This document shows, piece after piece, positions 1-64,000 of a stretch of DNA of 64,000 nucleotides. Origin of the DNA: Methylacidiphilum caldifontis (GTDB lineage: Bacteria > Verrucomicrobiota > Verrucomicrobiia > Methylacidiphilales > CAMAQI01). Position numbers and translations under genes: made by a program. Location of the stretch: contig CAMCSM010000003.1 of assembly GCA_945877805.1 (NCBI GenBank), positions 1,295 through 65,294 of the forward strand. Direction: 5' to 3'. Numbering within the stretch: the first letter of the stretch is position 1; every line of letters starts with the position of its first letter. The notes under the pieces are model-generated. The model was not told the origin of the DNA. It did no database searches and saw only the letters and a list, made by a program, of their open reading frames with translations.

Positions 1-40
1 GTCTGATACGAGCAGTGTTTAAGTAATAATAAGAGGTCTT

Positions 41-436
41 ATGAATTCGAAATTGTATGTAGGGAACCTTCCGTTCTCTGCTGATGAATCCCAAATTGAA
101 TCCGCATTTGCCGAGTTTGGCGCGGTTTCTCAAGTTCAAATCGTCCGTGATCGTGAAACGCAACGCCCTCGTGGCTTTGCCTTTGTTACCATGGGAACAG
201 CCGAAGAGGCCCAAGCAGCTATCAGTGGCTTGCACGGGAAAGACTTAGGCGGTCGTTCTATCACCGTAAATGAAGCTCGTCCTAAGGAAGATCGCCCACA
301 GCGCTCTTTTGATGGACCTCGTGGTGGTGGCGGCGGTGGTGGTTATGGCGGTGGCGAACGTCGTGGCGGCGGTGGTGGTTATGGCGGCGGCGAACGTCGT
401 GGCGGTGGTGGTGGTGGACATCGCGACCGTTACTAA
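41..436 (+). CDS. RRM-type RNA-binding protein with Gly/Arg-rich C-terminal tail
   Basis: RNP motifs (LYVGNL, RGFAFVTM) in the N-terminal ~80 aa. C-terminal GGGYGGGERR repeats. Confidence 0.9.
   Translation: MNSKLYVGNLPFSADESQIESAFAEFGAVSQVQIVRDRETQRPRGFAFVTMGTAEEAQAAISGLHGKDLGGRSITVNEARPKEDRPQRSFDGPRGGGGGGGYGGGERRGGGGGYGGGERRGGGGGGHRDRY
329..400 (+). repeat. 36-nt tandem duplication (2 units) encoding GGGGGYGGGERR
   Basis: Units 329-364 and 365-400 differ only at position 352 (t) versus 388 (c). Confidence 0.9.
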
Positions 437-475
437 AAAGACCTCTTTCGTCTGATCATTTTTAAAATCCTTTAC

Positions 476-504
476 CCCCCCATGAATCTTGAATTCATGG
501 GGGG
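476..504. terminator. Intrinsic-terminator-like hairpin between convergent genes
   Basis: 12-bp perfect stem ccccccatgaat / attcatgggggg with loop cttga. T-rich tract follows on the + strand. Confidence 0.7.
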
Positions 505-514
505 CTATTTGATT

Positions 515-898
515 TTAGAATAAATCCTTCCCGTATTTATTCACCCACTTCTTTTCTCGCTCCATTTGCTCCACCGCTTTTTTAGCCATCATCGGCTCAA
601 TCCAATGTCGCTCCCACTGTAAAAATCCAATAGTGATCATTGATCCTACCGTCAAAAGCCATGTGACCCCCGCCAGTAAAGCGGCAAATAAACGGTCTTT
701 AAATAGAAGATATCCCCAGGAGGTGGGATAACCGACCATCCGCTCGATCACTCCTTCAGGTGAACGTTGAAAACAGACTTGATCCCCTAAAAAAACAAGA
801 AAGCCGACGATCAATAGGATCAGAAGAAGAAAAAGTTTCTGCGGATCAGAAAGCCCTCCCAAGGAGGGATTGGGGATTTGGGGATTGGGGAGTTTCAT
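515..898 (-). CDS. Small integral membrane protein, possible membrane anchor partner of the upstream ATPase
   Basis: Two hydrophobic helices (LFLLLILLIVGFLVFLG, FAALLAGVTWLLTVGSMITIGFL). 4-nt overlap with the upstream gene. Confidence 0.5.
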   Translation of the reverse strand: MKLPNPQIPNPSLGGLSDPQKLFLLLILLIVGFLVFLGDQVCFQRSPEGVIERMVGYPTSWGYLLFKDRLFAALLAGVTWLLTVGSMITIGFLQWERHWIEPMMAKKAVEQMEREKKWVNKYGKDLF

Positions 899-2814
899 AA
901 ATGAATCGGATTAAAATCAAAACGAACCTGACGAACCATTAAATCTCCAAATCGAGCCGGTAACCGTAAAACTCCTTCCCCAATACGAAAAGTAACGAAT
1001 TGATCGGATGAAAAACGAGCGGCCTTCTCGTAGCTCGTCGAATACCCTCTCGATCCCCATTTCTTCTTTGAATCAATCCAATGCTCCATCGCCCCTTGGT
1101 TTTGATTTAACCGCACTTTAATCTCTGACCCTAAAGCTCGTGAGGCATAGTCGTTTGTCTTTGGATCGTCGTTTCTTAAAAAAATCTTCATCCCACAGTT
1201 TTGCATGAGCGCATCGACCTCCTGTTCTGAAAACTTTCGCAATAAACTCGGAAGTCCTTGCATCGCTAGAATACAGCTACAACGATACTCTCGCACCTTA
1301 TCTAAAAATGAGGCCTCCCCTGTCTGATCTCCAGTGGTCGCGACAGAACCGAACTCGTCACATAAATAGATGAGATTTCTTTCCTGATTCACCAGCCGGT
1401 TCTCTGGTAAAATCTTTAATCGAGATCGATTTAAGGTCGTCCTAAAAAAATCAATCTTCATTACTAAAGAGGCGAGCCGTTGCGCCACGCCATATTGAGA
1501 CGAAGGCATCTCTAAAACGACAAGGAGTCCTCGATCGATGACCTGAGTAAAATCAAAGGTTCCCTGAGGGGCAAACATCCGATCAAAAGGAGCGGTCACA
1601 AACGGCATTAAGGCATTTGAAACCACCATCGATACGGAGGCCGAGGTTTTCTCATTCGCGGGATTCAAATACTCATTTGTGAAATAGCAATAAATCCAAT
1701 CCGACTCCAAACTCTCGCCTCTCTCCCTGAGTAACGATTCATATTGAGACAACAACTCCCCAAGAGCCCCTTGTTTCTTTTTTTCTGAAAATAATTTTGC
1801 GAGCCCTCTCCAAATATCTTGAATCTCCTCTCCTTGCGCGAGAAGGGTTGATCTTTTCTCTCTTAAATTTTTACTCACTTCCCGAGGAAGAATCGCCAAT
1901 AGTCGATTCCACTCCCCTCTTGTCCCCTCAAGAGCGTTTAAGATCTCTTTTCCCCGATCGTTATCAAAACCGAGAGATCCCTCTCTCTGCATCTCACGTA
2001 TGTTTTCAGAAATTTTCCTGAGCTGTTCTCGAAAATGAATTTCTAATGAGTTCTTGAAATCAATACCCTCCCACTCCTCTTCAATTTCCATTAAACTTTT
2101 TCGTACAGACTTGAACAGTTCTCGAATCATTCGACAAGAGTCCTGCCGTTCTCGCTCTCCGGACTCTTCCTGCGGTTTATCGAGACATAAGAGATTTAAA
2201 TAGTGAAAAGAGATCGCAGGAACGGCGGCTCCAGACTTTAAAAGTCGATCGTGAAGAAGAAATAGATTCGTTAATAGTTTTTGAGAGGCCTGAGCCCAAA
2301 ACGGATCGCCCTCCTCTTTCCCGCCACTTGCCGCCTTGATGAGCTCATGAATCTTATTCGCTTTTTGGAGGGGTAACTCCGTCGGATCAGAAAAGGGATC
2401 GTAGACCCACTGGGGGTGATCCGGCCCGAAATAGACAATCGACTCTTCACGTTGATAGCGACGAGCAAGAACCTTTGTTTTTGGGGTAAAATCGCCCTTT
2501 GCCTCAATCACCAATCCTCCCACCTGATATTGATGACGCATCGAACCTTCAGAATGATAAGCAGATCGAAAGACAACTCCTTCATAAACTTGATGAAGAA
2601 CCGTGGATGTTTTCCCAGAGCCTGATCCCCCGGTAATTAACAAATGATCGTTAAAATCTTTCCAACAAAGATCAACAGAGTCCTCAGATGCTCCCCCATG
2701 GTCATCTTGGAATCGAAATCTAAACTTCCCCATCTCCTTTTGATAGGAGGAGGAGATTTCCTTTTCATCAACAGGAAGGTCGGGTGGACTGCTGAAAAAT
2801 GACCAAGGCTTCAT
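895..2814 (-). CDS. Type IV secretion coupling protein-like P-loop ATPase (TraD/TraG/VirD4 family), lacking N-terminal TM helices
   Basis: Walker A ITGGSGSGKTST and Walker B-like LIYLCDEFGS. C-terminal ILAMQGLPSL...IFLRNDDPKTNDYASRALGS resembles the TraG-D_C signature. Long coiled-coil insert. Confidence 0.65.
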   Translation of the reverse strand: MKPWSFFSSPPDLPVDEKEISSSYQKEMGKFRFRFQDDHGGASEDSVDLCWKDFNDHLLITGGSGSGKTSTVLHQVYEGVVFRSAYHSEGSMRHQYQVGGLVIEAKGDFTPKTKVLARRYQREESIVYFGPDHPQWVYDPFSDPTELPLQKANKIHELIKAASGGKEEGDPFWAQASQKLLTNLFLLHDRLLKSGAAVPAISFHYLNLLCLDKPQEESGERERQDSCRMIRELFKSVRKSLMEIEEEWEGIDFKNSLEIHFREQLRKISENIREMQREGSLGFDNDRGKEILNALEGTRGEWNRLLAILPREVSKNLREKRSTLLAQGEEIQDIWRGLAKLFSEKKKQGALGELLSQYESLLRERGESLESDWIYCYFTNEYLNPANEKTSASVSMVVSNALMPFVTAPFDRMFAPQGTFDFTQVIDRGLLVVLEMPSSQYGVAQRLASLVMKIDFFRTTLNRSRLKILPENRLVNQERNLIYLCDEFGSVATTGDQTGEASFLDKVREYRCSCILAMQGLPSLLRKFSEQEVDALMQNCGMKIFLRNDDPKTNDYASRALGSEIKVRLNQNQGAMEHWIDSKKKWGSRGYSTSYEKAARFSSDQFVTFRIGEGVLRLPARFGDLMVRQVRFDFNPIHL

Positions 2815-2847
2815 CCTTCCCTCAGTGGGAGAGGAAGGGGGGGGGCG

Positions 2848-3693
2848 TCAAGGCTCTAAAAAAATTCGCTCGATCTCTAAAAATTGGCGGTCCACTTCTT
2901 CACAAAGCTTGGAAAGAGTCTCTAATTCAAGTCCTAAGATCGACCACGCCTTCTCCTCAAAAGGAGGGGGGATATCCTCCCCAGAACTCCCGATCTCCAT
3001 CGCATGCACCAATAAGTTAGCGACATGAATCGCAGAGAGTTCAAAAGAACCGGATTTTATTTTTTTGAAATCATGATGGCCCCTCACCACATCAATCAGC
3101 GGTTGAGGCATTTTCCATTCACTTAAAATGAGCGCCCCGACCTCAGTATGATCATACCCTAATTGCCGATGCTCAACCTCATTCATCGGAGCCCCAGAAG
3201 TCGAAATCTCCTTTAAAATCGATTCAAACTGATCCGGAAGATTCATCGCAATCGGTAATTTTCCAATATCATGAACTAATCCCATGATAAAAAATTGTTC
3301 GATATTTTGTTGATTGGTAAACTGCGCAATCAGTCGAGAGGTAATCCCACAGGCAATATTATGCCGCCAAAAATGATCCAAAAAAATCGGGTCGATCTTA
3401 TTTTTTCGAAAAACCTGGATGAGCACTGTTCCAAAGCAAAGATCGCGAACCTGCTTTAATCCGATCAGTCGAACCGATTCGCTCAAACTACTCACCTGTT
3501 GAGGAAAGCCGTAAAAACTACTATTGGCTAAACGAAGCAATCGAACCGTCAAACTCGGATCCTCTCCGATAATTTCCACGATCGATTCCATATTCGCATC
3601 AGGATCATTCACCACCCTCTGAATATGATGGTAGACCATCGAGAGCGAAGGGAGTTTCGCTGAATTTTTTAAAAGTCCTTCAAGATCTTTCAT
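2848..3693 (-). CDS. HDOD domain signalling protein
   Basis: LPSLSMVYHHIQRVVNDP...EDPSLTVRLLRLANSSFYG and LVHDIGKL motifs typical of HDOD. Confidence 0.8.
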   Translation of the reverse strand: MKDLEGLLKNSAKLPSLSMVYHHIQRVVNDPDANMESIVEIIGEDPSLTVRLLRLANSSFYGFPQQVSSLSESVRLIGLKQVRDLCFGTVLIQVFRKNKIDPIFLDHFWRHNIACGITSRLIAQFTNQQNIEQFFIMGLVHDIGKLPIAMNLPDQFESILKEISTSGAPMNEVEHRQLGYDHTEVGALILSEWKMPQPLIDVVRGHHDFKKIKSGSFELSAIHVANLLVHAMEIGSSGEDIPPPFEEKAWSILGLELETLSKLCEEVDRQFLEIERIFLEP

Positions 3694-3699
3694 CGTCGT

Positions 3700-4038
3700 T
3701 TAACTTTTTGAAGTTTTGCCGTGAACGTGACGTTCCACGCAGATCTCAAATAACTGTTTAATGACTTCTGATTTTAGATCTAAATTTCTAAAACGTTTTT
3801 TTATCTGATCCACCTGTTTCAGATCGATTGAAACCGCGGGACTCTCTTTTCGATCCCCCTCTTCAGAAATTCGAACTTGATTCACTCCAAATGACTTTAA
3901 AACCTGAATGAGTCGCACATCTAAAAGCTGATCTTTCTTCGCTAAAACGATTTCTTTAGAGGATTTAACCTCCTCCCCGAGCCGTGAGCCAGGGGGTAAG
4001 TCATCAATTTTAATAAACTTTAAACGCATTACCATCAA
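3700..4038 (-). CDS. Small protein resembling the N-terminal DUF3391-type module of HD-GYP regulators
   Basis: KFIKIDDLPPGSRLGEEV...LIQVLKSFGVNQVRI pattern. 6-nt gap to the HDOD gene. Confidence 0.35.
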   Translation of the reverse strand: MMVMRLKFIKIDDLPPGSRLGEEVKSSKEIVLAKKDQLLDVRLIQVLKSFGVNQVRISEEGDRKESPAVSIDLKQVDQIKKRFRNLDLKSEVIKQLFEICVERHVHGKTSKS

Positions 4039-4044
4039 TTAGAT

Positions 4045-4083
4045 ACCTAAAATTTTATTTAAAAAAAGTTAAAAATGAACTTT
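4045..4083. promoter_or_regulatory. Perfect 16-bp inverted repeat (candidate operator) in a divergent promoter region
   Basis: ttatttaaaaaaagtt (4045-4060), 7-nt spacer aaaaatg, aactttttttaaataa (4068-4083). Lies between the start codons at 4038 (-) and 4150 (+). Confidence 0.5.
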
Positions 4084-4149
4084 TTTTAAATAAAAACTCA
4101 TTCTCCGCAATTATGTTGTTCATTAGTCAAAAAGTGATTAACTTTTTCC

Positions 4150-5460
4150 ATGGCATTTAATCCACTCGACAACGCCACCCTCTTCATCCCTCTGGAGCCC
4201 AATACTTCAGAAAAACTTGATATCAAGACCCCCATGATCGAGGGATTGATTATGAGACTTCTTTACACGCGATCGGTCCTTCAAGGCCATGAAATTGCCA
4301 CAATCGTAGCGCTCCCATTTTTTGGGATCCTTGAGCCGATCATTGAAGAGTTAAAAGAACAGAAGATGATCGAAGTCGTCAAAGGAGAAAGAAGTTCAAT
4401 CACTTACAGTTACGGAATTACCGAATTTGGAAGACAGCGAGCCGTTCAATATTTCGAACAAACGACCTATATCGGTCCCGCCCCGATCTCTCTTGAATCG
4501 TACCGACATGCGATTAAGGAACAAAGCATCCATCGAATCAGCATCAATGCAGAGAAACTCGAGGAGGTATTTGAGGGACTTATTTTTGACGGCGATATCT
4601 TACAACAGGTAGGTCCGGCGGTAAACTCGGGACGATCTATTTTCCTCTATGGCCCCCCAGGAAACGGAAAAACCTCGATCTGTGAGCGAATCGTGGCCTC
4701 ACTCGGTGGCGCAATTTTTATTCCCTATGCCATTGAGGCCCAAGGCCAGATCATTAAACTTTACGACGAATATAACCATCAAGCGTTAAATGCCTCTGAA
4801 GATATTCGGCTCCAAGCAAAATATGATCCTCGCTATAAACTGATTCGACGACCGATGATCATCGTCGGCGGCGAACTCACGTTAGAAACCCTCGATCTCA
4901 TTTGGAATCCGGACTCCCGCTATTATGAAGCCCCCCTTCAATTAAAGTCCAATGGGGGCGCCTTTATGATCGACGATTTTGGACGGCAACGAATCGAACC
5001 GAAAGTTCTTCTCAATCGATGGATCGTTCCCCTCGAAAAAAGAATCGATTATCTCACGACTCATACAGGGACAAAAATTGATGTTCCCTTTGATGAGCTG
5101 ATTGTCTTCTCCACCAATTTAAATCCCAATGATTTAGTTGATGAAGCCTTTCTCAGACGTATTCGCTATAAGATTGGAATCCATAATCCCTCCCCTGAAA
5201 ACTTCATTAAAATATGGGAATTGGTCAGTATCGCAAAAAAAGTCCCTTTCGATCACTCCGTTCCCCAATATTTTATTCAAAAACATATGACGGCTAAAAA
5301 TCGCCCCCTTCGTGGATGTATTCCACGTGATATTATCGATTATATTATCGATGTCTGTCGCTTTAAGCAGGTAGACCCGACGATGAGCGCAGAACTCCTC
5401 GATGAAGCGGCTGAAGCCTATTTTGTGACCTTTAAAAGCAACGATTACGTGATGCCATAA
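4150..5460 (+). CDS. AAA+ ATPase with N-terminal winged-helix-like region
   Basis: Walker A LYGPPGNGKTS, Walker B FMIDDFG, NRWIVPLEKRIDYL and LVDEAFLRRI motifs. Confidence 0.7.
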   Translation: MAFNPLDNATLFIPLEPNTSEKLDIKTPMIEGLIMRLLYTRSVLQGHEIATIVALPFFGILEPIIEELKEQKMIEVVKGERSSITYSYGITEFGRQRAVQYFEQTTYIGPAPISLESYRHAIKEQSIHRISINAEKLEEVFEGLIFDGDILQQVGPAVNSGRSIFLYGPPGNGKTSICERIVASLGGAIFIPYAIEAQGQIIKLYDEYNHQALNASEDIRLQAKYDPRYKLIRRPMIIVGGELTLETLDLIWNPDSRYYEAPLQLKSNGGAFMIDDFGRQRIEPKVLLNRWIVPLEKRIDYLTTHTGTKIDVPFDELIVFSTNLNPNDLVDEAFLRRIRYKIGIHNPSPENFIKIWELVSIAKKVPFDHSVPQYFIQKHMTAKNRPLRGCIPRDIIDYIIDVCRFKQVDPTMSAELLDEAAEAYFVTFKSNDYVMP

Positions 5461-5513
5461 TAAGCGAAATCTGTCTTGGCTGCCTGCTCCGAAAAATTTC
5501 GGAGGAGCCAAGG

Positions 5514-5720
5514 CCGTCCCGCATATGCGCATGAGGGTCAACTTAAGGACAACAACCAAATACAATTTTCACCGCGGGGTAAACAGAGGGTAACGGAGGA
5601 AAATTCGGTTCTTTTTTTCAAAACAAGCTCAATAAAATAAATCCCAATTTCTCGTTTCCTTATAAAACAGTATTCCCTCCGTTGTCCTCCGTTTACCCCG
5701 CGGTGAAAATTGTATTTTGG
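5514..5720. repeat. Composite intergenic repeat: family C core plus a MITE-like unit with ~28-nt terminal inverted repeats
   Basis: The core ccgtcccgcatatgcgcatgagggtcaacttaagg (5514-5548) recurs at 63611-63643 in reverse complement. Arms 5556-5584 and 5691-5720 are near-perfect inverted repeats around a ~105-nt spacer. Confidence 0.8.
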
Positions 5721-5735
5721 TTAAACCGCTCCCTT

Positions 5736-6449
5736 TTATTCTCCTAGGTAGGCTCTCCTTACCTCATCACTTTCGAGAAGATTTCTTCCTGTATCAGAAT
5801 GAACAATCTTCCCCGTGACCATCACATATCCCCGATGGGCGATCTTTAATGCCTGACGTGCATTTTGCTCGACCAATAAAATCGGAACCCCCGTTTGATT
5901 GATTTTTAAAAGGATCTCAAAAATCTTTTCGACGATCAATGGAGCTAACCCTAAAGAGGGCTCATCGAGCATTAACAACTTTGGCTCACTCATTAACGAA
6001 CGTCCAATGGCAAGCATCTGCTGCTCCCCGCCACTCAACGTTCCTCCGAGTTGCCTCTTCCGCTCCGCTAATTTCGGAAAGTAATCAAAAACCTGTTCCA
6101 ACTTCTCTCCGTTTCGTCGTGAGTCGAGGAGATAGGCACCAATTCTTAAATTCTCTTCAACGGTCATCAACGGAAAGATATGCCGAGCCTCGGGACATAA
6201 GACGATCCCTTGAGCCAAGAGTCGATCAGGACTCTCCCCCACCAAAATCCCCCCTTGCCAATAAATCGATCCCTTCTGATGGCGAATCACCGACATAATT
6301 GAGGCGAGTGTTGTTGTTTTACCCGCTCCGTTTCCTCCCAAAAGCGTGACAATTTCACCCGCATGGACCACCAAGTTGACCCCTTTTAAAACCTCCGCCG
6401 CCCCATAGCCGACATGAAGATCTTTTAACTCAAGCAAAGGAGAGTTCAT
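5736..6449 (-). CDS. livF: Branched-chain amino acid ABC transporter ATP-binding protein
   Basis: GGNGAGKTT Walker A, LSGGEQQML signature, LivF-like length and C-terminus. Confidence 0.85.
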   Translation of the reverse strand: MNSPLLELKDLHVGYGAAEVLKGVNLVVHAGEIVTLLGGNGAGKTTTLASIMSVIRHQKGSIYWQGGILVGESPDRLLAQGIVLCPEARHIFPLMTVEENLRIGAYLLDSRRNGEKLEQVFDYFPKLAERKRQLGGTLSGGEQQMLAIGRSLMSEPKLLMLDEPSLGLAPLIVEKIFEILLKINQTGVPILLVEQNARQALKIAHRGYVMVTGKIVHSDTGRNLLESDEVRRAYLGE

Positions 6450-7231
6450 GAGCCCCCTCCTTTTTCCTCTGCTCCTCCTAAATAGGCTTCAATCACCTGA
6501 GGATGTTTACGAATTTCCTCCGGAGTTCCTACCGCCAACTCCTCGCCATGATCTAAAACTAAAATTCGATCTGAAATATCCATGACCACTTTCATATGAT
6601 GCTCAATTAAAATCACCGTAACTCCAATCGTTCTCATCTTTGAAATCAAATCGATCATCCCTCCAATCTCACTTGGATTCATCCCCGCTCCTGGCTCATC
6701 CAATAAAATAACCTGAGGGTCGGTAGCCAAGGCCCGAGCAATCTCTAAACGTCTCTGATTTCCATAAGACAAATGCCCTGCCTTCATTCGAAGATCCCCT
6801 TCAATTCCGACAAACGAGAGCCATTTCATTGCCCGTTCTTTTGCTAAATGCTGAAACGTTTGGTGCGCTGTCGTTCGAAACAATATCCCCCAACTAGAGG
6901 TGCGATGATGATTGCTATCGGCGACTAAAACATTGTCCAAAAGACTTAAATGATCAAAGAGTCGTATATTCTGAAAAGTTCGCGCCATTCCCAAGCGACA
7001 GATTTGATAGGGCTTTTTTCCGACAATCGATTTTCCCCCTAAAAGAATCGCCCCTTCATCAGGCTGATAAAAACCGGATAAACAATTAAAGAGGGTCGTC
7101 TTTCCGGCTCCATTCGGACCGATCACACTTAAAATTTCCCCTTTAAAAAGTTGAAAGCAGATATTGTCGATTGCCCGCAGCCCCCCAAAGCCTTTCCCAA
7201 CATTTTGAACATCTAAAACGAGTGGCTTCAT
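6446..7231 (-). CDS. livG: Branched-chain amino acid ABC transporter ATP-binding protein
   Basis: GPNGAGKTTLFN, LSYGNQRRLEIARAL, LLDEPGAGMNP. Confidence 0.85.
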   Translation of the reverse strand: MKPLVLDVQNVGKGFGGLRAIDNICFQLFKGEILSVIGPNGAGKTTLFNCLSGFYQPDEGAILLGGKSIVGKKPYQICRLGMARTFQNIRLFDHLSLLDNVLVADSNHHRTSSWGILFRTTAHQTFQHLAKERAMKWLSFVGIEGDLRMKAGHLSYGNQRRLEIARALATDPQVILLDEPGAGMNPSEIGGMIDLISKMRTIGVTVILIEHHMKVVMDISDRILVLDHGEELAVGTPEEIRKHPQVIEAYLGGAEEKGGGS

Positions 7232-8427
7232 ACCCGATCCTTTGATCCTAAGAGCCCTTGGGGCCGTACCAACATCATCACCACCATAATCATTCCAAAA
7301 AGAAGTAATCGATACTCAGCAATCGCCGGAATATAATCGCGTAAAACCGTCGGAATATAATACAGCAAAAAACTTCCCAATAAAGCTCCCGGAATACTTC
7401 CTAATCCACCTAAAATGACCATGGCAAGAATCAAAACCGAAATCTCAAAAGCACTTGATTCAGGATTCAAAAAACCGGTGTGAACCGTATAAAGAACTCC
7501 CGCGAGAGCCGCAAATGCCGCACTTAATGAAAAGGCAATGAGTTTCATTTTAACAACAGGAACCCCCGTCGCCTCCGCTGCGATTTCATTTTCTCGTATC
7601 GCCGTCCAGGCCCTTCCAAAAGGGGAATAATAGAGCCGATGTAAAACCATCACTGTAAAAAAAAGCGCAATCAGCACCCAAAGATAGACGCTCGAAATCA
7701 CTCCTAACCCCAACATCTTTCCCACTTTGGATGAAGAATGAATACTGATCCCAATATCCCCTCCCGTAATCGAGGGCAAATTCCGAACCAACTCACGAAA
7801 AGATTCCGCAAATCCCAAAGTCACGATCGCTAAATAATCCCCCCGTAACCTCAAACAAGGAAGTCCCACAAGCCATCCCACCATTGCCCCGATACCACAG
7901 GCCACGGGAATCGCCATCCACCAAGTAAACCCAGGGATGAATTGCTGCAAAATTGCAAAAACATAACCCCCCAAAGAAAAGAATCCGGCATATCCCAAAA
8001 CCAAAAGCCCTGTCATTCCAATCGTCACGTTAAGCCCCAAGGCCAAAATCATATAAATGCCGACCATGATAAAGACATTTAATACTTTTGGCCCCGCAAT
8101 CCATGAAACCGTCGCTAAACAAAAGAAGAGAGAAATTGCATAAAAATTATTTTTTCGAATCATCCGATAGAAATGATTGATCGATACTAATTTTCGTTGG
8201 GTAAAAGAGTTGCGTTTAAAAAAATAAATTAAAAAATAAACAACCACTCCCCCTGCGAGAAGGGGAAATAAACCGCGAAAAAAAGAAAGGCCGCGATCCC
8301 ACTGGGGAAATGCCTTGAGCACCCCTGAAAGGGGCTCATAGGAAAGCTTTAACCAAATAAAAGGATAGGTCATCACGATCACGAGAAGGACCAAAAGGAG
8401 TGTTGAAAAAAATGCGCGATTCTTCAT
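7228..8427 (-). CDS. livM: Branched-chain amino acid ABC transporter permease
   Basis: Polytopic membrane protein with LivM-type core (GYAGFFSLGGYVFA...). Translationally coupled within the liv operon. Confidence 0.8.
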   Translation of the reverse strand: MKNRAFFSTLLLVLLVIVMTYPFIWLKLSYEPLSGVLKAFPQWDRGLSFFRGLFPLLAGGVVVYFLIYFFKRNSFTQRKLVSINHFYRMIRKNNFYAISLFFCLATVSWIAGPKVLNVFIMVGIYMILALGLNVTIGMTGLLVLGYAGFFSLGGYVFAILQQFIPGFTWWMAIPVACGIGAMVGWLVGLPCLRLRGDYLAIVTLGFAESFRELVRNLPSITGGDIGISIHSSSKVGKMLGLGVISSVYLWVLIALFFTVMVLHRLYYSPFGRAWTAIRENEIAAEATGVPVVKMKLIAFSLSAAFAALAGVLYTVHTGFLNPESSAFEISVLILAMVILGGLGSIPGALLGSFLLYYIPTVLRDYIPAIAEYRLLLFGMIMVVMMLVRPQGLLGSKDRV

Positions 8428-9332
8428 ACCTTATGAGCGATCCTCTCCCCCAATAATCCTCTCGGTCTCACCAAAAGCACTAACATCAAAATCATAAAGG
8501 TCGTGAGATTCTTCCAATCACTTCCAATCCCATAACTGGTTAAATCCTCAGTCAACCCCAAGATCAGCCCCCCTAAAACAGCTCCTGGGATATTTCCAAT
8601 TCCCCCGAGAACCGCAGCGGTAAAGGCCTTAAGTCCCATCAAATATCCAGAATCAAATCGAGCAACCCCTTGATACATCGAAACCATCACCCCTGCAACG
8701 GCGGCTAAAGCCGATCCTAAAACAAAGGTGGTCGTAATCGTCTTATTCACAGAGACCCCCACCAGTTGCGCCATCGTACGATCTTGAGCTACCGCTCTCA
8801 TCGCTAACCCTAATGAAGTCCGATGGATCACCCAAAATAACCCTGCCATCACCACGAGCGATGTTCCTAAGATCAAAAGTTGCAAATAGGAAATAGAAAG
8901 CCCCGCACAAACCTGCCATTGGTTCTCTGAAAAAAACCGACTCTGTGCCTGAGGAAAATCAATTTTATCCTTCGTCACACTCAGCATAATAAAATTTTGA
9001 AGAACAATCGATAATCCGATCGCACTGGTTAACGGAGCCATAATGTGGGCCCCCCGAAGTCGCCGGTAAGCAATCCGCTCATTCGAATAACCAAAAGCCG
9101 AGGCGATCAAGATCGAAATGACCACCCCGAGACAAAGCGCCATACTGATTGATCCCGGCAAGAGAGTACTCGCAATTCCAATCCCAAAAACAGTGGCGAA
9201 CATTCCAATCATAAAAACCTCGCCATGAGCAAAGTTAATCATTCCCAAAATTCCATAAACCATCGTGTAGCCTAAGGCGACTAAGGCGTAACAAGCTCCA
9301 CGAACGAGACCGTTGAGAATAATTTCTAACAT
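8424..9332 (-). CDS. livH: Branched-chain amino acid ABC transporter permease
   Basis: GLVRGACYALVALGYTMVYGILGMINFAHGE N-terminus typical of LivH. Confidence 0.85.
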   Translation of the reverse strand: MLEIILNGLVRGACYALVALGYTMVYGILGMINFAHGEVFMIGMFATVFGIGIASTLLPGSISMALCLGVVISILIASAFGYSNERIAYRRLRGAHIMAPLTSAIGLSIVLQNFIMLSVTKDKIDFPQAQSRFFSENQWQVCAGLSISYLQLLILGTSLVVMAGLFWVIHRTSLGLAMRAVAQDRTMAQLVGVSVNKTITTTFVLGSALAAVAGVMVSMYQGVARFDSGYLMGLKAFTAAVLGGIGNIPGAVLGGLILGLTEDLTSYGIGSDWKNLTTFMILMLVLLVRPRGLLGERIAHKV

Positions 9333-9390
9333 AAAATAGTTGACCGCAATTTAGTGAATCCAGTGAGAGTTAAAAGAAAAAATAACGAAC

Positions 9391-9548
9391 GCAGGTTCCT
9401 TCCTGTTTCCAGTGGAATCAAGAACTCTCTTAGGAAAGCAAGAAAGCAGGAATTTCGAAATAAAAAAACAAGAATGTATATTTCCTTTTTTCCTGTCTTC
9501 ATTAGAGAGTTCTCATTAAATTCCACTGAAAGTGGGAAGGAACCCAAA
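9391..9548. repeat. Palindromic intergenic element related to repeat family A
   Basis: Arms gcaggttccttcctgtttccagtggaatcaagaactctct and agagagttctcattaaattccactgaaagtgggaaggaacc. Core ctcttaggaaagcaagaaagcaggaattt matches copy A3. Confidence 0.6.
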
Positions 9549-9557
9549 CGCAGAACC

Positions 9558-10400
9558 TTAACGACTACTATGAAAGATATAATCCATCAGCTCTCTCAGA
9601 TGATCCACGTATCGGCTCATCCATAGATCCCCGCCCATCATCCAAACAATCGCGGCAATCGCAATAAAGGGGCCGTAAGGCATTCGCAATCCCATCGCTC
9701 TTCTTTTTTGAATAATGATCGAAATCCCAATAATCGATCCAAAGACAGAGGATAAACCGAGAACGAAACCGGCTCCCCAAGGGCCGAAAAAAGCCCCAAT
9801 CGCAGCCAGTAACTTCACATCCCCTAATCCCATCGCCTCGCGCCTAAAGACCCAAGTTCCAATTTTTGCGATCAAAAATAAAATAGCCCCTCCAACAAAG
9901 GCCCCTCTCATACTCTCGATAAAACCGTTCCAGCTATTGGATTCGCCGTGAAGTTGTGGGTAAATAAAACTGATCACAAGACCGGCAACACACCCCCCTA
10001 AAGTAAAACGATCAGGAATGATAAAGTAGTCTAAATCGATACAACTGGCGATAATCAACCCAGAGGTGATGAAAGCGTAAATGCAAAAGATCGGAGTCGC
10101 TCCCTGTTGTTGCCAAATCCACCAAAATAAAAAGGCGGTCGTTGCCTCCACCATCCAATAACGAGCATCAATCCGAGTTCCACAACAATGGGCCCGGCCT
10201 TTTAAAAAAAACCAGCCTAAGATCGGAATATTAAACCTCCATGGAATCGCTGAGCCGCAAGAGCCACAATAGGAGGACTTTGAAACAAGATCGACCTCTA
10301 TAGGAATGCGGTAAATACAAACATTTAAAAAGGAGCCGATACAGGCGCCAAATAGAGCAATAAATACCTGAAACAATGGCAGATGAAAATCCATAATCAA
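9558..10400 (-). CDS. pilD: Prepilin peptidase / N-methyltransferase (A24 family)
   Basis: N-terminal Cys cluster CGSCGSAI...CCGTRI. Conserved GLGDVKL aspartyl motif. 7-8 TM helices. Confidence 0.85.
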   Translation of the reverse strand: MIMDFHLPLFQVFIALFGACIGSFLNVCIYRIPIEVDLVSKSSYCGSCGSAIPWRFNIPILGWFFLKGRAHCCGTRIDARYWMVEATTAFLFWWIWQQQGATPIFCIYAFITSGLIIASCIDLDYFIIPDRFTLGGCVAGLVISFIYPQLHGESNSWNGFIESMRGAFVGGAILFLIAKIGTWVFRREAMGLGDVKLLAAIGAFFGPWGAGFVLGLSSVFGSIIGISIIIQKRRAMGLRMPYGPFIAIAAIVWMMGGDLWMSRYVDHLRELMDYIFHSSR

Positions 10401-10404
10401 CTAG

Positions 10405-10592
10405 GAGCAACTGTCCCTATCTAATGGGGAATGGCATAGGGGTAAGCGGATTTTTAAAACATTCAATAGGGAACTCAGGAAAAAAGGAAAAAATAATCCT
10501 GATTTCCTGCTTTCCCCATTAAAATTGTATTTTTCGTAACTATTTGATTGCAAAGTGTTTATATGTTTTAGAAAGTTTACTTCACTAAGAGA
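10405..10592. repeat. Repeat family A, copy A1 (~188 nt, hairpin-forming)
   Basis: Aligns over its full length with 42197-42384 and 45706-45897. Internal inverted repeat ggggtaagcgga...tcctgctttcccc. Confidence 0.85.
10524..10553 (-). promoter_or_regulatory. Sigma70-like promoter candidate carried inside repeat A1
   Basis: Minus strand reads TTGCAA, 18 nt, TACAAT. It points toward the pilD start at 10400. Confidence 0.3.
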
Positions 10593-10603
10593 CCTGCAAT
10601 CCC

Positions 10604-10936
10604 TCAGGCAGATCCAATCGCCAGCCAGGCGACCTCAACCGACCACATTCGAGTATTCAGCCATGTTCTCATTTGGAGTGAAAAACCCTCAGCGGTAATA
10701 TGAGCTGCATTTAAGCTCAACCGTGCATTCCGAGAGTTATCGATATCAAAACCGATGAGGGAAAGTTGGACGATCGGCTTGTCGGAAAATTTCTGATCAA
10801 ACCGAATATAACGCTCGAAAATCCGATCATGATTTTCTGAGGGAACATCGACTAATACCCAATCAGGCTCCTCGACACTTCCTACAATGGTTCCATTTAA
10901 AAATAAAGGCACTTTGCTCTTATCAGACATACTCAC
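10604..10936 (-). CDS. H-type lectin domain protein, no signal peptide
   Basis: FDQKFSDKPIVQLSLIGFDID...ITAEGFSLQMRTWLNTRMWSVEVAWLAIG resembles the H-type lectin fold signature. Confidence 0.5.
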   Translation of the reverse strand: MSMSDKSKVPLFLNGTIVGSVEEPDWVLVDVPSENHDRIFERYIRFDQKFSDKPIVQLSLIGFDIDNSRNARLSLNAAHITAEGFSLQMRTWLNTRMWSVEVAWLAIGSA

Positions 10937-10986
10937 ATCCCCTTTTTATTTAAGTTACCTCAATCAAAAAAATGGTCAAGAAACAA

Positions 10987-11020
10987 CAAAAAAACCCCGA
11001 ATAATTTCGGGGTTTTTTTT
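10987..11020. terminator. Bidirectional intrinsic terminator
   Basis: aaaaaaaa-ccccgaa-taat-ttcgggg-tttttttt. A-run and T-run flank a 7-bp GC-rich stem. Confidence 0.8.
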
Positions 11021-11034
11021 GAGTAAAATTCTTC

Positions 11035-11388
11035 CTAAACAGTCTTTGGAGTTTGACCCGATCCGTCAGACATCGGCATCTGAATACTTCCATTTAAGAT
11101 ACCGCCTTGAGAAACGATGAATCGTGGAGATTTAATATTTCCGTTCACGACCCCCGTCGGTGCAACATCGACTTTATCGCTTGATTCGATCGAACCAGAA
11201 ACTTTTCCTGAAACTTGCACATTCTTTGCAGAAACTTCAGCTTTGACCTCTCCTCCTTGAGAGACAGTCAAATTCTCTTTAATCTTGATCGTTCCTTCGA
11301 CATAACCATCAACAACGATATTCTCGTCGCCAATAACGTCCCCTTTGATTTTAATGGTCTTCCCGATGTAGGTAGGTGTAAGTGACAT
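11035..11388 (-). CDS. Bactofilin (polymer-forming cytoskeletal protein)
   Basis: Repetitive beta-helix pattern IKGDVIGDENIVVDGYVEGTIKIKENLTV...VSGKVSGSI...VNGNI. Confidence 0.8.
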   Translation of the reverse strand: MSLTPTYIGKTIKIKGDVIGDENIVVDGYVEGTIKIKENLTVSQGGEVKAEVSAKNVQVSGKVSGSIESSDKVDVAPTGVVNGNIKSPRFIVSQGGILNGSIQMPMSDGSGQTPKTV

Positions 11389-11471
11389 AGTGTTCTATTT
11401 TTAGCCTCTGTTATGACAATCGTCAACGGCAAAAGCAATTTATCCCTCAATCTTGAAATTCCTCGTAGAAT

Positions 11472-11583
11472 AAAATTGTATTTTTAAAATTTATAAATCG
11501 GAATCCAATGCGATTGATATCGGGGAGAGACTATTTTCATTGAGGAGATATCCTCGGTTTCGGTCTTTGACCGATTTATGTTT
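11472..11583 (-). repeat. Repeat family B, copy B1 (~110 nt, MITE-like)
   Basis: The reverse complement aligns with 27491-27600 and 35476-35575. Terminal inverted repeat cataaatcgg...ccgatttat. Confidence 0.85.
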
Positions 11584-13141
11584 ATTCAAAACTTTTATCT
11601 TTTTTTACTCCGAGCTGGACTGAGCGTTTATAGTGGTACTGACATTTCTCTCCCTCTCCCTCACCAAGCGCTTTTAATGTTTTTGCTAAGGCACGATGCA
11701 GATCTCCAGAATTGGGGTTTTTCGTGAGCCCCTCCTCAAGTGATTTCTTTGATTCCACGTGCCACCCACGATCATATAAAATAATCCCCAAACCGAGATA
11801 GCTCTCTGCAATTTCCGGAGATAAAGCAATGGAAACGATCGCATCATCAATCGCTTCTTCACTCCTTCCCCCTTGACTCTTCACAATAGCGAGGGTCCCG
11901 TAACTGTACCCATCATAGGGAGCGAGCTCGATTGCTTTCTCCAAATGATTAATTGAGTCTTCAAAATTGCCACAAAGATACTCAACACTTCCTAAATTTG
12001 AGAGCAGATAAAGGGAGCTTGAATCTTTCTCATAGAGCGCTTTGTAAATCGAGCGTGCCTCTTGATAGCGGGCAGAATTAAAGGCACTTGAGGCCTTTTT
12101 ACAGGAAATGAGTTCGGCTTTAGGGATCATCGGAATGAGAGAGGGGGAGGGATTGGAATGAGATTGTATCAAATCAATGACCGATTTCCTCAGTTGCTCC
12201 ACACGATGATAAATTAATCGATTCTCATTTTCTAACGATTCTTTGGCAAATTGAAACTCCCCTTCTGACTTATACCTTTGATCGCTCTCTAAAGGTCTCC
12301 AAATCTTCTCCCCCATTACTTTTTCAAATGCATCCGCAGGGACTCCTTGAGGATTCCGTGCAATTTTAACCGCTCTTTCAAGCCCCTCTTGGAGCCGACT
12401 CAAGACACGATATTGAATCTGTTCAAAATCAAACCCTTGAATCCATGAGCTCTCAAAAGGAGCTCTCGGCTTTTCCTCAGCCACCACTTCTTGAACCTCC
12501 ACGGGGGAGGGGGAATTCTCTCCAGATTTATCCACCTTGAGTTCTGGCCCTTTAGCGCTCTCTGAAGGGGTAATCGACAAATCAGGCGGAATCGTTATCG
12601 GCGTTTGAACCTCCCTCTCTTTCCGCTCTCCAAGGAGGTTAACCGTTTCATTTCGCTCTTTTTTAGGACTCACAAAAAGCTCCTTAAAACCCGAAAACTC
12701 CAGAAGAACAATCTCCCCATGAGGAAGCGCCCGGCCATTAACAATAGTCTCCCCTAAATGTCCTGTAATCCCAAAAGTCTTTTTTTGATAGGAATCAAAA
12801 ATAATCGTAAATAAGGAACCTGCGGGCATCTGGATAAAATAACGATCGATAATAAAGTTCAACTCTCTTTTCTGCGCATCATCATTACGAATAAAAATTG
12901 CATGGTCGCCGTGGATATTAAAACCGAAACTTAACAAAAAGGAATAATCAGAGTGATCGACTCGAAGTTTATAAGTCGATCGAGGAACCGTATTTCGAAC
13001 CTCCTGTTCTGGGGAGAAAAAAACAAGATTCCGTTCTCTCAGCAAAATTGTGAAGGCCTCCACAGGACGAGCTAACTCTTCGGATATCACTCCCGTTAAA
13101 AGAAAACTAAGGACAACTAAAATAGAAAGCAAACATTTCAC
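11582..13141 (-). CDS. Secreted TPR-repeat protein
   Basis: N-terminal signal peptide. C-terminal ~170 aa form TPR-like repeats (YKALYEKDSS..., LEKAIELAPYDGYSYGTLAIV...). Confidence 0.6.
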   Translation of the reverse strand: MKCLLSILVVLSFLLTGVISEELARPVEAFTILLRERNLVFFSPEQEVRNTVPRSTYKLRVDHSDYSFLLSFGFNIHGDHAIFIRNDDAQKRELNFIIDRYFIQMPAGSLFTIIFDSYQKKTFGITGHLGETIVNGRALPHGEIVLLEFSGFKELFVSPKKERNETVNLLGERKEREVQTPITIPPDLSITPSESAKGPELKVDKSGENSPSPVEVQEVVAEEKPRAPFESSWIQGFDFEQIQYRVLSRLQEGLERAVKIARNPQGVPADAFEKVMGEKIWRPLESDQRYKSEGEFQFAKESLENENRLIYHRVEQLRKSVIDLIQSHSNPSPSLIPMIPKAELISCKKASSAFNSARYQEARSIYKALYEKDSSSLYLLSNLGSVEYLCGNFEDSINHLEKAIELAPYDGYSYGTLAIVKSQGGRSEEAIDDAIVSIALSPEIAESYLGLGIILYDRGWHVESKKSLEEGLTKNPNSGDLHRALAKTLKALGEGEGEKCQYHYKRSVQLGVKKDKSFE

Positions 13142-13163
13142 AGTAATTCATTTATAAATATTT

Positions 13164-13406
13164 TTATTGGAAAAGTCCAGAGAGTTGAAGACCATTTTCT
13201 TGAATCGCCCCTTGAACACATTTAAGTTGTTCGATTTTCTCTCGATACAATTGGAGTTGCGACTCACTAATCGATCGAATCACATTCGATGAAACCCACC
13301 CCTCTCCCCTATTTGTGCTCTCGAGAGTTTCAACTAACCACCCTTGAGCGTGCCAACCAAGAACGCGGACCGAACTCCCTGCCGGGAGATTGCGAATGAG
13401 GGGGAT
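13164..13406 (-). CDS. 80-codon ATG-less ORF in frame directly after the FG-GAP gene TAA stop: SH3-like segment plus coiled coil. Either a readthrough extension, a truncation remnant, or a gene with a non-canonical start.
   Basis: Hand translation: IPLIRNLPAGSSVRVLGWHAQGWLVETLESTNRGEGWVSSNVIRSISESQLQLYREKIEQLKCVQGAIQENGLQLSGLFQ*. It fills an otherwise empty 265-nt gap. Confidence 0.35.
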   Translation of the reverse strand: MPLIRNLPAGSSVRVLGWHAQGWLVETLESTNRGEGWVSSNVIRSISESQLQLYREKIEQLKCVQGAIQENGLQLSGLFQ

Positions 13407-15137
13407 TTACTTTGGTTTTTCAACTAAAAGTACATCATCCAAGTAGAAACTTCCCTCTCCGGAAAACGTAAAAGTTAACTTAAAATCTTCACCCTCTTTT
13501 TTTTCCCCCTTCGTTTTCTCAAATCGAACCTTTCTCTTCACTTGGGACCAAGAAGAGGAGATACCAAAATCAGTTTGGGTAACCGACTCAAGCCGTTCAC
13601 TTGAATATCGCTCCTCTTTCCCACTCTTTTCTAAAGCGCTAGCGGTTGCAGTGAGACTCACTTTCGAATCGGAAAAACCATTCCCCTTCACAAAAAAGGA
13701 GAGTTCATATTCAACATTCGGTTTCAAAAAAATAGAATCAGCGTAACTCATGTTAAAAAATTTATCTTTAGGGGTATGGATAAACCGAGGCATCTCTGTG
13801 ATCATCTCCTGTTTCGGGTCGATCGGCTCAAAAAAAAGACAGCTCTGTCCCGTCGTTTCTTTGGGAAGATCTAATTCAGGCTCATATCCGACTAAATTTT
13901 TCTCCGTCTTATAACGCTCTTTCTTCGATAAAGCCTTGAGCAGAAAAAATCTCGATCCTTCGGGCGCCGAAATTCCAGAAGGGGTGTCAGCAACCCAATT
14001 GACACACTTTAAAACCGACGGGAGCACCGGCTCAACTTTAAAGCTTTCCGGTTTTTGAAATTTATTTACTTGTTTGGTCCCTTTATTGATCGACATTCGA
14101 ATAGCTCCCGAACTCGAAGAGATTAAGAGGTCAGGCAAACCATCATCATTCATATCTGCAAAACAGGGATTCGCGAGCGTTGTCGTCGCTCCTGCTGTTC
14201 CAAATTTAATTTCTATGGGCTTACTCAGCGGAAAAGTAGGTTCATTCAAACAGTAACTAATTTGGCCGTTCTCGCGCTCCCCGAAAATAAGATCCAGTTT
14301 CCCATCTCCATTCCAATCTAAAATCTGCGGAACTAAATGCTCTCTTCCTTGACTCAATAACATCGACGTTCTTGTTTCGAAGAGCGGCTTTTGATTGGTG
14401 CCGGAATTGAGAAGTAAAAAAATACTATTTGCTGAAAAAGAACCCTCGCCCATAATCAAATCGAGCTTCCCATCTCCATCCCAATCATAATAGCAAGGAG
14501 CTAGATAATTACACCAGAGCCTTCCCTTGGGATCGGTATCCACAAGGTAACTCTTTAAATCGTCAGAAACGCTAAACTTAGGCATTTTTGCACTCCCTGA
14601 ATTTGGAATAAAATAAAGATGGCCCTCAAAATCACCGACAATCAAGTCCAGCGATCCATCTCCATTAAAATCAACGAGCTGAATCTTCGGAATCTTAACA
14701 TCCAAAAGCCAAAAGGGGAGAATCTCACCGCGAGTAAATTTTGGTTCCTTAGGAGTCCCTTTATTAAAAAAAATCCAAAAATATCCAGCAGAATCGGCAA
14801 CGAATAAATCTTTCGTTCCATCGCCATTCAAATCAGCAGCTTGAATTGAAGCAGGAAAAGGATTTGTAAAAACTTGTCCTTGTGAATCCACCATCTGACT
14901 TGCCGCCGTAAAGACCCTCAAGGACCCCGAATAAATGCCATCCCAGCCGTTTGAGTCGATAGAAACGGCTTCCATATCTCCGCCACGTATCATATTAATC
15001 ACTTTAGGGGGAGGAGTCTGAGAATAAAGGGTCGATCCAAAAATAAAGCCGCAGATAAGGATCCCCTTCATTAAAGATTGAGAAAAAAGAGACTCTCTCG
15101 ACCTTAAGGGACTCGTTATGCGTGTATCAGATTTCAT
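13407..15137 (-). CDS. FG-GAP/VCBS repeat beta-propeller exoprotein with C-terminal jelly-roll (CBM-like) domain
   Basis: Repeated D(L/F/W/M)NGDG(x)DL motifs, at least 5 copies. Signal/TM segment. C-terminus ends ...GSFYLDDVLLVEK. Confidence 0.75.
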   Translation of the reverse strand: MKSDTRITSPLRSRESLFSQSLMKGILICGFIFGSTLYSQTPPPKVINMIRGGDMEAVSIDSNGWDGIYSGSLRVFTAASQMVDSQGQVFTNPFPASIQAADLNGDGTKDLFVADSAGYFWIFFNKGTPKEPKFTRGEILPFWLLDVKIPKIQLVDFNGDGSLDLIVGDFEGHLYFIPNSGSAKMPKFSVSDDLKSYLVDTDPKGRLWCNYLAPCYYDWDGDGKLDLIMGEGSFSANSIFLLLNSGTNQKPLFETRTSMLLSQGREHLVPQILDWNGDGKLDLIFGERENGQISYCLNEPTFPLSKPIEIKFGTAGATTTLANPCFADMNDDGLPDLLISSSSGAIRMSINKGTKQVNKFQKPESFKVEPVLPSVLKCVNWVADTPSGISAPEGSRFFLLKALSKKERYKTEKNLVGYEPELDLPKETTGQSCLFFEPIDPKQEMITEMPRFIHTPKDKFFNMSYADSIFLKPNVEYELSFFVKGNGFSDSKVSLTATASALEKSGKEERYSSERLESVTQTDFGISSSWSQVKRKVRFEKTKGEKKEGEDFKLTFTFSGEGSFYLDDVLLVEKPK

Positions 15138-15145
15138 AAATCTCC

Positions 15146-16465
15146 TTAGTTTCCAGACAAGAGACGCTCTTGAAAGCGAGTCAAAAGATGGATGATGACA
15201 TTAACCGAGACCTGAAAGACCTCTTCAGATCCCTCAACACTTAAATTCCTAAAATAAGTTTCTCGGGCATTCCACATTGCTGCTGGAGTAATATATTCAA
15301 TCTCTTTCCCATTAATCTTTCCCTCATGTAACTCCACTTCATTTTTGGTCGGCCTCACAGGCTCTTTATAGGCCACTCTCATCATATCGGTGTAATCGTT
15401 AGGGGTATAAAGAACGGCGATCTCATTATCAATCTTGAGCACCTCAAAAGAATCTTGCCGATAGTTCATTCCATCCGGAATCCCCTTTAATTGAAAAAAG
15501 GATTTTTCTCCGCCAAAAATCGGATGGGTGATGGGAATAACCTCAAACTGTTTGTCGGCATCGGGAATCACTCGCTTCATCTCACGACGGAAGGCGATAT
15601 CAAAACGGGAACCTACCCCTGCTAATCCACTATCTCCCCAAATACAGCCACCAGCCATTAAATAGTTCCGAATATTCTCAACTTCCGAGGCCGTAAGCTT
15701 AAAATCTTTAGCCCCCGTCATATAAACAAAGGGAGGAGCCTTCTCTAAAAGTGTCGGGCTCGACATATCGATAGGACGTGAGTCGACTTTGGATTTAATC
15801 TTTCCTTGACTCCAGCTGTTAATCATCCGAGTTAAGTTCTTGAGCGGTCCTCGTTCATTTCCTTTATCATCAAATAAAATACCTCGAGCATTCAACCCCT
15901 CTAACTTGGCAACTTTAAGAACAAATTCCGCTTGAACATTACGTCCCGTCCCCGATGGTCCGCCGCCTCCAGATCCTCCTCCTCCACTTCCCCATTGCGA
16001 TACCGTCCCTCGAATCGCAGCACTGCGCGCCCCAAAAGACTTCGCCATCGCTGCGTCATTATTTTTTGCTAACTCCTGCGTCACATTTTTAATAGCACTT
16101 GTATCAATCGTCTGAGAAATCTGCGTCGATACAGGAACGGTAAAAGAGCTTGCGTCCGAAGAGTTAACCGACAAAAGCTCCTTAGATGCCTCACTCGTGC
16201 TCGAAGGAACTTGCTCCTGTGCTTGAGCGGGAGCAGTAGTCGATTCTGGAGTCGACTCGGATTGGCTTGGGGGGGCGGCAGGCCCAGGATCTCCTCCTCC
16301 AACGATATAGGAGGCACTTTCGAACTCTTTCGTTGGAAAAACAGCATCAAAAATAACGATTCCCCCGATCAGGAGAAATAAAATGAGATGAAAAATGATC
16401 GATCCGATAAAATACGGCGATCTCTTAAATCTCTCCTTCCAGGTCTCTTCTCGTGGGGCGTGCAT
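15146..16465 (-). CDS. Membrane-anchored protein: N-terminal TM, Pro/Ser/Thr/Ala-rich linker and DUF4159-like C-terminal domain
   Basis: TM helix YFIGSIIFHLILFLLIGGIVIF. Linker GDPGPAAPPSQSESTPESTTAPAQAQEQ. PFVYMTGAKDFKLTASEVENIRNYLMAGGCIWGDSG...THPIF matches the DUF4159 pattern as I recall it. Confidence 0.5.
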   Translation of the reverse strand: MHAPREETWKERFKRSPYFIGSIIFHLILFLLIGGIVIFDAVFPTKEFESASYIVGGGDPGPAAPPSQSESTPESTTAPAQAQEQVPSSTSEASKELLSVNSSDASSFTVPVSTQISQTIDTSAIKNVTQELAKNNDAAMAKSFGARSAAIRGTVSQWGSGGGGSGGGGPSGTGRNVQAEFVLKVAKLEGLNARGILFDDKGNERGPLKNLTRMINSWSQGKIKSKVDSRPIDMSSPTLLEKAPPFVYMTGAKDFKLTASEVENIRNYLMAGGCIWGDSGLAGVGSRFDIAFRREMKRVIPDADKQFEVIPITHPIFGGEKSFFQLKGIPDGMNYRQDSFEVLKIDNEIAVLYTPNDYTDMMRVAYKEPVRPTKNEVELHEGKINGKEIEYITPAAMWNARETYFRNLSVEGSEEVFQVSVNVIIHLLTRFQERLLSGN

Positions 16466-16473
16466 TCGGTTCC

Positions 16474-16908
16474 TTACAATGAAGACGTTCCAAAAGCCAA
16501 ATTCTTAACGCCGGCAGCACTGCAGGCATTTAAAACATCGACAATTCGCTCATGTCGTGAGGCGGGAGAAGGGGCAATGATCACCGGTTGCTTCTCCCCA
16601 AATTTTGCAATCAATCCCTTGAGCTCCGCTTTCAAACCGTTCATCTCTTTACTATTCGGGGTATCCATCGGAGTCTGATTTAAAAAAACTTGTCCCTGCG
16701 TATTAATATCCAACTGCGCCGGTGGATTCAGTTCCTCAGTAGGAGATGCGTCTTTTTTTCCTCCAGGAATCTTAATCCCCAGCTCCGCCTCTTTGATCTG
16801 CGCCCCAGCGCTGGACATAAAAAAGATCAAAAGCACGAAAAGCAGATCCAAGATCGGTGCGATCTGGAGTCCGAATTCACCTTCATCTCCGCCTCCTCCT
16901 CCGCCCAT
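16474..16908 (-). CDS. exbD: ExbD/TolR family biopolymer transport protein
   Basis: ILDLLFVLLIFFM TM helix plus a periplasmic ExbD-type domain. Confidence 0.8.
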   Translation of the reverse strand: MGGGGGGDEGEFGLQIAPILDLLFVLLIFFMSSAGAQIKEAELGIKIPGGKKDASPTEELNPPAQLDINTQGQVFLNQTPMDTPNSKEMNGLKAELKGLIAKFGEKQPVIIAPSPASRHERIVDVLNACSAAGVKNLAFGTSSL

Positions 16909-16911
16909 AAT

Positions 16912-17367
16912 TTATCCTTTTTTATTCGCTTCGTTGGTTACCACTGAAAAGGTAATACTTGAAATCTGCGCCTCAGCACAGGCCTTCATCACTTGAGAGA
17001 CATAACTATACTGCGCCTCTTTATCGGCGCGGACTAAAACTCGCATTCCTGGATCGGAATCCGATTTCGTCTTCAAAAAAGCGACCGCTTCTTGAGGAGT
17101 ATTATATTGCTTTTGATCGATTTCAATCTCCCCCTTATTGGTGATTGGATCCCAACTTAAGTTCACCACAACTTGAACAACGTTCTTTGCTTTGTCTTTT
17201 CCATCTTTAGCGACAGGCAGTTCTAATCCTTTGACATTTCGAAGAATCTCGGAGGTCGTAATGCTCATGAAGAAAATCAATAAGACCAACAAGACATCGG
17301 CCATCGGTGCCACCTGAAATTCAGGATCAGCCTCTGGCTCTGCATGTTTAATCTTTCGACGTCCCAT
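16912..17367 (-). CDS. exbD: ExbD/TolR family biopolymer transport protein (second paralog)
   Basis: MADVLLVLLIFFM TM helix. LVRADKEAQYSYVSQVMKACAEA typical of ExbD. Confidence 0.8.
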   Translation of the reverse strand: MGRRKIKHAEPEADPEFQVAPMADVLLVLLIFFMSITTSEILRNVKGLELPVAKDGKDKAKNVVQVVVNLSWDPITNKGEIEIDQKQYNTPQEAVAFLKTKSDSDPGMRVLVRADKEAQYSYVSQVMKACAEAQISSITFSVVTNEANKKG

Positions 17368-17394
17368 AAATATTCTCGACGCTCGTTAAAGCAA

Positions 17395-18195
17395 TTAAGC
17401 CTGTTGTTCTTCAGTAAAAACTTCAGACCCATATTCACCAATACGAATTCCAGAAAGTTGATCGTAAGGAATATCCTCTAATAAACGATAGACCACGGAG
17501 TCCGCACGTAAACTGGCCGTTTGAGCCTTTCCTTTTAAAATATAAAAGAAAATGAAGGCAGGGATCGCCACGACGAGTCCTGCCGCGGTCGCCACTAAAA
17601 CCTCTCCAATATTTCCAGCCAGCTTAGAGGGATCACTAATCCCCGATTGTCCCAAGGTCGCAAAGGCCTTAATCATTCCGACGACGGTTCCTGTTAACCC
17701 TACCATTGGAGAGATAACTCCGATAACCGAAAGATAAGTGGTATTCGTTTTTAAAATCGTTGCTTCGACAACAGAGTTTTCCTGAATCGCAAAGTCAACC
17801 GAATCTTTGCTTCGACCAATCCGCTCCAAGCCGGCCGATAATAAAGTCGAAAGATAACAGGGGGAGGTCTGACAAAGCTGCCAAGCCTCTTGATAATTTC
17901 CGGAATGAATCAGCTCTTTAAGTGAAGCAACCAGCATCGGAGGAGCTAACTTAGCGACCCGTAACTTCACAAATCCTTCAACCGTAAAGGCGACAACGCA
18001 CATCGACATCGCCACACAAAACCACATCACCGCCCCTCCCTCATGGAAGATATCTTTTGCGCTTTTTGCCCCTTTAGTCGCCCCTTCTCCTTCGAGAGCC
18101 TCTTGAGCAACGATCGTTGATGAAAAAAGGATAGTGGCAAAGCTCACCGCAAGTAACCATTGATTGAATTGACGGAACAGAATATTGATTTTCAT
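17395..18195 (-). CDS. exbB: MotA/TolQ/ExbB proton-channel protein
   Basis: SVIGVISPMVGLTGTVVGMIKAF...IGEVLVATAAGLVVAIPA core motif. Confidence 0.8.
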   Translation of the reverse strand: MKINILFRQFNQWLLAVSFATILFSSTIVAQEALEGEGATKGAKSAKDIFHEGGAVMWFCVAMSMCVVAFTVEGFVKLRVAKLAPPMLVASLKELIHSGNYQEAWQLCQTSPCYLSTLLSAGLERIGRSKDSVDFAIQENSVVEATILKTNTTYLSVIGVISPMVGLTGTVVGMIKAFATLGQSGISDPSKLAGNIGEVLVATAAGLVVAIPAFIFFYILKGKAQTASLRADSVVYRLLEDIPYDQLSGIRIGEYGSEVFTEEQQA

Positions 18196-18197
18196 TT

Positions 18198-18941
18198 TTA
18201 ACGCACCACGAGTTGAGGGTTTTGATTGCGAAGCTTTTTTGCCAGCTCCTCGGCTTGACTGACGATATCGACATTTTGATAGAAGGAGGTCACCGTGGTC
18301 AAGTAACTTTCAAGAGCCCCCTCTAAATCGTTCTTCTTCTCTAAAATCTTTCCTTTCACCAAAAAGACCTCTCCATACAACCGACCCTCTTCAGCTGAGG
18401 GGGCGGCTGTCTTATTGGCCTCCTCGATCAAAGGATCTAAAAGTTTGAGGGCCTCATCATAACTTCCCGAGGCAAGGGCCCCTTTTGCTTTTCCTACGTT
18501 CGCCTTAATTAAATATTTAGATCCCGGGAAGAGTTGTTCGATCTGTGCATAAATAGAGTTCGAGTCAGCGATCTTCCCCGTTGCCGTATAAGCATCCGCT
18601 AAAGTCCCCATCGCATCGACAATCCAATCGGCAGGAAGCCCTTTGAATTTTTTAACTAACGGCTCTAATACCAAGATAACATTGGCAGCATCCGATCGAT
18701 TTAAATTTAATACTTCGGAGGGAGTGACCATCTCAATCTTTTGAATCGATGCAATCGGAATCGGAATTCGCCCCTTGCCAGATCCTACAGCAACCTCGAC
18801 CGATACATTCGCCCCATCAGCTCCGACAATGGTTCCGACTTGTTGTTTGTCGCTCTTTAAATAAATCGTATCCTCAGCAATGATTGCCTGAAAAGACAAC
18901 AAAGTAAGCATCGCTAAAATGATTTTAGGACAACTCATCAT
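18198..18941 (-). CDS. Secreted TPR-like protein, first gene of the ExbBD operon
   Basis: Signal peptide MMSCPKIILAMLTLLSFQAIIA. C-terminal helical repeats. 2-nt gap to exbB. Confidence 0.45.
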   Translation of the reverse strand: MMSCPKIILAMLTLLSFQAIIAEDTIYLKSDKQQVGTIVGADGANVSVEVAVGSGKGRIPIPIASIQKIEMVTPSEVLNLNRSDAANVILVLEPLVKKFKGLPADWIVDAMGTLADAYTATGKIADSNSIYAQIEQLFPGSKYLIKANVGKAKGALASGSYDEALKLLDPLIEEANKTAAPSAEEGRLYGEVFLVKGKILEKKNDLEGALESYLTTVTSFYQNVDIVSQAEELAKKLRNQNPQLVVR

Positions 18942-19102
18942 AAATATTAATAGGTCATCTTATTTGTTTTATAAAGCTTGTCAATTCATCCATTGCTATT
19001 TTTGTTGTTTAAGCAAATTTTTAAAAAAAATTAAAAATCTGACTTGTCGACTGAACTCCCATCCACTACTGCCTGTAAAATGAAACTTTCCAGAGGCCTC
19101 AT

Positions 19103-19528
19103 ATGATCCTCTCTTTTGATCCTTTTAAAAAAGGTCGAAAAAAAGGATTTACGCTTTTAGAGATCACGATCGCTCTCGCGACAGTCGTGATTATGCTCAC
19201 GGCGACACTCACCACCATCGACTCTTTTCGCACCGAACGAGGTCTCTCAGTGGGGGCTGAACTCCGAACCCTCCACTTGGCTCAGAAAAGTTTTCTCATT
19301 CAGGCCCTCGATCATCCAGGAACAATCGATTTAAGCTCCCTTTCTCTCACGGATCTTCAAACGGCGGGCTTGTCCCCGTCGAAACTCCCAGGAATCGAAA
19401 AAATCGGGGTTTCCACGCTGAGAGTCAATGTCATCCCTCCCCTCTGCACTTTAGATGGAACGCAAAAGGATCTGGCAAAAACAGGAAAAAACTCAGGAGA
19501 TCTTCTGTATGATATCGGTCCCGAATAA
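19103..19528 (+). CDS. Prepilin-type N-terminal cleavage/methylation domain protein (pseudopilin)
   Basis: KKGFTLLEITIALATVVIML class III signal. Confidence 0.7.
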   Translation: MILSFDPFKKGRKKGFTLLEITIALATVVIMLTATLTTIDSFRTERGLSVGAELRTLHLAQKSFLIQALDHPGTIDLSSLSLTDLQTAGLSPSKLPGIEKIGVSTLRVNVIPPLCTLDGTQKDLAKTGKNSGDLLYDIGPE

Positions 19529-20084
19529 ATACCGCAGAGCGGCTCCTCAACGTGCCTACTCCCTCATTGAGCTGGCGGTCGCCATCGCCTTGATTGGACT
19601 CCTCCTTCACTCCTCAACAACGCTAACCTCTTTTACAGGGCTTTTTTTTCGACGAATGAAGATTGCCTCTGATTACGAGTACCAAGTCGCCCCCCTGGAT
19701 CATCTTCAAAGAACCCAAGTACGACAGTGTCGATTGGCGGTCTATCCGGACCGAGCCACCGCGCTGACCGCTCTCGCGAGCGATCGAACGCCAACGGGAG
19801 CCGTACTTCGCTGTGATCGCTATGATGGAAATGGCTGGTTTCTTCTGGTTTGGGAGGAGGGTAGCAAAACTCTTTGGCTTGAACCGGGCAGTGACTCCTC
19901 ACTCTCGAATACGAATCACTCCTATCCGTTTGCAACCGTGAACTCCTTAACGTTTGATCTCTCTCAAGGGGTCCTTCAAACCTCAATTCAGATTCTCGCA
20001 GCAATGGATTATACGATGAAATCGAGCAACCCCTCACAACCGACTCTTATTGATTATGTCCTCGTCACGCAAAACTATTTCTAA
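19509..20084 (+). CDS. Pseudopilin-like protein
   Basis: QRAYSLIELAVAIALIGLLL. Start moved to the internal ATG at 19509, which overlaps the upstream stop. Confidence 0.55.
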   Translation: MISVPNKYRRAAPQRAYSLIELAVAIALIGLLLHSSTTLTSFTGLFFRRMKIASDYEYQVAPLDHLQRTQVRQCRLAVYPDRATALTALASDRTPTGAVLRCDRYDGNGWFLLVWEEGSKTLWLEPGSDSSLSNTNHSYPFATVNSLTFDLSQGVLQTSIQILAAMDYTMKSSNPSQPTLIDYVLVTQNYF

Positions 20085-21627
20085 AAAATCCTCGGCACTG
20101 ATGGCGACCCTGATGGTAATGCTCGGTCTCGCCGCCTTGATCGGATTTTCCTCCGAACAGGCGCTTCGATTTCTGGAAAGCCAACGAGCAGGATCTCTGG
20201 ATACGACCTTCGTTCAATTAGAGGAAACGGCCCTTCAATCGATGCAAACCGCTTACTATGAAGGATATCGATCGACGGCCTCCGACTCCACGGGATCGAA
20301 AATAATCACTTCTAGAGAGCTCGATCTGATGGTTCAAGAGGCCTTTGCTCGTTTAGGGGTCTCAGGAAGTTCCGGAACTCCGGTGACGATTCCTCATAGT
20401 TCTGGGAATTCCATTGAACTCTCCCTTCAGGCGAACTTTCCGCCCTCTGTCACCGAAATCGATACGCAAGCCTCAACCCCTTATGGCCCCATTCAAGGGA
20501 CCTATTCTTGGTTAGACGGGATCTCAGCCGTTCAAAAATCGATCGATATCACGCTCTCTCTCTCTGGAAAAAACTCTTTCTCTGGAAAAATAAGGAGCTC
20601 GATTCACACCTATCGACTGCTCCTGCTCGAAATTCCGGTCGAAAACATCTCTCTCAGCGCACTCGGCAATCTGACGCTTCCCAATATTGCGATTCAAGCT
20701 GGGAACGGCTATTTTGCTGGATCGATTCAAGGGGGAAATGGAGTCCAGTTTCAAAATCGGCTTATTTCTGGAGATCGCTCCAGCAGCGGAGTCACAGGAC
20801 CGACTGAGCCGGAGGGAAACAGAGGGGAATGGAGCGAAAGAGGCTATTCTGAAATCGTAACCACAAATACAGTCCGCAATCTCGATATCCAACGGGCTCC
20901 GGCCTTAGGAACGGCTCTCAAAACAAGCTACTATTTTCGAGAGGGCCTCGCCTCCCAATCAGGATTCAGCACGGCAGAGAAATCTCAACTCAAAGCCTTT
21001 CAGCCTTATTACCAAGTCCCGACGGCTCAACGGATCTATGGGGTTCACAATCCCGCAGCCTCCGAGGACTCTACTGCTTTGACCCTCATCTCAGGAAGTG
21101 GAGAGGAACAAAATAGTGCGACAATCCCTTCCTGGGCCTCGGTTCGTCTCGTCACCAATTCTACTCCGAAAGTTCAACTGCTCGTCGACCTCTCGCTGAT
21201 TTCTCCGGATGCCAATCAAGAGGTCAATCTCTTTATCGGAAGTCGCAATAACTCGATCACCGGACCGTTTACGCAAGCGGAGGTCGTTCTCCTTCCTTGG
21301 GAAAATATCCCCTCAGATCGAAAAATTACCGTGATCTCCCCTAATTCAATTGTGATTACAGGAAACTTTAATCAAGGAAGCGCTCCCGCTTCGGTTCATT
21401 TTTTTGCCAATCGTGTTTACTACGGAAGTGGCGCAAATAGTCAGGTTCAATTCGAAGGAACCTACTCAAACTATCAACAAAATCAAACAGGCTCCACCCT
21501 CAACTTTCAAGCGAGCGATGGCTCTATTCCGAGCAGTTCCTCAATCCAAATGAACTCCAGTGGAAATACCACAATTCATCGTCATCACCATTTTTACTAC
21601 TTAGTCCTAAAGTCAAAAATACCTTAA
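20050..21627 (+). CDS. Large minor-pilin/PilX-GspK-position protein with N-terminal TM
   Basis: N-terminal SALMATLMVMLGLAALIGF hydrophobic segment, Ser/Thr/Gly-rich body, position in the pilin gene row. Confidence 0.35.
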   Translation: MIMSSSRKTISKKSSALMATLMVMLGLAALIGFSSEQALRFLESQRAGSLDTTFVQLEETALQSMQTAYYEGYRSTASDSTGSKIITSRELDLMVQEAFARLGVSGSSGTPVTIPHSSGNSIELSLQANFPPSVTEIDTQASTPYGPIQGTYSWLDGISAVQKSIDITLSLSGKNSFSGKIRSSIHTYRLLLLEIPVENISLSALGNLTLPNIAIQAGNGYFAGSIQGGNGVQFQNRLISGDRSSSGVTGPTEPEGNRGEWSERGYSEIVTTNTVRNLDIQRAPALGTALKTSYYFREGLASQSGFSTAEKSQLKAFQPYYQVPTAQRIYGVHNPAASEDSTALTLISGSGEEQNSATIPSWASVRLVTNSTPKVQLLVDLSLISPDANQEVNLFIGSRNNSITGPFTQAEVVLLPWENIPSDRKITVISPNSIVITGNFNQGSAPASVHFFANRVYYGSGANSQVQFEGTYSNYQQNQTGSTLNFQASDGSIPSSSSIQMNSSGNTTIHRHHHFYYLVLKSKIP

Positions 21628-21724
21628 AAAAATATTATTTTTTACCCTTGTCTACTTTAATAAGAACTACTAATGGAATAGAAACAACTCAATTAAACCC
21701 AATAAAATCAACAACAAGGAGTCT

Positions 21725-22132
21725 ATGAAAATCAATCAAAATAAAAAACGCGCATTCAGTTTAATGGAACTTGCAGTTGGCATTGGGGTCGTTGGGATCC
21801 TTGCTGCAGTCGCTGCAATTCCGCTCACCCGTTACATTGAAGATGGGAAAGGAAATGCCTGTACCCAACAACTTGCAGAAATTAATCGAGCCACGATTAC
21901 CTATGTCTCGATCAATAATGTTTCTCAATCCGACTACAGTTCAACCGTCACCGCCAATGCGATTTCCGTTTATCTTGGCGGAAAGATCATGAATAGCGAT
22001 TTCAAATGCCCGATTGATGGCACTTATACTTTAGGAACATGGAGCGCAGGGGACAGTGGCCCTCAAGACCCTACTTGTAGCTGTAGTAAAAAAGATGTGA
22101 CGGCACGTCTTCATAGTCTCGGAAACCAATAA
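21725..22132 (+). CDS. Type IV pilin / major pseudopilin candidate
   Basis: KRAFSLMELAVGIGVVGILAAVAAIP. Own AAGGAG-type RBS and a 97-nt upstream gap. C-terminal Cys residues. Confidence 0.7.
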   Translation: MKINQNKKRAFSLMELAVGIGVVGILAAVAAIPLTRYIEDGKGNACTQQLAEINRATITYVSINNVSQSDYSSTVTANAISVYLGGKIMNSDFKCPIDGTYTLGTWSAGDSGPQDPTCSCSKKDVTARLHSLGNQ

Positions 22133-22184
22133 CGGTTTCTTCCTTTTTAAAGTCATTCTCCGTTTTTTCCAATAAAGACCACGC

Positions 22185-23339
22185 ATGAAAACTGTCCCCG
22201 ATGCTCAAGCGAAAGATCTCCTTCACCTCATCTTAACGGCATTAGTTGACCATGAAGGAAGTGACTTTCATCTTCGAACGTATCGGGTCCCTTTCTTGCG
22301 AATTCACGGGGAGCTTCAATCCAATCTCACCTCCAGTACGATCCCAACGGACGTATTGGAGGCAATGCTCAAGCTTCTTTTGATGATGCGATCTGCCGCT
22401 CACATGAGCGATCCTGATCTCTCCTCATTTTATGAAGATTTAAAACGACAGGGGGCCGCGAATTTCTCCTGTTCCTCTGAACTGCTCGGTGAGGATTTTC
22501 CAAAAACTCGCCTCCGGATTCATGCCTTTTTGGACTCCGAAGGGATCAGTATTGTCGGGCGAGTCCTGCGAGATGAGATCCCAACAGTCGAAAAACTTGG
22601 CTTTGATCCCGAAACGATCGAAAGAATTCAAAAACAGATTCAAAAACCGACCGGTTTAATTTTAGTCACAGGCCCCACCGGTTCAGGAAAGACAACGACC
22701 TTAGGATCCCTAATTCAATCGATCAATCTCTCTTGCCCAAAACATATTATAACCGTCGAAGATCCGATCGAAATTCATTACAGCCAATATTCTCCCCTGA
22801 TTGAAGGCTCTGAAATTTATCGCTCTCTAATCACTCAACGTGAAGTCGGTGTTCATACCGATTCCTTTCGTAACGGACTTCATGACGCGCTTCGACAAGA
22901 TCCGAATATGATCTTACTTGGTGAATTACGTTCGATGGAAACGATCGAAGCGGCCTTAAATGCCTCTGAAACAGGTCACCTTGTCTTCTCCACACTTCAC
23001 ACAAACGGGGGGTATAAAACAATTAATCGGATCGTCTCTGAGTTTCCTGCCGATCGACGGAATTTTATCTGCAACCAGCTTGCTGCGAATCTGAATTGCA
23101 TTATCAGTCAACGCCTTCTCCCGAGAATCGACCGTCCGGGACGGGTTCTTGCCTATGAATATCTTGAAATCACTGGTCCTGTTAAAGCGGCGCTGATTTC
23201 GGGGGATCCGGATCGGATTCCGAACTGTATGGATTCTAAAAATTCCTTTCGATGGAACGATAACCTTAAGGGACTTCATCAATCTCGGATCATCTCTGAG
23301 GAAGTTCTTCAAATGAATCTGATGGAGGAACAAGGATAA
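22185..23339 (+). CDS. pilT: PilT/PilU-type retraction ATPase
   Basis: GPTGSGKTTTLGSLI, MILLGELR, GHLVFSTLHTN. Confidence 0.8.
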   Translation: MKTVPDAQAKDLLHLILTALVDHEGSDFHLRTYRVPFLRIHGELQSNLTSSTIPTDVLEAMLKLLLMMRSAAHMSDPDLSSFYEDLKRQGAANFSCSSELLGEDFPKTRLRIHAFLDSEGISIVGRVLRDEIPTVEKLGFDPETIERIQKQIQKPTGLILVTGPTGSGKTTTLGSLIQSINLSCPKHIITVEDPIEIHYSQYSPLIEGSEIYRSLITQREVGVHTDSFRNGLHDALRQDPNMILLGELRSMETIEAALNASETGHLVFSTLHTNGGYKTINRIVSEFPADRRNFICNQLAANLNCIISQRLLPRIDRPGRVLAYEYLEITGPVKAALISGDPDRIPNCMDSKNSFRWNDNLKGLHQSRIISEEVLQMNLMEEQG

Positions 23340-23368
23340 AACTCACGATCCCTCTTGACGAGTAGGAG

Positions 23369-24937
23369 TTGGTCGACCACAGCAAAAATATGAGCTCGAA
23401 AAAACTGTTTCAAACTTTAAATCAGCAATCGATTCTCGATTCCAAATGTGGAATCCCCGCGGGAAAAGAGATCTCCTTTGCTCGAGATCAGGTTCGAATT
23501 GATCTCCATCCTCACGGATTTTCTTGGGGAGGCCTCCAAGGATCTCAATGGCGATCAGGGGGATTTGAGGTTGCTGATAGCTACGAAAATTCACTCCGTC
23601 TCCTTCAAGAGAAAATCGCTTCACGTTCACTCGTTTCGAATGGTCAAGTTTTGATTGCAAATCTATGGCCCACCAACATTCAAATTCAGCCGATCCATCA
23701 ACAGTTCTCACAAAAGTTTAACACGCTTGCAGAGCTTGATCTCACGGCACAAATCGCCCCCTCTCAACTCAATCTGACGCAAGGATTCATCTACCGAACG
23801 ATTGAAAAGAAAGCAGACCGGAGTATGGCGAAAAATGGGGATCTTCTCGGAATGCCCGTTGCTGGACTTGAAAGCGCCGAATCCGCCCTCCCTCGAATCA
23901 CGAAAGTCTCCCGTCACTGGGGAGCGCTTTCTGTATTACAAGTGATCATCAACCGTTTTTCAATGGAACTCCCAGAATCAGTTCTTATCGGAGTGATTGA
24001 CTCTCATCGAGTTCATTATTTTAGCATTCGCAAACTACAGCTGAGTGGATTGCGAAGCTCGGTTCGCTCGAGCCTCCGCGATACTGCCGATCTACACTCC
24101 ACGATCACGAGCTTGGGAAGTGAAACGGCCTGTCTTCTTTTTATCAATCTGACAACGGGTAGCGAAGATCTCCAACAGGTGCTCAGCGAATTGAAGAAAA
24201 ACAAAAAATGGACTGTCAGAACCATGGGGCGAACAGAACTGATTCAAGCCTTTCCTGACCTTCAAAGTTTTTCCAATGCCCCTCTTTTCCCGCTCTCTCT
24301 CTTAGTCGATCGATCGCTATCATCCGCCTCAGAAATTCAATCCCCCTCTTTCGTCACGCCCGCTGAGGCATTAGCCCCTCAGATCACCTCAGCACAGGGG
24401 AGTTTACTCAAGGCCTTTCGATTTTTTAAAATGATCGCATTTCTTTTTTCTTTCCTCTTTCTCTTAGTCGGTGGGTTCAAAATTTACAATCATCTCATCT
24501 CTCCTGAATGGACTATTCAACCGGAACAAGCGAGGGAAACGAAAATCCGTTACGATCAATTTATTCAGGACTCTCAAGAGTATCAAAAGAAATATAAGAG
24601 GCTTAAATCCTTTCCTCGATTCGATCTGATTGCTCAACCGATATTCCTTCCTGCTCCTCAGGGAATTACGTTAGAGGAAATTAAGTTTTATTCGAAACCG
24701 ATTCCTAAAAACTTAACGGATCAGATTTTTGAACTTTCGATTCAAGGAACAATGCTTAACGGAGATCTCCTTAAACTTCGTGACTATGCCACTGAACTGG
24801 AAACCAAAATCCAAGAAAACCTTTCCGAATTTACAGTCACCGTCAACGACAGCGGCCTCACCGAAAAAACAAACTCCTCCGGAGCTACTCTTCGACTCAA
24901 TGTCAAAATAGAATCAAAAAATCATGGATCCATTTAA
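23369..24937 (+). CDS. PilM/PilN-position protein: cytoplasmic domain, single TM and periplasmic domain
   Basis: TM helix MIAFLFSFLFLLVGGFKIY at about two thirds of the length. Gene order. The start could instead be 23390. Confidence 0.35.
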   Translation: MVDHSKNMSSKKLFQTLNQQSILDSKCGIPAGKEISFARDQVRIDLHPHGFSWGGLQGSQWRSGGFEVADSYENSLRLLQEKIASRSLVSNGQVLIANLWPTNIQIQPIHQQFSQKFNTLAELDLTAQIAPSQLNLTQGFIYRTIEKKADRSMAKNGDLLGMPVAGLESAESALPRITKVSRHWGALSVLQVIINRFSMELPESVLIGVIDSHRVHYFSIRKLQLSGLRSSVRSSLRDTADLHSTITSLGSETACLLFINLTTGSEDLQQVLSELKKNKKWTVRTMGRTELIQAFPDLQSFSNAPLFPLSLLVDRSLSSASEIQSPSFVTPAEALAPQITSAQGSLLKAFRFFKMIAFLFSFLFLLVGGFKIYNHLISPEWTIQPEQARETKIRYDQFIQDSQEYQKKYKRLKSFPRFDLIAQPIFLPAPQGITLEEIKFYSKPIPKNLTDQIFELSIQGTMLNGDLLKLRDYATELETKIQENLSEFTVTVNDSGLTEKTNSSGATLRLNVKIESKNHGSI

Positions 24938-25436
24938 AAAATCACTCCTTGTTCACGGCTTTCTGATCCCCCTGGTTCTCACGATCATTGTCACGATCGG
25001 AATGAATACCGTTCAAGCCGATATCCAACGACAATATCTTCGTAAGAAACTGGTTTATGATGAGATGAAAAAGCAGGAATCGATTTTACAACAGGGGGCG
25101 AAACAAAGAGAACTCCTGAATCAAGAGCTCCCAAAAATTCGCTCCTATTTTCAACCGACTCAGATCACTCAGGCAACCGCCACGATCGCTGCCCAATGCT
25201 CCGATGAAAAAGGACTCAAACTCGGAGATCTCAAGCAAAATGCGGCGAGTAGCGCCACAAAATCAATATCCCATCAATTAAAACTGTTCGGTCGCTCCTC
25301 CCCTCTTTTAGAGGTCTTGGGTGAGGCGCAGGTGATTCATCCCGCCCTCCAATTCGATCAATGGTCGATTGCGCTCCAAATCGATCAAAAAATACTCCTC
25401 TTTCAAGGAACCTTACAACTTGCGGGGAATCCATGA
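24924..25436 (+). CDS. Bitopic PilN/PilO-like pilus alignment protein
   Basis: N-terminal TM LLVHGFLIPLVLTIIVTIG followed by a coiled coil. Overlaps both neighbouring genes. Confidence 0.35.
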   Translation: MDPFKKSLLVHGFLIPLVLTIIVTIGMNTVQADIQRQYLRKKLVYDEMKKQESILQQGAKQRELLNQELPKIRSYFQPTQITQATATIAAQCSDEKGLKLGDLKQNAASSATKSISHQLKLFGRSSPLLEVLGEAQVIHPALQFDQWSIALQIDQKILLFQGTLQLAGNP

Positions 25437-25993
25437 CGAAAACCACTCTCTCCCTTCTGTTCATGGGAGTCCTCCTTCCAGCAGCGACGGCCCCCCTCAC
25501 CCCCGAAATCAATCCCCTGACTCCGCTGATGAGTTTTGAGATACCGCCGATTAAAAAACTCTCCGATCAAATCACGAATGACTCTTTTGGACTGCTCTCA
25601 CGAGGGAGTTTGACTCTTAAAAAAGAGATTGCGGCTGGGGAGAAGATCAAGCCGATGATTACCCTAGCTGAGGTGACCGCAGGATTGAAACTTTATGGAC
25701 TTTTTCCTGATCAGGAGGCGATTGTGAATTCAGTCCTCTGGAGGATAAACGACCGACTCACCGTTCGCTTTCAAAATCATGATTATCTCCTTTTTCTGAA
25801 AGAGATCACCGATCGTTCGATCAAAATTGGATGGCTCGAAGACCCCTCCCTCTTTCAGCTCTCCCTTCCAACTCCCTCATCCGACGGAATGATGGAACAG
25901 CCAGAACAAATTGAACCGCAAACCTCAGAGTCAATGCTTGTCCTTGAATCTGTAGAGAATCGTTCAACCTTAAAATTACATGAGAAAAAATAA
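25433..25993 (+). CDS. Secreted protein in the PilP position
   Basis: Signal peptide MTKTTLSLLFMGVLLPAATA. ATGA overlap with the upstream gene. Start moved from 25361. Confidence 0.3.
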   Translation: MTKTTLSLLFMGVLLPAATAPLTPEINPLTPLMSFEIPPIKKLSDQITNDSFGLLSRGSLTLKKEIAAGEKIKPMITLAEVTAGLKLYGLFPDQEAIVNSVLWRINDRLTVRFQNHDYLLFLKEITDRSIKIGWLEDPSLFQLSLPTPSSDGMMEQPEQIEPQTSESMLVLESVENRSTLKLHEKK

Positions 25994-27492
25994 TGAAAAC
26001 AACAGTCACCATTACCCTCCTCACGCTCCTCATCCTTGCTCCCCTTTCGTGGGGCGAGGAAAAACCGGGATCGAGCGAAATTAATATTATATTCGATGAG
26101 GGGTCCGACAAACCGCGAACGATTGACTTAAGTGCTAAAGTCTCTGAACCGAAAAATGCCTATCGGATCCAAAACATGCCGCTTAACGATTTTGTCATGG
26201 CGATGGCCCAAAAAGGGGGGCTCTCCTATGTGGCTAATCCTAAGGTCACGGGAAGCGTCAGCGGTCGCTTCACTCAAAATTCCCCCTTGGAAATGATCAA
26301 GGTCGCCGCTCGAGCGAACGGGTATGCGGTTCAAGAAAATAGCACCAATATCGAGCTCTTTAATGCCGATACCCTTGCGGCGCTTCCGCAGCAGGTTTAT
26401 ACACGACAGTTGAAGTATCTACGAGTTCCAGGAAAACCGGAAGATCAACAAAAGAAAATGCAGGAGCTTTTTAAAGGCTTTCTCTCCTCCGATCGCTCTC
26501 AGATTCAATTTGACTCAAAGACGAATACCCTTGTCGTACGGGATGTCGATTCCAACATCAACATCCTCGATTCGATGATTAATAAACTCGATGTCGATCG
26601 TCCGAATGTTCTCGTACGCGTCACGGCCGTTGAGGTCGACGCGAATCCTCGACGAATGTACGGAATCGATTGGCAAAACACCTTTGGAGAGTCTGGTCTG
26701 GATCTTTCGGCGACGACCGTCAACTCCCTCGCCTCGCTTCTGACGACGCAATTTGTTGCCACAACAGCGACTTCGGCACTACCGACTCACCCTGACTACG
26801 CTCTTGTGCTCCAACCGGGACAAGTGAAAGGAGTCCTCCGAGCCCTTGAAAAAAAGGGGCTTGCTGAGATTCGAGCTCAATTCTTTGTTTCAACAGAGGA
26901 TAACGAATTAGGAATGACAACGGTTGCACGACAAGAGCCGATCCCGACCTTTAGCGCGAACCAACAGACCGGAGGATTTGATATCACTGGATTTCAATAC
27001 AAACCGATTGGAGCAACGCTTCAGGTCACCCCGCAATTACTTCCGGATAACATCGTCCGACTTGCGATCAAACCGTCACTTAGCTCCTCTAATCAAACCA
27101 GAACCTTTACCTCAAATAACGGTGGGTTTACCGCCTCGGTTCCGATAATTGAAGAGCGCTCTACAGAGGTCACTGTGCGAGTTCCGTTAAATAAATCGCT
27201 GCTTCTCGGAGGCCTGCAGCAACTCTTTGGAACGGATCAATCCAATAAAGTCCCGATCCTCGGAGATATCCCGGTTCTTAAATTCTTTTTTTCGAGTCGC
27301 GATTATGAAAAAAGAACCCGCAATCTCATCCTCGTTGTCGAGCCGGGAACCCTTGATCCGCAAAACCCTGAAAATCTTCAAGAGGAAATTAATAAGATTA
27401 AGGATCAGATGAAATTTCAGCCCAAAGACTTTAATAAACCGATCTCTGATCTTTCTGCAAAAGCCTCCGATTTTAGTCCCTTTGCGCGATAA
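25993..27492 (+). CDS. Secretin (PilQ/GspD family)
   Basis: Signal peptide. C-terminal LLLGGLQQLF...NKVPILGDIPVLKFFF secretin motif. Confidence 0.85.
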   Translation: MKTTVTITLLTLLILAPLSWGEEKPGSSEINIIFDEGSDKPRTIDLSAKVSEPKNAYRIQNMPLNDFVMAMAQKGGLSYVANPKVTGSVSGRFTQNSPLEMIKVAARANGYAVQENSTNIELFNADTLAALPQQVYTRQLKYLRVPGKPEDQQKKMQELFKGFLSSDRSQIQFDSKTNTLVVRDVDSNINILDSMINKLDVDRPNVLVRVTAVEVDANPRRMYGIDWQNTFGESGLDLSATTVNSLASLLTTQFVATTATSALPTHPDYALVLQPGQVKGVLRALEKKGLAEIRAQFFVSTEDNELGMTTVARQEPIPTFSANQQTGGFDITGFQYKPIGATLQVTPQLLPDNIVRLAIKPSLSSSNQTRTFTSNNGGFTASVPIIEERSTEVTVRVPLNKSLLLGGLQQLFGTDQSNKVPILGDIPVLKFFFSSRDYEKRTRNLILVVEPGTLDPQNPENLQEEINKIKDQMKFQPKDFNKPISDLSAKASDFSPFAR

Positions 27493-27600
27493 CATAAATC
27501 GGTCAAAGACCGAAACCAAGGATATCTCCTCAATGAAAATATTCTCTATCCCATTCAAGTCCCATTGAATTCCGATTTATGAATTTTAAAATACAGTTTC
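27491..27600 (+). repeat. Repeat family B, copy B2
   Basis: aacataaatcggtcaaagaccgaaaccaaggatatctcctcaatgaaaat...cattgaattccgatttatgaattttaaaatacag. Confidence 0.85.
27565..27592 (+). promoter_or_regulatory. Sigma70-like promoter candidate inside repeat B2
   Basis: TTGAAT (27565-27570), 16 nt, TAAAAT (27587-27592). About 40 nt upstream of the ATG at 27632. Confidence 0.35.
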
Positions 27601-27631
27601 ATTTTTCGAAAGATTTCAAAGGTGAGGGACT

Positions 27632-28534
27632 ATGATACATCGCATTCTCAACCGAAAAAAAAGGACTGCGGTTTCCAAGCAGAACCCCAAAACGGAGTTC
27701 TCTTTAGGATTTTCCGCAAGTCAGTCGATGGAGTATGCAATCGATCAGATCCTCAAAGAGGCCTCGGAACTCCCCTTTTCCGAAAGCAATTTCGAGGAAT
27801 CCCCACTCGATCCTCAACCGATCCCACAAGATTGTGGATTTGAAACTCCAAATCTTCCGCTCCCTGCCTCCATTTTTGCAAAGAAAACCATATCGAAAAA
27901 CAAAACCTTTCGGGGACTTAACAATCCGTTAAAAGTACCTCACACACTTCAAAACAAACAGGCCCCTCCAGCTGTCCCTAAAAGCCCTCCATTTTCTATT
28001 CAGAAATCAACACAGCCCCCCTCCCCGATCAGCCTTCCCTCTGCTACGGCCCCCTCTTTTCCTCTTCCCCATGTTCCCCCCAGCTCCTCCCTTCAAGCGG
28101 TGAGGATTTCGATTGGAAAAGAACTCTTAAAGGCTGCTGCCGCCTGTCAAATGATCTCCATTCAAGAGGCGCATTCCATGGGCAGTAAGATCTCTCTCCC
28201 CAGCTCAGGTCTCTTAATCCCCCCTCTTGCAGAGCTCCTTCATCGTAACCCTGAGACCGTTCAAAAAAATCTTCTCTCAAAAATCGCTAAAATAAATATT
28301 CCGTTTGATTACTTTAAATCGCTGATCGGCAATCAGTCAGTCCAAAAATATCACTCTCTTTTAATTCCCTATAAAATCATTCCCCTCTTTTATCGAGGAA
28401 ACTCATTAACCGTTCTCGCAGAGCATCCCTTTCTGATTTCACTCACGGAGACCATTTTAAAGGAAAATCAGACTCCCGTTGCTTGGATTCATTTTATTCC
28501 TGCGACACTAGAAGATCTGGAGTCTCTCTCATGA
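27632..28534 (+). CDS. Pro-rich protein with C-terminal GspE-N/MshEN-like domain, no ATPase domain
   Basis: C-terminal ...SLLIPYKIIPLFYRGNSLTVLAEHPF... resembles the T2SSE_N fold signature. ATGA overlap with the ATPase gene. Confidence 0.45.
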   Translation: MIHRILNRKKRTAVSKQNPKTEFSLGFSASQSMEYAIDQILKEASELPFSESNFEESPLDPQPIPQDCGFETPNLPLPASIFAKKTISKNKTFRGLNNPLKVPHTLQNKQAPPAVPKSPPFSIQKSTQPPSPISLPSATAPSFPLPHVPPSSSLQAVRISIGKELLKAAAACQMISIQEAHSMGSKISLPSSGLLIPPLAELLHRNPETVQKNLLSKIAKINIPFDYFKSLIGNQSVQKYHSLLIPYKIIPLFYRGNSLTVLAEHPFLISLTETILKENQTPVAWIHFIPATLEDLESLS

Positions 28535-30207
28535 GCTACGCTGATACCATTCCCGTGATTCTTCGAGAACCGCTGACGGAGAAAATCGCAAAAGCGCTCT
28601 TTAAAAACCCAACGGAAATTGATCGGAATTTCGATCATCAACGGGAAGAGGATCTATTAGGGGCAGTGGCCTATCATCTTGATGCCCCTTATCTCGATCT
28701 TCAATCATCGATGATCGATCCTGAGCTTTATAAAAAATTTAATCCCGGCGATCTTCACCACCATCGATTTCTCCCCCTCTTCCAACAAGGCAAAACACTC
28801 TGGTGTGCCTCGCCAAATCCTTGGTTGATTCAAATCAAAGATACGATCCAAAATACCCTTCAATCGCCAGAGCTTCAAATCTCCTATTTTACCGTTTCAG
28901 ATAACGATCTGAGTGCTTGGATGAGACAACAAGGCCTCAATGGTCAAGGCTATGCAAAAACGGCAGAGACCCTTCAAATCACCAAAGAAAGTGTTGATCA
29001 AAGTATCTCCCTCTCCCCAGAAGCGAAACATGTCTGGGGACTCATCTCACAAATATTTATCGACTGTATTAACAAAAACGCGACCGAACTTCATTTTGAA
29101 CCGGAGGGAGAGCGCCTTCGTGTTCGCGCTGAAATCAATGGGACGCTCCAAGATCTCGACTCCCTCCCCTCCACACTCTCTGGGACGATCGATCATATCC
29201 TCTATTCCAAAACAAAAACGATGAAAGGAGATCGTTGGCGATTTCCTCAAAGCGGAAGCTTTACCTTTCCCTACCAAAATCGACAAATTAATGTCCGGAT
29301 TCAAACCGTCGGTCGCGACATTGGCAGGACCTCGCAACTCGTCCATACGACCGTTCGATTTCAAGACTCACAACGTAATAAACAGATCTCGATTGAATCC
29401 CTTCCCTTTGATCCTCAAATCCAAGAGTTGATCAAAAACTCAGTTCAAGAACCGGGTTCCCTCTCGATTATTGCCGGCCCAACAGGAAGTGGTAAAACAA
29501 CGACGCTGGGAGCGATCCTCAAGTTTCTTGCCACCGATGACAGAATGATCTACGCCGTCGAAGATCCTGTCGAAAATATCTACCCCGGAGTCATTCACGT
29601 CCTTGCCGATCGCGATTCGGGGATCACCTTTAGCTCGGTTCTCAAAGCGCTGCTTCGAAAAAAGCCTCATGTGATTATGGTGGGGGAGATGCGTGAGCGA
29701 GAGACAGGAGAGGTCGTTATCGAAGGAGCCCTCACCGGCCATATTATGTTGACGACCGTTCACTGTGATTTTGCCTGTGAAATTCCAGAACGACTGACCT
29801 ATCTCGGAATTCAGCCATTTCAAATCGCCAGCAAACTCAAGCTTTGTTCCTCGCAACGTCTCGTTAAAGAGCTCTGTCCTCATTGCTCCCGAGAGATTGA
29901 ACTCACCCCGGAATTTCAACGAACGAATCATTACCCAAAGGAGTGGATTGGAAAACAAATGAAATTCCATCACCCCTTAGGCTGTTCCCGATGTAATCAC
30001 GGCTACATTGCCAGAAGACCGATTATCGAAGTCATGCCTACCGACGCAAAACTGATTGATCTGATTTATTCAGGGGCAAGACCGCACGAACTTCAACGTT
30101 ATGCGGTCGAAAAACTTCAGATGAAAACCTTGAAACAATCGGCCTTGGAGCTGATTGAGCAGGGAATCACCGACTACGACGGCGTTAAATCAGGAATCTC
30201 AATCTAG
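28531..30207 (+). CDS. GspE/PilB-type assembly ATPase
   Basis: GPTGSGKTTTLGAIL, VIMVGEMRE, GHIMLTTVH and the tetracysteine CPHC...CSRC. Start moved to 28531. Confidence 0.9.
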   Translation: MSYADTIPVILREPLTEKIAKALFKNPTEIDRNFDHQREEDLLGAVAYHLDAPYLDLQSSMIDPELYKKFNPGDLHHHRFLPLFQQGKTLWCASPNPWLIQIKDTIQNTLQSPELQISYFTVSDNDLSAWMRQQGLNGQGYAKTAETLQITKESVDQSISLSPEAKHVWGLISQIFIDCINKNATELHFEPEGERLRVRAEINGTLQDLDSLPSTLSGTIDHILYSKTKTMKGDRWRFPQSGSFTFPYQNRQINVRIQTVGRDIGRTSQLVHTTVRFQDSQRNKQISIESLPFDPQIQELIKNSVQEPGSLSIIAGPTGSGKTTTLGAILKFLATDDRMIYAVEDPVENIYPGVIHVLADRDSGITFSSVLKALLRKKPHVIMVGEMRERETGEVVIEGALTGHIMLTTVHCDFACEIPERLTYLGIQPFQIASKLKLCSSQRLVKELCPHCSREIELTPEFQRTNHYPKEWIGKQMKFHHPLGCSRCNHGYIARRPIIEVMPTDAKLIDLIYSGARPHELQRYAVEKLQMKTLKQSALELIEQGITDYDGVKSGISI

Positions 30208-30218
30208 GCCCCCTTATT

Positions 30219-31424
30219 ATGCCCCTCTATCAAATCATCGGTTTAAATGTAAAAGGAGAAAAAGTGGTCACTCAATGGAGTGCCTCCAATGAGTCTGACC
30301 TCAAGGGAATCGCAAACAGTCAAAAGATCAGTTTACTGCACCATAAAATTCTCAATAACGATCAACCATTCACTGCCGCGAAGAGTCAGAAGCTTAAGCC
30401 GACTCAAGTCGCCATCTTTTGTGAGCGACTGGCCCCTTTGCTCGAAATGCGAGTTCCTCTCTCTCAAGCCCTTGCCTTTTTACATGAAAAATCTCCAGAT
30501 TCGATGATTCGAGGAATTGCACAAAATTTAAAAAACTCTCTAGAACAAATGCCTTTTCCTCAAGCCATTGAATCGTGCGGAAAATTTCCTCCCCTTGTTT
30601 CCGGTTCCATTAAAGCCGGAAACGACTCCGCCCTTCTTCCTGAAGTGCTTAATATTTTAGCCCGCTTCTATCGCGCCCAAGTCACGATGATCTCCTCGAT
30701 CCGAAATGCTCTTGTTCAGCCCTCCTTTGCTTTAGTCATCGTTCTCGGATATCTTCTTTTTTCGCTGATCTTTACGGTTCCCAATCTCGCTAAAATGATG
30801 GAGAGCATGAATGCAAAGCCGGGAGGGATTATGGCCCTTCAAATTTGGCTGTCGGAAATGCTTCGACAGTTTTGGCCGATCTCATTGGCCGGCTTTCTTT
30901 TCCTCATTTTTACGATTTTTACCGATAATCCGATACGACAAAAAGTATGGGAGTCGGCGATTCAGCGAATCGGCTTTTTACGCGAAGTTTTTTGGGGAAT
31001 GAGGCAGACCTCTTTACTTTATGCCATGGCGATTCTCTTTAAGGCAAATGTTCCCCATTCCCAGGTCCTTCACTATCTTATTGATGTCGCCAAAGGAACG
31101 CCGCTTGAGCTACAGCTTAAAAATGCCGAGGCTCACTTCCAAAATGAAGCAAAGCTCACTCATGCTCTCGAACTCCACGTCGATCTTGATCCCGATATTC
31201 TCTTTGCTCTCAAAGCCGGCCATGAATCCTCTCAACTCCCAGAACAAACTGAAAAGATTGCCAAACTTTACGAAAAACAGGTGATGCTCGCCTCGGAATC
31301 GATTGCGAATAAAATTACACCGATCATCATTATTCTCACGGCGGTTCTTGCCGTTAGCTCTTATCTCATGACCTTTGGCGCCACGATGTCGGTCACTATG
31401 AAACTGATGCGCGGGGGGCTCTGA
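30219..31424 (+). CDS. GspF/PilC-type platform protein
   Basis: Two T2SSF-like halves, 3-4 TM helices, 401 aa. Confidence 0.85.
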   Translation: MPLYQIIGLNVKGEKVVTQWSASNESDLKGIANSQKISLLHHKILNNDQPFTAAKSQKLKPTQVAIFCERLAPLLEMRVPLSQALAFLHEKSPDSMIRGIAQNLKNSLEQMPFPQAIESCGKFPPLVSGSIKAGNDSALLPEVLNILARFYRAQVTMISSIRNALVQPSFALVIVLGYLLFSLIFTVPNLAKMMESMNAKPGGIMALQIWLSEMLRQFWPISLAGFLFLIFTIFTDNPIRQKVWESAIQRIGFLREVFWGMRQTSLLYAMAILFKANVPHSQVLHYLIDVAKGTPLELQLKNAEAHFQNEAKLTHALELHVDLDPDILFALKAGHESSQLPEQTEKIAKLYEKQVMLASESIANKITPIIIILTAVLAVSSYLMTFGATMSVTMKLMRGGL

Positions 31425-31428
31425 TCTC

Positions 31429-31956
31429 ATGGACGGCCATTTACAGACAAGGGGAGGCTCTTCCTTTCTTTCTCAAAGAGGAGATCGATTTCGTAAAAAT
31501 CTCTCTCAAAGAGGACTTTCTCTCATTGAAACCGTTGTTGCGATGGTCGTGATGACCCTCGTTGCCGGGGCGATCACGCAAACGATGATCTCGATCGAAA
31601 AAACCCAGTTCCTTGCCGATCGACGCGCCGCTCTCATTACTGAAGCGGCGCGACAATCCGAGATCGTTCGGGGGATGCCACTGGCTCTCTTACTGACGGA
31701 ACTTCCGACTCCCGGATTAAAAACCGAACGGACAGGAACTAACGATGGAAAACTGACAGGGATCATTGTCAACGACCGTGAAAGAGCCTCCGTCTGGTGG
31801 ACCCGCACGGAAAACCGGCTTCCGATCTCAGGAGAGAAAACGCAATCGATTCAAATCGATCTCTCTTATACCCTTTGGGGAGATCAAGTGAAACTCGGCT
31901 CCACCAATCAAGTCCTTCGCCTGATGGAACGAGAAACGAGACTCGAAGCCGAATAG
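31429..31956 (+). CDS. Pseudopilin-like protein
   Basis: QRGLSLIETVVAMVVMTLVAG class III signal after a long leader. Confidence 0.55.
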   Translation: MDGHLQTRGGSSFLSQRGDRFRKNLSQRGLSLIETVVAMVVMTLVAGAITQTMISIEKTQFLADRRAALITEAARQSEIVRGMPLALLLTELPTPGLKTERTGTNDGKLTGIIVNDRERASVWWTRTENRLPISGEKTQSIQIDLSYTLWGDQVKLGSTNQVLRLMERETRLEAE

Positions 31957-32358
31957 TCCCTCACTGTTTGAATTCTTCGCAATATTTTTCGTCGAAACGA
32001 AAAATATGATCAACGATATAATATTTCATGGCAGGTCAACATTTTGAGTGTGAGGGACGCAAAATAGCGACACATTTAGAATAGTCGATATCGAGAGATT
32101 GTTTCATATTTGTGGGTTTGTAGTAAATCATAGTTGATTCGTTCGACTCCCGCCTCACTCAGGTCACGTCCTGTGACCCCCTTCGTCCGAAGGGTCATAT
32201 TTTTCGTTCCGACGAAAAATATTCGTCAAAGCCCGAAAACAAAAACAAAAGAAACTGTATTTTTAAAAATTCATAAATCGGAATTAAATGCATTTAAAAC
32301 TCTCCGCGTCTCAGCGACTCTGCGCGAGGCACTCCCCTGCCTTTTAAATGAATTTAAG
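31954..32358. repeat. Hairpin-dense intergenic block: family D units plus a family B half-copy
   Basis: Identical 11-bp-stem hairpins atatttttcgt-N4-acgaaaaatat at 31982-32007 and 32197-32222. Inverted repeat gtccctcac (31956-31964) with gtgagggac (32050-32058). B half-copy at 32252-32296. Confidence 0.8.
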
Positions 32359-33141
32359 CTAATCCCAACAGAGTGTCGTCGACGGTTTATCCGGATGGGC
32401 GCGATGGACACGGATATGATGGATTCCGGATTCCACGAGCTTACTCCGCATCACCTCTTCCGCTAATTCGGGGGAATTACAATCGGAACTCAAATGCCCT
32501 AAAAACAGATCTTCCAGTCGTTCGGTCGCGATTTCAACCGCCAAGGCGGCAGCGGCTAAGTTCGAAAGATGGCCATGACGGGAAAGAATCCGCTGCTTCA
32601 CCGACCAAGGGCGTTTTTTGTCCTCTTGAAGTTTTTGTAAATCGTAATTGGATTCCAAGACCAGGGCTCTCGCTTGACGAACCCGTTCGACGACAAGCTT
32701 CGTGGCATAGCCGAGATCGGTCAGAAATCCAATCGGCCCCTCTTTAAGATGAAAAAGAAATCCAACGGGATCATAGGCATCATGAGGAACGGAAAAGGTC
32801 TCGACTTGCATCTCCTCAACTAAAAGAACACTCCCGGTTTCAAAATAGTGCCATCCGGAAAATTCGCTCATCTTGGGACGGATCTGATCAGCGGTTAGTC
32901 GATTGCAATAGACAGGGATCTGATACTTCCGACTGATCACAGGCAAACCACAGATGTGATCATCATGCTCATGAGTGACAAAAATACCATTCACTTGATC
33001 GAGTCGTGCCCCAATCATCTCTAATCTCAACTCCACCTGCTTCGCACTGATCCCCGCATCGATGAGGTAGCGCCCTTTCTCGGTCTCCAAATAGGAGCAG
33101 TTCCCGCTACTTCCACTGGCAAGGATCGTAAAACGAGTCAT
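32359..33141 (-). CDS. MBL-fold metallo-hydrolase
   Basis: THEHDDH motif. ILASGSSGNCSYLE N-terminus typical of the YycJ-like MBL subfamily. Confidence 0.8.
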   Translation of the reverse strand: MTRFTILASGSSGNCSYLETEKGRYLIDAGISAKQVELRLEMIGARLDQVNGIFVTHEHDDHICGLPVISRKYQIPVYCNRLTADQIRPKMSEFSGWHYFETGSVLLVEEMQVETFSVPHDAYDPVGFLFHLKEGPIGFLTDLGYATKLVVERVRQARALVLESNYDLQKLQEDKKRPWSVKQRILSRHGHLSNLAAAALAVEIATERLEDLFLGHLSSDCNSPELAEEVMRSKLVESGIHHIRVHRAHPDKPSTTLCWD

Positions 33142-33195
33142 TGTCTTTTGCTTCCTGAAAAACGAGGGATAAAATAAACAATCACAAGAATCCCT

Positions 33196-33795
33196 TTAAG
33201 CCGATTTGGAGCGCCAACAACGCCCGAGAAGCCAGCCCGCTATTCCTCCGCCGATATGGGCGGTATGGGCGATAAAGGAGAGCCACCCCATTTTCCAACA
33301 GAGAACCTCGACCGCAAGAGAGCCCCAGAAAAACCAACGAATCTCCCCGCGAAGCGGAATCACGAACATCACCAACACTTTCACATAGCGCCGCGGATCG
33401 AAAGAGGCCCAGGCTCCAAAAATCGCAAAGACAGCCCCGCTCGCCCCAGCTAATACCTCAATATTTTGGGTGACCCCTTTTTCTGTTACAAACCATAGAA
33501 CGACGGCCCCGACAAGTCCGGCAAGATAAAGTACGGCATAGCGTTTACTCCCCAGCTCCCATTCCAACTCTCGGCCCATGTAATGAATGGTTAAAAGATT
33601 AAAAAGAATATGAATCGGCATCTCCACAGAATGAATCCATCCGTAAGTCAAAATTTGCCACCATGAGCCGGATTTAAAACTCTCAAGTTGAAAGGCGAGG
33701 AGAATGGCGATGAGATCGGTCTTGAAGACATACATCGACAAAACTTGTAACAGATAGGTGGTGATTGCTGAGGTAATAATCAGGGTGGTGATCAT
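33196..33795 (-). CDS. Rhomboid family intramembrane serine protease
   Basis: HILFNLL and GASGAVFAIFG motifs, plus a histidine in a later helix (AHIGG). Confidence 0.8.
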   Translation of the reverse strand: MITTLIITSAITTYLLQVLSMYVFKTDLIAILLAFQLESFKSGSWWQILTYGWIHSVEMPIHILFNLLTIHYMGRELEWELGSKRYAVLYLAGLVGAVVLWFVTEKGVTQNIEVLAGASGAVFAIFGAWASFDPRRYVKVLVMFVIPLRGEIRWFFWGSLAVEVLCWKMGWLSFIAHTAHIGGGIAGWLLGRCWRSKSA

Positions 33796-34667
33796 GAGAG
33801 CACCTCCAGTGAAAAATCGATCGCTTTCACACTATGGGTTAACGCCCCCACGGAAATAAAATCGACCCCACATGCCGCAACCTCCGGTAATCGCTCTAAG
33901 GTCATCCCTCCGGAGGCCTCGGTTTCACACCGTCCGGCAATCCAATCGACCGATTCCTTCATTTGAGCCACTGTCATATTATCCAAGAGAATGCGATCGA
34001 TCTTTAAGTCGACAATCCATTTCACTTGATCGACGGTATCGGCCTCAATCACAATTTTGAGGGGGGGATCCCATTGACGAGCTTTGGCGACAACCGCTTT
34101 CATCTCCTCTGGATTTTTAAAAAAGGCGAGATGATTGTCTTTAAATAAAAACATATCATAAAGACCAATGCGATGGTTCATCCCTCCCCCACACGCGACA
34201 GCATATTTCTCTAAGATTCTTAATCCGGGAGTTGTTTTACGGGTATCCAAAATGCGCGTCTTTGTCCCCCGAACTCTCTCCACATAGCGATCGGTCTGAG
34301 TCGCAATTCCAGAAAGATGTTGGAGATAATTTAAAGCACTCCGTTCGGCCGTGAGAATCGAACGAAGCGACCCTTCGACCTCTAAAATCACCTCCCCGGC
34401 TTGAATCCGGCTCGAATCCCCCTTCAAAGGAGTTAATTTCAACGCAGGATCAGTCTCGATAAAAACACGTTCTGCAACCGGGAGACCGGAAAGTACCGCC
34501 ACCTCCCGAGTCACAATCCGCGCCCGCGCAGTGGCTCCTTCAGGAATTGAGATCCAGCTGGTAACATCGAGCGGACCTCGATCCTCTCCGAGGGCACGAC
34601 AAGCAGCCTCTCGTAAAATCGGCCCCTCTAAAACAGGAAGCCCAGAATTAAGAAAGTCGGCCTTCAT
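33792..34667 (-). CDS. nadC: Nicotinate-nucleotide pyrophosphorylase (carboxylating)
   Basis: ALGEDRGPLDVTS, TRKTTPGLR, GGGMNHR and LLDNM motifs. Start moved to 34667. Confidence 0.85.
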   Translation of the reverse strand: MKADFLNSGLPVLEGPILREAACRALGEDRGPLDVTSWISIPEGATARARIVTREVAVLSGLPVAERVFIETDPALKLTPLKGDSSRIQAGEVILEVEGSLRSILTAERSALNYLQHLSGIATQTDRYVERVRGTKTRILDTRKTTPGLRILEKYAVACGGGMNHRIGLYDMFLFKDNHLAFFKNPEEMKAVVAKARQWDPPLKIVIEADTVDQVKWIVDLKIDRILLDNMTVAQMKESVDWIAGRCETEASGGMTLERLPEVAACGVDFISVGALTHSVKAIDFSLEVLS

Positions 34668-35433
34668 CGAGATCAATGAGATCGAAATAAGTCTCAATTT
34701 TTCGTTTTGCAGGAGCCATGAGCTTTACCTTCTTTTGAAAATCAGCGACCTTCTCCGGAGAATCCGGAGCACGACGCATCAGCCGTTCGTTGATCTCTTG
34801 AATCGCATTTTGAGTCGGCCAACAGCTCCCTAGAGTTCCCTTTAACCAGTTCAAAATCTCCTCATCGGTTTTCATCGTTTGAGCTGCCGCTTCAAACTCC
34901 TTGGCATCGATACAGATGAAATCTAAAATCGTCTTATCAAATCCAACTGTGAGATAATTATATCCCGCCAACTTTCCTGCCGGATAAAGACGACATTTAT
35001 CAATCAATCGAGGAAGATAAACCAATCCCCCCAGACGATCTAAAGGACTCCGCGGACAAAACTCAGGTGCATGACTGACAGGAAGCCCCGCGGCTATCCA
35101 CGATTTAAAGCCCCCCGCAACAGACTTCACTTGGGTGTACCCCATCTTCTGGAGATTATCGACAACCAATGCAGAGCGAAAACCGCCACTACAATAACAA
35201 AGGATCACTGAATCGAAATCCGGAATTCTCGCTTCGATATCCCGCTCGATAACTCCCTTCGAAAGAAAAATTGCTCCAGGGGCATGTCCCTCATTCCATT
35301 CGGACTGCTCACGAACATCGATTAAATAAGTCCCCATCGATTTTTTGAGCGCTTGAGCCTCCTGAACAGAAATATCCCGAATTCTCGTTTTCGCCGACTC
35401 CACTAATTTTAAAAAACCTGAAGAATGCTGCAT
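34648..35433 (-). CDS. Rhodanese domain protein with DUF5069-like C-terminal domain
   Basis: Active-site loop CYCSGGFRSA. C-terminal YLPRLIDKCR...FDKTILDF. Start moved to 35433 because the longer N-terminus is translated repeat B3. Confidence 0.7.
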   Translation of the reverse strand: MQHSSGFLKLVESAKTRIRDISVQEAQALKKSMGTYLIDVREQSEWNEGHAPGAIFLSKGVIERDIEARIPDFDSVILCYCSGGFRSALVVDNLQKMGYTQVKSVAGGFKSWIAAGLPVSHAPEFCPRSPLDRLGGLVYLPRLIDKCRLYPAGKLAGYNYLTVGFDKTILDFICIDAKEFEAAAQTMKTDEEILNWLKGTLGSCWPTQNAIQEINERLMRRAPDSPEKVADFQKKVKLMAPAKRKIETYFDLIDLDEGRLS

Positions 35434-35475
35434 CTCAAGATTTATGAATTCAAAATCCCTCCATGGCAAACTATT

Positions 35476-35575
35476 AAACATAAATCGGTTAAAGACCGAA
35501 ACCAAGGATATCTCCTCAATAAAATATTCTCTACCCCGTTCCAGTCGCATTGAATTCCGATTTGTGAATAAGATC
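35476..35575 (+). repeat. Repeat family B, copy B3
   Basis: aacataaatcggttaaagaccgaaaccaaggatatctcctcaataaaat...cattgaattccgatttgtgaat. A B 3'-end fragment also lies at 35440-35457. Confidence 0.85.
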
Positions 35576-35615
35576 ACTGACTTGCAAAATCGAGTCTTAG
35601 GGCTATCTCTTTCCC

Positions 35616-36368
35616 ATGCGCCTTCACTCTTTTCAACATATCCCCTTTGAAGATCCGGCGGGAATTGCCCGTTGGGCGGCGATGCAAAAAATTCCGATGA
35701 CCCATACCCACTGGTATAAAGGGGAGAGCCCCCCTCCCATGGACTCTTTTGATGCCCTGATTATTATGGGGGGACCGATGAATATCTACGAGGATCACCT
35801 CCACCCTTGGCTCGCAGAGGAGCGGAAATTTATCAATCAAGCCGTCGCCTCCGGAAAGAAGGCGATCGGAGTCTGTCTCGGTGCCCAGTTTCTAGCCGAT
35901 GCTCTCGGGGGACGGGTCACTCAGAACGCACAAAAAGAACTCGGCTGGTTTCCGGTGGAGTTTACACCCGAATTTCAAAAAGTAAGTTGGCTCGCTCCCG
36001 TTCCTCAGGAACTCACCGTTTGTCATTGGCATGGGGATACTTTTTCACTTCCCCAAGAGGCGATCCTGATGGGCTCCAGTAAAGCCTGCGTGCATCAAGG
36101 GTTTGTCTGGAGAAAACAGGTTCTCGGATTTCAATTTCATATCGAACTGAGCGCCGGAGATCTCGCCCGTATCCCTGAGGATTTCATTAGCGAATTCCCT
36201 GCCGGCCCTTGGGTTCAACCGGTCAGGCAAATCATCTCCGATGCCATCCTTTACGAATGCGATTGCCAAAAATTCCTTTTTCAGACCCTGGATAAATTTT
36301 TCGACCTTGCCTCGAATCACACTCCTGTAGAGGGGAGTTTGAGGAGTGGCAAGGTATCTACTGCTTAA
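35616..36368 (+). CDS. Class I glutamine amidotransferase-like protein
   Basis: Nucleophile elbow GVCLGAQ. HWHGDTF and FQFHIE motifs. Confidence 0.75.
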   Translation: MRLHSFQHIPFEDPAGIARWAAMQKIPMTHTHWYKGESPPPMDSFDALIIMGGPMNIYEDHLHPWLAEERKFINQAVASGKKAIGVCLGAQFLADALGGRVTQNAQKELGWFPVEFTPEFQKVSWLAPVPQELTVCHWHGDTFSLPQEAILMGSSKACVHQGFVWRKQVLGFQFHIELSAGDLARIPEDFISEFPAGPWVQPVRQIISDAILYECDCQKFLFQTLDKFFDLASNHTPVEGSLRSGKVSTA

Positions 36369-36782
36369 AATGAATCTCACACAAAGACACTAAAACACAA
36401 AGTTTAATACAAATTTTTAATTCTTTATCCAAAAAGCAGCGGGCCCCTTCGTCAGTCTTCGTGTTTTCGTGGCTTAGTGTGAGAATGGTTTTAAATCATT
36501 ACCCTAACCCGCTATCAACCTCTCAAAACAGAGTCTATTTTGGACTTGAAAGTCGATTCATATATTTTTCTCTTTACATTTTTTCGTTTTACAGCATCTT
36601 TGTAATCGCTTGGTACTTTCTTTTAAAGATCTCCCCTAGAGGAGGCCGGAAAGTCCTCGCTTTGAAGCCGCTCCCTGTCTGATTCATTGAATCGTTGCTC
36701 TTTTTAAGGGTTTTTCGAAAATCGTGAGGGTTGATAAGGGACGGAATTTAAAAAAAATAACCATTATTACACTATTTGAATT

Positions 36783-38324
36783 ATGATTGATGTTTCTTAC
36801 GAAAAACTTTTAGAACTAGTCGACCTTTCCAAAACCGGGCGTTTAAATCCCCGTCAAGAACAAGAGGCACTTCAAACCGTTAAAGGCTTAATGCTTACCG
36901 GTCCCGAAGGAGTCGCTTCCGCTGTCGAAGGAATGGTCTCCCTCCCTTGGTCGGTCGGGGTCAATGCCATTATGGACTCATGGCCCACTTTAAATGACGG
37001 AATTAAAAAACTACTTTTAAGCGGAATTACCACCGATGCCTTTCAGACCGATAACGGTAAACGTTTTCGTCTGAGCCTCGGCCGCGCATTTCTCCGAACG
37101 GATGCCCCCCTCGGATGCAAAATCATTGTTGCCGTCGCTCACGAAATCATGGTCGGAGCCGACCCACTGCCCCAACAAAAACATCTTCAAACTTTTTTTC
37201 ATATCATGATCGGAAAAGGTCGTCCTTGGGTCACCAACCTCAATGCCGAGTCCTTAGAGAAAAATGATTTAGCGGCACTTCTCTTCTGTAGTGTTGCGGC
37301 GACCTTTACAAGGGCCTCATTCCTTCCTCCCTCCCCCCCTTTTACCCAACTCCAATTGTTGAAGTGGGCCGCCCCTTCCGGGCAACTGGAGCTCCTCCCG
37401 CAACCGGTTCTTGATTTAATTCTTGAAGCGGTTCGCAGTTGGAACGGTCGCTGGCAAGCCTCTCTGAAAAGAGAATGCACCCCACTTCCAGAAGTCATCG
37501 CAGCGATCATCCCTCAAATCTTAGAGGAACCGGCAGGAATCGAGCCCGCAATCGAAGGAGATCTTCCACTCGCAGTCAATGGACCGCGCCGAGATCGATT
37601 TGAACGACGGGATCCCCGTGATTCACGCGAGATTCGTAATCCCCGCGAAGGACGCGAGATTCGAGAGGTCAGAGATCTCCGCGATCCCCGAGATAGTCGC
37701 GACTCCCGTTTTCCTCGTCGTCGTGATTTCGATCGCTCCCCTGTTGTCGAAATGCCAGCTGAATTTAGCTTTCCAAAATCGGTTGAACAGATTCAACTCT
37801 ACGTCCAAAAGATCGAAGCCGATCTTGAAACAGTTCGTGCCTCCCTCCAACAAAAGGAGGCAGCCCTCCAAAATGCGCTTAGCCGAACAGCAAACTTAAT
37901 CGCTGAAGAATCAAGTGCGAAACCGAAAAAAGGCCGCAAAACGAAAAAAGAGGAACCGGCAGATTTAGAATCCCTCAAACAACATAATGATCAACTCCAA
38001 GATACGGTCAATGAACTCCAAAAACGGATTGAAGAGTTCACCGGTGAACATGAGGACATTGCCACCAGTCGTGATGCTCATTCCCGCGACGGGAAAACGG
38101 TAGAACCGGCAGATGAATTCCGAAATTTAGTTTCGATCAAGCTGGCCCCCGAACTTGAGGAATATCAAGCACTCGCGAAGGAACCGATGACCACCGCTCT
38201 CGGAGAGCATTGCCGAAATCGTTGGGGAGATCTTTTTGAGGAGCTCCGCAAACTAGGAGTCGAACTTCAATCCAAGCCAGCCCCGAAAAAACGTCCCTCA
38301 AGGGCTAAAGTAGCCGCTGAATAA
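36783..38324 (+). CDS. Hypothetical protein: N-terminal globular region, Arg/Asp/Glu/Pro repeat linker, coiled coil and Lys-rich tail
   Basis: RRDRFERRDPRDSREIRNPREGREIREVRDLRDPRDSRDSRFPRRRDFDR low-complexity tract. No family recognised. Confidence 0.5.
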   Translation: MIDVSYEKLLELVDLSKTGRLNPRQEQEALQTVKGLMLTGPEGVASAVEGMVSLPWSVGVNAIMDSWPTLNDGIKKLLLSGITTDAFQTDNGKRFRLSLGRAFLRTDAPLGCKIIVAVAHEIMVGADPLPQQKHLQTFFHIMIGKGRPWVTNLNAESLEKNDLAALLFCSVAATFTRASFLPPSPPFTQLQLLKWAAPSGQLELLPQPVLDLILEAVRSWNGRWQASLKRECTPLPEVIAAIIPQILEEPAGIEPAIEGDLPLAVNGPRRDRFERRDPRDSREIRNPREGREIREVRDLRDPRDSRDSRFPRRRDFDRSPVVEMPAEFSFPKSVEQIQLYVQKIEADLETVRASLQQKEAALQNALSRTANLIAEESSAKPKKGRKTKKEEPADLESLKQHNDQLQDTVNELQKRIEEFTGEHEDIATSRDAHSRDGKTVEPADEFRNLVSIKLAPELEEYQALAKEPMTTALGEHCRNRWGDLFEELRKLGVELQSKPAPKKRPSRAKVAAE

Positions 38325-38339
38325 AATTTAACGATTCAA

Positions 38340-38359
38340 GGGCGATCACTCGATCGCCC
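38340..38359 (+). terminator. Hairpin after the hypothetical gene
   Basis: gggcgatc-actc-gatcgccc followed by tatttcttctc. Confidence 0.45.
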
Positions 38360-38371
38360 TATTTCTTCTCT

Positions 38372-39208
38372 ATGAATCCCTCTTCTAAAATCAGCACCCC
38401 GAGAGCGAAAAACGAGATCGCCACTGCAACCTTAAAATTGCTTTGTACCGATTTTGACGGCACCTTGATCGATCACGATGAAGGAGGCTCAGCTCCTCCC
38501 GCGGAGTTTTTTGAGATGCTCTACGCAGCGCGAGAGATATCTCCAGTCACTTGGGTGATTAATACAGGACGGGGTTGGATCGATTTAAAGCATGACCTCA
38601 TCGCAAAAGCCTTTCCGGTTTGGCCCGATTGGGTGGTTCTCACCGAGCGCCATATCTATCAAGTTGTTGATCGTGAAATTATTGACCACCCTGAATGGAA
38701 TGATCCCTGTAAGGCGATTCATCAAGATCTTTTTCATAAATCAAAAAATCTCTTTACTGAGATTCGTCATCATCTTTCTGAAACCACCGAAGCCGATTTA
38801 ATTGACGACTCCGCCTCTCCGTTAGGGATTGTCGCCAAAACACCAGAAGAAGCAGATCGGATCGCTCTCTATCTCGATGATTTACTCTCGGAATGGCCAG
38901 AACTGGTTTATGTCCGGAATGCGATCTGGTTTCGATTCTCCCATATCGATTACAATAAAGGGACTTGCCTTCGCGAAATTGCCAAAAAATTTGAAATTCA
39001 TTCTGATGATATCCTCTCCGCAGGAGATCATTGCAACGATCTCCCGATGCTCGACTCTCAATTTGCAAGAGGCATCGTTTGTCCCTCGAATTCGGTCGAG
39101 GTCGTCAAATCCAAGGTCAAAAAACATTCCGGCTACATCGCCCAAGGGAAAGCGGGACACGGGGTGGTTGAGGGTTGGAAACACTTTTTTCCTGAAAAAA
39201 GCTCTTAG
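38372..39208 (+). CDS. HAD-IIB family hydrolase (sugar-phosphate phosphatase-like)
   Basis: LLCTDFDGTLI (DxDGT motif). SAGDHCNDLPML late motif. Confidence 0.7.
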   Translation: MNPSSKISTPRAKNEIATATLKLLCTDFDGTLIDHDEGGSAPPAEFFEMLYAAREISPVTWVINTGRGWIDLKHDLIAKAFPVWPDWVVLTERHIYQVVDREIIDHPEWNDPCKAIHQDLFHKSKNLFTEIRHHLSETTEADLIDDSASPLGIVAKTPEEADRIALYLDDLLSEWPELVYVRNAIWFRFSHIDYNKGTCLREIAKKFEIHSDDILSAGDHCNDLPMLDSQFARGIVCPSNSVEVVKSKVKKHSGYIAQGKAGHGVVEGWKHFFPEKSS

Positions 39209-39225
39209 TGAAGTGAAATCCTCTC

Positions 39226-40017
39226 ATGCTTTTCGACTATCACAATCATACCCCCCTTTGTCATCATGCCAAAGGACTCCCCCGTGACTATGTCCTTGCC
39301 GCTCAAAGAATCGGATTATCAGAGATCGGTTTCTCCGATCATAACCCGATGCCGACACAATTTGATGATTGGCGAATGGCCCTTTCCGATCTCCCCCAAT
39401 ATTTTTCTTGGATCGAAGAGGCACGGAAAGAGTTTTCCCCCTTTCCGATTCGTTTAGGGTTAGAATGTGACTATCTCCCTGGCTATGAGAGCCATCTGCG
39501 CTCCCTGAGCACACTTGCGGAATGGGATTACCTCATCGGAGCCGTTCATTATATCTCTCCCCGCTGGGATGTCGATAACCCCGCCCATCTCTCGAAATGG
39601 AAAGAGCAATCGGTAGATGAGATTTGGGATTGGTATTTTAAATCGGTCGTTCGCATGATCGAGTCAAGGCTTTTTGATTTCTTTGCCCACATCGATCTTG
39701 TCAAAAAATTTGGTTTTAAGCCGAAAGGAGAACTCACTCGATTCTACGCCGAGACCATTGAAGCCCTTGCCGATCACCACGGGGTGATTGAGATTAGCAC
39801 CGCGGGACTTCGTAAAGAGGTGAATGAAATCTATCCGAGCAAAGAGTTTCTGACCCTCGCCCATCGCAAGGGGATCCGCATTCTGATTAACTCCGACTCC
39901 CACTCCCCCGAGGAGGTCGGATATCGGTTCGATCTCGCACTTCAAATGGCAAAAGAGATCGGTTACTCCGAACTCATGCGCTTCGAAAAACGCAGAGCCA
40001 TTGCCGTTAAAATTTAG
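39226..40017 (+). CDS. hisJ: Histidinol-phosphatase, PHP family (HisJ-type)
   Basis: MLFDYHNHTPLCHHA, GFSDHNP, ...INSDSHSPEEVG. Confidence 0.8.
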   Translation: MLFDYHNHTPLCHHAKGLPRDYVLAAQRIGLSEIGFSDHNPMPTQFDDWRMALSDLPQYFSWIEEARKEFSPFPIRLGLECDYLPGYESHLRSLSTLAEWDYLIGAVHYISPRWDVDNPAHLSKWKEQSVDEIWDWYFKSVVRMIESRLFDFFAHIDLVKKFGFKPKGELTRFYAETIEALADHHGVIEISTAGLRKEVNEIYPSKEFLTLAHRKGIRILINSDSHSPEEVGYRFDLALQMAKEIGYSELMRFEKRRAIAVKI

Positions 40018-40077
40018 AATAGTTTATTTCGGGGGGGCTTGATCCCGCTCTTTGATCCACGCATCAAGGAGCCGTAG

Positions 40078-40125
40078 GGTGAACGAAAAATATGACCCTG
40101 CTCATTCAAGAGTGAGGGACTAAGA
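40078..40125 (-). repeat. Repeat family D unit
   Basis: The reverse complement ctcttagtccctcactcttgaatgagcagggtcatatttttcgttcaccc matches 31954-31992 and 32191-32207. Confidence 0.7.
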
Positions 40126-40168
40126 GATTTTTGTTTTGATGCCTCCCTGCTCATGCTAGGGTCGATCG

Positions 40169-40708
40169 ATGGACTTGAGCCAATTTGATTCTAAGAGCTT
40201 TGACCGTGGTGCTAATCGAGTCACAGAGATCCTCTGGGTCTTGGTCCGCTCGCTTATCTTTTTATCCCCCCTCCCCTTTCCCTCTTTTTTGAAAGTCTTT
40301 CTCTTGCGACTCTTCGGTGCTCAAATCGGGAAACAGGTCGTCATCCGCTCTCGGGTCATGATTTGGATGCCCTGGCGTCTCCAGATCCAAGATCATGTCT
40401 GGATCGGTGAAGAGGCCTTTCTCCTGAATCTCGCTCCGATTGTGATTGAGTCTCACTGCTGTATCTCTCAACGAGCCTTCCTCTGCACCGGTTCTCATGA
40501 CCACGAAAAAATCGATTTCCCCTTTAAAAACGGCCCGATTACGTTACGCCAAGGAAGCTGGATCGCCGCTCAAGCATTTGTCGGAGCAGGAGTCGAAATC
40601 GGTAAAAATTCGATTGTGAGCGCAGGCAGTATTGCTCTCCATTCCGTCCCGGAAAATACGATCGTTCGAGGCAATCCCGCAACCCCTTGCGGAAACCGCT
40701 ACCCCTGA
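40169..40708 (+). CDS. WcaF-like hexapeptide-repeat O-acetyltransferase
   Basis: LRLFGAQIGKQVVIRSRV...PWRLQIQDHVWIGEEAFLLNL...SQRAFLCTGSHD pattern. Confidence 0.75.
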   Translation: MDLSQFDSKSFDRGANRVTEILWVLVRSLIFLSPLPFPSFLKVFLLRLFGAQIGKQVVIRSRVMIWMPWRLQIQDHVWIGEEAFLLNLAPIVIESHCCISQRAFLCTGSHDHEKIDFPFKNGPITLRQGSWIAAQAFVGAGVEIGKNSIVSAGSIALHSVPENTIVRGNPATPCGNRYP

Positions 40709-41844
40709 TGATTCTGATTCTTAATCAATTCCCGGAAAAAGACCCTGCCCCGACGAGTCGCTATTTAAAAGAGTGGGGAGAAGATCTTCGTCAACAGGGA
40801 GAATCGATACAATGGATCTCCGGAACTCCCTCCTATAGGCTCCGAAGCCCCCTCTTTATTTTCAGGGCTCTCCAAGATCTGCAAACCGTGTTTCTCATTT
40901 TATGGGAGGGAATTTGGTCCCCCACTCCCCATCTGATCATTGCCAGTAGCTCCCCTCCCGGAATTCTTCTCGTCGCAACCGTTTTAAAGCTCTGGCATCG
41001 CGTCCCCTTGATCCACTGGGCGATGGATCTTCATCCCGATCTCTCCGAAGCTCTTGGAGAAAATAAGTTCTTACGAGGAATCTTCCAGTTTTTCGTGAAG
41101 CGATGCTATCCGCTCTGCGATGTTCTCTTGACGTTGGATGCCGACATGCAAAAAAAACTTCGAACCACTTACCAGGTCGATTCGATCATCACTCGCTTAT
41201 GGCCTCTGAATCTGGCTGCAATTCCGGACTCCCGATCGGTTCAATCCCCCCCTCGCTGGATTTATTCCGGAAATTTAGGCAAGGCTCATGAATGGAAAAC
41301 GGTTTTAGAAACACAATCGAGGCTCGAACAACAGGGCTCCCCGTTTCAGTTACGACTGCAAGGCAATGCCTCTCAACGACTCCCCTCCAACCTCTCTCTT
41401 CCGCAACAGATCGAGCTCTCTGATTACGTCGCTGAAGAAAACCTCGTATCCACCCTACTCTCCTGCCATCTTTTGATTGCGACTCAAAATCCATTGACCA
41501 CAGGACTTCTTTGGCCCTGTAAACTGGCACTGCTTTCGGTGCTCCCTCGACCGCTTCTTTGGATTGGATCGAAAAACTCTTCGACCGCTACAGAATTCAA
41601 GCAACGTCCCCATACCGGAATCTTTGAGCCGGGGGAAAGCGAAAAAATCGCTCAATGGATAAAACAGTACGAAACGATTCCGAACCAAAATGATTTTAAA
41701 AAATGGATCGAGAAACAGCCGACTCAATCGGCTTTTCTTGAGCAAGTCCGAAAAGTAACTTTGCCTCTGAGGCCAAAAGCGGCATCACGGAAAGACGAGA
41801 CTGACGAATCAGCGGGATCTCTTTTAAAAGAGGATGAGATTTAA
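40708..41844 (+). CDS. Glycosyltransferase, GT-B (GT4/WbuB-like)
   Basis: N-terminal MILILNQFPEKDPAPTSRYLKEWGEDL. TGATG coupling to wcaF-like. The C-terminal ~50 aa lie antisense to the EVE gene. Confidence 0.5.
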   Translation: MILILNQFPEKDPAPTSRYLKEWGEDLRQQGESIQWISGTPSYRLRSPLFIFRALQDLQTVFLILWEGIWSPTPHLIIASSSPPGILLVATVLKLWHRVPLIHWAMDLHPDLSEALGENKFLRGIFQFFVKRCYPLCDVLLTLDADMQKKLRTTYQVDSIITRLWPLNLAAIPDSRSVQSPPRWIYSGNLGKAHEWKTVLETQSRLEQQGSPFQLRLQGNASQRLPSNLSLPQQIELSDYVAEENLVSTLLSCHLLIATQNPLTTGLLWPCKLALLSVLPRPLLWIGSKNSSTATEFKQRPHTGIFEPGESEKIAQWIKQYETIPNQNDFKKWIEKQPTQSAFLEQVRKVTLPLRPKAASRKDETDESAGSLLKEDEI

Positions 41845-42139
41845 TCATCTCTAAAGTCACCGGAACTTTAAAAGAACGGACCGGCTTGATCTCCACACAG
41901 CTCCAATCCCCCTCCTCCGCCGTTTTATCAGCAAAGGCCTCTTTGCTAATCTGAGCGATTCCGACGACCGATTTCTCGGTCACGCTATGGTAGAGAAAAA
42001 CAAGATCCCCTTTTTTCATCGCTCGAAGGTGATTCCGAGCCTGATAATTGCGTACCCCAGTCCAATCGGTTTTTCCCTCCCGAATCAGGTCACTCATGGA
42101 GTAGGCCTCAGGCTCCGATTTAACTAACCAATAACTCAT
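41696..42139 (-). CDS. EVE (PUA-like) domain protein
   Basis: MSYWLVKSEPEAYSMSDL...WTGVRNYQARNHLRAMKKGDLVFLYHS. Start moved to 42139. Confidence 0.8.
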   Translation of the reverse strand: MSYWLVKSEPEAYSMSDLIREGKTDWTGVRNYQARNHLRAMKKGDLVFLYHSVTEKSVVGIAQISKEAFADKTAEEGDWSCVEIKPVRSFKVPVTLEMIKSHPLLKEIPLIRQSRLSVMPLLASEAKLLFGLAQEKPIESAVSRSIF

Positions 42140-42196
42140 CTTTGATGCCTTTGATCCTGAATGGTGAAATTGAGATAAGTATTCTTTTTCACGCGA

Positions 42197-42384
42197 AGCA
42201 ACTGTCCCCATGGAATGGGGAATGGCACAGTTGTGAAGCGGATTTTTAAAACATTCAATAGGGAACTCAGGAAAAAAGGAAAAAAATAATCCTGCTTTCC
42301 TGCTTTCCTTATTAAATTGAATTTTTTCATAATCTCTTGGACGATAGATGTTTATATATTTTAGGAAGTTTACTTCACTAGGAG
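42197..42384. repeat. Repeat family A, copy A2
   Basis: Near full-length alignment with 10405-10592. Confidence 0.85.
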
Positions 42385-42388
42385 CGAA

Positions 42389-43351
42389 TTAAGATCCGAC
42401 TTCCTTGCGAGCCTCTTCAGCGAGCGCGGTACTTAAATAGCGTTCTCCCGTGCTACAGGCGATGGTAACAATCAATTTCCCCTTATTCTCAGGACGTTTC
42501 GCAACCTCAAGGGCGGCCACGACATTGGCACCCGTAGAAATTCCGACTAAAAGACCCTCCTCTTTGGCCAGCCGACGGGCCATCGCAAAAGCATCATCAT
42601 TACTTACGGTGATCACATCATCAACGATCGCAAGGTTTAAATTCTTAGGAACGAATCCTGCACCTGTCCCTTGTATTTTATGAGGTCCTGGCTTCACTGG
42701 CTCCCCATTGCGAGTTTGGGTAATGACCGGGGAGTCCTTCGGTTCGACGGCAATCGACTGGAAGCTCGGCTTACGTGCCTTACAGACCTCAGAAACTCCC
42801 GTAATCGTTCCCCCTGTTCCTACTGAGGCGACAAAAATATCGATTTTCCCATCGGTATCACGCCAGATCTCCTCTGCCGTTGTCTTACGATGAATCTCTG
42901 GATTCGCTGGATTTTCAAACTGTTGCGGGATAAAAGAACCAGGAATCTCAAGTTGAAGAGCGACGGCTTTATTGATCGCCCCACGCATTCCTTCTGCGGC
43001 AGGGGTCAAAACGAGTTTCGCCCCTAACATCGCTAAAAGCGTCCGACGTTCCAAGCTCATGCTCTCAGGCATCGTAAGGATTAATTTATACCCTTTAGCG
43101 GCAGCCACAAAGGCCAAGGCGATTCCGGTATTGCCAGAGGTCGGTTCAATCAAAGTAGTATTTGCTGTAATCAAACCGGCCTTTTCAGCCGATTCAATCA
43201 TCGCCATTCCGATTCGATCTTTAACACTTCCGAGCGGATTGAAAAATTCACATTTCAAAGCGATCGTTGCATCGATCCCAGCGGTAATTCGATTCAATTT
43301 TACCAAGGGGGTATTTCCGATGGTTCCAACGACATTGTGAATAAGGGGCAT
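42389..43351 (-). CDS. cysK: Cysteine synthase A (O-acetylserine sulfhydrylase)
   Basis: [36 protein letters not shown]. Confidence 0.9.
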
Positions 43352-43421
43352 AATTCGATCTCTCCGTAGTATTTGAGTTTCCCTCTAATCTTGAGGGGGT
43401 TTCTCAGAAATCAATCAAAAA

Positions 43422-43910
43422 CTATTCCGAAGGGAGATCCGTCCCGGTTTTTCCCCATTTTTCGAGGCAATAATCCAAAGAGATCTTCCCTGGTCCAAAA
43501 AAGAGGATAACAAGGGTCACAATCAGATAGGTCGAGGGAGTCGCACTTAAAAACTCCGAAGGATCAGAAAAAAATTGCAGGAGTTTTTCATGGTCGGCGG
43601 TGTAATAAGCAACCATCATGGTAAAAGCGAGAGGGAGACTAACCACTCTTGAAAATAACCCTAAAATTAAAAACAATCCGCCGAAGCATTCAACAGAGGC
43701 CGCAACCAAGGCATTCATCTGGGGAAAGGGGATATTTAAACCGGTAAAAAATTCCGTGACTTGATCAAGATTTTTTAATTTCCCATATCCAGTGACCATA
43801 AAGAGCCAGCCCCAATAGAGCCTCAGTCCCAATAAAAAGGGGGTCTGAAATAAATTCATGAGTTTATTACACAAAGAGACAGCGGAGAGATAATTCATCT
43901 TGATATTCAT
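43422..43910 (-). CDS. DoxX family membrane protein, last gene of the MNIO cluster
   Basis: LLGLRLYWGWLFMVTGYGKL...ECFGGLFLILGLFSR. Start moved to 43910 to remove the overlap. Confidence 0.75.
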   Translation of the reverse strand: MNIKMNYLSAVSLCNKLMNLFQTPFLLGLRLYWGWLFMVTGYGKLKNLDQVTEFFTGLNIPFPQMNALVAASVECFGGLFLILGLFSRVVSLPLAFTMMVAYYTADHEKLLQFFSDPSEFLSATPSTYLIVTLVILFFGPGKISLDYCLEKWGKTGTDLPSE

Positions 43911-43935
43911 ATTTTTAGATTCACTTGTTTTAGAT

Positions 43936-44814
43936 TCATTTTTTTGATTTTCGTAGAGAGATCCACCCCATCGCCGACCACTCTTGAAACTGGGTTTGCA
44001 CGGAGGCGGCACTCACCGCATCCTTAAATTTATTTTGCTTCATTACTTTTTCAATCGCTGCACCAAGGGAAATTCCTTGATCAAATGCGGTGAGAAGTTC
44101 AAAAGCCCATGGCTCGATTCGTTTAAAATAGACTTTAAATTGATAGCGATGAACGGCTAAATAGATCCTCTCTTTTTTAATCGCTCCGACGAGAGCACGG
44201 CATTTCGACTTTAAACGACGATCTAAAACACCGTTACTCAACTGCTCACGTACCCCCCCTTGATTCAGCTTCAACTGCCATTCATCCAACGGATAATCGA
44301 GTGCCATCAGTCGAACATGGGGAGAGATTCTCAATCGACAAAGGAGGGGGCGAGCCCCCAAATGTTTTGCCGTCAGGGGAGATTCCTCTTTTTCATCATA
44401 AACATGAAGTTGAGCGAGCTCCATCGTCGCCATCTGATAGAAAAGAGCGCTTTTATCCTTGTAGGCTCTCTTTTCTTTGAGAATAAAAGGGGGCAAACGG
44501 GTTCCAAAATCACGTAGGGTATAAGATCGTGAGGGAAATTTCTCGATGTAACGACGAATCAGTCGTTCAAATTCCTGATCCCCCATGAGGGCTCTTAATC
44601 CAGGGAAATCATCATACAATGACTCTAAAATCCGAAACCAATACTGTCGGGCATAAATTTCAATTCGATCGACTGCCGTAAGACGTGAATTCGGTTTGAT
44701 TTCCGATTTTATCCATCGACCGCCGATTCGACTCGGTTGAAGCCGATCTTTTGAGTTTAAAGGGGCTTGAAGGCAGCTTAAGAAATCCTTTTGAAGTTGC
44801 GCAAGAGAGCTCAT
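43936..44814 (-). CDS. DUF2063 family protein (BufC/HvfC-like MNIO partner)
   Basis: IEIYARQYWFRILESLYDDFPGLRALMGDQEFERLIRRYIEKFPS. 4-nt overlap with the DUF692 gene. Confidence 0.75.
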   Translation of the reverse strand: MSSLAQLQKDFLSCLQAPLNSKDRLQPSRIGGRWIKSEIKPNSRLTAVDRIEIYARQYWFRILESLYDDFPGLRALMGDQEFERLIRRYIEKFPSRSYTLRDFGTRLPPFILKEKRAYKDKSALFYQMATMELAQLHVYDEKEESPLTAKHLGARPLLCRLRISPHVRLMALDYPLDEWQLKLNQGGVREQLSNGVLDRRLKSKCRALVGAIKKERIYLAVHRYQFKVYFKRIEPWAFELLTAFDQGISLGAAIEKVMKQNKFKDAVSAASVQTQFQEWSAMGWISLRKSKK

Positions 44815-45680
44815 TTTTTAGCCCTCTTTTTTTTCTGAGCCGCTTTGTCTTTATCTTTCCAATAGCGAGTCGCTTTCTTTGCTTCATCATGAACCTCTTG
44901 AAAAGAGGGGATACTGGCATCCCACTCCAAAAGGGTTGCGGTAGGCCCCACCTTTTGAATCGCTAAGTCATAAAGTTCCCAGACCGGATCAATCACGGGG
45001 TGGTCATGGGTATCAATAATAAATCGTTCATATTTCGAATGACCTGCGATATGCATTTGAGCCACGCGATGATGGGGAACCCCTAAAATATAATCTCGGG
45101 GATCAAAGGTATGATTCTGGGAGGAAACATAAATATTATTTACGTCGAGAAGGATCCCACAGTCGGCCCGTTCGACGACCTCTGTCAAAAACTCCCATTC
45201 CGTCATCTCTGAGGAATGAAATTCGGCGTAGCTACTCACATTCTCGACGGCAATGGGGATCTCTAAATAATCACGAACTTCACGAATTTTCTTCGCCGCA
45301 TTTTTCGCCGCATCTAATGTGTACGGAAGCGGGAGTAAATCATGAGAATAGGTTCCATCGACACTTCCCCAACATAAATGATCGGAGAGCCATGGAGTCT
45401 TCGTGCGTTTGACTAAATCTTTCAGTTTTTTTAGATGAGTTCGATTGAGTCGTTCTTTGGAGCCAAAATAAAGGGAGACCCCATGTTGAACGACTTGATA
45501 TTGCTCTAAAATTTGATCGAGGATATGCAGTGCCCGTCCCCCCTCCTGCATATAATTTTCTGAAATAATCTCGAACCAATCAACGGTCGGTTTTTCCGTC
45601 AAAATATGATCGTAATGAGGGACTCTCAATCCGATTCCAATCCCATAATTCGTGAAATTATTAAAGCGATTTGCAGGCAT
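44811..45680 (-). CDS. DUF692 / MbnB-family multinuclear non-heme iron oxidative enzyme (MNIO)
   Basis: GIGLRVPHY...VDWFEIISENYM...HGVSLYFGS...PWLSDHLCW...VENVSSY...LLDVNNIYVS...MHIAGH...IDTHDHPV...LEWD. Confidence 0.9.
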   Translation of the reverse strand: MPANRFNNFTNYGIGIGLRVPHYDHILTEKPTVDWFEIISENYMQEGGRALHILDQILEQYQVVQHGVSLYFGSKERLNRTHLKKLKDLVKRTKTPWLSDHLCWGSVDGTYSHDLLPLPYTLDAAKNAAKKIREVRDYLEIPIAVENVSSYAEFHSSEMTEWEFLTEVVERADCGILLDVNNIYVSSQNHTFDPRDYILGVPHHRVAQMHIAGHSKYERFIIDTHDHPVIDPVWELYDLAIQKVGPTATLLEWDASIPSFQEVHDEAKKATRYWKDKDKAAQKKKRAKK

Positions 45681-45705
45681 AATGAGTCAGAGAAAATAAA
45701 ACAAA

Positions 45706-45897
45706 TCTCTTAGGAATGCTGGAAGGCAGGAATTTAAAAACATTTTAAATAGGGAAATCAGGAAAAAAGGAATTAAAACAAAAAATTCGGCGGTCTTTTT
45801 CCTATTTTCCTGCTTTCCCCATTAAAACTGTATTTTTCATAACGACCTTATTACAAGATATTCATATATCTTTCGGAAGTTTGCTTCACTAAGAGAG
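45706..45897. repeat. Repeat family A, copy A3, lying between the precursor and MNIO genes
   Basis: tctcttaggaatgctggaaggcaggaattt...ttttcctgctttccccattaaaactgtatttttcat...cttcactaagagag. Confidence 0.85.
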
Positions 45898-45968
45898 CAC
45901 TGAGTTTTTCTTAAGGGAACTTTCCGATTATAAGTCGGAAAGCTCCCTTTTGATCTTAAACTAAATAA

Positions 45969-46244
45969 TTATTTCTTTTCCTTCTTTGCGGGACATCCAT
46001 CTTTACCGCTACAAGAGGCCTTTTCTTTGCTCTCTTTATCTTTTTTACCCTTGCAGCCATCTTTACCACTGCATTTATCTTTTTCCTTCTTTGCAGGGCA
46101 GCCATCCTTACCAGAACAAGTGGCCTTTTCTTCAGCTAAAACAGCGCTCGCAAGAACACCTGCGTTTGCGGCTTGGAGTGAGGTTCCTGTCAAAATTCCA
46201 GCAACTGCGGCTGCTGCGATCATCGTGCGTGTAACTTTAGTCAT
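45969..46244 (-). CDS. Secreted Cys-repeat peptide, candidate RiPP precursor (bufferin/HvfA-like position)
   Basis: Sec signal MTKVTRTMIAAAAVAGILTGTSLQAANA. Core has 3x CSGKDGC separated by Lys-rich linkers. aagga RBS 8 nt upstream of the ATG. Confidence 0.7.
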   Translation of the reverse strand: MTKVTRTMIAAAAVAGILTGTSLQAANAGVLASAVLAEEKATCSGKDGCPAKKEKDKCSGKDGCKGKKDKESKEKASCSGKDGCPAKKEKK

Positions 46245-46326
46245 TGTTTTATCCTTTTTTTTTATTTTTTTGTTTTGAAGCGATCGGAAATTCCGAACAG
46301 CTATTATTAAGAGTCCCAGAAAAAAA

Positions 46327-46342
46327 GTTTATTCCCAGAAAT
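46327..46342 (-). promoter_or_regulatory. Candidate ECF-type promoter element upstream of the precursor gene
   Basis: Minus strand reads ATTTCTGGGAATAAAC, then 13 nt, then CTCTTA. The same GGGAATAAAC 10-mer recurs upstream of the sigma gene. Confidence 0.4.
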
Positions 46343-47094
46343 TAAAATAATTTTTTAAGCTCATCGAGCGTCACTCCTCCCGTCAAGATATACCCGTGAC
46401 TTTCATCAGTCCAACTGGCCACCGCATTCCCTTGTCTCTCGTGAAAATCAGGAACTCCAAAGGAGGGAAGATTTTGCAGATCGGCTTTATCGATGACAAA
46501 AAGATGAACCTCTTTTTTAACTCCTTCGATCTGAAAACAGATCATCGAGGAGCGAATTCCAAAAAATTCGACCTGACGACAGCCAAATTGAGAGAGTCCC
46601 TCCACATGAAAGGGGATCTGGAATGAATGGGGAGTCCCACGGCTCTTGAGCCACTCCCGCGCTTCACTTAATTGGGGGGTTTTCTTCGAAAGCATGAAAA
46701 CGCTCTGAGTGAAATCAACGGCTCTCCCCTCGAATTGAGCAAAGTCATTCGATTTCGAGTTCTCCCAGAAGGAGAAGGTCGTCAAACTCAAAATCAGCAG
46801 CGCAGCGGCCGCTAACGGAATCCATAAATAGCGAGGGAATGAAATGATCTTCGCCGATTTCTGCTGCTGCTCTTGATTTTGAGCTAAAATCTTCCGTTTA
46901 AGATCCTCAGGAATCGAAATTGAATGGATCGATTTTTTAATTTTTGAATCCCACTGATATTGCTGCTCCCAAACCCTTTTCAAGGAGGGATCACGCTCCA
47001 TCTCCGCAAAGGCGGCCTCAATCTGTGGATCCCCCTCCCCCTCTTGAGGCGAGCGAACAGACAAGAGGATCTCTAAGATTTGCTCTCTTTTCAT
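46342..47094 (-). CDS. Single-pass anti-sigma factor
   Basis: ATGA overlap with the ECF sigma gene. Cytoplasmic N-terminus, TM helix LWIPLAAAALLILSLTTFSFW, periplasmic C-terminal domain. Confidence 0.6.
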   Translation of the reverse strand: MKREQILEILLSVRSPQEGEGDPQIEAAFAEMERDPSLKRVWEQQYQWDSKIKKSIHSISIPEDLKRKILAQNQEQQQKSAKIISFPRYLWIPLAAAALLILSLTTFSFWENSKSNDFAQFEGRAVDFTQSVFMLSKKTPQLSEAREWLKSRGTPHSFQIPFHVEGLSQFGCRQVEFFGIRSSMICFQIEGVKKEVHLFVIDKADLQNLPSFGVPDFHERQGNAVASWTDESHGYILTGGVTLDELKKLF

Positions 47095-47606
47095 GCTCTT
47101 ACCTCCGCAAAATATTTTTCTAATCGTTTCCTCATGATTCCCTTCCCTCGTGCGAGACGGGACATCACGGTTCCGATCGGAATCTCTAAAATATCGGCGA
47201 TTTCTTTATAAGATAGATCCTCCAAATAAAAGAGGGTCAACGGCTCACGATAAACAAGATCGAGCCCCTTTAAAACCTCGACCACCTTCTCTCCATCCAT
47301 CTCTAAAGGGACCGGTGGGGCCTCATCGGCTAACTCAATCGTCATCTCCTCGAAACTTTCGCTGGGATGATTTTTCTCCCGTCGTCTCGACCGGAGAAAC
47401 TCCCGATAGAGAGTCGTAAAGAGCCAAGTCTTGACCTTGGAGGGATCGCGCAATTGATCCCCTTTGCTCGCCCAGATAAAAAAGGTTTGCTGAGTCAAAT
47501 CGGAGGCATCCGCCTCGCTGCCGGAGAGGCTGATACCAAAACGAAAAAGGGATGAATAATAGGTCTCGACCACGACTTCAAACTCCATTGGGTGATTGTT
47601 ATTCAT
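47091..47606 (-). CDS. ECF (group IV) sigma-70 factor
   Basis: Region 2 DASDLTQQTFFIWA...WLFTTLYREFL. Region 4 LSYKEIADILEIPIGTVMSRLARGK. Confidence 0.85.
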   Translation of the reverse strand: MNNNHPMEFEVVVETYYSSLFRFGISLSGSEADASDLTQQTFFIWASKGDQLRDPSKVKTWLFTTLYREFLRSRRREKNHPSESFEEMTIELADEAPPVPLEMDGEKVVEVLKGLDLVYREPLTLFYLEDLSYKEIADILEIPIGTVMSRLARGKGIMRKRLEKYFAEVRA

Positions 47607-47625
47607 GTGAGACAGAAGGACTTTG

Positions 47626-47640
47626 GTTTATTCCCGAAAT
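47626..47640 (-). promoter_or_regulatory. Candidate autoregulatory ECF promoter element
   Basis: Minus strand reads ATTTCGGGAATAAAC, then 14 nt, then CTCAC, directly before the annotated ATG at 47606. Confidence 0.35.
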
Positions 47641-47852
47641 AAATCCAGCCCAAAAATCATAAACAAAGCCAACTCCTTCTTCTCTTTCAAACCACCATGA
47701 GAAAAGGACATCTCTAGTGGTGCGCTTCTAAAGACAGAGATAATCCAATTCCTTTCTTTCGGAAGGATTCGTAATAAATTTTTAAGACATTCTCCAGGGG
47801 GTGTCTCCCAATTAAGAGAGGGCTTCCAACTGTCAAGAAACTCGTTTTGCAT
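47628..47852 (-). CDS. Hypothetical small protein (74 aa)
   Basis: ORF only. 20-nt overlap with the upstream small ORF. No family recognised. Confidence 0.25.
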   Translation of the reverse strand: MQNEFLDSWKPSLNWETPPGECLKNLLRILPKERNWIISVFRSAPLEMSFSHGGLKEKKELALFMIFGLDLFRE

Positions 47853-48078
47853 GTTGTCGATATTTCAAGTAATCAACCCCTTGAGAGATGAGTCTACTTT
47901 CAATTTCAGAATCAATAACCAACTTGGAAATCAACTCTTTGTCTCTTTTCGAAAATGCTGCGTCAGGACGCAAAAGCAACCTTGCGGCAATCCTATTTTT
48001 TCTCCAAATTGAACATTGCTTCTTCACTTCTACAAATATAATTAGTTTCAAAAAAAAAGTCAAAACCCTAAGCAGCAA
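47833..48078 (-). CDS. Hypothetical small protein (up to 81 aa)
   Basis: ORF only. The N-terminus may be spurious. Confidence 0.2.
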   Translation of the reverse strand: MLLRVLTFFLKLIIFVEVKKQCSIWRKNRIAARLLLRPDAAFSKRDKELISKLVIDSEIESRLISQGVDYLKYRQHAKRVS

Positions 48079-48151
48079 TTCCGAAAACTAAAGTTTTCGA
48101 AATTACTGAAAAGAGGTTGAATCAGTAGGTTGATAAGGGTATTATGGGTTT

Positions 48152-48388
48152 ATGCCTGAAATTTTTCGAAAAGAAGGGTTTGTCGTTAGTTTTTATTCTG
48201 GGGATGGGCACGAGCCGATCCATGTTCATGTTCGTAAAGCGGGGGGAGAGGCAAAGATTTGGGTCGAGCCTATCCAAGTTGAATATGGCAAACGAATGGA
48301 ATGGCAGGACTTAAAAAGAGCAGAAGAGCTGGTCGCAGAAAATATCGATCTTATCAAAATGAGGTGGCATGAATACTTTGGAAGTTGA
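48152..48388 (+). CDS. DUF4160 family protein
   Basis: FYSGDGHEPIHVHVRKAGGEAKIWVEP signature. Confidence 0.8.
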   Translation: MPEIFRKEGFVVSFYSGDGHEPIHVHVRKAGGEAKIWVEPIQVEYGKRMEWQDLKRAEELVAENIDLIKMRWHEYFGS

Positions 48389-48635
48389 TTTGGATTTATT
48401 AGAGCCTATAAAGGTTCGTTACGACAATGGATCGATTATCATCACCTTAAGTGATGGACGCGAAGTCACCTTTCCGTGTGCGGTGAACGAATATCTCTCC
48501 GTAGCCACCGAAGCAGAAATTTCAAAAATGGAAATTTCTCCCTGCGGTATTCATTGGCCTCTTCTCAACGAAGATTTATCGATCAAAGGTATTTTAGAGG
48601 GACGCTTTGGACGTACTCCACGATCGCCTAAATAA
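48369..48635 (+). CDS. DUF2442 family protein
   Basis: IIITLSDGREVTFP...ISPCGIHWPLLNEDLSIKGILEG. 20-nt overlap with the DUF4160 gene. Confidence 0.8.
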   Translation: MNTLEVDLDLLEPIKVRYDNGSIIITLSDGREVTFPCAVNEYLSVATEAEISKMEISPCGIHWPLLNEDLSIKGILEGRFGRTPRSPK

Positions 48636-48750
48636 TAAATCCGTTTAATTCATTTTTCCGGTATTACCCTGATACAAGGCGACCCAGAATACCTCCAAAC
48701 GGAGGATTTCTATGGAGTTTCTTCGACGCCGATTAAACCGATTATTTTTC

Positions 48751-48779
48751 CTTAAGTTGACGCTAATGCGCACGTGCGT
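48751..48779 (-). repeat. Repeat family C core, degenerate copy C4
   Basis: cttaagttgacgctaatgcgcacgtgcg versus ttaagttgacgcctatgcgcatatgcg at 63611. Confidence 0.6.
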
Positions 48780-48903
48780 GATCGCTCCCGATAGAGAGAT
48801 GACCTGCCAATGCAAGATCTGGAGTTAAACAACTTCAGTTTTTAAACTTTTTCCTAAAACCTAGAGTTGTCATTCCTCAGGACTCTCGCTAATTCTCTCC
48901 TTT

Positions 48904-49926
48904 ATGATTCAAGAAAAACTAGAGAGTTTGAAGAGTGAGATTTTATCTGCCTTAGAGGCCGTCGGCAATGCCGAGGAGCTGGAAAAGGCTCGCCTCCTCT
49001 ATTTTTCCCGTCAAGGGGCCGTGACGATGATGATGGAGTCGATGAAAACGGCGACTCCAGAGGAGCGTCCTGTTCTCGGAAAACTTTTAAATGGTTGGAA
49101 AAACACCCTCCAAGAGTCCTTTGAGGCTAAAAAAAGTGCTCTGGAAGCGCTCGATTTTGGACCCGCTATCGATCTCACCTTACCGGGTCGTCCCTCCCCC
49201 ATCGGTTCGCTTCATCCGATTTATCAAGTACGCGATCATGCTCTCGATATTTTTAAACGACTAGGGTTTGCTTTGGCAGAGGGTCCCGATGTTGAGTTTG
49301 AGTTTTTTAATTTTGATGCCCTCAACACCCCGGCGGATCACCCGGCCCGAAATGAACAGGACACTTTTTATATCAAGGGGGATCACCCTCATGCGGATTG
49401 GGGACGTCGGCTCCTCCGTACTCAAACCTCACCGGTTCAGGTTCGTGTCATGCAAAATCAAAAGCCGCCGATTCGAATCATTGCCCCCGGTCGCTGTTAT
49501 CGTCGCGATGAGATTGATGCCACTCACGGACTCTCTTTCCATCAAGTGGAGGCTCTTGTCGTTGATGAAGGAATCACTCTAGCGGATATGAAAGGGACGA
49601 TGGAGACCTTTTTCCGAGAATTACTCGGGAAAGATCTTATTTTCCGCTTTCGTCCCCATTTCTTTCCTTTTACAGAGCCGAGTTTCGAGGTCGATTGTCG
49701 TCGTCCAGGGACGACAATCAAAGGAAAAGAATGGCTTGAGATTTGTGGTTGCGGAATGGTTCATCCCCAGGTCTTGAAACGAAGTGGAATCGATCCTGAG
49801 GTTTATAGCGGATTTGCTTTAGGATTTGGAGTCGAGCGAATCGCGATGATGCGCTACGGGGTGAATGACTTGCGACTTTTTGGCGAAAACGATCAACGTA
49901 TGTTACGTCAACTCAGTCTCGTTTGA
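48904..49926 (+). CDS. pheS: Phenylalanine--tRNA ligase alpha subunit
   Basis: HPARNEQDTFY, LLRTQTSPVQ, FRFRPHFFPFTEPS, GCGMVHP, AFGFGVERIAMM. Confidence 0.95.
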   Translation: MIQEKLESLKSEILSALEAVGNAEELEKARLLYFSRQGAVTMMMESMKTATPEERPVLGKLLNGWKNTLQESFEAKKSALEALDFGPAIDLTLPGRPSPIGSLHPIYQVRDHALDIFKRLGFALAEGPDVEFEFFNFDALNTPADHPARNEQDTFYIKGDHPHADWGRRLLRTQTSPVQVRVMQNQKPPIRIIAPGRCYRRDEIDATHGLSFHQVEALVVDEGITLADMKGTMETFFRELLGKDLIFRFRPHFFPFTEPSFEVDCRRPGTTIKGKEWLEICGCGMVHPQVLKRSGIDPEVYSGFALGFGVERIAMMRYGVNDLRLFGENDQRMLRQLSLV

Positions 49927-50085
49927 TTTTCTCCAAAGCTCCCGAGAGAGGTAGAGAACAATTAAAAGATTGAGCAGGAAGATCCCGAATACCGTCCACG
50001 TAAATCCCTTAAGCAATCCGAGAACTTCAAAGGGAAGATAATTTAACCTATTTCTTGCATGAAGAATAAATCGGGTTCGTGATAC

Positions 50086-50149
50086 GCTGCATCGGCGTCA
50101 ACTTAAGAATAACAAGCAAAATACAATTTTACGCAGAGGAAACGGAGGA
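50086..50149 (+). repeat. Repeat family C, copy C2
   Basis: gcatcggcgtcaacttaagaataacaagcaaaatacaattttacgcagaggaaacggagga parallels 5530-5600. Confidence 0.7.
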
Positions 50150-50221
50150 TCACGTCACAAGACGAAACCGCCGCACTTCAAGAAAATCGATCGATGTCGC
50201 AGGCTGTAGAATGAGTGATGA

Positions 50222-51664
50222 TTAACTCCAATGCAGCCCCTCTTCATAAAACCATTCCAATTTCAGCGGCTTTCCAGGCTCTATTCGAGAAAAACCGTCA
50301 CCGAATCCATCTAAATCCGGATATCGCTCGAGAAAGGAGTGAATCGACTGAACCCCTTCTACCGAGGCAGAAGAGAGCTCTGAAATGATAATTAACTGAA
50401 ACAGATCGATCGCACATCGCTCAACGGTTCCCTCTCTGAACTGCGGAGCCAACTTTTTCAGCGCCACTCTCAGAGGAGCGACCTCCTTAGTTCCCGATCT
50501 CCAATCTTGAAGCAATCGAATCAATGTAAGACTCCATTTATTCGCTTTCTGAAATCGATCCGGAAAATGAACCGCTGCATAAAGCCACGAGGCGGTATGA
50601 CGAGGGTGAGAGAAAAGAGCCCAATCGATCTCCCCCTCATTTCCAAGCTGGTAGTCGGCAAGCCCCCTCCAAACAGCCGCTCTCTCTCCATGAATTTCCG
50701 GATAAAAAGTATTGTAAAACTGAGGCGGTTTTTCGGAGGAAACCTCAAGACTCTTCGACTCTACGAACACCGCGTCCCAACGCCGTTCCCTGACCGCTTG
50801 TTGGAGTAAGAAAAACTGAGCTGCTATTTGATCGGGATAAAACCTCAAGAGTTCCTGAGCCAGTGCCTCCCCTTGTTTATTTTCGCCGTTCCTTGAGAAA
50901 AACAACAAAACATTCGTACTATTATCCTGCCAGTAATGAGCGTAAGGCCCCCGATATCGTTCCTCCTCAGAATAAAGAGATTTTTTATTCCAATAACTCC
51001 AGAAATCCTCTCGTTGATCTCCAATCAATAATACCGAAAGCAACTCACACCAGCGCTGAAAGGGCGGTTTCTCCCCTTGACAGAGCGGCTCTAAATGAGA
51101 GCGCATATGCTCCGCTTTCCGCTTACGAGATTCAGGGGTCCATTGATATCCTTCATGACGCAAAATCCCCTTTAAGGCCCCAATCTCCGGCCGAAAAGAG
51201 AGCTGAGGATGGATCGGACCTTCGAAGGTAAGATCAACCCGTCGCCGTGCAAATCTCAACATCGGCGTTAAACTGGTGGATCCCCCTTGATAAATATTCC
51301 GCATCACCACCGAAAGGGTTTGAATTCGTCGGTTTGCATTTAAAAGCGGAAGTTCTCTCAATATCGACTCCACCAACTCGTCGTCCGCAATTTCATCGGC
51401 ATCGACCCAAAACAGCCATTCTCCGGTCGCATTTTTGAGAGAGATATTCCGAGCCGCCGCCTCATCTCCGTTCCATGGAAAATGAAAGATCTTCGCTCCA
51501 AAGGAGTCGGCAATCGCCACCGTCCCATCGGTAGAACCGGTATCAGTCACCACCAACTCACAGCCCGCTCTGCGCAAAGGCTCCAACGCTCTCGCTAACC
51601 GCTTCTCCTCATTTTTCACGATCAGAATCGCGCTTAGAAGCGGAGAAGATTGATCCATATTCAT
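50222..51664 (-). CDS. Family 2 glycosyltransferase with a long helical C-terminal extension
   Basis: LSAILIVKNEEKRL...VVTDTGSTDGT...WLFWVDADE. Confidence 0.8.
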   Translation of the reverse strand: MNMDQSSPLLSAILIVKNEEKRLARALEPLRRAGCELVVTDTGSTDGTVAIADSFGAKIFHFPWNGDEAAARNISLKNATGEWLFWVDADEIADDELVESILRELPLLNANRRIQTLSVVMRNIYQGGSTSLTPMLRFARRRVDLTFEGPIHPQLSFRPEIGALKGILRHEGYQWTPESRKRKAEHMRSHLEPLCQGEKPPFQRWCELLSVLLIGDQREDFWSYWNKKSLYSEEERYRGPYAHYWQDNSTNVLLFFSRNGENKQGEALAQELLRFYPDQIAAQFFLLQQAVRERRWDAVFVESKSLEVSSEKPPQFYNTFYPEIHGERAAVWRGLADYQLGNEGEIDWALFSHPRHTASWLYAAVHFPDRFQKANKWSLTLIRLLQDWRSGTKEVAPLRVALKKLAPQFREGTVERCAIDLFQLIIISELSSASVEGVQSIHSFLERYPDLDGFGDGFSRIEPGKPLKLEWFYEEGLHWS

Positions 51665-51783
51665 TTCAAAAACCGATCAAAAACAAAAAAGTTCCTAAAA
51701 TAATAAATCGGAATCCAATGCAATCTGAAATCGAAAATAAAGGAATAGTCATAAAAATAAATTAAATTCGCTCTTTCACCGAT

Positions 51784-52689
51784 TTATGGATTGACCCGTT
51801 GCATCAGTGCGAGCGCCGTCTGCTCGGCGATCTCCGCCCCCGTCACCCGCTTCATCTGCCGACGTTTCTGATCTCCATTGCGACGATTGAAGCCAAACAA
51901 GCTATCGGAATTCACTTGGGCTAATTTCACCCCATCCTTCAGCCTCATTAAGGTCACGGTAAATTGAGGGCGATCCTCGATTCGATCCGCTCCAGAGGCC
52001 ATTAAAATTTTAACGGGGCGGATCTCGGTCATGATCTCCATCACCCAATCGGCCGATTTCTTGAGAGAGTCGATCTCCTCTTTTTCACGACTCTCACTCA
52101 AGGCAGTTAAAAAAGAGCCGTCCGCTGGGGAAAAAATCTTATTGGAAATTTGAGCGACCCGTTGATCGACAAGTAAAACTCCGGCCTCCATCAACGGCTC
52201 CTGAAAAGATTCCTCAATCTCTCTCGCCTCACGATCATTCACCGCACGCACTCCCTTCAGTCCCTCCTCGACAATCCGCTCTGATTTCTGAACCGACTCA
52301 AGGCGCTCCCCCCCTTTTCCACTGACTCCCTTTGCCCCCTCCTCAATTTTATTTCCGGAACCAATTTGAACAGAGCCTCCACTTCCAATCGAAACAGGAT
52401 CCCCTTTGGTTTTGATCGAATTTGAGCTTTCTGAAGTTAAAACGATCTCCCCTCGATCGCGAACGAGTCGACGGTTAATATAAACCAATACCTTCGGTTT
52501 CCCTAAAGATTGATAGACCTGACGAAAGGTTTGAATCACCGCCCCTGGATTCGAAATAGGGAGAGCCCCCTCTCCCGAAGAGTGATCCCACGGTTTGAGG
52601 GGTTGCTTAAATTCGACCCCTTGATCGGCAGGGATGATCTGGAACAGGAAAGCCAGCGTCAGCAACGTTTTTAAAAAGATTATCTTCAT
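51784..52689 (-). CDS. Secreted hypothetical protein
   Basis: Signal peptide MKIIFLKTLLTLAFLFQIIPA. 8-nt gap to the upstream lipoprotein gene. Confidence 0.4.
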   Translation of the reverse strand: MKIIFLKTLLTLAFLFQIIPADQGVEFKQPLKPWDHSSGEGALPISNPGAVIQTFRQVYQSLGKPKVLVYINRRLVRDRGEIVLTSESSNSIKTKGDPVSIGSGGSVQIGSGNKIEEGAKGVSGKGGERLESVQKSERIVEEGLKGVRAVNDREAREIEESFQEPLMEAGVLLVDQRVAQISNKIFSPADGSFLTALSESREKEEIDSLKKSADWVMEIMTEIRPVKILMASGADRIEDRPQFTVTLMRLKDGVKLAQVNSDSLFGFNRRNGDQKRRQMKRVTGAEIAEQTALALMQRVNP

Positions 52690-52697
52690 TTCTTTAA

Positions 52698-53129
52698 TTA
52701 GTTTTGGGGACGATTCATTAACCGCACCCGAATAATAAACTGAGTCGCCTCAGGAGTCATCGCGTTTTGAGAAAAAGATTTCGTTTCATTGGCACTCAAC
52801 ACCATCGACTGCCAAGCCACCTCATTACCCAGATCGTTATAAAGAATCATTCCCTTCGCATCTTTAAAAAGAGTCTGAACTTGAATGGGAACCGTTTTCG
52901 AGGAACGATTTCGAAGAGAGGCCTGAACGGTTAAATAATTTTGGGCATTTCTTTTTGCAATCGGAGGAAGATCGACGGCAATCATCTCCTCAAGATCTTC
53001 ATCAAAAAGAACCACTTTTTTCCCTGCGGCCTCAGGAGATTTTGGATCGGCCTCTGGCAAATAAGGGCCTGAGGAGCAACCGATCCACAAAAAGGGAAGA
53101 ACCAATCCAATCCATAACATTTTTTTCAT
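52698..53129 (-). CDS. Lipoprotein, YcfL/DUF1425-like
   Basis: Lipobox LWIGCSS. LTVQASLRNRSSKTVPIQVQTLFKDAKG pattern. Confidence 0.5.
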   Translation of the reverse strand: MKKMLWIGLVLPFLWIGCSSGPYLPEADPKSPEAAGKKVVLFDEDLEEMIAVDLPPIAKRNAQNYLTVQASLRNRSSKTVPIQVQTLFKDAKGMILYNDLGNEVAWQSMVLSANETKSFSQNAMTPEATQFIIRVRLMNRPQN

Positions 53130-53347
53130 GTAAGAATCAATTTGGCATAAAAATTAGATCTGTCATCGTAAAACTAAAAGTTTTCGTTTACCTATGAAAA
53201 TAGGGCTAAATGGAGCCGTGAAGAGGGACCCCCTAAAAAAAGCCCTTTACGTCTGCAATTCGTATGCTATCAAACACAACCCTATTTCCGGTATGAAACC
53301 TGTGCCGCGATGGCAGCGGAAGCGAAGTAGTGAAGAAGGAGTATCTT

Positions 53348-53725
53348 ATGTCAATGAATGTGCAATTGCTCGAAAAGATTGAAGCGGAACAATTCCGTAA
53401 AGTTTCCCCATTTAAAGTGGGTGATTCTGTGAAGGTTCACACCCGAGTTAAAGAGGGTGAAAAAGAACGAACTCAAATTTATGCGGGTGTCGTGATCGGT
53501 CGTAAAGGCCGTGGATTAAACGAAAACTTTACCGTTCGCCGAATCAGCTTCGGTGAAGGGGTCGAGCGTGTTTTCCCAATCAACTCTCCCCTCGTTGAAA
53601 AAGTAGTCGTTGATCGTTCAGGCCAAGTCCGCCGTGCGAAACTTTACTTTCTCCGCGGTCGTAAGGGTAAAGAGGCTTTGTCTGTAAAAGCAGAAAAGAC
53701 CGATAAAAACAAAAAGAAGAAATAA
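53348..53725 (+). CDS. rplS: 50S ribosomal protein L19
   Basis: FKVGDSVKVHTRVKEGEKERTQIYAGVVI...VRRAKLYFLRGRKGK. GAAGGAG RBS 7 nt upstream of the ATG at 53348. Confidence 0.95.
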   Translation: MSMNVQLLEKIEAEQFRKVSPFKVGDSVKVHTRVKEGEKERTQIYAGVVIGRKGRGLNENFTVRRISFGEGVERVFPINSPLVEKVVVDRSGQVRRAKLYFLRGRKGKEALSVKAEKTDKNKKKK

Positions 53726-53748
53726 AACTCTTTTTTCGTTTCAGATTT

Positions 53749-55017
53749 TTAAAGCCCCGTGGTTCGCCACGGGGTTTTTTGTTTCTCAATCATCTCGCAG
53801 GCTCTCTGCACTCCATTCTCCGATCGGACCTTAACTCCAATCTCCCGTGCTCTTTCAAAGGCTCCGATTCGCTCTAATTTCCTAAAGGCATTCCGAAAAT
53901 CGTTTGCCGTTCTTCGGTTTCTCTTCAGAACCACCGCAATCCCCAATCCCTCTAATCTCATCGCATTATTCGGCTGATCAAAAGCATAAGGACAAGCGAC
54001 ACTCGGAATCCCCGCTCGCATCGCCTGACCGACTCCCCCTATCCCACATTGATGAATTACTCCCTTGCAATAAGGCATCAGCTTTTCATGGGGGGCATAA
54101 AGAACCGCAATCAGATTTTTAGGTAAATTCTCCGGTCGATTCTCCTCTCGACCGATCAAAAGCACCGCCCGCTCTGAACTCCCTGCAACCGAAGCGACAG
54201 CCTCTCGATAAAAATCGCCGGCTTCATAAATTGCAACGGTCCCTAAGGTAAATAACCACGGTTTCTCACCAGAGCTTAAAAAAAAACTCAATTCAGAACT
54301 CAAAGCGGCCTCCTCCTCTTTAAAACAAAATCCAGTCTGATGAAAATGTGGGGGATAGTCAGAGGGATTTGAGGCAAAATGCTCGCTGTATAACTGGAGA
54401 ACGAGTTGATCCGACCAGGCTCCAAAAAGATAGTTAGAATGAGGGGGCAATCCCTGACGTTGATAAAAAAGATCAAGGGTCGGGCGAACCGTTTTTTGAC
54501 ACCATTTCTCTCCCCATTTCCAGAAGAAATTGTTAAGCCACTCCCCGATTGTTCCAGAAAACGGCTGATGATAGGCTCCCGCGGGAGCGGTATAACGGGA
54601 TCGGATCACCCCTGGGGCCAGGGTCACGGTCACAAAGGGAATCGCGGTTTTAGCAACCACCACGGGAGCCGCTAAAACGAAGTGATGGGCAATCAATAGA
54701 TCATGCTGTTGTGCCTCCCTTGAAAGAACCTCGACGGTCAGATCAAGTTGAGGGGCAAAAAAATGTTTCACGAAAAGATCCAGGGCCGTCACCCCCATTT
54801 TTTGATGGCTCAAGATCTCAGGAAAATCAAAGATCACCTCAGGACTCACAAAGGTCTCTGTTGCCACAAAACGAATTCCCCTCTGCTGACACTCCTGCGC
54901 CCAATAAGGATTTGCCCCCATCGTCACCTGGTGCCCTCGCTTTTGGAGCTCAAGAGCTAAGGAAAGAAAAGGATGAAAGTCCCCTCTTGATCCCCATGTG
55001 GCTAGTAAAACTTTCAT
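53749..55017 (-). CDS. GT1-family (MGT/UDP-glycosyltransferase-like) glycosyltransferase
   Basis: MKVLLATWGSRGDFHPFLSLALELQKRGHQV. C-terminal HQCGIGGVGQAMRAGIP...DQPNNA. Confidence 0.75.
   Translation of the reverse strand: MKVLLATWGSRGDFHPFLSLALELQKRGHQVTMGANPYWAQECQQRGIRFVATETFVSPEVIFDFPEILSHQKMGVTALDLFVKHFFAPQLDLTVEVLSREAQQHDLLIAHHFVLAAPVVVAKTAIPFVTVTLAPGVIRSRYTAPAGAYHQPFSGTIGEWLNNFFWKWGEKWCQKTVRPTLDLFYQRQGLPPHSNYLFGAWSDQLVLQLYSEHFASNPSDYPPHFHQTGFCFKEEEAALSSELSFFLSSGEKPWLFTLGTVAIYEAGDFYREAVASVAGSSERAVLLIGREENRPENLPKNLIAVLYAPHEKLMPYCKGVIHQCGIGGVGQAMRAGIPSVACPYAFDQPNNAMRLEGLGIAVVLKRNRRTANDFRNAFRKLERIGAFERAREIGVKVRSENGVQRACEMIEKQKTPWRTTGL
53751..53780 (+). terminator. Intrinsic terminator after rplS
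   Basis: ccccgtgg-ttcg-ccacgggg followed by tttttt. An A-run upstream makes it potentially bidirectional. Confidence 0.8.
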
Positions 55018-55089
55018 GTAAACTCAAGTGCTCCACTTATAATCGATCGGTCGAGACTCCGCTTATCCCCCTTTTTCAGAGGAAGTGAG

Positions 55090-55944
55090 TTACTTCCCTG
55101 AATGATCAGCGGGAGGGGTTACGATCAACAGTTTCTGCCCTTGAGACAACCGCGCTCTCTTGACACTTCCCTCCAACGATTGTCCCCCTTGTACCATCAC
55201 GAGACCATCGGCTCCAGATTGTAATGCGGGACGGCCTTGGGGAGAGGATCGATAGTCAGCTTGATTCTGCAGGACTCCAGAGGCAGAGATACGACTGTAA
55301 CGATAGTAGCCCTGTCCTTTAGGATGAAGAACATGAAGATCACCTTGGGAATCAAATTTCGATTCAGGAGTAATAAAAGAGACCATATCCCCGAGACTAT
55401 AAGTCGCATAAACTTTGTTTTCGGTCGGCTCTTCGATTCGCACAAAAACCTGCGTATTCGACGATGACGGGGAAAATCGAAGGAGGGAATAGATTCGTTG
55501 AACGCCATTGATCGGCCTTGATTCACTCCAAACCGAGACCCCATTGGCGACATTTACGATCGAGATAGGGGTTACGTACTGAGTCCCATTCACATCGACG
55601 ACCCCTTGAATATGGTAGGCCCCTAACTCTCGAATGGAATAAAGAGGAGTGATATTGATCGAGATTGTTTTTCGACTCCCGGATTCCAATTCAAGAGGCT
55701 CTATCGTTAATTTATTATCCGGTCGGATACTCGTCCCACTGCGATCGGTGACGATAAAACTCACCCAATCTCCAGAAACCTTTAAGGGAGATCCACTATT
55801 ATTGAGGATCGTTAATTTAACAGGAATTGGCTCATAAAGTAGAAATTGATCTCGATCAATCTGAACCCCGATCTGAATTTGAGCAGGGAGGAGGATCAAA
55901 GTCGCCATCAAAGAGAACGCCATCCAAAATTGCCGCATCATCAT
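55090..55944 (-). CDS. Secreted hypothetical protein
   Basis: Signal peptide. Beta-rich sequence with no recognised family. Confidence 0.4.
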   Translation of the reverse strand: MMMRQFWMAFSLMATLILLPAQIQIGVQIDRDQFLLYEPIPVKLTILNNSGSPLKVSGDWVSFIVTDRSGTSIRPDNKLTIEPLELESGSRKTISINITPLYSIRELGAYHIQGVVDVNGTQYVTPISIVNVANGVSVWSESRPINGVQRIYSLLRFSPSSSNTQVFVRIEEPTENKVYATYSLGDMVSFITPESKFDSQGDLHVLHPKGQGYYRYSRISASGVLQNQADYRSSPQGRPALQSGADGLVMVQGGQSLEGSVKRARLSQGQKLLIVTPPADHSGK

Positions 55945-55996
55945 AGTCTATCGGAACAGAGGAAGGAAAACAAAGTCAATTTTAGGAAAAAAAACA

Positions 55997-56722
55997 TTAT
56001 CTTAAATTCCATCCCCCACTGACCACGATATTCGACCCATTCACATAGTTTGATTCAGGCTTCAATAAAAACTCGATCACATTCCAAATATCTTCAAACG
56101 TTCCATACCGTCCGGCAGGAATCTTCTTCTTTGAAAGCTTCCCGACACTATTTTCCAGCCACCCAGGAGAAACCATATTCACGGTAGTTCCAAAAGAGGC
56201 CTCTGATTGAGCAAACGATTTCGTCAACATCAGAACCCCCGTTTTCCCAATATGGTAGCTCATCGCTAAATCTCGAGCCCCGATTCGATCACAACTCGAA
56301 TCTCCGATATTAATCACTCTTCCGTGTTGAGAATTTCGAATTAAGGGAAGGAGGGCCTGGGTCGTTAAAAAGGTCGCCGAGGCGGTCGAATTTAACCCCT
56401 CAAACCACTCTTGAGTCGATAGATCGATCAACTCTTTGGCACAATAAACTCCGGCATTATTCACCAAACAATCCAAGACACCAAAACGTTTTTTAATTTC
56501 TTGAGCCATTTTCAAACTCGTTGACGGTACCGCCAAATCCCCCTGAAAAACCGCAATCGCATTGATTCGTCGTGCTAACTTCAGCGCCTCCGATTGACGA
56601 GTCCGATAATGAAGAATCACTTGATACCCTTCCTTCGAAAACGATTCCGCCAAAAAAGCCCCCAATCCATGTCCGGATCCGGTAATCAATGCAATCGGTG
56701 CGGTCGCTTTCTTCCTCTTCAT
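55997..56722 (-). CDS. Short-chain dehydrogenase/reductase
   Basis: ITGSGHGLG, NNAG and Y...K (YHIGK) catalytic motifs. Confidence 0.85.
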   Translation of the reverse strand: MKRKKATAPIALITGSGHGLGAFLAESFSKEGYQVILHYRTRQSEALKLARRINAIAVFQGDLAVPSTSLKMAQEIKKRFGVLDCLVNNAGVYCAKELIDLSTQEWFEGLNSTASATFLTTQALLPLIRNSQHGRVINIGDSSCDRIGARDLAMSYHIGKTGVLMLTKSFAQSEASFGTTVNMVSPGWLENSVGKLSKKKIPAGRYGTFEDIWNVIEFLLKPESNYVNGSNIVVSGGWNLR

Positions 56723-56965
56723 CGTTAAAAAATATCAAAGATCAAGAGCATTTGCATCAAAAGATTTTTACCAATCGATCTTCGAGTTTGGATCACAACA
56801 TCCCGCCTCATGGGGAACAGGGGTAGGCGATGGAGTGGGATCACAACAGGACATAAAAGGAAAAATAGAGAAATGACGCCCCATTGCAAGAGTAGCGAAA
56901 TCCATTCTCATCCCCAGTATCCATGCACACGAGAGATCCCGCACGTTTTTTCTTCTAATTTTAAC

Positions 56966-58066
56966 TTAATAGACCCGAATGACTTTAATCTTTTTAAGAT
57001 CCCCCTCCCCTAATCCAGCAGCGGCACAAGAATTGAGATGTCGCGCCTGCTCATTGACCGGAACCACTTTAAAAATTTTTCGACCCTTCTGAATTTGCTC
57101 CAAAACTAAGGTGTCAATCGCCACAGGATCCTGTCCCATCATCAATAATCCAAGCGGCTTTGCAAAGTGAGGGGTAAAATTCGGCCCCCCGGCAAATTGA
57201 GCGACCATTCCATCCATGACATGCAGAACGACTTTCTTACGAAAAAGATCTCGATCTAATATCTCAGAGACCGCTGGATCACCCGCATTCGCGAGATTCG
57301 TGAAACGACGGGTATTATCAACACTTGAAATGGCAAGGGAACTATTACATCCCCAAATCCCTAACGTATCGTGATCGATGAAGCTGGCGAGATTCACAAT
57401 TTTTTGACACCGCTTCGTGAGAACTGTTGTGAAATAAGACTTGTTGCTCAGTTGATCCTCTGTCCCCACAGATTCCTCTCCCTTCTCTCGTGCCGCTTTC
57501 TCCGCCATTTTTAAAAGATCCTCCTTTTCGATCCGCTTTTTAAAAAACAGATCTCCCCAAATTAAACTCCCCAGATATTCATTCACATAAAACAGCTCCT
57601 CACTAAATCCAGCCCCAGGGATAACCGATTCTAAACGATAATACTTACTCTCTCCCGATCGATAACCGGATCGTTGCATCTCCTCTTGATACTTATCCCA
57701 AACAACCACCTCTTTCGCCCCCGCTTGAAGAAGCCCTACCGAAATCTCCTCAACAAGAGATTGACGACTTGCAATCACCGAACCGCCGGCGGTATTAATC
57801 TTGATCCCCACGACCTCCCCTTGCTTAATCCCGAGAGATCTCCACGCACGAGCGGAGTCACTTTCTCCCGTCCATTGAAGAAGCATTCTTTTAAAAAGCT
57901 CTCGCATCTCATCATCATCGACACGGAATTCAGTCACCCACTCGGGACGTTCTGAAACTAAAACGGTCCCTTTTCTAGGAACAACGGTCTCGGCAATAAG
58001 AAATCCGCTAAGAAAAAAGAAAAAGAGAATCCTCCAGTGAAGATGATTATTTTGAATGCAGGTCAT
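56966..58066 (-). CDS. DUF362-like protein with N-terminal signal/anchor
   Basis: VGIKINTAGG...DPVAIDTLV...HLNSCAAAGLGEGDLKKIKV resembles DUF362. Confidence 0.45.
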   Translation of the reverse strand: MTCIQNNHLHWRILFFFFLSGFLIAETVVPRKGTVLVSERPEWVTEFRVDDDEMRELFKRMLLQWTGESDSARAWRSLGIKQGEVVGIKINTAGGSVIASRQSLVEEISVGLLQAGAKEVVVWDKYQEEMQRSGYRSGESKYYRLESVIPGAGFSEELFYVNEYLGSLIWGDLFFKKRIEKEDLLKMAEKAAREKGEESVGTEDQLSNKSYFTTVLTKRCQKIVNLASFIDHDTLGIWGCNSSLAISSVDNTRRFTNLANAGDPAVSEILDRDLFRKKVVLHVMDGMVAQFAGGPNFTPHFAKPLGLLMMGQDPVAIDTLVLEQIQKGRKIFKVVPVNEQARHLNSCAAAGLGEGDLKKIKVIRVY

Positions 58067-58072
58067 TTCCGT

Positions 58073-58876
58073 TTATCCCAAAGTGATCCGCTCAAGATGT
58101 CCAATGGAACGCTTCAAAAATCTCTCAGCCAACGCTTGAAAGCGAGGAGAGAAATCGGTCACATAGATCTGTGTCGTGCCCATTTCATGACTCTGATTTA
58201 ATAATTGATGACTCTCTAATGTTCGCTGAAGCGCAATCGCCATGTTTTCCGCAGAGTCCACGAGCTTCATTCGCCCTTGAACGATCTCTTGAAGACGCCG
58301 TTTCAAAAGAGGATAATGAGTACAGCCCAAGACCAAGGTATCGACCTGCTCTTGAATCATGACTTTAAGGTACTCCTTTAAAATAAGATCGGTCGCAGGA
58401 TGCTCTAACCAATCCTCTTCCACAAGCGGAACCAGTAACGGGGTCGCCAAGGCCTGAATTTTTAAATCGGGCTTTGCCTTTAATAAAGCGTTTTGATAGG
58501 CGTGACTTTGAATCGTCCCCACAGTTCCAATGATTCCAATCGTTCCCCCGCGACTCGCCTCCAGTGCCGCCCCGACCCCAGGCTCAATCACTCCTAACAG
58601 CGGAAGCGCAAAAAGCTCCCTCAATCGGACTAAACTATAAGCCGTCGCTGTATTACAGGCAACCACCACTGCTTTGACTTTTTTCGAAACCAGAAACTGC
58701 GTGATCTGAATCGCATACTCTTGGATCGTTTCAGGGGATTTATTTCCGTAAGGAACTCTTGCGGTATCCCCAAGATAAATAATCGACTCATGCGGAAGGA
58801 GATCTTGAATCTCCTTCACAACCGTCAATCCCCCGACACCAGAATCAAAGACCCCGATCGGAAGCTCCGCACTCAT
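58073..58876 (-). CDS. murI: Glutamate racemase
   Basis: IGVFDSGVGGLTV, VVACNTA, LGCTHYP. Confidence 0.9.
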   Translation of the reverse strand: MSAELPIGVFDSGVGGLTVVKEIQDLLPHESIIYLGDTARVPYGNKSPETIQEYAIQITQFLVSKKVKAVVVACNTATAYSLVRLRELFALPLLGVIEPGVGAALEASRGGTIGIIGTVGTIQSHAYQNALLKAKPDLKIQALATPLLVPLVEEDWLEHPATDLILKEYLKVMIQEQVDTLVLGCTHYPLLKRRLQEIVQGRMKLVDSAENMAIALQRTLESHQLLNQSHEMGTTQIYVTDFSPRFQALAERFLKRSIGHLERITLG

Positions 58877-60465
58877 GGCTTAACCTCAGAGGAGGCGGGA
58901 GCTCGATTTTTCTCAACCTCCATCGGTCGAATATTGACCTCAGGAATACGAACGGAAGAGGGGCTTTGCATGTAAATCTCCACTTCTGGAGTCGACTGCG
59001 AAGATTCAAAATCCTCTTTGGCCTCTGATCTCGGCTTTAAAGGAGACTCTATTTTAGGAGGAACCTCCTCCTCACTCTTTTCCAAAGCCGGTTTTACTTT
59101 CGGAATTTCAATCCCCTCATTTGTACTTGGAATCGCCGCTGGCTCCGGATTGAAAACAAAGGGCTGATCATAGAGGTTCGGCTGCGAAGAGGAATTCGTC
59201 ATGGAATGATAAAGCGATAAAGGAGATTGAACTGAATTCGTATTGAGCGTCGCTCTTCTAATCGGCGGGAGTTCAATCACACGATTCGTCACCGCATTCA
59301 CCACCGCATTCGTACTTTTTGCAGGAGGAAGCTTGCTCACGCTATTCGTGACCGCTTTCACAGGAACCGAATTCGTTAAAGGAGGAACCTTCACGGGAAC
59401 AAGAGGAGGTTTAGCGGGGGTCACAGGAAGCGCCGTTGGAGGAACCACCGCTGGCTTTGTGGGGGTCGACCCGCGGTTATAATAGTATTCAATTCCGTTC
59501 GCAATTTTTTCAGCCAATGATTGACGATAATCGGAGGAACTAATCCGAGAAGACTCGGTTCGATTGGAGAGAAAACCGCCTTCCACTAAGACGGCTGGAA
59601 TAGAGTTCTCTTTAAGGACCACAAATCGGGCCCGCTTTACTCCCCGATCCGCCTCTTCATCTTTAGGATTTAACTGGATGATTTCTTTGTGAATCGAAGT
59701 CGCTAAAAAAATATTTAAAAGATCCGATTTGTTTCCAGGCATTGTCACCGAATCTCTTTTAAAAATTCGTCCCTCATACTCCGTAGAGCTGGCTCCGAGA
59801 GGGGGAAAGCAGTAGGTTTCAATTCCGCGCGCACTTCCGGAGGCATCATTGAAATGAAGACTCACAAAAATATAGTCCGGATATCGCGCTGCAATATTTG
59901 CCCGTTCCTCTAACTCAATAAAAACATCTTTACGACGAGTCATCACCGTTGCAATCCCCCGAGATTTAAGGATCTTCTCTAAGCGAAAAGCGGTATCCAA
60001 GGTCATCTCCTTCTCTCGAATACCCTTACGACTGACCGCTCCGCGATCATCTCCCCCATGTCCCGGATCAATGACGACCCCCTTTGTTTCCGAATTAATT
60101 TCAAGATTCACCGGCCTTAAAAGGGGCTCAAAAAACTTTGAAACATCTTTACGGGAGATTAACCAATCGGAATCGGTTTGAACAATATTATAAGTCGACC
60201 AAATACGTGCTCCATTCAGAAAACAGTTTCGGCTCCCTTTACGAATTTTTAACTGAAAAGAGGGGCTTTTTAACGTGATCTCCTCTTGATCTAAAGAGTT
60301 TTCAGGGTAATTAAATTTGTAGAACTTACAAAAGGACCGTAAAGAGACGTACTCTCCTCTCTCATGCTTAATAATTTCCCAATCGGAACGGAGAAACCCT
60401 ACACTGAAAAGAAGCAGTAAGAGAGATGCTTGAAAAAGTGAGTAAATGCAGTTCATAACGATCAT
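58873..60465 (-). CDS. N-acetylmuramoyl-L-alanine amidase (Amidase_3) with Pro-rich C-terminal region
   Basis: VVIDPGHGGDDRGA, FVSLHFNDA, AVLVEGGFLSN. Confidence 0.85.
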   Translation of the reverse strand: MIVMNCIYSLFQASLLLLLFSVGFLRSDWEIIKHERGEYVSLRSFCKFYKFNYPENSLDQEEITLKSPSFQLKIRKGSRNCFLNGARIWSTYNIVQTDSDWLISRKDVSKFFEPLLRPVNLEINSETKGVVIDPGHGGDDRGAVSRKGIREKEMTLDTAFRLEKILKSRGIATVMTRRKDVFIELEERANIAARYPDYIFVSLHFNDASGSARGIETYCFPPLGASSTEYEGRIFKRDSVTMPGNKSDLLNIFLATSIHKEIIQLNPKDEEADRGVKRARFVVLKENSIPAVLVEGGFLSNRTESSRISSSDYRQSLAEKIANGIEYYYNRGSTPTKPAVVPPTALPVTPAKPPLVPVKVPPLTNSVPVKAVTNSVSKLPPAKSTNAVVNAVTNRVIELPPIRRATLNTNSVQSPLSLYHSMTNSSSQPNLYDQPFVFNPEPAAIPSTNEGIEIPKVKPALEKSEEEVPPKIESPLKPRSEAKEDFESSQSTPEVEIYMQSPSSVRIPEVNIRPMEVEKNRAPASSEVKP

Positions 60466-61241
60466 TTGAGAGAGATTGGCCAGTTATCGAGAAGCCGGGT
60501 TTTTCCGACCCAAGCAGCAACGCAAAGTCGCCCTTGAGATTCCTCGACATAATCAAGTTTAATTCCTTTAATTTTTGAGAGATTTTGAGTCAGCCATTTT
60601 TTACGATCCCGCCGTCCGGCCGCGACCTGAAGCAATAAGGGGATCGCCAAGGCACGATCTCGTTCCTGAGCAGAGAGATAAACATTACGGGAGCTGAAGG
60701 CCAAGCCATCACGATCACGAACAATCTCTACAGGCTCAATTTTCACCGGAATATTTAAATCACTTACCACCCGCTGAATGACCTCCACTTGCTGAGCATC
60801 TTTCCAGCCAAAAAAAGCTCGATCCGGTTGCACGAGATTTAAGAGCTTTGTAACCACTGTAGCAACTCCTTGAAAATGAGCCGGACGAGTCACTCCACAA
60901 CGTCCTTGGGAAAGTTCTTTTTCCAGAACGATCGTCGTCCCCTCAGGATGATAAAGATTTTGCGGACGATAGATCAAATCCACTCCGTTTTTTTGACAAA
61001 GCGCTCGATCTTTCACCCATGGTCGTGGATAGCGAAGATAATCCTCTTCGGGAGCAAACTGGGTCGGATTCACATAAATACTTAAAATCACCCGATCACA
61101 AAGCCGTTGCGCCGCCTCAACGAGTCGGAGGTGCCCTTGATGAAGGGCTCCCATCGTCGGAACAAACCCGAGGGTTTCCCCTTGGGATCTCCAAATTTTA
61201 ACCTGCGCACGAAGCAATTTTTCTGTTTCTACGACCTTCAC
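60462..61241 (-). CDS. panC: Pantoate--beta-alanine ligase
   Basis: GFVPTMGALHQGHLRLV, SIYVNPTQF, FGWKDAQQ. Confidence 0.9.
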   Translation of the reverse strand: MKVVETEKLLRAQVKIWRSQGETLGFVPTMGALHQGHLRLVEAAQRLCDRVILSIYVNPTQFAPEEDYLRYPRPWVKDRALCQKNGVDLIYRPQNLYHPEGTTIVLEKELSQGRCGVTRPAHFQGVATVVTKLLNLVQPDRAFFGWKDAQQVEVIQRVVSDLNIPVKIEPVEIVRDRDGLAFSSRNVYLSAQERDRALAIPLLLQVAAGRRDRKKWLTQNLSKIKGIKLDYVEESQGRLCVAAWVGKTRLLDNWPISLK

Positions 61242-61394
61242 ATCATTTCTTTCACTGTTCAGTTCCGTAGCCCCTCTCTGTCGGGAGGGAGAAACCGTCC
61301 CTCTGTTTTAGACTCAGATTTAAAAAACTCCACTCAAAATTCCTGTTTTTCTGTTGCCACAAGATCTAAGCTCTTCCATCGTTCCCGACTGACC

Positions 61395-63383
61395 ATGATC
61401 GCCCCCCGTGAACAACTCGCCTCAGCCCTTGCTTTAGAGGTCGAAAAGCTCTTTTCGATCGATGGAGTCATGTCTGAAGCAAAAAAATTTGAATATCGGG
61501 AGTCTCAACAACAAATGGCGGTCGCAGTCGCCGAATCGTTGGAAAATAAGCATGCCTTGATTGTTGAGGCAGGCACCGGGGTCGGTAAAAGCCTCGGCTA
61601 TCTCATTCCCTCCATCCTCTATGCCCGCCGCCAAAATAAAAAAGCGGTCATCTCCACGCATACCATCAATCTTCAAGAGCAACTCCTTCATAAAGATATC
61701 CCGCTTGCGCGAAAAATCCTCAAAGAGGATTTCGCTGCCGTTATTCTTAAAGGCAGACAAAACTACCTCTGTCCACGTCGGCTCGAAAGAGCAATGAGGA
61801 ATCCTGGGGATCTCTTCCTCAAAGCAGAGGCAGAGGAACTCAAACGAATCTGGGAATGGTCCAAACAGACCAAAGATGGAACCCTCTCCGATTTCCGGCT
61901 CCCCCCAGATCCTAAAGTCTGGCATCAGGTCTGTAGCGAGGCGCACGTCTGCACCGCCCGAACCTGTGGCAATAACGCTCACTGTTTCTTTCAAAATGCT
62001 CGTGTCCAAGCCCAACTCGCCCCCGTCGTCATCGTCAATCACTCTCTTTTCTTTTCTCTCGTCAGCGGATTTGATCCTGAAGATTCTCTTAACGAGAAAG
62101 GCTACCTTTTTGCCAACGACTTTGTCGTTTTTGATGAGGCCCATACCCTTGAAAATGTCGCCTCGAAACATCTCGGGTTTACCCTCTCAAAAAATGGGAT
62201 TCGGGGACTCCTCCAACGCCTCTTTCATCCCAAAAATCAAAAGGGAATTCTCCAGATGCTTCGGCAAAGTGATTCAATCCGAACCGCGGTTGAGCTCATG
62301 GATCAATTTGAACTCTTTTTCGGCGGAATCGAAAATCAGATCGAATTCAAAAAATCGAACGAAATTCGAATCCGAAAACCGGATCTTGTTGAAGACTCCG
62401 TCGCCCTCCCCTTAATCAAACTCCACCGACAACTGCTCGATCTCGCTGAGGATCAGGAGGATGAAAGCCTTAAAATGGAACTTCAAGATTACGCCCGACG
62501 TCTTGAGGCGATCAAACTCGAGATCAGCGACTTTCTCACTCAAGGAGATGAAGGGATGGTCTATTGGGTCGAAAAAACCGGGAAAGCCGGTCAAGATCTT
62601 CAACTCTGCGCGGCCCCGATCGATGTCGCCCCTCGTCTTGAAAAGATCCTCTTTCGCAATGAGCAAACCGCGATCTTTACCAGTGCCACTCTCTCCGTAG
62701 GCAAGGGACTCACCTATTTCCAAAAGCGCGTCGGAGGAACGAAAGCCCCCTGCCTTCAGCTCTCCTCACCCTTTGACTACGCAAAACAGATGACCGTTTA
62801 CGTTCCGAAATCGATCCCCGATCCGACACAAACCTTCGACTATGAAAATGCCCTCTCTCGCTGGATCAAACACTTTACCGAGATGACTGGAGGGAAAGCC
62901 CTGGTGCTCTTCACAAGTTACAAAACCTTAAAAAGCCTTACCGAAAAACTTCGCCCTTATTTCATCCAAAAACGAATTCAACTTTTCTCTCAAGCCGACC
63001 CCATTCCTCGACACCAACTGCTTCAAGATTTCCGTGAAAATATCGATTCCGTCCTCTTAGGAACCGAGAGCTTTTGGCAAGGAGTCGATGTTCCCGGAGA
63101 ATCGTTAAGCAACGTCATCATCACCCGACTCCCCTTTCAAGTCCCCGATCATCCGTTGATCGAAGCGAAACTGGAACATATTCGATCCCAGGGGGGAGAT
63201 CCCTTTCGTGAATATTCATTACCCGAGGCCATTCTCAAATTTCGCCAAGGGATCGGCCGGCTGATTCGCTCCAAACACGATACCGGAATCGTTGCGATTC
63301 TCGACAATCGAATCATTACAAAACCGTACGGAAAAGCCTTTCTCTCCATCCTTCCCGATTGTCCCGTCAAAATTCTCGAATAA
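61395..63383 (+). CDS. dinG: DinG/Rad3-type ATP-dependent DNA helicase (Fe-S family)
   Basis: EAGTGVGKSLGYL, Cys cluster C..C..C...C, FDEAHTLE, TSATL, SFWQGVDVPG, FRQGIGRLIR. Start moved to 61395. Confidence 0.85.
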   Translation: MIAPREQLASALALEVEKLFSIDGVMSEAKKFEYRESQQQMAVAVAESLENKHALIVEAGTGVGKSLGYLIPSILYARRQNKKAVISTHTINLQEQLLHKDIPLARKILKEDFAAVILKGRQNYLCPRRLERAMRNPGDLFLKAEAEELKRIWEWSKQTKDGTLSDFRLPPDPKVWHQVCSEAHVCTARTCGNNAHCFFQNARVQAQLAPVVIVNHSLFFSLVSGFDPEDSLNEKGYLFANDFVVFDEAHTLENVASKHLGFTLSKNGIRGLLQRLFHPKNQKGILQMLRQSDSIRTAVELMDQFELFFGGIENQIEFKKSNEIRIRKPDLVEDSVALPLIKLHRQLLDLAEDQEDESLKMELQDYARRLEAIKLEISDFLTQGDEGMVYWVEKTGKAGQDLQLCAAPIDVAPRLEKILFRNEQTAIFTSATLSVGKGLTYFQKRVGGTKAPCLQLSSPFDYAKQMTVYVPKSIPDPTQTFDYENALSRWIKHFTEMTGGKALVLFTSYKTLKSLTEKLRPYFIQKRIQLFSQADPIPRHQLLQDFRENIDSVLLGTESFWQGVDVPGESLSNVIITRLPFQVPDHPLIEAKLEHIRSQGGDPFREYSLPEAILKFRQGIGRLIRSKHDTGIVAILDNRIITKPYGKAFLSILPDCPVKILE

Positions 63384-63404
63384 GAAATTATTTGCATCTC
63401 AAAA

Positions 63405-63426
63405 GAGATCACCAAAAGGTGATCTC
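63405..63426 (+). terminator. Hairpin after dinG
   Basis: gagatcacc-aaaa-ggtgatctc. A second palindrome ccccgaaagctttcgggg lies at 63441-63458. Confidence 0.5.
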
Positions 63427-63568
63427 ATTCTCGGGAGCGACCCCGAAAGCTTTCGGGGGAAAGTCGTTTATTTCATTGTTTGAATTCCGATTCTGATCGG
63501 AATTTGCCTTGTTTTGAGGCTTCCTATTAGCGTGGATGAGTGAAGATAAGCGGTTTAAAATTCTTGGC

Positions 63569-63643
63569 GAATTTTGTATTTAACTTGGCGGTTAAACCTC
63601 TTTTGGTCTGTTAAGTTGACGCCTATGCGCATATGCGGGACGG
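63569..63643 (-). repeat. Repeat family C, copy C3
   Basis: ttaagttgacgcctatgcgcatatgcgggacgg is the near-exact reverse complement of 5514-5548. An aattttgtattt module lies at 63570-63581. Confidence 0.8.
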
Positions 63644-63691
63644 AGATGTGGCAAATTTTGGAATAAAGGGGGTCTATTACAAAATTTGGGT

Positions 63692-64000
63692 TTAACGTCG
63701 TAATTGGAGAAGCGCCTGAGGAATCGCCTGAACGATATCAGAAGCGACTAAAGACTCTTCAGCTCCTACAATCTGCAACGCCTCGTCTGCCGCTTTCCCA
63801 TGCAGCCAGACCCCTAATCGAGCGGCATTCCAGGAATCGAGCCCTTGGGCCATCAGCGCGACGATGATCCCGGTCAAAACATCCCCACTTCCTCCTTTTG
63901 AGAGTCCTGGATTTCCTGAGGAGTTATAATCGATTCTCCCCTCCGGACTGACCACCATCGTCCTCGTTCCCTTTAAAACCAAAATCACACTCTTCTCTCG
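63692..64000 (-). CDS. nnr: ADP-dependent NAD(P)H-hydrate dehydratase domain (Nnr/YjeF C-terminus), partial; runs off the window
   Basis: GNPGLSKGGSGDVLTGII...WLHGKAAD. The frame stays open to position 64000. Confidence 0.8.
   Translation of the reverse strand, partial: REKSVILVLKGTRTMVVSPEGRIDYNSSGNPGLSKGGSGDVLTGIIVALMAQGLDSWNAARLGVWLHGKAADEALQIVGAEESLVASDIVQAIPQALLQLRR

Follow-up and report, generated by a model that had tools for sequence, protein, structure and literature searches.

Four tightly packed minus-strand genes occupy positions 515-4038 of the window, by which we mean the whole 64-kb stretch of DNA analyzed (ORF-list coordinates; Table 1). In order of transcription, they encode a small protein of 109-112 aa, a 281-aa HDOD protein, a 639-aa P-loop ATPase, and a 127-aa membrane protein. 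The gaps are those given by an earlier, sequence-only reading of this DNA: 6 nt, then 33 nt between the HDOD and ATPase genes, and finally a 4-nt ATGA overlap, read directly from the sequence, shared by the start of the 127-aa gene and the stop of the ATPase gene. The hairpin downstream of the last gene is probably a bidirectional terminator that marks the end of the operon. At the opposite border, the divergent intergenic region probably serves as promoter region for both the operon and a neighboring AAA+ ATPase gene; no consensus promoter was found in it, and a promoter scan did not rise above shuffled expectation. The AAA+ ATPase is 90% identical in locus L005 and 80% in L023, at the same divergent position in both; L008 and L007 lack the gene there. 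Its similarity to IetA/IteA is weak and at the level of the P-loop only. We treat this gene, conserved beside the operon in three lineages, as a neighbor rather than an established member.

Table 1. Genes and sequence features at and around the four-gene operon (window coordinates).
Feature	Position	Strand	Basis
GC-rich hairpin, 12-bp stem (probable terminator)	476..504	.	between convergent RRM gene and 127-aa gene
127-aa membrane partner gene	515..898	-	ORF call
639-aa ATPase gene	895..2814	-	ORF call, T4CP Pfam matches, AF2 fold
Walker B strand LIYLCDE, residues 481-487	1354..1374	-	translation
Charged helical insert, residues 215-370	1705..2172	-	predicted helices, composition, identity
Walker A GGSGSGKT, residues 62-69	2608..2631	-	translation
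281-aa HDOD gene	2848..3693	-	ORF call, Pfam HDOD
109-112-aa protein gene	3700..4038	-	ORF call, TTG start for the 112-aa form
AT-rich divergent intergenic region, 111 nt (probable promoter region)	4039..4149	.	sequence read
436-aa AAA+ ATPase gene, divergent neighbor	4150..5460	+	conserved position in three lineages

By profile and by fold, the 639-aa protein is a member of the T4SS coupling protein (T4CP; TraG/VirD4/TrwB) superfamily, as had been proposed from the sequence. Three Pfam models match above their cut-offs: TrwB_AAD_bind (PF10412; 4.8e-14, 52.5 bits, gathering cut-off 20.5), T4SS-DNA_transf (PF02534; 4.7e-12, 45.9 bits, cut-off 20.1), and TraG-D_C (PF12696; 3.7e-11, 43.5 bits, cut-off 22), and profile searches did not place the protein outside the TraG/VirD4 clade. 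Its AlphaFold (AF2) model (pLDDT 85.6) retrieves Cagbeta (8dol, 5.6e-11) and TrwB (1e9s, TM-score to target 0.68) as top Foldseek matches in the PDB, and these two proteins fill ranks 1-38, ahead of HerA and VirB4, which appear from rank 39; EccC is not significant in this search. In the viral Foldseek library, "conjugal transfer" and TraG/VirD4 proteins rank first. An FtsK/HerA translocase was considered as well and rejected, given an E value of 0.53 for the DUF87/HerA Pfam models and a HerA fold ranking below all T4CP chains. The best NCBIfam match is the VirD4-like CD1115 family (73.4 bits versus a cut-off of 250), and the protein lies far under every NCBIfam T4CP equivalog cut-off (TraD_Ftype, 27.8 versus 521; VirD4, 18.6 versus 681); its relatives likewise fall below the TraD F-type, VirD4, SXT TraD, and CD1115 cut-offs.

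The catalytic motifs are well preserved. In a 28-sequence family alignment (A4) that reaches down to 25% identity, the Walker A motif, the Walker B motif, and Q519 are invariant or nearly so, with G65, K68, and E487 invariant and D486 nearly invariant. An N-terminal transmembrane (TM) domain is typical of T4CPs, though not universal. Here, in line with the sequence-only reading, no hydrophobic segment exceeds threshold in the ATPase; full-length close family members also lack one, except for six (P0006, P0010, P0012, P0017, P0021, and P0023) that have a single internal or N-terminal segment just above threshold. The protein is best explained as a soluble P-loop ATPase, predicted from its residues to be catalytically competent.

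In the AF2 model, an all-helical region at approximately residues 148-413 separates the Walker A and Walker B halves of the nucleotide-binding domain. This region is larger than its TrwB counterpart and carries a 156-residue charged extension, 40% of whose residues are charged and whose long predicted helices (220-249, 257-276, 285-308, and 311-343) bear out the long charged insert described previously. The extension is the fastest-evolving part of the ATPase (27-51% identity versus 65-86% in the rest of the protein), and it is much longer in relatives of 709-862 aa. In T4CPs, the all-alpha domain selects substrate, and a charged, fast-diverging insert at this position may represent a specificity or partner-binding element.

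The 127-aa protein contains two strong hydrophobic segments (residues 22-38 and 70-86), which, together with the ATGA overlap, agrees with the earlier description of a translationally coupled small membrane protein downstream of the ATPase; as a correction to its two-TM description, some relatives show a third, weaker hydrophobic segment. Conserved features are the loop residues D39, F43, and R69 and a K/R-rich C-terminal tail (EPMMAK..VEQ.EREKKW.NKYGKDLF) with 7-9 K/R residues in every lineage. In 12 of the 14 family loci, the gene immediately downstream of the ATPase encodes a homologue of 119-140 aa, down to ~30% identity. ATPase and partner diverge in step, with pairwise identities of 69/70, 65/65, 62/56, 64/65, 59/57, and 60/62%, over genome pairs in which the neighboring GlmS is 90-92% identical; this parallel lends indirect support to a putative physical interaction of the two. 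The ATPase had been called split, but we find no support for gene fission: the partner gene sits on the downstream side, and a profile of the partner shows no resemblance to the TM domains that the closest TM-bearing relatives carry at their N termini. We also count this lack of homology against the transport function favored below.

The two upstream genes are less constant. The 281-aa protein matches HDOD over nearly the whole Pfam profile (PF08668, 5.9e-60, positions 1-195 of 196) and HD at 1.1e-07, and no GGDEF, EAL, PilZ, or REC domain was found by Pfam in the operon. For the first gene, the ATG at position 4029 is the probable start, giving 109 rather than 112 aa, because a 100%-identical database protein is 109 aa long and aligned relatives begin at that methionine. 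Its product had been called DUF3391-like (PF11871), a label that we drop: there is no Pfam match at E<=1, none of six homologues carries any Pfam domain, and the AF2 model (pLDDT 68.7), in which a small beta domain at the N terminus is joined to two helices, retrieves nothing from Foldseek at E<=0.001. The sole match, a weak NCBIfam one of the 112-aa form (14 bits, E 0.019), falls at the C terminus of an HD-GYP-type regulator. Only the window, L005, L008, L010, and L023/L024 have an HDOD gene upstream of the ATPase; a gene for a 109-118-aa protein is also present there and always occurs with the HDOD gene. Five loci, with ATPase identities as low as 56%, keep the full layout with short gaps, and both upstream genes are absent from L007 and all deeper lineages. 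Placing the ATPase inside an HDOD signaling operon was hence an overstatement, as conservation of the four-gene cassette is confined to the window's subclade. The constant unit is the ATPase with its downstream membrane partner, not the HDOD operon. Deeper relatives carry other partners instead, which we term the WPDG and QRLG families, both absent from the whole window. Such accessory genes that differ by clade (HDOD plus 109 aa, WPDG, QRLG) would also fit conflict systems, and the HDOD association points toward signaling rather than transport; we count both observations against the favored function.

No relaxase or VirB gene was detected by Pfam among the 46 window ORFs scanned, out of 57 of at least 150 aa (the other 11 are all <=399 aa), and the scanned part of the window likewise contains no integrase, VirB4, or replication gene; its housekeeping genes include pheS, panC, murI, and nadC. 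Nor was any T4SS or relaxase Pfam family found in the flanks of related loci (6-10 kb around each). Within this scope, the earlier statement that the window has no conjugation gene is supported. The sequence-only reading had left room for homologues always embedded in conjugative elements, with the remainder of the element just left of the window; in close relatives, that side instead holds an RRM protein gene and glmS. This synteny is kept in the window's clade across 56-88% ATPase identity, and the module of this lineage is best explained as chromosomal and passed on vertically.

The description of the ATPase as an orphan suits the window and its close relatives, but it does not apply uniformly. 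The homologue in Methylacidiphilum infernorum V4 (P0019, at ~1.096 Mb of CP000975.1) is surrounded by three SUKH immunity-type genes and otherwise by genes almost all without Pfam matches. Judged by its accession number and position, it probably lies inside a putative integrated plasmid, Minf_1152-1200, flagged as potentially integrative in the genome paper (PMC2474590). In L018, two Rep3 replication-initiator genes lie 4.5-7 kb away, and a far relative, P0029, is found among ERF and PIF1 genes. All named family members come from one phylum, Verrucomicrobiota.

Roughly half of the lineages, and no more, have pilus or secretion genes near the module. In L025, an operon of WPDG, pilin, PilT-like, secretin, and PilB-like genes runs divergently from the module; in L015, a prepilin peptidase gene follows 41 nt after the partner, succeeded by topoisomerase A- and B-like genes; in L018, there is a 4-nt overlap between the WPDG gene and recJ, with a T2SSE ATPase 7.5 kb away; and two secretin genes lie ~5-8 kb upstream in L023. 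In the window itself, a prepilin peptidase gene lies 5.5 kb from the module, and a pilus-like cluster is located at 19.5-32 kb. Within 10 kb of the module, no such genes were found in L001, L012-L014, L019, or L022. This proximity may reflect chance adjacency, because Verrucomicrobiota may carry several pilus/secretion clusters.

The layout of a TM-less T4CP plus a membrane anchor is not unprecedented. On the Enterococcus Inc18 plasmid pIP501, the T4CP TraJ lacks TM helices, and the small two-TM protein TraI has been proposed as its membrane anchor (PMC7434980, PMC12857230). Compared by description rather than by sequence, the present pair resembles TraJ/TraI, with a soluble T4CP-family ATPase encoded beside a small two-TM protein. 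However, TraJ/TraI are encoded in a tra operon of 15 genes that includes a relaxase and VirB4, neither of which accompanies the present module; the partner gene is upstream in pIP501 and downstream and overlapping here; and the charged helical region is much larger than that of TraJ. With VirD4, TrwB, TraD, and Cagbeta, the ATPase shares the nucleotide-binding fold with its all-alpha insertion, the Walker motifs, and the three T4CP Pfam matches, but not the N-terminal TM domain or adjacent relaxase/VirB genes, and its identity to plasmid T4CPs is only 23-29%, over the C-terminal third. The nearest outgroup ("tier 2"; for example, P0037, P0041/P0160 from Gemmataceae, and P0044 from an alphaproteobacterial MAG) has the same Pfam domains and, with E values of 1e-54 to 1e-24 to the family profile, shares the C-terminal nucleotide-binding domain; unlike the ATPase here, these proteins carry 2-4 TM helices at the N terminus, have Walker A at about residues 200-236, and lack the long insert and the small partner (L020). 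As a T4SS-independent DNA motor, the closest functional analogy is TdtA of Thermus thermophilus, an orphan FtsK/HerA-family ATPase for DNA donation in "transjugation" that is hexameric and membrane-associated and works with a pilus-like competence apparatus (PMC5365140). TdtA is HerA-like, paired with NurA, and located on a 14-kb integrative element (PMC5365140), whereas the present protein is T4CP-like, with HerA ranking below TrwB, and has different partners.

Tentatively, we favor a Verrucomicrobiota-specific module of T4CP-type ATPase and membrane protein that moves DNA or nucleoprotein at the membrane without a canonical T4SS. The small inner-membrane partner would be made by translational coupling with the ATPase, and its conserved, positively charged, presumably cytoplasmic tail would tether the ATPase ring, a putative hexamer, to the membrane. 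By analogy with the proposal for TraI-TraJ, the two chains may reproduce the role of the N-terminal TM domain of TrwB/VirD4. ATP-driven recruitment or translocation of DNA, or of nucleoprotein, at the cytoplasmic membrane would be the most likely activity, possibly in cooperation with a type IV pilus or a type II secretion-like secretin machine. The window's lineage would have acquired the upstream HDOD and 109-aa proteins as probable regulatory adaptors.

The ATPase could instead be the coupling protein of a mobile element that is unrecognized and restricted to Verrucomicrobiota, or a domesticated relic of such an element, whose remaining transfer genes (WPDG, QRLG, large secreted coiled-coil proteins, and pilus-like genes) are too divergent to detect; the window copy would then serve an element encoded elsewhere or be a leftover. 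The M. infernorum neighborhood, the Rep3 genes in L018, the setting of P0029, and the sharing of WPDG, QRLG, and a 615/626-aa protein by L018 and L022 speak for this reading. We consider it unlikely, given the stable housekeeping synteny of the window's clade, the lack of integrase, relaxase, VirB4, or replication genes in the scanned ORFs, and the absence of WPDG and QRLG from the window; nor is the window copy decaying, with every ORF intact and its catalytic residues conserved. Defense islands are typically patchy and horizontally moving, and a single phylum with stable synteny in the window's clade makes it improbable that the module acts in anti-phage or anti-plasmid abortive infection, with the ATPase sensing invading DNA or nucleoprotein via its insert and activating the partner as a membrane-damaging effector. 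Such a role would suit the compact cassette, its clade-variable accessory genes and differing contexts, the much faster evolution of ATPase and partner than of their neighbors, with the insert fastest, and the PIN toxin-antitoxin or SUKH immunity genes within 10 kb in several loci. Two further matches look suggestive but carry little weight: that of the ATPase to PADLOC mad8 (2.3e-12) covers the generic P-loop core only, and we rejected MADS defense since no other mad model matched the operon proteins; that of the partner to a holin family (Pfam, E 0.018, 15.5 bits versus a cut-off of 28.4) is not significant. We also know of no HDOD protein that is a defense component.

The sequence-only reading had left the choice between signaling and translocation open; its module of T4CP ATPase and membrane partner stands, but the HDOD link holds for the window's subclade only. 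SadB and other HDOD proteins have been reported to act as adaptors and regulators (PMC12075610, PMC6543031), and together with the five conserved four-gene loci and the recurrent pilus genes, this allows a primarily signaling or regulatory role, close to the earlier reading, in which the HDOD and 109-aa proteins sense, for example, a nucleotide second messenger and control an ATPase that acts on a membrane complex such as a pilus, by remodeling or regulating it, without translocation. We regard this as highly improbable: HDOD cannot define the family's function because it is absent from L007 and every deeper lineage, the nucleotide-binding domain keeps the full T4CP translocase architecture, and the operon lacks the second-messenger and receiver domains listed above.

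Returning to the favored translocation module, we regard it as a previously undescribed, phylum-specific variant of a T4CP-type system, whose function we infer. Coupling proteins count as hallmarks of conjugation and of effector-translocating T4SSs, and genome annotation relies on them to identify mobile elements. Here, the motor appears to be reused outside a T4SS, in a vertically inherited clade with its own membrane partner, lineage-specific accessory genes, and no relaxase or VirB gene nearby, and such T4CP-like genes alone should not be read as a sign of a conjugative element. Horizontal transfer mechanisms are, to our knowledge, almost unstudied in Verrucomicrobiota, and the recurrent closeness to pilus/secretin genes and DNA enzymes suggests a possible hybrid route of DNA traffic. 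The stronger form of this idea, an unrecognized Verrucomicrobiota system for the transfer or uptake of macromolecules, most likely DNA, in which motor and anchor are coupled to a type IV pilus/T2SS-like secretin machine instead of a VirB-type T4SS, with WPDG and QRLG as further dedicated components and the window as a chromosomal, HDOD-regulated version, seems rather unlikely. Function is testable in a cultivable carrier of the module, M. infernorum V4.

The 639-aa ATPase and the 127-aa membrane protein encoded downstream of it (together, the module) constitute an undescribed, Verrucomicrobiota-restricted variant of the T4SS-coupling-protein (T4CP) family in which the ATPase has a membrane partner of its own. 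The copy in the window's lineage resides on the chromosome and has gained an upstream gene pair, one member of which encodes HDOD. The observation behind the sequence-only reading is confirmed, and its interpretation, a coupling-protein ATPase recruited into a signalling or translocation module, is partly supported.

Both profile searches and Foldseek comparison with the PDB identify the ATPase as a genuine T4CP-superfamily protein. It exceeds the gathering thresholds of three Pfam T4CP models, and its best NCBIfam match is the VirD4-like CD1115 family, with no NCBIfam equivalog cut-off being approached. A predicted structure built on a 28-sequence family alignment (pLDDT 85.6) retrieves Cagbeta, the coupling protein of H. 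pylori, and TrwB at ranks 1-38 (TM-score to TrwB ~0.68), with HerA and VirB4 ranked below them; in a viral structure library, the top matches are "conjugal transfer protein" and TraG/VirD4. A hydrophobicity check bears out the absence of a TM segment. Residues ~148-413 are predicted to be entirely helical, and residues 215-370, 40% of which are charged, evolve fastest, at 27-51% identity compared with 65-86% in the rest of the protein.

ORF calling returned the four minus-strand genes exactly where they had been read from the sequence (see table). The ATPase stop and the partner start share an ATGA, and the remaining intergenic gaps measure 33 nt and 6 nt. The 112-aa gene probably starts at ATG 4029, yielding 109 aa. 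A pseudogene or decaying locus was ruled out by the intact ORFs and by motifs that are invariant in all relatives. Facing the operon is the gene for an RNA-binding protein of the RRM type whose C-terminal tail is rich in glycine (41-436, plus strand); every close relative has a nearly identical version, in each case encoded convergently to the module. On the other side, a 111-nt AT-rich stretch separates the operon from a divergent gene for a 436-aa AAA+ ATPase (4150-5460, plus strand), the N-terminal region of which looks winged-helix-like by eye. This neighbour was considered as a candidate component of the module; it is far more conserved than the module, with 80-90% identity in relatives that share only 56-69% in the ATPase, and it is not at that position in two related loci, L007 and L008.

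Features of the window and of related loci (L numbers) carrying the family ATPase
Feature	Location	Strand	Remark
GC-rich hairpin, 12-bp stem	window 476-504		between operon end and convergent RRM-protein gene
127-aa membrane partner gene	window 515-898	-	ORF call
639-aa ATPase gene	window 895-2814	-	ORF call
Walker B LIYLCDE	window 1354-1374	-	family-wide conservation
Walker A GGSGSGKT	window 2608-2631	-	family-wide conservation
281-aa HDOD gene	window 2848-3693	-	ORF call
112-aa gene	window 3700-4038	-	ORF call
Prepilin peptidase	window 9558-10400	-	5.5 kb from module, apart from pilus-like cluster
Type IV pilus / type II secretion-like cluster	window 19455-31956	+	
PilT-like T2SSE ATPase	window 22185-23339	+	
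Secretin	window 25993-27492	+	
PilB-like T2SSE+MshEN ATPase	window 28483-30207	+	
T2SSF platform protein	window 30219-31424	+	
Pilin with N-methylation motif	window 31429-31956	+	
WPDG genes	L012 6951-7682, L013 2588-3394, L014 4917-5933	-	
WPDG genes	L018 7134-7823, L022 9297-9956, L025 9251-9805	-	
QRLG genes	L012 11817-12344, L018 11793-12392, L019 10647-11087, L022 12816-13439	+	

When all ORFs of more than 15 independent loci were clustered, the small membrane protein directly downstream emerged as the only constant neighbour of the ATPase. Twelve loci encode it, the most distant at ~30% ATPase identity, and every version combines two strong hydrophobic segments with conserved residues in the loop and a C-terminal tail rich in K/R; a far relative of the ATPase, P0029, has no partner. 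ATPase and partner identities run in step (69/70, 65/65, and 62/56% among the pairs compared), while over the compared relatives the adjoining GlmS is 90-92% identical and HDOD 74-82%. The partner matched nothing in PHROGs, Pfam, or PADLOC, and its profile shows no similarity to the TM domains of TM-bearing T4CP relatives. Because of this lack of relationship in sequence, the proposal that a coupling protein was split by gene fission is not supported.

Among 1.84 billion cluster representatives searched exhaustively with a profile, 2530 relatives of the ATPase were found, in two sharply separate tiers. The family proper (E<=1e-57) comprises ~36 representatives, of which the full-length ones are TM-less proteins of 636-862 aa in which Walker A falls at residues 49-137 and the insert varies. 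The weaker matches form the nearest outgroup and are mostly 620-740 aa long, with 2-4 N-terminal TM helices and a Walker A around residues 200-236. All family members that have an organism name come from Verrucomicrobiota; one of them belongs to a cultured organism whose genome is complete, Methylacidiphilum infernorum V4 (ACD83226.1). Family clusters are almost all singletons, and hence the family is rare in public data. A 5.8-billion-protein index queried with the 28-sequence alignment yielded nothing further; a genome-collection scan gave only 5 loci and a metagenome scan 4 (2 of them useful), with the Walker A pattern dominating the latter's matches. Literature searches found no paper on the ATPase family, none joining "HDOD" with "coupling protein", and nothing relevant for "Methylacidiphilum" with "VirD4". 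The nearest TM-bearing relative, P0037 (L020 1504-5205, plus strand), combines 4 TM helices with a T4CP-like NBD; the gene before it encodes a 572-aa protein containing two AAA+ modules (AAA + AAA_lid_6, twice). The pair represents another uncharacterised T4CP-like arrangement.

The best-supported picture for the module is a two-partner T4CP, in which the small partner would fix the T4CP ring, itself soluble, to the inner membrane and the variable charged insert, located at the position of the substrate-selecting all-alpha domain, would bind the substrate or a partner. The same TM-less-plus-anchor layout has already been described for TraJ/TraI of pIP501 (PMC7434980, PMC12857230), and Thermus TdtA has been described as a hexameric DNA pump that is bound to the membrane, operates independently of a T4SS, and works with a competence machine of the pilus type (PMC5365140). 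The function of the module is inferred only; the rival readings are the coupling protein of a cryptic mobile element, a defence system, or a purely regulatory ATPase.

The description of the ATPase as an orphan holds for the window and its close relatives but less cleanly for deep branches. None of the 46 window ORFs scanned encodes VirB, relaxase, integrase, or replication functions, and no T4SS or relaxase family occurs in any related flank. The window and its close relatives have housekeeping genes as flanks, among them glmS and the genes for the RRM protein and an ABC transporter; the sequence left of the window was deduced from these relatives. Deeper in the family, one locus (L018) has two Rep3 genes near the module, and P0029 has ERF and PIF1 genes as neighbours. 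The M. infernorum copy (L022) lies among unannotatable genes and three SUKH immunity-type genes; judging from accession number and position, it is probably inside a region termed a potential integrative plasmid in the genome paper (PMC2474590). The 436-aa AAA+ neighbour resembles the anti-phage IetA/IteA ATPases weakly and at the P-loop level only. The 281-aa protein is a textbook Pfam HDOD match, and HDOD and the 109-118-aa protein stand upstream of the ATPase only in the window's subclade (the window, L005, L008, L010, and L023/L024); they are present at 56% ATPase identity (L023/L024) and absent at 62% (L007).

At the M. infernorum locus (CP000975.1 1085632-1107761), three tandem cassettes, each with a SUKH/SMI1_KNR4 immunity-type protein and an uncharacterised protein of 165 aa (226 aa in the first cassette), precede a 599-aa protein with an N-terminus that looks HNH-like by eye; all of these lie upstream of the family ATPase, where Pfam matches are almost absent. 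Downstream is a secreted coiled-coil protein of 626 aa that weakly resembles a protein of 615 aa in L018.

The 109-112-aa protein had been labelled DUF3391-like, a label that is not supported: it matches nothing in PHROGs, Pfam, or PADLOC, none of its six relatives is annotated, and its model, whose confidence is modest (pLDDT 68.7), retrieves nothing in Foldseek at E<=0.001. The predicted fold is a small beta domain with two helices; MoeA/gephyrin and RNA polymerase contain small beta-barrel motifs that it matches, but not significantly. In deeper lineages, other partners of no known family replace the HDOD pair. One, here named WPDG, is encoded at 6 loci, always divergent from a long-form ATPase; its proteins (184-338 aa) share a soluble conserved N-terminal domain (W..PLAE.V....DGF..P.E....WPDG), mostly followed by C-terminal TM helices, and are without Pfam, PHROG, PADLOC, or PDB-level annotation. 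At L014, the WPDG gene overlaps a gene for a secreted 469-aa protein. The other, QRLG, is a soluble 146-207-aa protein found in 4 deep lineages one or two genes downstream of the partner. Neither QRLG nor the large unknown neighbours of the module matched PHROGs, Pfam, or PADLOC, and WPDG and QRLG profiles found no match across the whole window.

Two themes recur among the neighbours, type IV pilus / type II secretion genes and DNA enzymes. Physically, the module is linked most strongly to a pilus-type machine at L025, a Verrucomicrobium sp. MAG, where the ATPase-partner pair (10001-12780, plus strand) is divergent from a tightly packed operon (1-9805, minus strand) encoding, in order, a WPDG protein, a 209-aa protein, a pilin, a PilT-like ATPase, proteins of 574, 186, and 288 aa, a secretin, a 203-aa protein, and a PilB-like ATPase. 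Its PilT-like and secretin genes are homologous to those of the window's own pilus-like cluster, in which several 170-525-aa genes without Pfam matches are interspersed. At L015, the partner is followed after 41 nt by a prepilin peptidase and then by topoisomerase A- and B-like genes; at L018, a T2SSE ATPase lies 7.5 kb from the module and the WPDG gene overlaps recJ by 4 nt; and L023 has two secretin genes ~5-8 kb away. In about half of the lineages, neither theme appears within 10 kb of the module, and we therefore treat these associations as leads, not findings. The association with pili and DNA is the most interesting lead, testable both computationally and in a cultured carrier.

Elsewhere in the window, an MbnB/TglH/ChrH-type RiPP-modification enzyme (3.2e-108) adjoins a DUF2063 protein (43936-45680, minus strand), a pair typical of peptide natural-product or copper-related clusters. 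ExbB/ExbD-like genes and a Bat/DUF4159-type gene occur ~6-14 kb from the module both in the window (15146-18195, minus strand) and at the distant locus L019 (1-2174, minus strand), a shared proximity that may reflect loose synteny or coincidence.

Follow-up and report, generated by a model that had tools for sequence, protein, structure and literature searches.

Gene content and organization

The window analysed here is a stretch of DNA of 64,000 nucleotides in which six co-directional genes of the minus strand encode, in this order, an ECF sigma factor, an anti-sigma factor, an exported peptide of 91 residues, an MNIO (DUF692) enzyme, its DUF2063 partner and a DoxX protein (Table 1). This order had been proposed in the original prediction, made from the sequence alone, and a check of the open reading frames recovered all six genes. 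The ATGA overlap between the sigma and anti-sigma genes (47091-47094) and the 4-nt overlap between the MNIO and DUF2063 genes (44811-44814, also ATGA), both part of that prediction, were confirmed by direct reading of the letters. Likewise, its domain calls were reproduced by Pfam and NCBIfam (Sigma70_r2/r4, MbnB_TglH_ChrH, DUF2063 and DoxX), and the PVC-like host that it had assumed is in agreement with the nearest relatives, which are Verrucomicrobiota MAGs.

Table 1. Predicted genes and elements of the locus, in positions of the window
Feature	Position	Strand	Basis
ECF sigma	47091-47606	-	ORF found at these coordinates
Anti-sigma	46342-47094	-	ORF found at these coordinates
Precursor peptide	45969-46244	-	ORF found at these coordinates
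MNIO (DUF692)	44811-45680	-	ORF found at these coordinates
DUF2063 partner	43936-44814	-	ORF found at these coordinates
DoxX	43422-43910 (probable start) or to 44012 (ORF as originally predicted)	-	Pfam DoxX, HvfX model
ECF-type promoter-like motif GGAATAAAC-N12-GTCT, upstream of the sigma gene	47610-47634	-	
ECF-type promoter-like motif, second copy, GGAATAAAC-N13-CTCT, upstream of the precursor gene	46310-46335	-	
Perfect 15-bp hairpin, 20 nt past the precursor stop codon	45913-45949	-	
Intergenic hairpin repeat of ~190 nt, MITE/REP-like, copy in the cluster	45727-45894	.	

The exported peptide consists of a Sec-type signal peptide (MTKVTRTMIAAAAVAGILTGTSLQAANA/G, the slash marking the cleavage site), a conserved GVLASAVLAEEK segment and three cassettes of the exact sequence CSGKDGC (residues 43-49, 58-64 and 78-84), which form isolated Cx5C pairs separated by Lys-rich spacers of 8-13 residues; the mature form has 63 residues, 29% of them Lys, and a net charge of +7. 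Since the three cassettes are identical even though their synonymous codons differ (Ser is encoded by TCT, AGT and AGC), the repetition is kept at the protein level and does not stem from a recent DNA duplication. Most Cys are followed by Ser or Pro and not by Lys, two of the cassettes have a Pro directly after a Cys, and in the alignment of the cassette homologues a Pro after the last Cys is nearly invariant. Twelve close homologues were found, each with 2-4 cassettes, and in the loci examined the precursor gene lies invariably directly upstream of an MNIO gene. The original prediction of a small exported Cys-rich precursor outside the DUF2282-type fold holds: the peptide matched no Pfam or NCBIfam family, and the DUF2282, BufA1, BufA2 and HvfA models were all silent, the DUF2282, BufA2 and HvfA models having recognised their positive controls. 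No other Cys-rich candidate is present among the ORFs of the cluster.

The MNIO matches PF05114 (MbnB_TglH_ChrH; 3e-108) and the structure 3BWW (1e-47), scores 350 bits with the NCBIfam MNIO_BufB model (cut-off 310) and fails the HvfB model (265 bits, cut-off 360); the MbnB model gives 36 bits. Its set of metal-ligand motifs is complete and intact, the catalytic Asp is D254 and the next residue, A255, occupies the substrate-specificity position. The protein is 72-79% identical to 80 MNIOs from Acidobacteriota, Verrucomicrobiota and Planctomycetota. By sequence it is assigned to the BufB-type peptide maturases, which are multinuclear iron oxidases, and the earlier view of a RiPP enzyme of the DUF692/MbnB family is strengthened by its passing the BufB equivalog cut-off.

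For the partner protein, Pfam returned DUF2063 (9e-17) and a weak NGO1945_C match, and the NCBIfam HvfC model a score below its cut-off (4e-13). In a Foldseek search with the AF2 model (pLDDT 90.4), the only significant matches were TglI (8HI7, 8HCI) and NGO1945 (3DEE, TM 0.70 on target), both partner proteins of MNIOs, which corroborates the DUF2063 partner of the original prediction. The protein is of the BufC / PME1 type, with an N-terminal helical DUF2063 domain and a C-terminal RRE-like alpha/beta domain. The DoxX protein (Pfam DoxX, 2e-21) narrowly passes the HvfX family model (81.6 bits, cut-off 80) and can be classed by sequence as an inner-membrane protein of the BufD/HvfX-like kind. 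Its most likely start is the internal ATG at 43910, because the resulting 162 residues match its relatives and the GTG at 44012 would impose a 77-nt overlap with the DUF2063 gene. A doxX gene is found in most related loci, and in Caulobacter DoxX is dispensable (PMC11626156). The order precursor-MNIO-partner is held in every examined locus with a CSGKDGC-type or related cassette precursor except L009, where the locus sequence ends after the MNIO-like gene.

Regulatory genes and intergenic elements

The sigma factor, with matches to Sigma70_r2 (5e-10), Sigma70_r4_2 (5e-14) and TIGR02937 sigma70-ECF (64.3 bits, cut-off 42.9), is assigned by these models to the ECF group (group IV), and its orthologues adjoin the cluster in L001-L006, L025, L037 and L064. 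The 64-kb window holds exactly two occurrences of the motif GGAATAAA-N12-14-STCT (S = G/C; 0.13 expected), one before the sigma gene and one before the precursor gene. It is kept upstream of the sigma genes of L001, L002 and L004 and of the precursor genes of L001, L002/L003, L004/L005, L007, L009 and L037, and its conservation extends to GC-rich relatives. This ECF-type promoter-like motif in front of both genes is new, and suggests that the cluster is probably switched on by its dedicated, adjacent ECF sigma factor. As 3 nt separate the end of the predicted -10 element from the ATG at 47606, the real start codon of the sigma gene may lie downstream of that position.

The anti-sigma factor is predicted to comprise a cytoplasmic N-terminal helical domain, a TM helix that spans roughly residues 88-109, and a beta-rich periplasmic domain of ~135 residues. 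Only six homologues were found, and C172, C186, H197 and H233 of the periplasmic domain are invariant in the alignment of all six. Weak DUF3379 and anti-sigma matches cover the N-terminal part only, the protein is unrelated to NrsF, and the low-confidence AF2 model (pLDDT 58) gave weak RseB/MucB-like matches. New, too, is the observation that this anti-sigma family is narrow and unannotated and has invariant periplasmic Cys and His residues.

Of 13 loci that were folded, all except L001 have a strong hairpin directly 3' of the precursor gene; the 12 loci include both types of precursor, and the hairpin is conserved in its structure and not in its sequence. This recurrence behind the precursor gene across related loci is also new. 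The hairpin of the window has no U-tract and hence is no canonical terminator; from its place between the precursor and enzyme genes it may serve as an attenuator or stabilise the mRNA. The structured repeat of ~190 nt noticed in the original prediction was found to be real, with three copies in the window (the two others at 10406-10591 and 42197-42384, in the same orientation) and a folding far better than that of shuffled sequence (z = -5.4), and has no match to an Rfam family. Among the loci compared, the closest relatives L002 and L003 alone carry it, and L001, L004 and L007, with spacers of 56-281 nt, lack it; it is a lineage-specific insertion and probably lies outside the system.

Relationship of the peptide to Buf2 precursors

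The closest relatives of the MNIO adjoin canonical Buf2-type precursors made of the Cx5C unit CKGKGGC, which differs from CSGKDGC at two residues and has the same spacing. An intermediate precursor was found in L053 (four CKGKDGC units), and hybrids of the CSGKDGC unit and the Buf2 core in L064, P0044, P0056 and P0070; the signal peptides of cassette and Buf2 precursors are homologous, and a profile search gathered 361 representatives in one continuum. Among the 160 representatives listed, ~34 are of the cassette form, belong to several lineages and are MNIO-linked. The BufA2 HMM recognises canonical forms at 7e-11 and hybrid forms at 1e-8, and canonical Acidobacteriota precursors also stay under its cut-off (42 bits vs 60). 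At equal MNIO divergence, the partner proteins of cassette loci are ~10 points more diverged than those of Buf2-Buf2 pairs.

On these comparisons, the precursor of the window is best described as a rearranged derivative of the Buf2 family (BUF_6/12Cys, 'Cys-Lys'), joined to it by intermediates, and as neither an orphan nor an unprecedented type. The original prediction of an atypical, undescribed precursor therefore stands in part: no Pfam or NCBIfam model matches the peptide and its cassette layout is new, but the intermediates join it to a described family. Oxazolin, fontiphorin and bulbicupramide already provide examples of di-Cys cassette repeats with Lys-rich spacers; what is new is this oxazolin-like layout of three isolated Cx5C pairs in the Buf2 lineage. 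Published surveys already count MNIO-partner clusters in Verrucomicrobiota (33) and Chlamydiota (11), and provide generic bins in which 'other repeat' precursors are placed (PMC13097082 Tables S2 and S3; PMC12452194).

Proposed function and alternative explanations

We consider it likely that the cluster, which belongs to a Verrucomicrobiota bacterium, is an operon for a RiPP metallophore of the bufferin/captophorin type (for the captophorin class, see PMC13097082) and acts as follows. By analogy with Buf1, Buf2, oxazolin and fontiphorin, the MNIO-partner complex would oxidise the cassette Cys to 5-thiooxazoles in the cytoplasm (-4 Da each, up to -24 Da in total); the modified peptide would then be exported by Sec and cleaved after ANA, and in the periplasm would bind one copper ion per heterocycle pair, up to three per peptide, thereby buffering metal stress. 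The Buf relatives carry 5-thiooxazoles made from Cys, bind copper and are controlled by an ECF factor, SigF (PMC11626156), and oxazolin binds one Cu(I) per modified Cys pair (PMC11252979). The conserved motifs suggest that the adjacent sigma factor would drive expression from the GGAATAAA-N12-14-(G/C)TCT promoters that precede its own gene and the precursor gene; the single-pass anti-sigma would hold it, with the periplasmic Cys2/His2 domain as likely signal receiver, and the hairpin would probably set a high precursor-to-enzyme ratio. The periplasmic RiPP metallophore architecture of the original prediction was upheld on every testable point (BufB-type MNIO, TglI/NGO1945-like partner, HvfX-passing DoxX, exported Cys-rich peptide). 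Against this mechanism stand the complete failure of the BufA2 HMM, the Ser or Pro after most Cys and the nearly invariant Pro after the last one. FonB, an enzyme of a different branch of the family, tolerated Pro nowhere in its substrate (PMC13097082), so that, in this Ser/Pro context, not all of the cassette Cys need be modified. The outer Cys of Buf1 and Buf2, for their part, are joined in a disulfide.

An ordinary, divergent bufferin of the BufA2 family, with the same chemistry and copper buffering, no functional distinction and a cassette layout due to neutral drift of a low-complexity peptide, is a possibility that we take seriously but find somewhat doubtful. It would agree with the identity of the MNIO to Buf2-associated enzymes and its passing of the BufB model, with the common Cx5C unit and the continuum of intermediates, and with the low BufA2 scores of even canonical Acidobacteriota precursors. 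Nevertheless, the peptide lacks both the BufA2 match that canonical and hybrid forms retain and any Cx5Cx5C triad, the MNIO-linked cassette form recurs in several lineages and is kept by purifying selection, and the partners have diverged beyond the Buf2-Buf2 level.

A modified-peptide system that senses and handles something besides copper, be it a different thiophilic metal (Au, Cd, Zn, Hg), stress from oxidants or hypochlorite or a general stress of the envelope, seems rather unlikely, given that copper is bound by all characterised relatives in which thiooxazoles are paired and that Cu induces Buf1 and Buf2, whereas Fe, Zn and Mn do not (PMC11626156, PMC11252979, PMC12538549). The anti-sigma, which differs in type from the copper-responsive NrsF, speaks in its favour, as do the thioredoxin/AhpC-type genes adjoining the L007 cluster, the ties of MNIO-partner clusters to oxidative and metal stress (PMC13097082) and the roles beyond copper predicted for them (PMC12452194); the weak resemblance of the periplasmic domain to RseB/MucB envelope-stress sensors also fits, but comes from a low-confidence model. 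Very improbable, in our opinion, is a periplasmic Cys/Lys-rich metal or redox buffer acting through free thiols or disulfides, with MNIO modification absent or marginal and the enzyme having another substrate or being merely co-regulated. Cx5C pairs could form disulfide loops, and the Pro residues following Cys would suit such a buffer, but precursor, MNIO and partner are strictly adjacent in independent loci of three phyla, including loci without shared regulators, the cluster offers the enzyme no other Cys-rich candidate, and the homologous Buf2 peptides are modified (PMC11626156).

Comparison with known systems

Among the closest known systems is Bufferin 2 (BufA2B2C2; BUF_6/12Cys; 'Cys-Lys' captophorins) of Caulobacter vibrioides and many Acidobacteriota and Verrucomicrobiota, with which the cluster shares a BufB-type MNIO, a DUF2063-RRE partner, the gene order A-B-C(-DoxX), a visibly homologous Sec signal peptide, the C-x-G-K-x-G-C unit with its Cx5C spacing, and six Cys. 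In contrast to Bufferin 2, the peptide has three isolated pairs with Lys-rich spacers in place of Cx5Cx5C triads, Ser or Pro and not Lys after most Cys, and no BufA2 match; the catalytic Asp of the MNIO is followed by Ala and not Asp, as in some PVC Buf2 enzymes, and the cluster includes its own ECF sigma/anti-sigma pair, a contrast to the survey, in which sigma genes accompany Buf1 clusters and not those of Buf2.

Repeated di-Cys cassettes in a Lys-rich, probably disordered, exported peptide (bulbicupramide is possibly retained), along with MNIO, DUF2063 and DoxX genes, are also found in oxazolin (HvfABCX), fontiphorin, gonophorin and bulbicupramide, the 'Lys-Cys' (EGKCG) captophorins, of which HvfA and MmrA likewise have three cassettes; these bind one Cu(I) per modified Cys pair. 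Their cassette is, however, KCGEGKCG (Cx4C), the HvfA and KCGExKCG models miss the peptide, and the MNIO fails HvfB and does not have their specificity residues, Arg-Arg and Phe (LLERDF in theirs, LLEWDA in the window). The likeness is one of convergent design, the enzymes being of different branches.

Bufferin 1 (BufA1-D1, DUF2282; SigF-NrsF control) resembles the cluster in its MNIO, DUF2063 and DoxX genes, its ECF sigma and membrane anti-sigma and, as proposed for the cluster, its role as a periplasmic copper buffer, but a folded DUF2282 domain containing 4 Cys serves as its precursor, and its anti-sigma, NrsF, is polytopic (DUF1109), whereas the one found here is single-pass. Antoine et al. 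2025 (PMC12452194) describe a 'CxxxxC' family and further, unclassified precursors, which share with the window peptide a signal peptide, Cys motifs and a position upstream of MNIOs of the bufferin mega-cluster; by its description the family has Cx4C, compared with Cx5C in the window, which also has no Lactamase_B_2 gene. Beyond these, the paper expressly mentions small ORFs with 1-18 Cys that number in the hundreds, among which the peptide would belong. Methanobactin (MbnABC) is distant in its enzyme, as the MbnB score indicates, and differs in its partner MbnC, in an oxazolone-thioamide product made without a Sec signal peptide and in being a secreted chalkophore with dedicated transport; nevertheless, there too an MNIO acts on the Cys of a ribosomal peptide to form copper-binding heterocycles.

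Organization of the cluster and its surroundings

The six minus-strand open reading frames of the original prediction were all recovered exactly where they had been placed. The genes for the sigma and anti-sigma factors overlap by an ATGA, as do those for the MNIO (DUF692 enzyme) and the DUF2063 partner (4 nt), and the Pfam and NCBIfam scan identified the MNIO, DUF2063 and DoxX families as anticipated. The DoxX protein matches its Pfam family at 2e-21 and the HvfX family NF050144 as a borderline pass (81.6 bits, cut-off 80); its start is more likely to be at 43910 than at 44012, and in related contigs with cassette precursors (isolated Cx5C pairs of the CSGKDGC type) the gene is sometimes present. 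The closest relative is L003, a locus with a 99% identical MNIO; for the MNIO and the precursor of the window themselves, look-ups of the exact sequences returned no record.

Features of the cluster and of the window
Feature	Position	Strand	Remarks
ECF sigma gene	47091-47606	-	
Anti-sigma gene	46342-47094	-	
Precursor gene	45969-46244	-	
MNIO gene	44811-45680	-	
DUF2063 partner gene	43936-44814	-	
Predicted sigma promoter	47604-47634	-	-10 element ends 3 nt before annotated ATG
Conserved hydrophobic segment GVLASAVLAEEK	46033-46157; precursor residues 30-41	-	alignment A1
Perfect 15-bp hairpin	45913-45949		after precursor stop codon
Hairpin-forming intergenic repeat	10406-10591, 42197-42384, 45727-45894		~190 nt; 3 copies, same orientation
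Second repeat family	11482-11584, 27491-27591, 35475-35569		~100 nt; 88-96% identity; two copies in one orientation, the third inverted
Inverted repeat	5558-5602 / 5673-5717		45 nt, 91% complementary, 70-nt spacer
PLP-dependent enzyme (Pfam PALP)	42389-43351	-	70 nt downstream of DoxX
EVE-domain protein	41696-42211	-	after the PALP gene
DUF4160/DUF2442 overlapping gene pair	48152-48635	+	between pheS and the cluster

The PALP protein encoded next to DoxX on the same strand is presumably cysteine-synthase/CysK-like. Since the adjacency of the PALP and EVE genes is not conserved in relatives, a link with the Cys-rich peptide is unlikely. On the opposite side of the cluster the DUF4160/DUF2442 pair (1.8e-16 and 6.8e-14) resembles a small toxin-antitoxin-like module, and in the relative L002 the gene caller left the interval from pheS to the sigma gene empty. 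The structured repeat of ~190 nt that had been noticed between the precursor and enzyme genes is real; all three copies in the window lie between co-directional minus-strand genes and contain a long internal inverted repeat. No Rfam family was matched by this repeat, and the sub-threshold hits to plant miRNA precursors are attributable to a generic response to a long hairpin. The element is common only to the closest relatives, the corresponding spacers of the others measuring 56-281 nt, and it looks like a lineage-specific mobile, MITE- or REP-like element incidental to the system.

The precursor peptide and its relatives

The precursor comprises 91 residues, with a Sec-type N-terminus, MTKVTRTMIAAAAVAGILTGTSLQAANA/G (the slash marks the cleavage site), and three exact CSGKDGC units. 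As read from the sequence, its signal peptide consists of an n-region with K3 and R6, a hydrophobic core and a predicted A-N-A/G cleavage site. The mature peptide is 29% Lys with a net charge of +7, and its six Cys are spaced by 5, 8, 5, 13 and 5 residues, with no Cx5Cx5C triads and with Pro after the second Cys in two of the cassettes. Synonymous codons vary among the three units, which use both Ser codon families, and this argues that selection acts on the peptide. The hydrophobic segment GVLASAVLAEEK may be what the RRE domain of the partner recognises. It follows the predicted signal-peptidase site and precedes the first cassette; in other subgroups this place is taken by a conserved VAGQxADGSTxTL.

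No Pfam or NCBIfam family was matched by the precursor. At E up to 10 it gave no Pfam match to DUF2282 (BufA1) and none to the BufA2 profile NF050166, and the HvfA/EGKCG/KCGExKCG models (NF050188 and NF050137) likewise returned nothing. These models performed on controls: an HvfA protein reached 1.6e-37 with one of its two models and 7e-26 with the other, and the BufA2 profile detected a canonical six-Cys precursor of Acidobacteriota (7e-11; 42 bits, short of the cut-off of 60) as well as the hybrid precursor of L064 (1.4e-8). The original view that the precursor is not of the DUF2282 type is thus borne out. Its description as atypical stands in so far as the peptide fails every precursor model, but not in the sense of an isolated peptide, as it belongs to a continuum around the Buf2 type (BufA2/BUF_6/12Cys or 'Cys-Lys' precursors).

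This continuum emerged from several searches. A word-indexed search found 12 precursor relatives, one of them annotated as a Verrucomicrobiota MAG, each with 2-4 C[SG]GK[DE]GC[PK][AG]KK cassettes behind a homologous signal peptide. On all contigs examined the precursor gene is directly upstream of the MNIO gene, and the DUF2063 gene comes next on every contig long enough to include it (that of L009 is cut inside an MNIO-like gene). In species-representative genomes an MNIO scan yielded 80 loci at 72-79% identity, mostly from Acidobacteriota, with additional Verrucomicrobiota and some Planctomycetota, and in almost all of them the gene directly upstream encodes a signal-peptide protein ending ...KHACKGQNSCKGKGGCKSSDNGCKGKNSCKGKGGC..., which is the Buf2 type. 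The Buf2 unit CKGKGGC differs from CSGKDGC at two positions and has the same Cx5C spacing. In fact, the Opitutales locus L053 carries four CKGKDGC units, the exact intermediate of the two, and L064, from Opitutaceae EW11, carries one CSGKDGC unit before a canonical Buf2 core; signal peptides can be aligned across the window precursor, L053, L064 and the Buf2-type loci. When 1.84 billion representatives were searched exhaustively with a profile, 361 matched at E up to 1e-3. Of the 160 precursors listed, approximately 34 show C[SK]GKDGC pairs in isolation, without a triad, and approximately 35 are canonical Buf2 precursors with two or more triads, the remainder being intermediates and hybrids. 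MNIO linkage also holds for two distant cassette-type matches, P0028 and P0022, whose regulators differ. Given these intermediates, the window peptide is one recurring architectural variant of a Buf2-like continuum rather than an isolated invention, and the natural series from Buf2 triads through CKGKDGC repeats to CSGKDGC cassettes, together with the hybrids, suggests how repeat-type metallophores arise.

Two further observations concern individual loci. Several Acidobacteriota loci (L022, L028 and L033) have two tandem Buf2-type precursor genes upstream of the MNIO gene, an arrangement also noted in a published survey. In L007 the MNIO cluster adjoins a reverse transcriptase gene and a bAvd gene (10207-11668 of that locus), hallmarks of a diversity-generating retroelement; this proximity is probably a coincidence.

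The MNIO enzyme and its partner

The MNIO scores 350.3 bits on NF050167 (MNIO_BufB), above the equivalog cut-off of 310, and 3e-108 on PF05114, and remains under the NCBIfam cut-offs for HvfB (265 versus 360 bits), ApyH, ChrH and MbnB. Against the H. somni MNIO of known structure (3BWW) it gave an alignment at 1e-47 that takes in the ligand motifs, and its set of motifs, HG, DH, EN, DVNN, HIAGH, DTH and EWD, is complete. The residue following the catalytic Asp is Phe in Lys-Cys enzymes and Asp in Cys-Lys enzymes, and contact of this residue with the substrate Lys is predicted (PMC13097082). In the window enzyme D254 is followed by Ala (A255), as in the related loci L001, L003 and L004, and the specificity motif reads LLEWDA versus LLERDF in the HvfB type. 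Ala255 was considered as a clean signature of CSGKDGC-type enzymes and rejected, being confounded with phylogeny: Ala occupies this site in four of five CSGKDGC-type enzymes, but these four represent only two lineages, and it is also found in seven Buf2-type enzymes of the PVC group, while L007, of the CSGKDGC type, keeps Asp.

A DUF692 phylogeny, suggested along with the original prediction, places the enzyme by the Buf2 clade, and its nearest relatives are Buf2-associated. MNIOs associated with CSGKDGC precursors fall into two deep lineages that branch off basally in the sampled Buf2 clade, a placement that is tentative since it comes from a neighbour-joining tree without bootstrap and with a very distant outgroup. 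Overall, the enzyme appears to track the substrate type only weakly.

The partner, encoded directly after the MNIO, matches PF09836 at 9e-17, falls under the NCBIfam HvfC equivalog cut-off (49.7 versus 142) and gave no match in a sequence search of the PDB. Its identity was settled by structure prediction and Foldseek: an AF2 model built from 58 homologues (pLDDT 90.4) retrieved, at E < 1e-3, only TglI (8HI7, 8HCI) and NGO1945/NgoC (3DEE, TM 0.70 on target). The predicted fold joins DUF2063 at the N-terminus to an RRE-like domain at the C-terminus, the 'PME1' (BufC) architecture by which captophorin clusters are defined (PMC13097082). Partners diverge faster than MNIOs in all comparisons; at 75-80% MNIO identity, partner identity is 35% in cassette-versus-Buf2 pairs and 45% in Buf2-versus-Buf2 pairs, an extra divergence that is modest and not common to both CSGKDGC subgroups.

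Regulation

The sigma factor matches the ECF model TIGR02937 with 64.3 bits (cut-off 42.9). Alignment and model indicate for the anti-sigma factor a single predicted TM helix and a periplasmic domain of ~135 residues, in which C172, C186, H197 and H233 are invariant among just six detectable homologues. Its family matches are weak and N-terminal only (DUF3379, anti-sigma-like), and Foldseek matches of its low-confidence AF2 model (pLDDT 58) to RseB/MucB are sub-threshold, so that the likeness to these proteins is only a hint. The same pair lies upstream of the precursor gene in six related loci (L001-L006), and its homologues accompany the cluster only in Verrucomicrobiota loci. In L002 the gene caller places the sigma start at a GTG 14 codons further in.

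The string GGAATAAAC is found twice in the window. The motif GGAATAAA-N12-14-(G/C)TCT occurs exactly twice, against 0.13 occurrences expected and none of 100 shuffles reaching two; one site directly precedes the sigma gene and the other the precursor gene, the form expected for an autoregulated ECF promoter and a target promoter. The same motif precedes both genes in L001, L002 and the GC-rich L004. It is also found before the precursor gene of L007 and L009, two loci lacking an adjacent sigma gene, and before the Buf2-type precursor gene of L037. A sigma factor with regions 2 and 4 only, a membrane anti-sigma factor and a promoter-like motif compatible with autoregulation together point to a genuine ECF pair. 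Due to the position of the -10 element, the sigma mRNA may be leaderless, or its start codon may be located downstream of the annotated one. The perfect hairpin after the precursor gene has counterparts at the equivalent position in 12 of 13 folded loci, with both precursor types and in several cases followed by T-runs, which fits attenuation or transcript stabilisation favouring the precursor. A generic scan for sigma-70 promoters and terminators gave nothing above background.

Proposed function and comparison with known systems

Bufferins and captophorins rank with the largest classes of RiPPs and, to our knowledge, the experimentally characterised examples are only proteobacterial. Likewise, the earlier remark that the PVC group has no characterised member agrees with a literature search, which gave no paper on one. 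Published surveys count 33 clusters in Verrucomicrobiota and 11 in Chlamydiota, and already have bins for unclassified signal-peptide Cys precursors and for 'other repeat' precursors (PMC12452194; PMC13097082 Tables S2 and S3). A full-text search gave no paper that names the CSGKDGC-type motif. The motif is likewise missing from the supplement text of the two surveys, a weak absence given that this text is incomplete or lists accessions only.

On the basis of its MNIO type, partner and exported Cys precursor, we assign the cluster to the bufferin/captophorin class. By analogy with characterised systems, the MNIO-partner complex would convert Cys to 5-thiooxazole in the cytoplasm, and the peptide would be exported by Sec and cleaved; in the periplasm each pair of heterocycles would bind one copper, giving a maximum of three per peptide (PMC11626156, PMC11252979, PMC13097082, PMC12538549). 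Protection against copper stress would be the role expected for a member of this class. Each conversion would be expected to cost 4 Da and to confer an absorbance maximum at ~305 nm. Judging from the motifs, induction would be ECF-dependent, with an envelope signal received by the anti-sigma factor. We may also hypothesize that the CSGKDGC cassettes define a functionally distinct subclass evolved from Buf2 precursors, in which triads gave way to isolated Cx5C pairs along a disordered Lys-rich chain, one copper is bound per cassette by convergence on the oxazolin design, all six Cys are modified, the Verrucomicrobiota anti-sigma factor, of a hitherto undescribed ECF pair, directly senses the metal through its periplasmic Cys2His2 domain as part of a self-contained sense-and-buffer module and the GGAATAAA-N-(G/C)TCT regulon is wider; we consider this extended proposal rather doubtful.

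The cluster class is already defined, and the locus reveals no new kind of system and will not surprise specialists; it is a worthwhile test case for substrate scope and regulation. A highly conserved enzyme (~78% identical) accepting reorganised Cys layouts and altered Cys flanks bears on what sets Cys selectivity, and the candidate promoter and sensor pair may be used to study how such systems are induced in soil bacteria outside the Proteobacteria. What is new is the combination of a Buf2-derived, oxazolin-like cassette precursor with an ECF module inside the cluster. In contrast to HvfA/oxazolin systems, the precursor has no EGKCG repeats and the MNIO is below the HvfB cut-off, and in contrast to BufA1 there is no DUF2282 domain. 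The anti-sigma factor differs from that of the Buf1 SigF-NrsF systems in giving no NrsF (PF06532/DUF1109) match and in having one TM helix instead of being polytopic. Buf2 is set apart by its BufA2 profile match and Cx5Cx5C triads, both absent from the window precursor, but it has in common with the window cluster a homologous signal peptide, the C-x-G-K-x-G-C unit and the same MNIO branch.

Follow-up and report, generated by a model that had tools for sequence, protein, structure and literature searches.

Among the peptides made by MNIOs, bufferins/captophorins are now considered the largest group, and they are regarded as a widespread means of defense against copper in bacteria. In bufferin 1, BufB and BufC generate 5-thiooxazoles, two of which bind one copper ion in a 2N2S site, and the Sec signal of bufferins is cleaved and is dispensable for modification (PMC11626156). 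The 5-thiooxazoles, whose formation costs each Cys 4 Da and which absorb near 305 nm, are the product of all characterized MNIO-PME1 clusters, and those products bind copper (PMC13097082). In the Microbulbifer precursor MmrA, three cassettes of two Cys each are bordered by Lys; modification removes 4 H from each of the six Cys, and a peptide from a single cassette binds Cu(I) (PMC12538549). FonB, which belongs to the EGKCG class and is the sole MNIO tested in this respect, tolerated Pro nowhere and rejected charged residues after Cys (PMC13097082). Experiments so far have dealt with only three precursor types, almost all of them from Pseudomonadota. Hundreds of signal-peptide ORFs are still unclassified according to Antoine et al. 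2025 (PMC12452194), who also described a 'CxxxxC' family with conserved C-x4-C motifs and a Lactamase_B_2 gene in 54% of its clusters.

Here we analyze a locus in a 64-kb window, meaning the whole stretch of DNA under study, in which an earlier note had singled out a small open reading frame as a precursor peptide gene. By analogy with characterized systems, this frame quite probably encodes the precursor ('BufA') of a ribosomal peptide metallophore of the bufferin/captophorin type, belonging to a sequence class not yet described. The observations behind this assignment are the reality of the gene and the purifying selection on it, its membership in an operon, the synteny of its family, the identity of the enzyme and partner, the shared promoter, and the variable number of cassettes.

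The precursor gene and its three cassettes

The precursor gene (45969..46244, (-) strand) begins with ATG and encodes 91 aa before the stop; the translation matches that of the earlier note exactly, and the gene is real and conserved. An AAGGA box resembling a ribosome-binding site (46252..46256, (-)) lies 8-12 nt before the ATG and is kept in related loci L007, L008, L009, and L010. Residues 1-28 (46161-46244, (-)) have the sequence features of a Sec-type signal, with an n-region containing K3 and R6, an h-region MIAAAAVAGIL of mean Kyte-Doolittle hydropathy 2.1-2.3, and A-N-A followed by G. Judged by rule and hydropathy, the AxA-type signal peptidase site previously noted is thus present, and by the same means 195 of 201 family peptides have a signal-like N-terminus. 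A lipoprotein reading was ruled out, as no lipobox precedes a Cys.

A conserved spacer or leader-like segment, GVLASAVLAEEKAT, occupies residues 29-42, and residues 43-91 make up a Lys-rich core with three di-Cys cassettes of sequence CSGKDGC, all on the (-) strand. Cassette 1 (Cys43 and Cys49, residues 43-49; 46098..46118) is followed by PAKKEKDK, cassette 2 (Cys58 and Cys64, residues 58-64; 46053..46073) by KGKKDKESKEKAS, and cassette 3 (Cys78 and Cys84, residues 78-84; 45993..46013) by PAKKEKK and the stop. All six Cys lie within the three identical heptads, as had been noted and as was checked by residue and window position, and no further CSGKDGC heptad was found in any frame of the window. 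Ser or Pro follows five of the six Cys, the middle cassette having C-K-G-K, and the Cys pairs are isolated from one another by Lys-rich linkers of 8-13 residues. The net charge is approximately +7. Two further descriptions of the core stood only in part. The claimed Lys content of about 35% is correct for the 50-residue Cys-bearing part (34%) but drops to 28.6% (18/63) over the whole predicted mature peptide; and the lack of large hydrophobic residues is true from the first Cys onward, but the first 12 residues of the predicted mature peptide (GVLASAVLAEEK) include two Val and two Leu. The AF2 model of the precursor, made from an alignment of only 13 sequences, has a mean pLDDT of 45.5 and no secondary structure; such a low-confidence model is as expected of a flexible peptide substrate.

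The 21-nt heptads differ from one another at 4-6 nt in each pair, and every difference is synonymous. The Ser codon is TCT in some and AGT/AGC in others, an interchange that takes more than one base change. The three repeat units of approximately 52 nt are only 63-85% identical in DNA, and Tandem Repeats Finder called no array at the cassettes. Recent slippage as the origin of the repeats was therefore excluded, in agreement with what the earlier note had argued from the synonymous differences. The dN/dS of the sense frame is 0.155 in comparison with L007 and 0.18 with L009, and the gene is under purifying selection. The antisense ORFs 45986..46234 and 46027..46278, offered previously as the alternative, were rejected as true genes and are by-products of the Lys codons, which are stop-free on the opposite strand. 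One antisense frame is open in close relatives only, and L010 and L011 have stops in all antisense frames with the sense frame kept.

Enzymes encoded downstream

The gene for an MNIO (DUF692) enzyme of the BufB type (44811..45680, (-); 289 aa) lies on the same strand, 288 nt downstream of the precursor gene. The protein scores 350.3 bits with NF050167 MNIO_BufB (cutoff 310) and 361 bits with PF05114. It falls short of the HvfB model (264.7 bits, cutoff 360) and reaches 36 bits with the MbnB model (cutoff 325). All ten residues of the metal-site motif (H66, H101, E146, D179, N182, H210, H214, D223, H225, and E252) are invariant among the complete MNIOs of the related loci. At the sites equivalent to R15/R16 and D249/F250 of FonB, the window enzyme has Arg19-Val20 and Asp254-Ala255. 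Across the related loci the specificity residue of the MNIO co-varies with the residue after Cys in the peptides (median Lys-after-Cys 0.17 versus 0.67, p = 0.0017, uncorrected for phylogeny).

The start of the next gene overlaps the MNIO stop by 4 nt and encodes a DUF2063 partner (PME type 1, BufC/HvfC-like; 43936..44814, (-); 292 aa), identified with PF09836 at 61.6 bits (cutoff 27.2). Its matches to NGO1945_C (17.6 bits, below 27) and to the NCBIfam HvfC model (49.7 bits, cutoff 142) are under the cutoffs. A PDB sequence search with this protein returned no match. Its AF2 model has a mean pLDDT of 89, and the best PDB matches by Foldseek were TglI (8hi7_A, E 1.8e-5) and NGO1945 (3dee, E 2.3e-4, TM 0.70 on the target). 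A DoxX membrane protein resembling BufD/HvfX follows (43422..43910, (-)), with 81.6 bits for the NF050144 HvfX family (cutoff 80) and 76.7 bits for DoxX. Judging by where the domain lies and by a homologue of 166 aa in L002, its start is likely the ATG at 43910 (MNIKMNYL...) rather than the GTG at 44012 of the mechanically called ORF. A DoxX gene is a frequent but not an obligatory member of bufferin/captophorin clusters. The operon is of the canonical bufferin/captophorin type with the precursor gene first, and is in itself ordinary.

Candidate regulatory elements

Upstream of the precursor gene lie an ECF sigma-70 family factor (47091..47606, (-); 171 aa; Sigma70_r2 and Sigma70_r4_2; TIGR02937 at 64 bits, cutoff 42.9) and a putative single-pass anti-sigma factor (46342..47094, (-); 250 aa). 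The latter was assigned from where it lies, from the 4 nt by which it overlaps the ECF gene, and from co-conservation; its weak matches to DUF3379 and anti-sigma models are all under cutoff. The pair is co-conserved in L001, L002, L007-L009, L011, and the Opitutaceae loci. Buf1 is found with an anti-sigma factor of another type, NrsF, a difference that we count against a bufferin-type assignment.

Motif matching revealed candidate ECF-type promoters for the sigma/anti-sigma genes, GGAATAAA-N14-TCTCA (47608..47634, (-)), and for the precursor gene, GGAATAAA-N15-TCTTA (46308..46335, (-)). The pattern GGAATAAA-N13-16-TCTYA has two matches in the 64 kb, compared to 0.05 expected, and these are only before the precursor and the ECF gene. 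The motif is also found 5' of the ECF gene in L007, L008, L009, and L011, and 5' of the precursor in six related loci (L004 and L007-L011). The ECF sigma/anti-sigma pair is probably autoregulated. The sigma/anti-sigma mRNA is probably leaderless, because the ATG at 47606 follows immediately on the -10 element; transcription is predicted to start at this ATG for the ECF gene and about 7 nt past TCTTA (46308) for the precursor gene. A scan for sigma-70 promoters gave no more sites than in shuffled sequences.

A 15-bp stem-loop (45913..45949, (-); -26.2 kcal/mol, z -5.2) begins 20 nt past the precursor stop. It is probably a transcript attenuator or stabilizer that sets the ratio of precursor to enzyme. 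A strong hairpin lies at this place in most related loci (27/49 at z <= -3), in many of them together with a U-tract. The stem-loop here has no sense-strand U-tract, and this too was counted against the assignment. A second long hairpin (45735..45835, (-)) is located inside the 288-nt gap between precursor and MNIO genes, and the gap as a whole folds with z -5.4. The search for a known RNA element in the gap gave only sub-threshold Rfam matches to miRNA-precursor hairpins, which were taken as chance.

A family of GKDGC peptides encoded beside MNIO genes

Twelve close homologues of the precursor were found, having 2-4 cassettes. A profile search with the precursor family yielded 354 representative clusters at E <= 1e-3, the representatives being taken at 50% identity. 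The family profile retrieved 50 genome loci, and an MNIO gene lies on the same strand and directly 3' of the peptide gene in 41 of them, mostly in Verrucomicrobiota and spread over several phyla. DUF2063 is next in 37 of these 41 loci, DoxX is present in 21, and the ECF pair in 10. Culturable carriers of the family include Silvanigrella paludirubra (WP_153419324.1), Opitutaceae bacterium EW11, and a Luteolibacter. Independent metagenome contigs have the identical peptide-MNIO-DUF2063 order in precomputed Pfam annotation. Homologous repeat peptides are thus linked to MNIO genes elsewhere, the very point on which the earlier note had let its proposal depend. Precursor-like genes occur with no MNIO nearby in 8 loci having enough flank, and for two such relatives, L038 and L046, no alternative maturase was found adjoining.

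The family-wide Cys context is G-K-[DN]-[GS]-C-x-G-K. Of approximately 1090 adjacent Cys pairs, 676 have a C-to-C spacing of 6, and 12 have a spacing of 5 (C-x4-C). These alignments point to a hexad, G-K-D-G-C-x (a C-x5 period) with Lys three positions to either side of each Cys, as the evolutionary unit, rather than the heptad. In the window peptide, the residue after the second Cys is Pro for cassettes 1 and 3, and this Pro is ~90% conserved in the last cassette. Planctomycetota relatives L015 and L026 have GKDGCP hexads throughout and are encoded beside an MNIO with the EWDA motif seen in the window enzyme. In Opitutaceae peptides, CSGKDGC is directly joined to CKGHNDCKGKGGCKSGDNGCKGKNSCKGKGGC, a BufA2-like block.

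Comparison with described precursor classes

The window peptide matched none of the curated precursor models for BufA1/DUF2282, BufA2, and HvfA even at E 0.1, nor any Pfam family at E <= 0.1. From the sequence features, the precursor nonetheless appears to be a distant, cassette-style relative of BufA2. As in bufferin 2 (buf2ABC of Caulobacter vibrioides), there are a Sec-type signal, the precursor-MNIO-DUF2063 order, a BufB-class MNIO, and a core rich in Gly, Lys, and Cys in which Cys recurs every six residues, with Gly-Lys behind it. Both buf1 and buf2 are known to be under ECF sigma control, and the Opitutaceae fusions are intermediates linking the two classes. Unlike BufA2, the window peptide has three separate C-x5-C pairs on Lys/Glu/Asp linkers instead of one 6/12-Cys block, a cassette number that varies within its family, and Ser/Pro rather than Lys after most of its Cys. 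The MNIO has Ala in place of Asp at the substrate-Lys site, and further differences are the DoxX gene and an anti-sigma factor other than NrsF in the operon.

The bufferin 1 (BufA1, DUF2282) or gig operons have in common with this locus the core of precursor, MNIO, DUF2063, and DoxX, an adjacent ECF sigma/anti-sigma pair, and Sec export; one copper site from two thiooxazoles is likewise what we propose for the window peptide. In contrast, BufA1 folds into a 4-Cys domain that contains a disulfide, and its anti-sigma factor is the multi-pass NrsF, whereas the one encoded here is single-pass with a weak DUF3379 resemblance.

MmrA/bulbicupramide also has three two-Cys cassettes flanked by Lys runs, in a number that varies between strains. 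Together with the other EGKCG-repeat peptides (oxazolin HvfA, fontiphorin FonA, and gonophorin) it shares with the window peptide the pairing of MNIO with DUF2063 and a predicted disordered or repetitive nature. The EGKCG motif differs in having Lys before Cys and C-x4-C spacing, compared to C-S-G-K-D-G-C here, and K-C-G is absent from the window peptide. The HvfB/FonB-type MNIOs (3BWW/FonB) have Arg-Arg and Asp-Phe where the window enzyme has Arg-Val and Asp-Ala. The EGKCG families are mostly from Pseudomonadota, whereas the GKDGC family is mostly from Verrucomicrobiota and Planctomycetota.

The 'CxxxxC' family and the unclassified signal-peptide ORFs with 1-18 Cys are also small peptides that carry a signal peptide and whose genes directly precede those of MNIOs from the large bufferin cluster (PMC12452194), and the GKDGC family probably lies among those unclassified ORFs. 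Going by the description of the 'CxxxxC' family, the GKDGC peptides are set apart from it by their C-x5-C hallmark, and no Lactamase_B_2 gene was found in the window or in three Pfam-annotated related loci. Methanobactin (MbnA/MbnB/MbnC) is similar in that an MNIO and a partner oxidize Cys of a ribosomal peptide into a copper-binding N,S heterocycle system; it differs in having no Sec signal, oxazolone-thioamide chemistry, a leader that is cleaved with dedicated export, and a role in copper acquisition instead of buffering. Literature searches with CSGKDGC, SGKDGC, and GKDGC found no paper, and the supplements of PMC12452194 and PMC13097082 also lack the motif. The operon type is known; the repeat pattern of the peptide is undescribed so far.

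Proposed maturation and copper binding

In the mechanism we favor, the chemistry, the choice of Cys, Sec cleavage, the copper ligand, and the stoichiometry are carried over from characterized relatives. Envelope or metal stress would cause the membrane anti-sigma factor to release the ECF sigma factor, and the sigma factor would then transcribe its own operon and, from the second copy of the promoter, the precursor operon; the ECF-type promoter common to the precursor and sigma genes lends indirect support to a copper role induced by metal stress. The hairpin past the precursor gene would leave more precursor mRNA than enzyme mRNA. In the cytoplasm, a heterodimer of MNIO and DUF2063 protein would bind the unfolded precursor and, with O2, carry out a four-electron oxidation of each modified Cys to yield 5-thiooxazoles; GVLASAVLAEEK is a candidate for the segment that would dock on the RRE-like domain of the partner. 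All six Cys are probable targets, because they share a C-x-(G/A)-K context with Lys at -3 or +3. The peptide would be exported by Sec and cut after Ala28, within A-N-A-G.

Once in the periplasm, each CSGKDGC cassette would offer two thiooxazole N,S ligand pairs to one copper ion, so that three cassettes may hold approximately three Cu. The Lys/Glu/Asp linkers would maintain a soluble, disordered chain, and the gain or loss of cassettes would alter copper capacity. The earlier suggestion that modification and metal binding may go by one unit per heptad, with unit number tuning capacity, has precedent in bufferin 1 and MmrA. For MmrA, itself of the cassette type, protection against copper is weak or unproven, and this was counted against the explanation. 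Modification of all six Cys is not assured, as Buf1 and Buf2 keep their outermost Cys as a disulfide, and modification may bypass the second Cys of each pair, given that Pro follows two of the three and is rejected by FonB.

Weighing of alternative explanations

It is unlikely that the peptide is simply a divergent member of the BufA2 (BUF_6/12Cys, 'Cys-Lys') family with nothing new beyond sequence drift. The continuum of relatives with BufA2-like peptides, of which the Opitutaceae fusions are part, speaks for such drift, as do the E-values of 1e-5 to 1e-11 with which several relatives match NF050166 Cu_RiPP_BufA2. The hexad period and C-x-G-K context are common to both, the middle cassette has the Lys after Cys, and the window MNIO passes the BufB model. 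Yet with 14-42 bits those relatives stay under the cutoff of 60, and the window peptide itself has no BufA2 match. Buf2 is described as small and folded, with a terminal disulfide (PMC11626156), whereas the window peptide has neither a 6-Cys block nor a predicted fold; its isolated Cys pairs stand on Lys-rich linkers and vary in copy number, and its MNIO has Ala, not Asp, at the reported substrate-Lys contact site of Cys-Lys MNIOs.

The sequence of the cassettes could also be taken to mean that the operon precursor undergoes other chemistry or uses other ligands, such as conversion of one Cys per cassette to leave a thiooxazole and a free thiolate, a cassette disulfide, or a metal other than copper. 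The conserved Pro after the second Cys would fit, since Pro and charged residues beside Cys are rejected by FonB. So would the two Cys left unmodified in Buf1 and Buf2, the location of some bufferin fusions in mercury clusters, and the unusual specificity site of the MNIO (Ala255). We regard this as improbable all the same: the all-GKDGCP peptides of Planctomycetota encoded beside an EWDA-motif MNIO suggest that enzymes of this clade genuinely accept Cys-Pro as a substrate context, and the characterized MNIO-PME1 products are all copper-binding 5-thiooxazoles. Scarcely credible is an unmodified, secreted Lys/Cys-rich low-complexity peptide, serving as thiol metal binder or envelope polycation and merely co-regulated with an MNIO that acts on another substrate. 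The positive charge of the peptide and the MNIO-less loci, including L038 and L046, would accord with it, but orphan precursors are known for proven bufferins too. Against it stand the strict peptide-MNIO-DUF2063 order over several phyla, the co-variation between MNIO specificity residue and post-Cys residue (with its p value uncorrected for phylogeny), and the finding that between the precursor promoter and the MNIO gene there is no other small Cys-bearing ORF.

Significance of the GKDGC family

Taking the peptide as a thiooxazole metallophore precursor, the C-x5-C 'GKDGC' cassette peptides could possibly form a separate, unnamed class, although we hold this larger proposal only tentatively. 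Such a class would comprise the 354 clusters, centered on Verrucomicrobiota and Planctomycetota and reaching several phyla, and would have its own MNIO variant with Ala/Gly for the Asp/Phe residue that reads the position beside Cys. Each cassette would make up a bis-thiooxazole copper site of its own, carried on a polycationic chain that is disordered, capacity would evolve by cassette gain and loss, and some members, with relatives of the MNRREFTK type as candidates, would be exported by Tat, not Sec.

Current curated models leave the GKDGC peptides as 'hypothetical' or 'low-complexity' proteins. The general picture of how bufferin systems work is unchanged by this locus, which adds from a poorly studied phylum a fourth, easily recognized precursor architecture of isolated C-x5-C pairs on Lys-rich linkers. 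The presence of Ala255 instead of Asp/Phe in the MNIO may determine the Cys contexts that the enzyme takes, among them the Cys-Pro rejected by the only enzyme tested so far. The natural variants with 2, 3, and 4 cassettes constitute a series with which the scaling of capacity with unit number can be tested.

A gene under selection encodes a cysteine-repeat peptide with a predicted signal

Retranslation of the minus-strand ORF at 45969..46244 gave MTKVTRTMIAAAAVAGILTGTSLQAANAGVLASAVLAEEKATCSGKDGCPAKKEKDKCSGKDGCKGKKDKESKEKASCSGKDGCPAKKEKK, exactly the precursor peptide proposed in an earlier note on this DNA, and an AAGGA box lies 8-12 nt 5' of its ATG. As had been described, the six cysteines fall in three identical CSGKDGC heptads, and no further motif of this type was found in any frame of the 64-kb window. 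The heptads differ pairwise at 4-6 nt, every difference being synonymous (among them TCT versus AGT/AGC for Ser), the DNA repeat units of ~52 nt are no more than 63-85% identical, and Tandem Repeats Finder made no call on them. These observations uphold the earlier proposal of selection rather than recent slippage; the repeat is old and has been maintained at the protein level.

Judged by its residues, the N-terminus has the predicted anatomy of a Sec signal of the AxA type proposed previously, with Lys3 and Arg6, the hydrophobic core MIAAAAVAGIL, and a cleavage site at A-N-A|G. The compositional claims required adjustment. The lysine content of about 35% given for the core holds for the 50 Cys-bearing residues (34%) but not for the whole predicted mature peptide (28.6%), and the core had been said to lack large hydrophobic residues, whereas the first 12 residues of the predicted mature peptide include Val and Leu. 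AlphaFold returned no fold for the peptide (pLDDT 45.5).

A search of 5.8 billion proteins recovered 12 homologues with two to four copies of C[SGN][GS]K[DE]GC[PKS][GAS]K, all 12 lacking a functional name. The exact window peptide was already present in public data, unnamed, and its relatives are annotated as "hypothetical protein" or "low-complexity protein". The dN/dS of the precursor was 0.155 against the orthologue in related locus L007 and 0.18 against that in L009; in more distant relatives synonymous sites were saturated and the peptide was still recognizable. The alternative raised earlier, ORFs on the antisense strand, was rejected: one antisense frame is open in close relatives only and all three are stopped in L010 and L011, so we regard these ORFs as by-products of the lysine codons.

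The precursor gene lies in a predicted ECF-controlled MNIO operon

The genes, all on the minus strand, encode in order an ECF sigma factor (47091-47606), a putative single-pass anti-sigma factor of non-NrsF type (46342-47094; overlapping the sigma gene by 4 nt), the precursor, an MNIO (44811-45680), a DUF2063 protein (43936-44814; overlapping the MNIO gene by 4 nt), and DoxX (43422-~43910). The MNIO scored 350.3 bits with the NCBIfam "MNIO family bufferin maturase" model (cutoff 310) and fell below cutoff on the HvfB, ApyH, ChrH, and MbnB models. Its conserved metal-site motif residues, which from the MbnB and TglH structures we take to be iron ligands, are intact and are invariant among the complete MNIO sequences of related loci. 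The DUF2063 protein passes Pfam PF09836 and had no sequence match in the PDB; its AlphaFold model is confident (pLDDT 89), with the MNIO partners TglI (8hi7_A) and NGO1945 (3dee) as best matches. With 81.6 bits, DoxX exceeds the HvfX model cutoff of 80. The mechanically called DoxX ORF, from GTG 44012, shares 77 nt (43936-44012) with the DUF2063 gene. Because the DoxX domain begins at residue 60 of this ORF, and in-frame ATG 43910 gives a 162-residue product resembling the 166-residue homologue of L002, the true start is probably ATG 43910.

The motif GGAATAAA-N14/15-TCTYA occurs twice in the 64 kb versus 0.05 times expected, as candidate ECF-type promoters of the precursor gene (46308-46335, minus) and of the ECF gene itself (47608-47634, minus), and both copies are kept in related loci. 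It resembles sigma-E-type ECF promoters, and its placement fits an ECF factor that is autoregulated and also drives the precursor operon. Control of buf1/buf2 by SigF offers a precedent for such regulation (PMC11626156). The TCTCAC -10 element directly adjoins the sigma gene's ATG (47606-47634, minus), likewise in L007, L008, and L009; because of this adjacency, the sigma/anti-sigma mRNA is probably leaderless.

The precursor stop codon is followed by a 15-bp hairpin (45913-45949, minus; -26.2 kcal/mol, z -5.2). Most related loci have a hairpin here, often with a U-tract (z <= -3 in 27 of 49 loci). Such a hairpin is the common means of raising precursor over enzyme transcript levels, and it may do so here. 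The gap between the precursor and MNIO genes is unusually long (288 nt); it folds as a whole with z -5.4 and holds a second strong fold, a hairpin of ~100 nt (45735-45835, minus).

Related loci and family sequence patterns

A pattern scan with the family alignment over 185,579 species genomes returned 50 loci. In 41 of these the peptide gene is followed 3', in the same orientation, by an MNIO gene starting 50-450 nt away, which confirms the linkage of repeat peptides to MNIO genes that the earlier note had proposed to look for elsewhere. The 41 MNIOs are 45-100% identical to that of the window; L013 has DoxX between the peptide and MNIO genes. Of the 41 loci, 37 have DUF2063 next in order, 21 have DoxX, and 10 have the ECF pair. 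Among the nine loci lacking an MNIO gene, one is at a contig edge and the remainder are orphan genes, as exist for proven bufferins too (PMC12452194); no other maturase was found near the two inspected. Most hosts belong to the Verrucomicrobiota (Opitutaceae, Akkermansiaceae, Luteolibacter, Chthoniobacterales), the rest to Planctomycetota, Xenobia/Vulcanimicrobiota, and scattered further groups. Searched exhaustively with a family profile, 1.84 billion representatives yielded 354 clusters at E <= 1e-3, of which 32 reached E <= 1e-10. On the metagenome contig of L004, an RVT_1 reverse transcriptase gene beside a bAvd gene (10207-11668), a pair resembling a diversity-generating retroelement, follows the MNIO operon ~2 kb downstream and is probably unrelated.

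Composition and spacing were compiled for 201 distinct peptides, 195 of which have a signal-like N-terminus. After the first Cys, Lys makes up 25%, Gly 18%, Cys 12%, and Asp 10% of residues, and hydrophobic and aromatic residues together ~2%. Because the next Cys mostly lies six residues on (676 of ~1090 adjacent pairs), and the surroundings of each Cys read G-K-[DN]-[GS]-C-x-G-K-D (Lys in 81% at -3 and in 74% at +3), we read the basic family unit as a hexad; the heptad earlier proposed as the unit corresponds to two successive hexad cysteines. In the window peptide, each of the six Cys has the context C-x-(G/A)-K. Three layouts occur, with gradual transitions between them: the window type, in which separate Cys pairs stand on Lys-rich linkers; GKDGCx arrays without interruption; and, in Opitutaceae, CSGKDGC leading directly into a BufA2-like block, CKGHNDCKGKGGCKSGDNGCKGKNSCKGKGGC. 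The latter two layouts score 14-42 bits with the NCBIfam BufA2 model (cutoff 60), which the window peptide does not match. A CSGKDGC start with a BufA2-like block of 6-7 Cys was seen in ten Opitutaceae/Chthoniobacterales loci (L012, L016, L018, L019, L021, L022, L027, L029, L035, L043; peptide genes near 6000-6340); because they fall below the BufA2 cutoff (42 bits versus 60), the annotation pipeline probably leaves these peptides, too, without a name.

Classification and predicted enzyme specificity

Since every testable defining feature of gene content and sequence is present, we assign the operon to the bufferin/captophorin kind. By models or motifs the precursor lies outside BufA1, BufA2, and EGKCG/oxazolin, and C-x5-C spacing sets it apart from the "CxxxxC" family. 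Three-cassette MmrA is closest in architecture, and BufA2/BufB2 are closest to precursor and enzyme in local sequence. The repeat motif was not found in the literature full texts or supplements searched, and the precursor is probably one of the "hundreds of small ORFs with 1-18 Cys" left unclassified by Antoine et al. (PMC12452194). The annotation of the precursor is correct and useful and brings a testable specificity hypothesis, although specialists would not be surprised by it.

Alignment to 3BWW placed the specificity sites of the window MNIO, where Arg19-Val20 and Asp254-Ala255 align with Arg-Arg and Asp-Phe, respectively, of EGKCG-type MNIOs. "Cys-Lys" MNIOs have at the second site an Asp that contacts the substrate Lys (PMC13097082). 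Ala255 (codon ~44916-44918, minus) follows the catalytic Asp, at the site of FonB Phe250 and BufB2 Asp251, and its equivalent among the L001-L055 MNIOs is Ala, Asp, Gly, Glu, or Thr. The median fraction of Cys followed by Lys was 0.67 for Asp MNIOs versus 0.17 for Ala MNIOs (n=13 and 15; Mann-Whitney p = 0.0017, without phylogenetic correction), and Planctomycetota loci with pure GKDGCP-array peptides likewise have Ala. Because of this tracking and the Ala of the GKDGCP loci, the window MNIO looks like a BufB2-type specificity variant accepting Cys-Ser and Cys-Pro contexts. FonB accepts neither Pro nor a charged residue after Cys (PMC13097082), so the Cys-Pro sites of the window peptide may stay unmodified.

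Proposed maturation, export, and copper binding

By analogy with every characterized MNIO-PME1 cluster (PMC11626156; PMC13097082; PMC12538549), the most likely course would begin with transcription driven by the ECF factor. A cytoplasmic MNIO-DUF2063 heterodimer would then convert Cys to 5-thiooxazoles by four-electron oxidation, and the peptide, exported by Sec and cleaved after Ala28, would chelate periplasmic copper. Two thiooxazoles of Buf1 form one 2N2S copper site (PMC11626156), MmrA binds Cu(I) with a single di-Cys cassette (PMC12538549), and fontiphorin, with seven thiooxazoles, binds up to four Cu (PMC11626156; PMC13097082; PMC12538549); from these stoichiometries, the three cassettes of the window peptide would hold about three Cu. 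Near relatives have 2, 3, or 4 cassettes, which fits the earlier idea that unit number may tune capacity. Buf1 and Buf2 keep a Cys pair as a disulfide (PMC11626156), and a pair of the window peptide may do likewise. Copper protection was doubtful for MmrA (PMC12538549) and is a possible role here.

Peptides of the Akkermansiaceae/Luteolibacter type (P0008, P0011, P0012; L013, L030, L032, L036, L040, L048, L050-L052, L054) share a conserved C-terminal ...(E/S)G(E/T)IL or SSIL tail that is absent from the window peptide and is possibly a signal for sorting or processing. Other relatives with GKDGC hexads have a twin-arginine start, MNRREFTKMMAAAVAGMVAG... (L031 836-1168, L039 5767-6186, and L045 5839-6189, all three directly 5' of MNIO and DUF2063 genes; also L034, L038, L046, L047, L053, and L056), and score 15.7 with the NCBIfam TAT_signal_seq model (cutoff 16.7). 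The landscape paper has Sec signals only, with Tat nowhere in its main text; passage through Tat of a peptide already modified and perhaps carrying metal would differ from that route.
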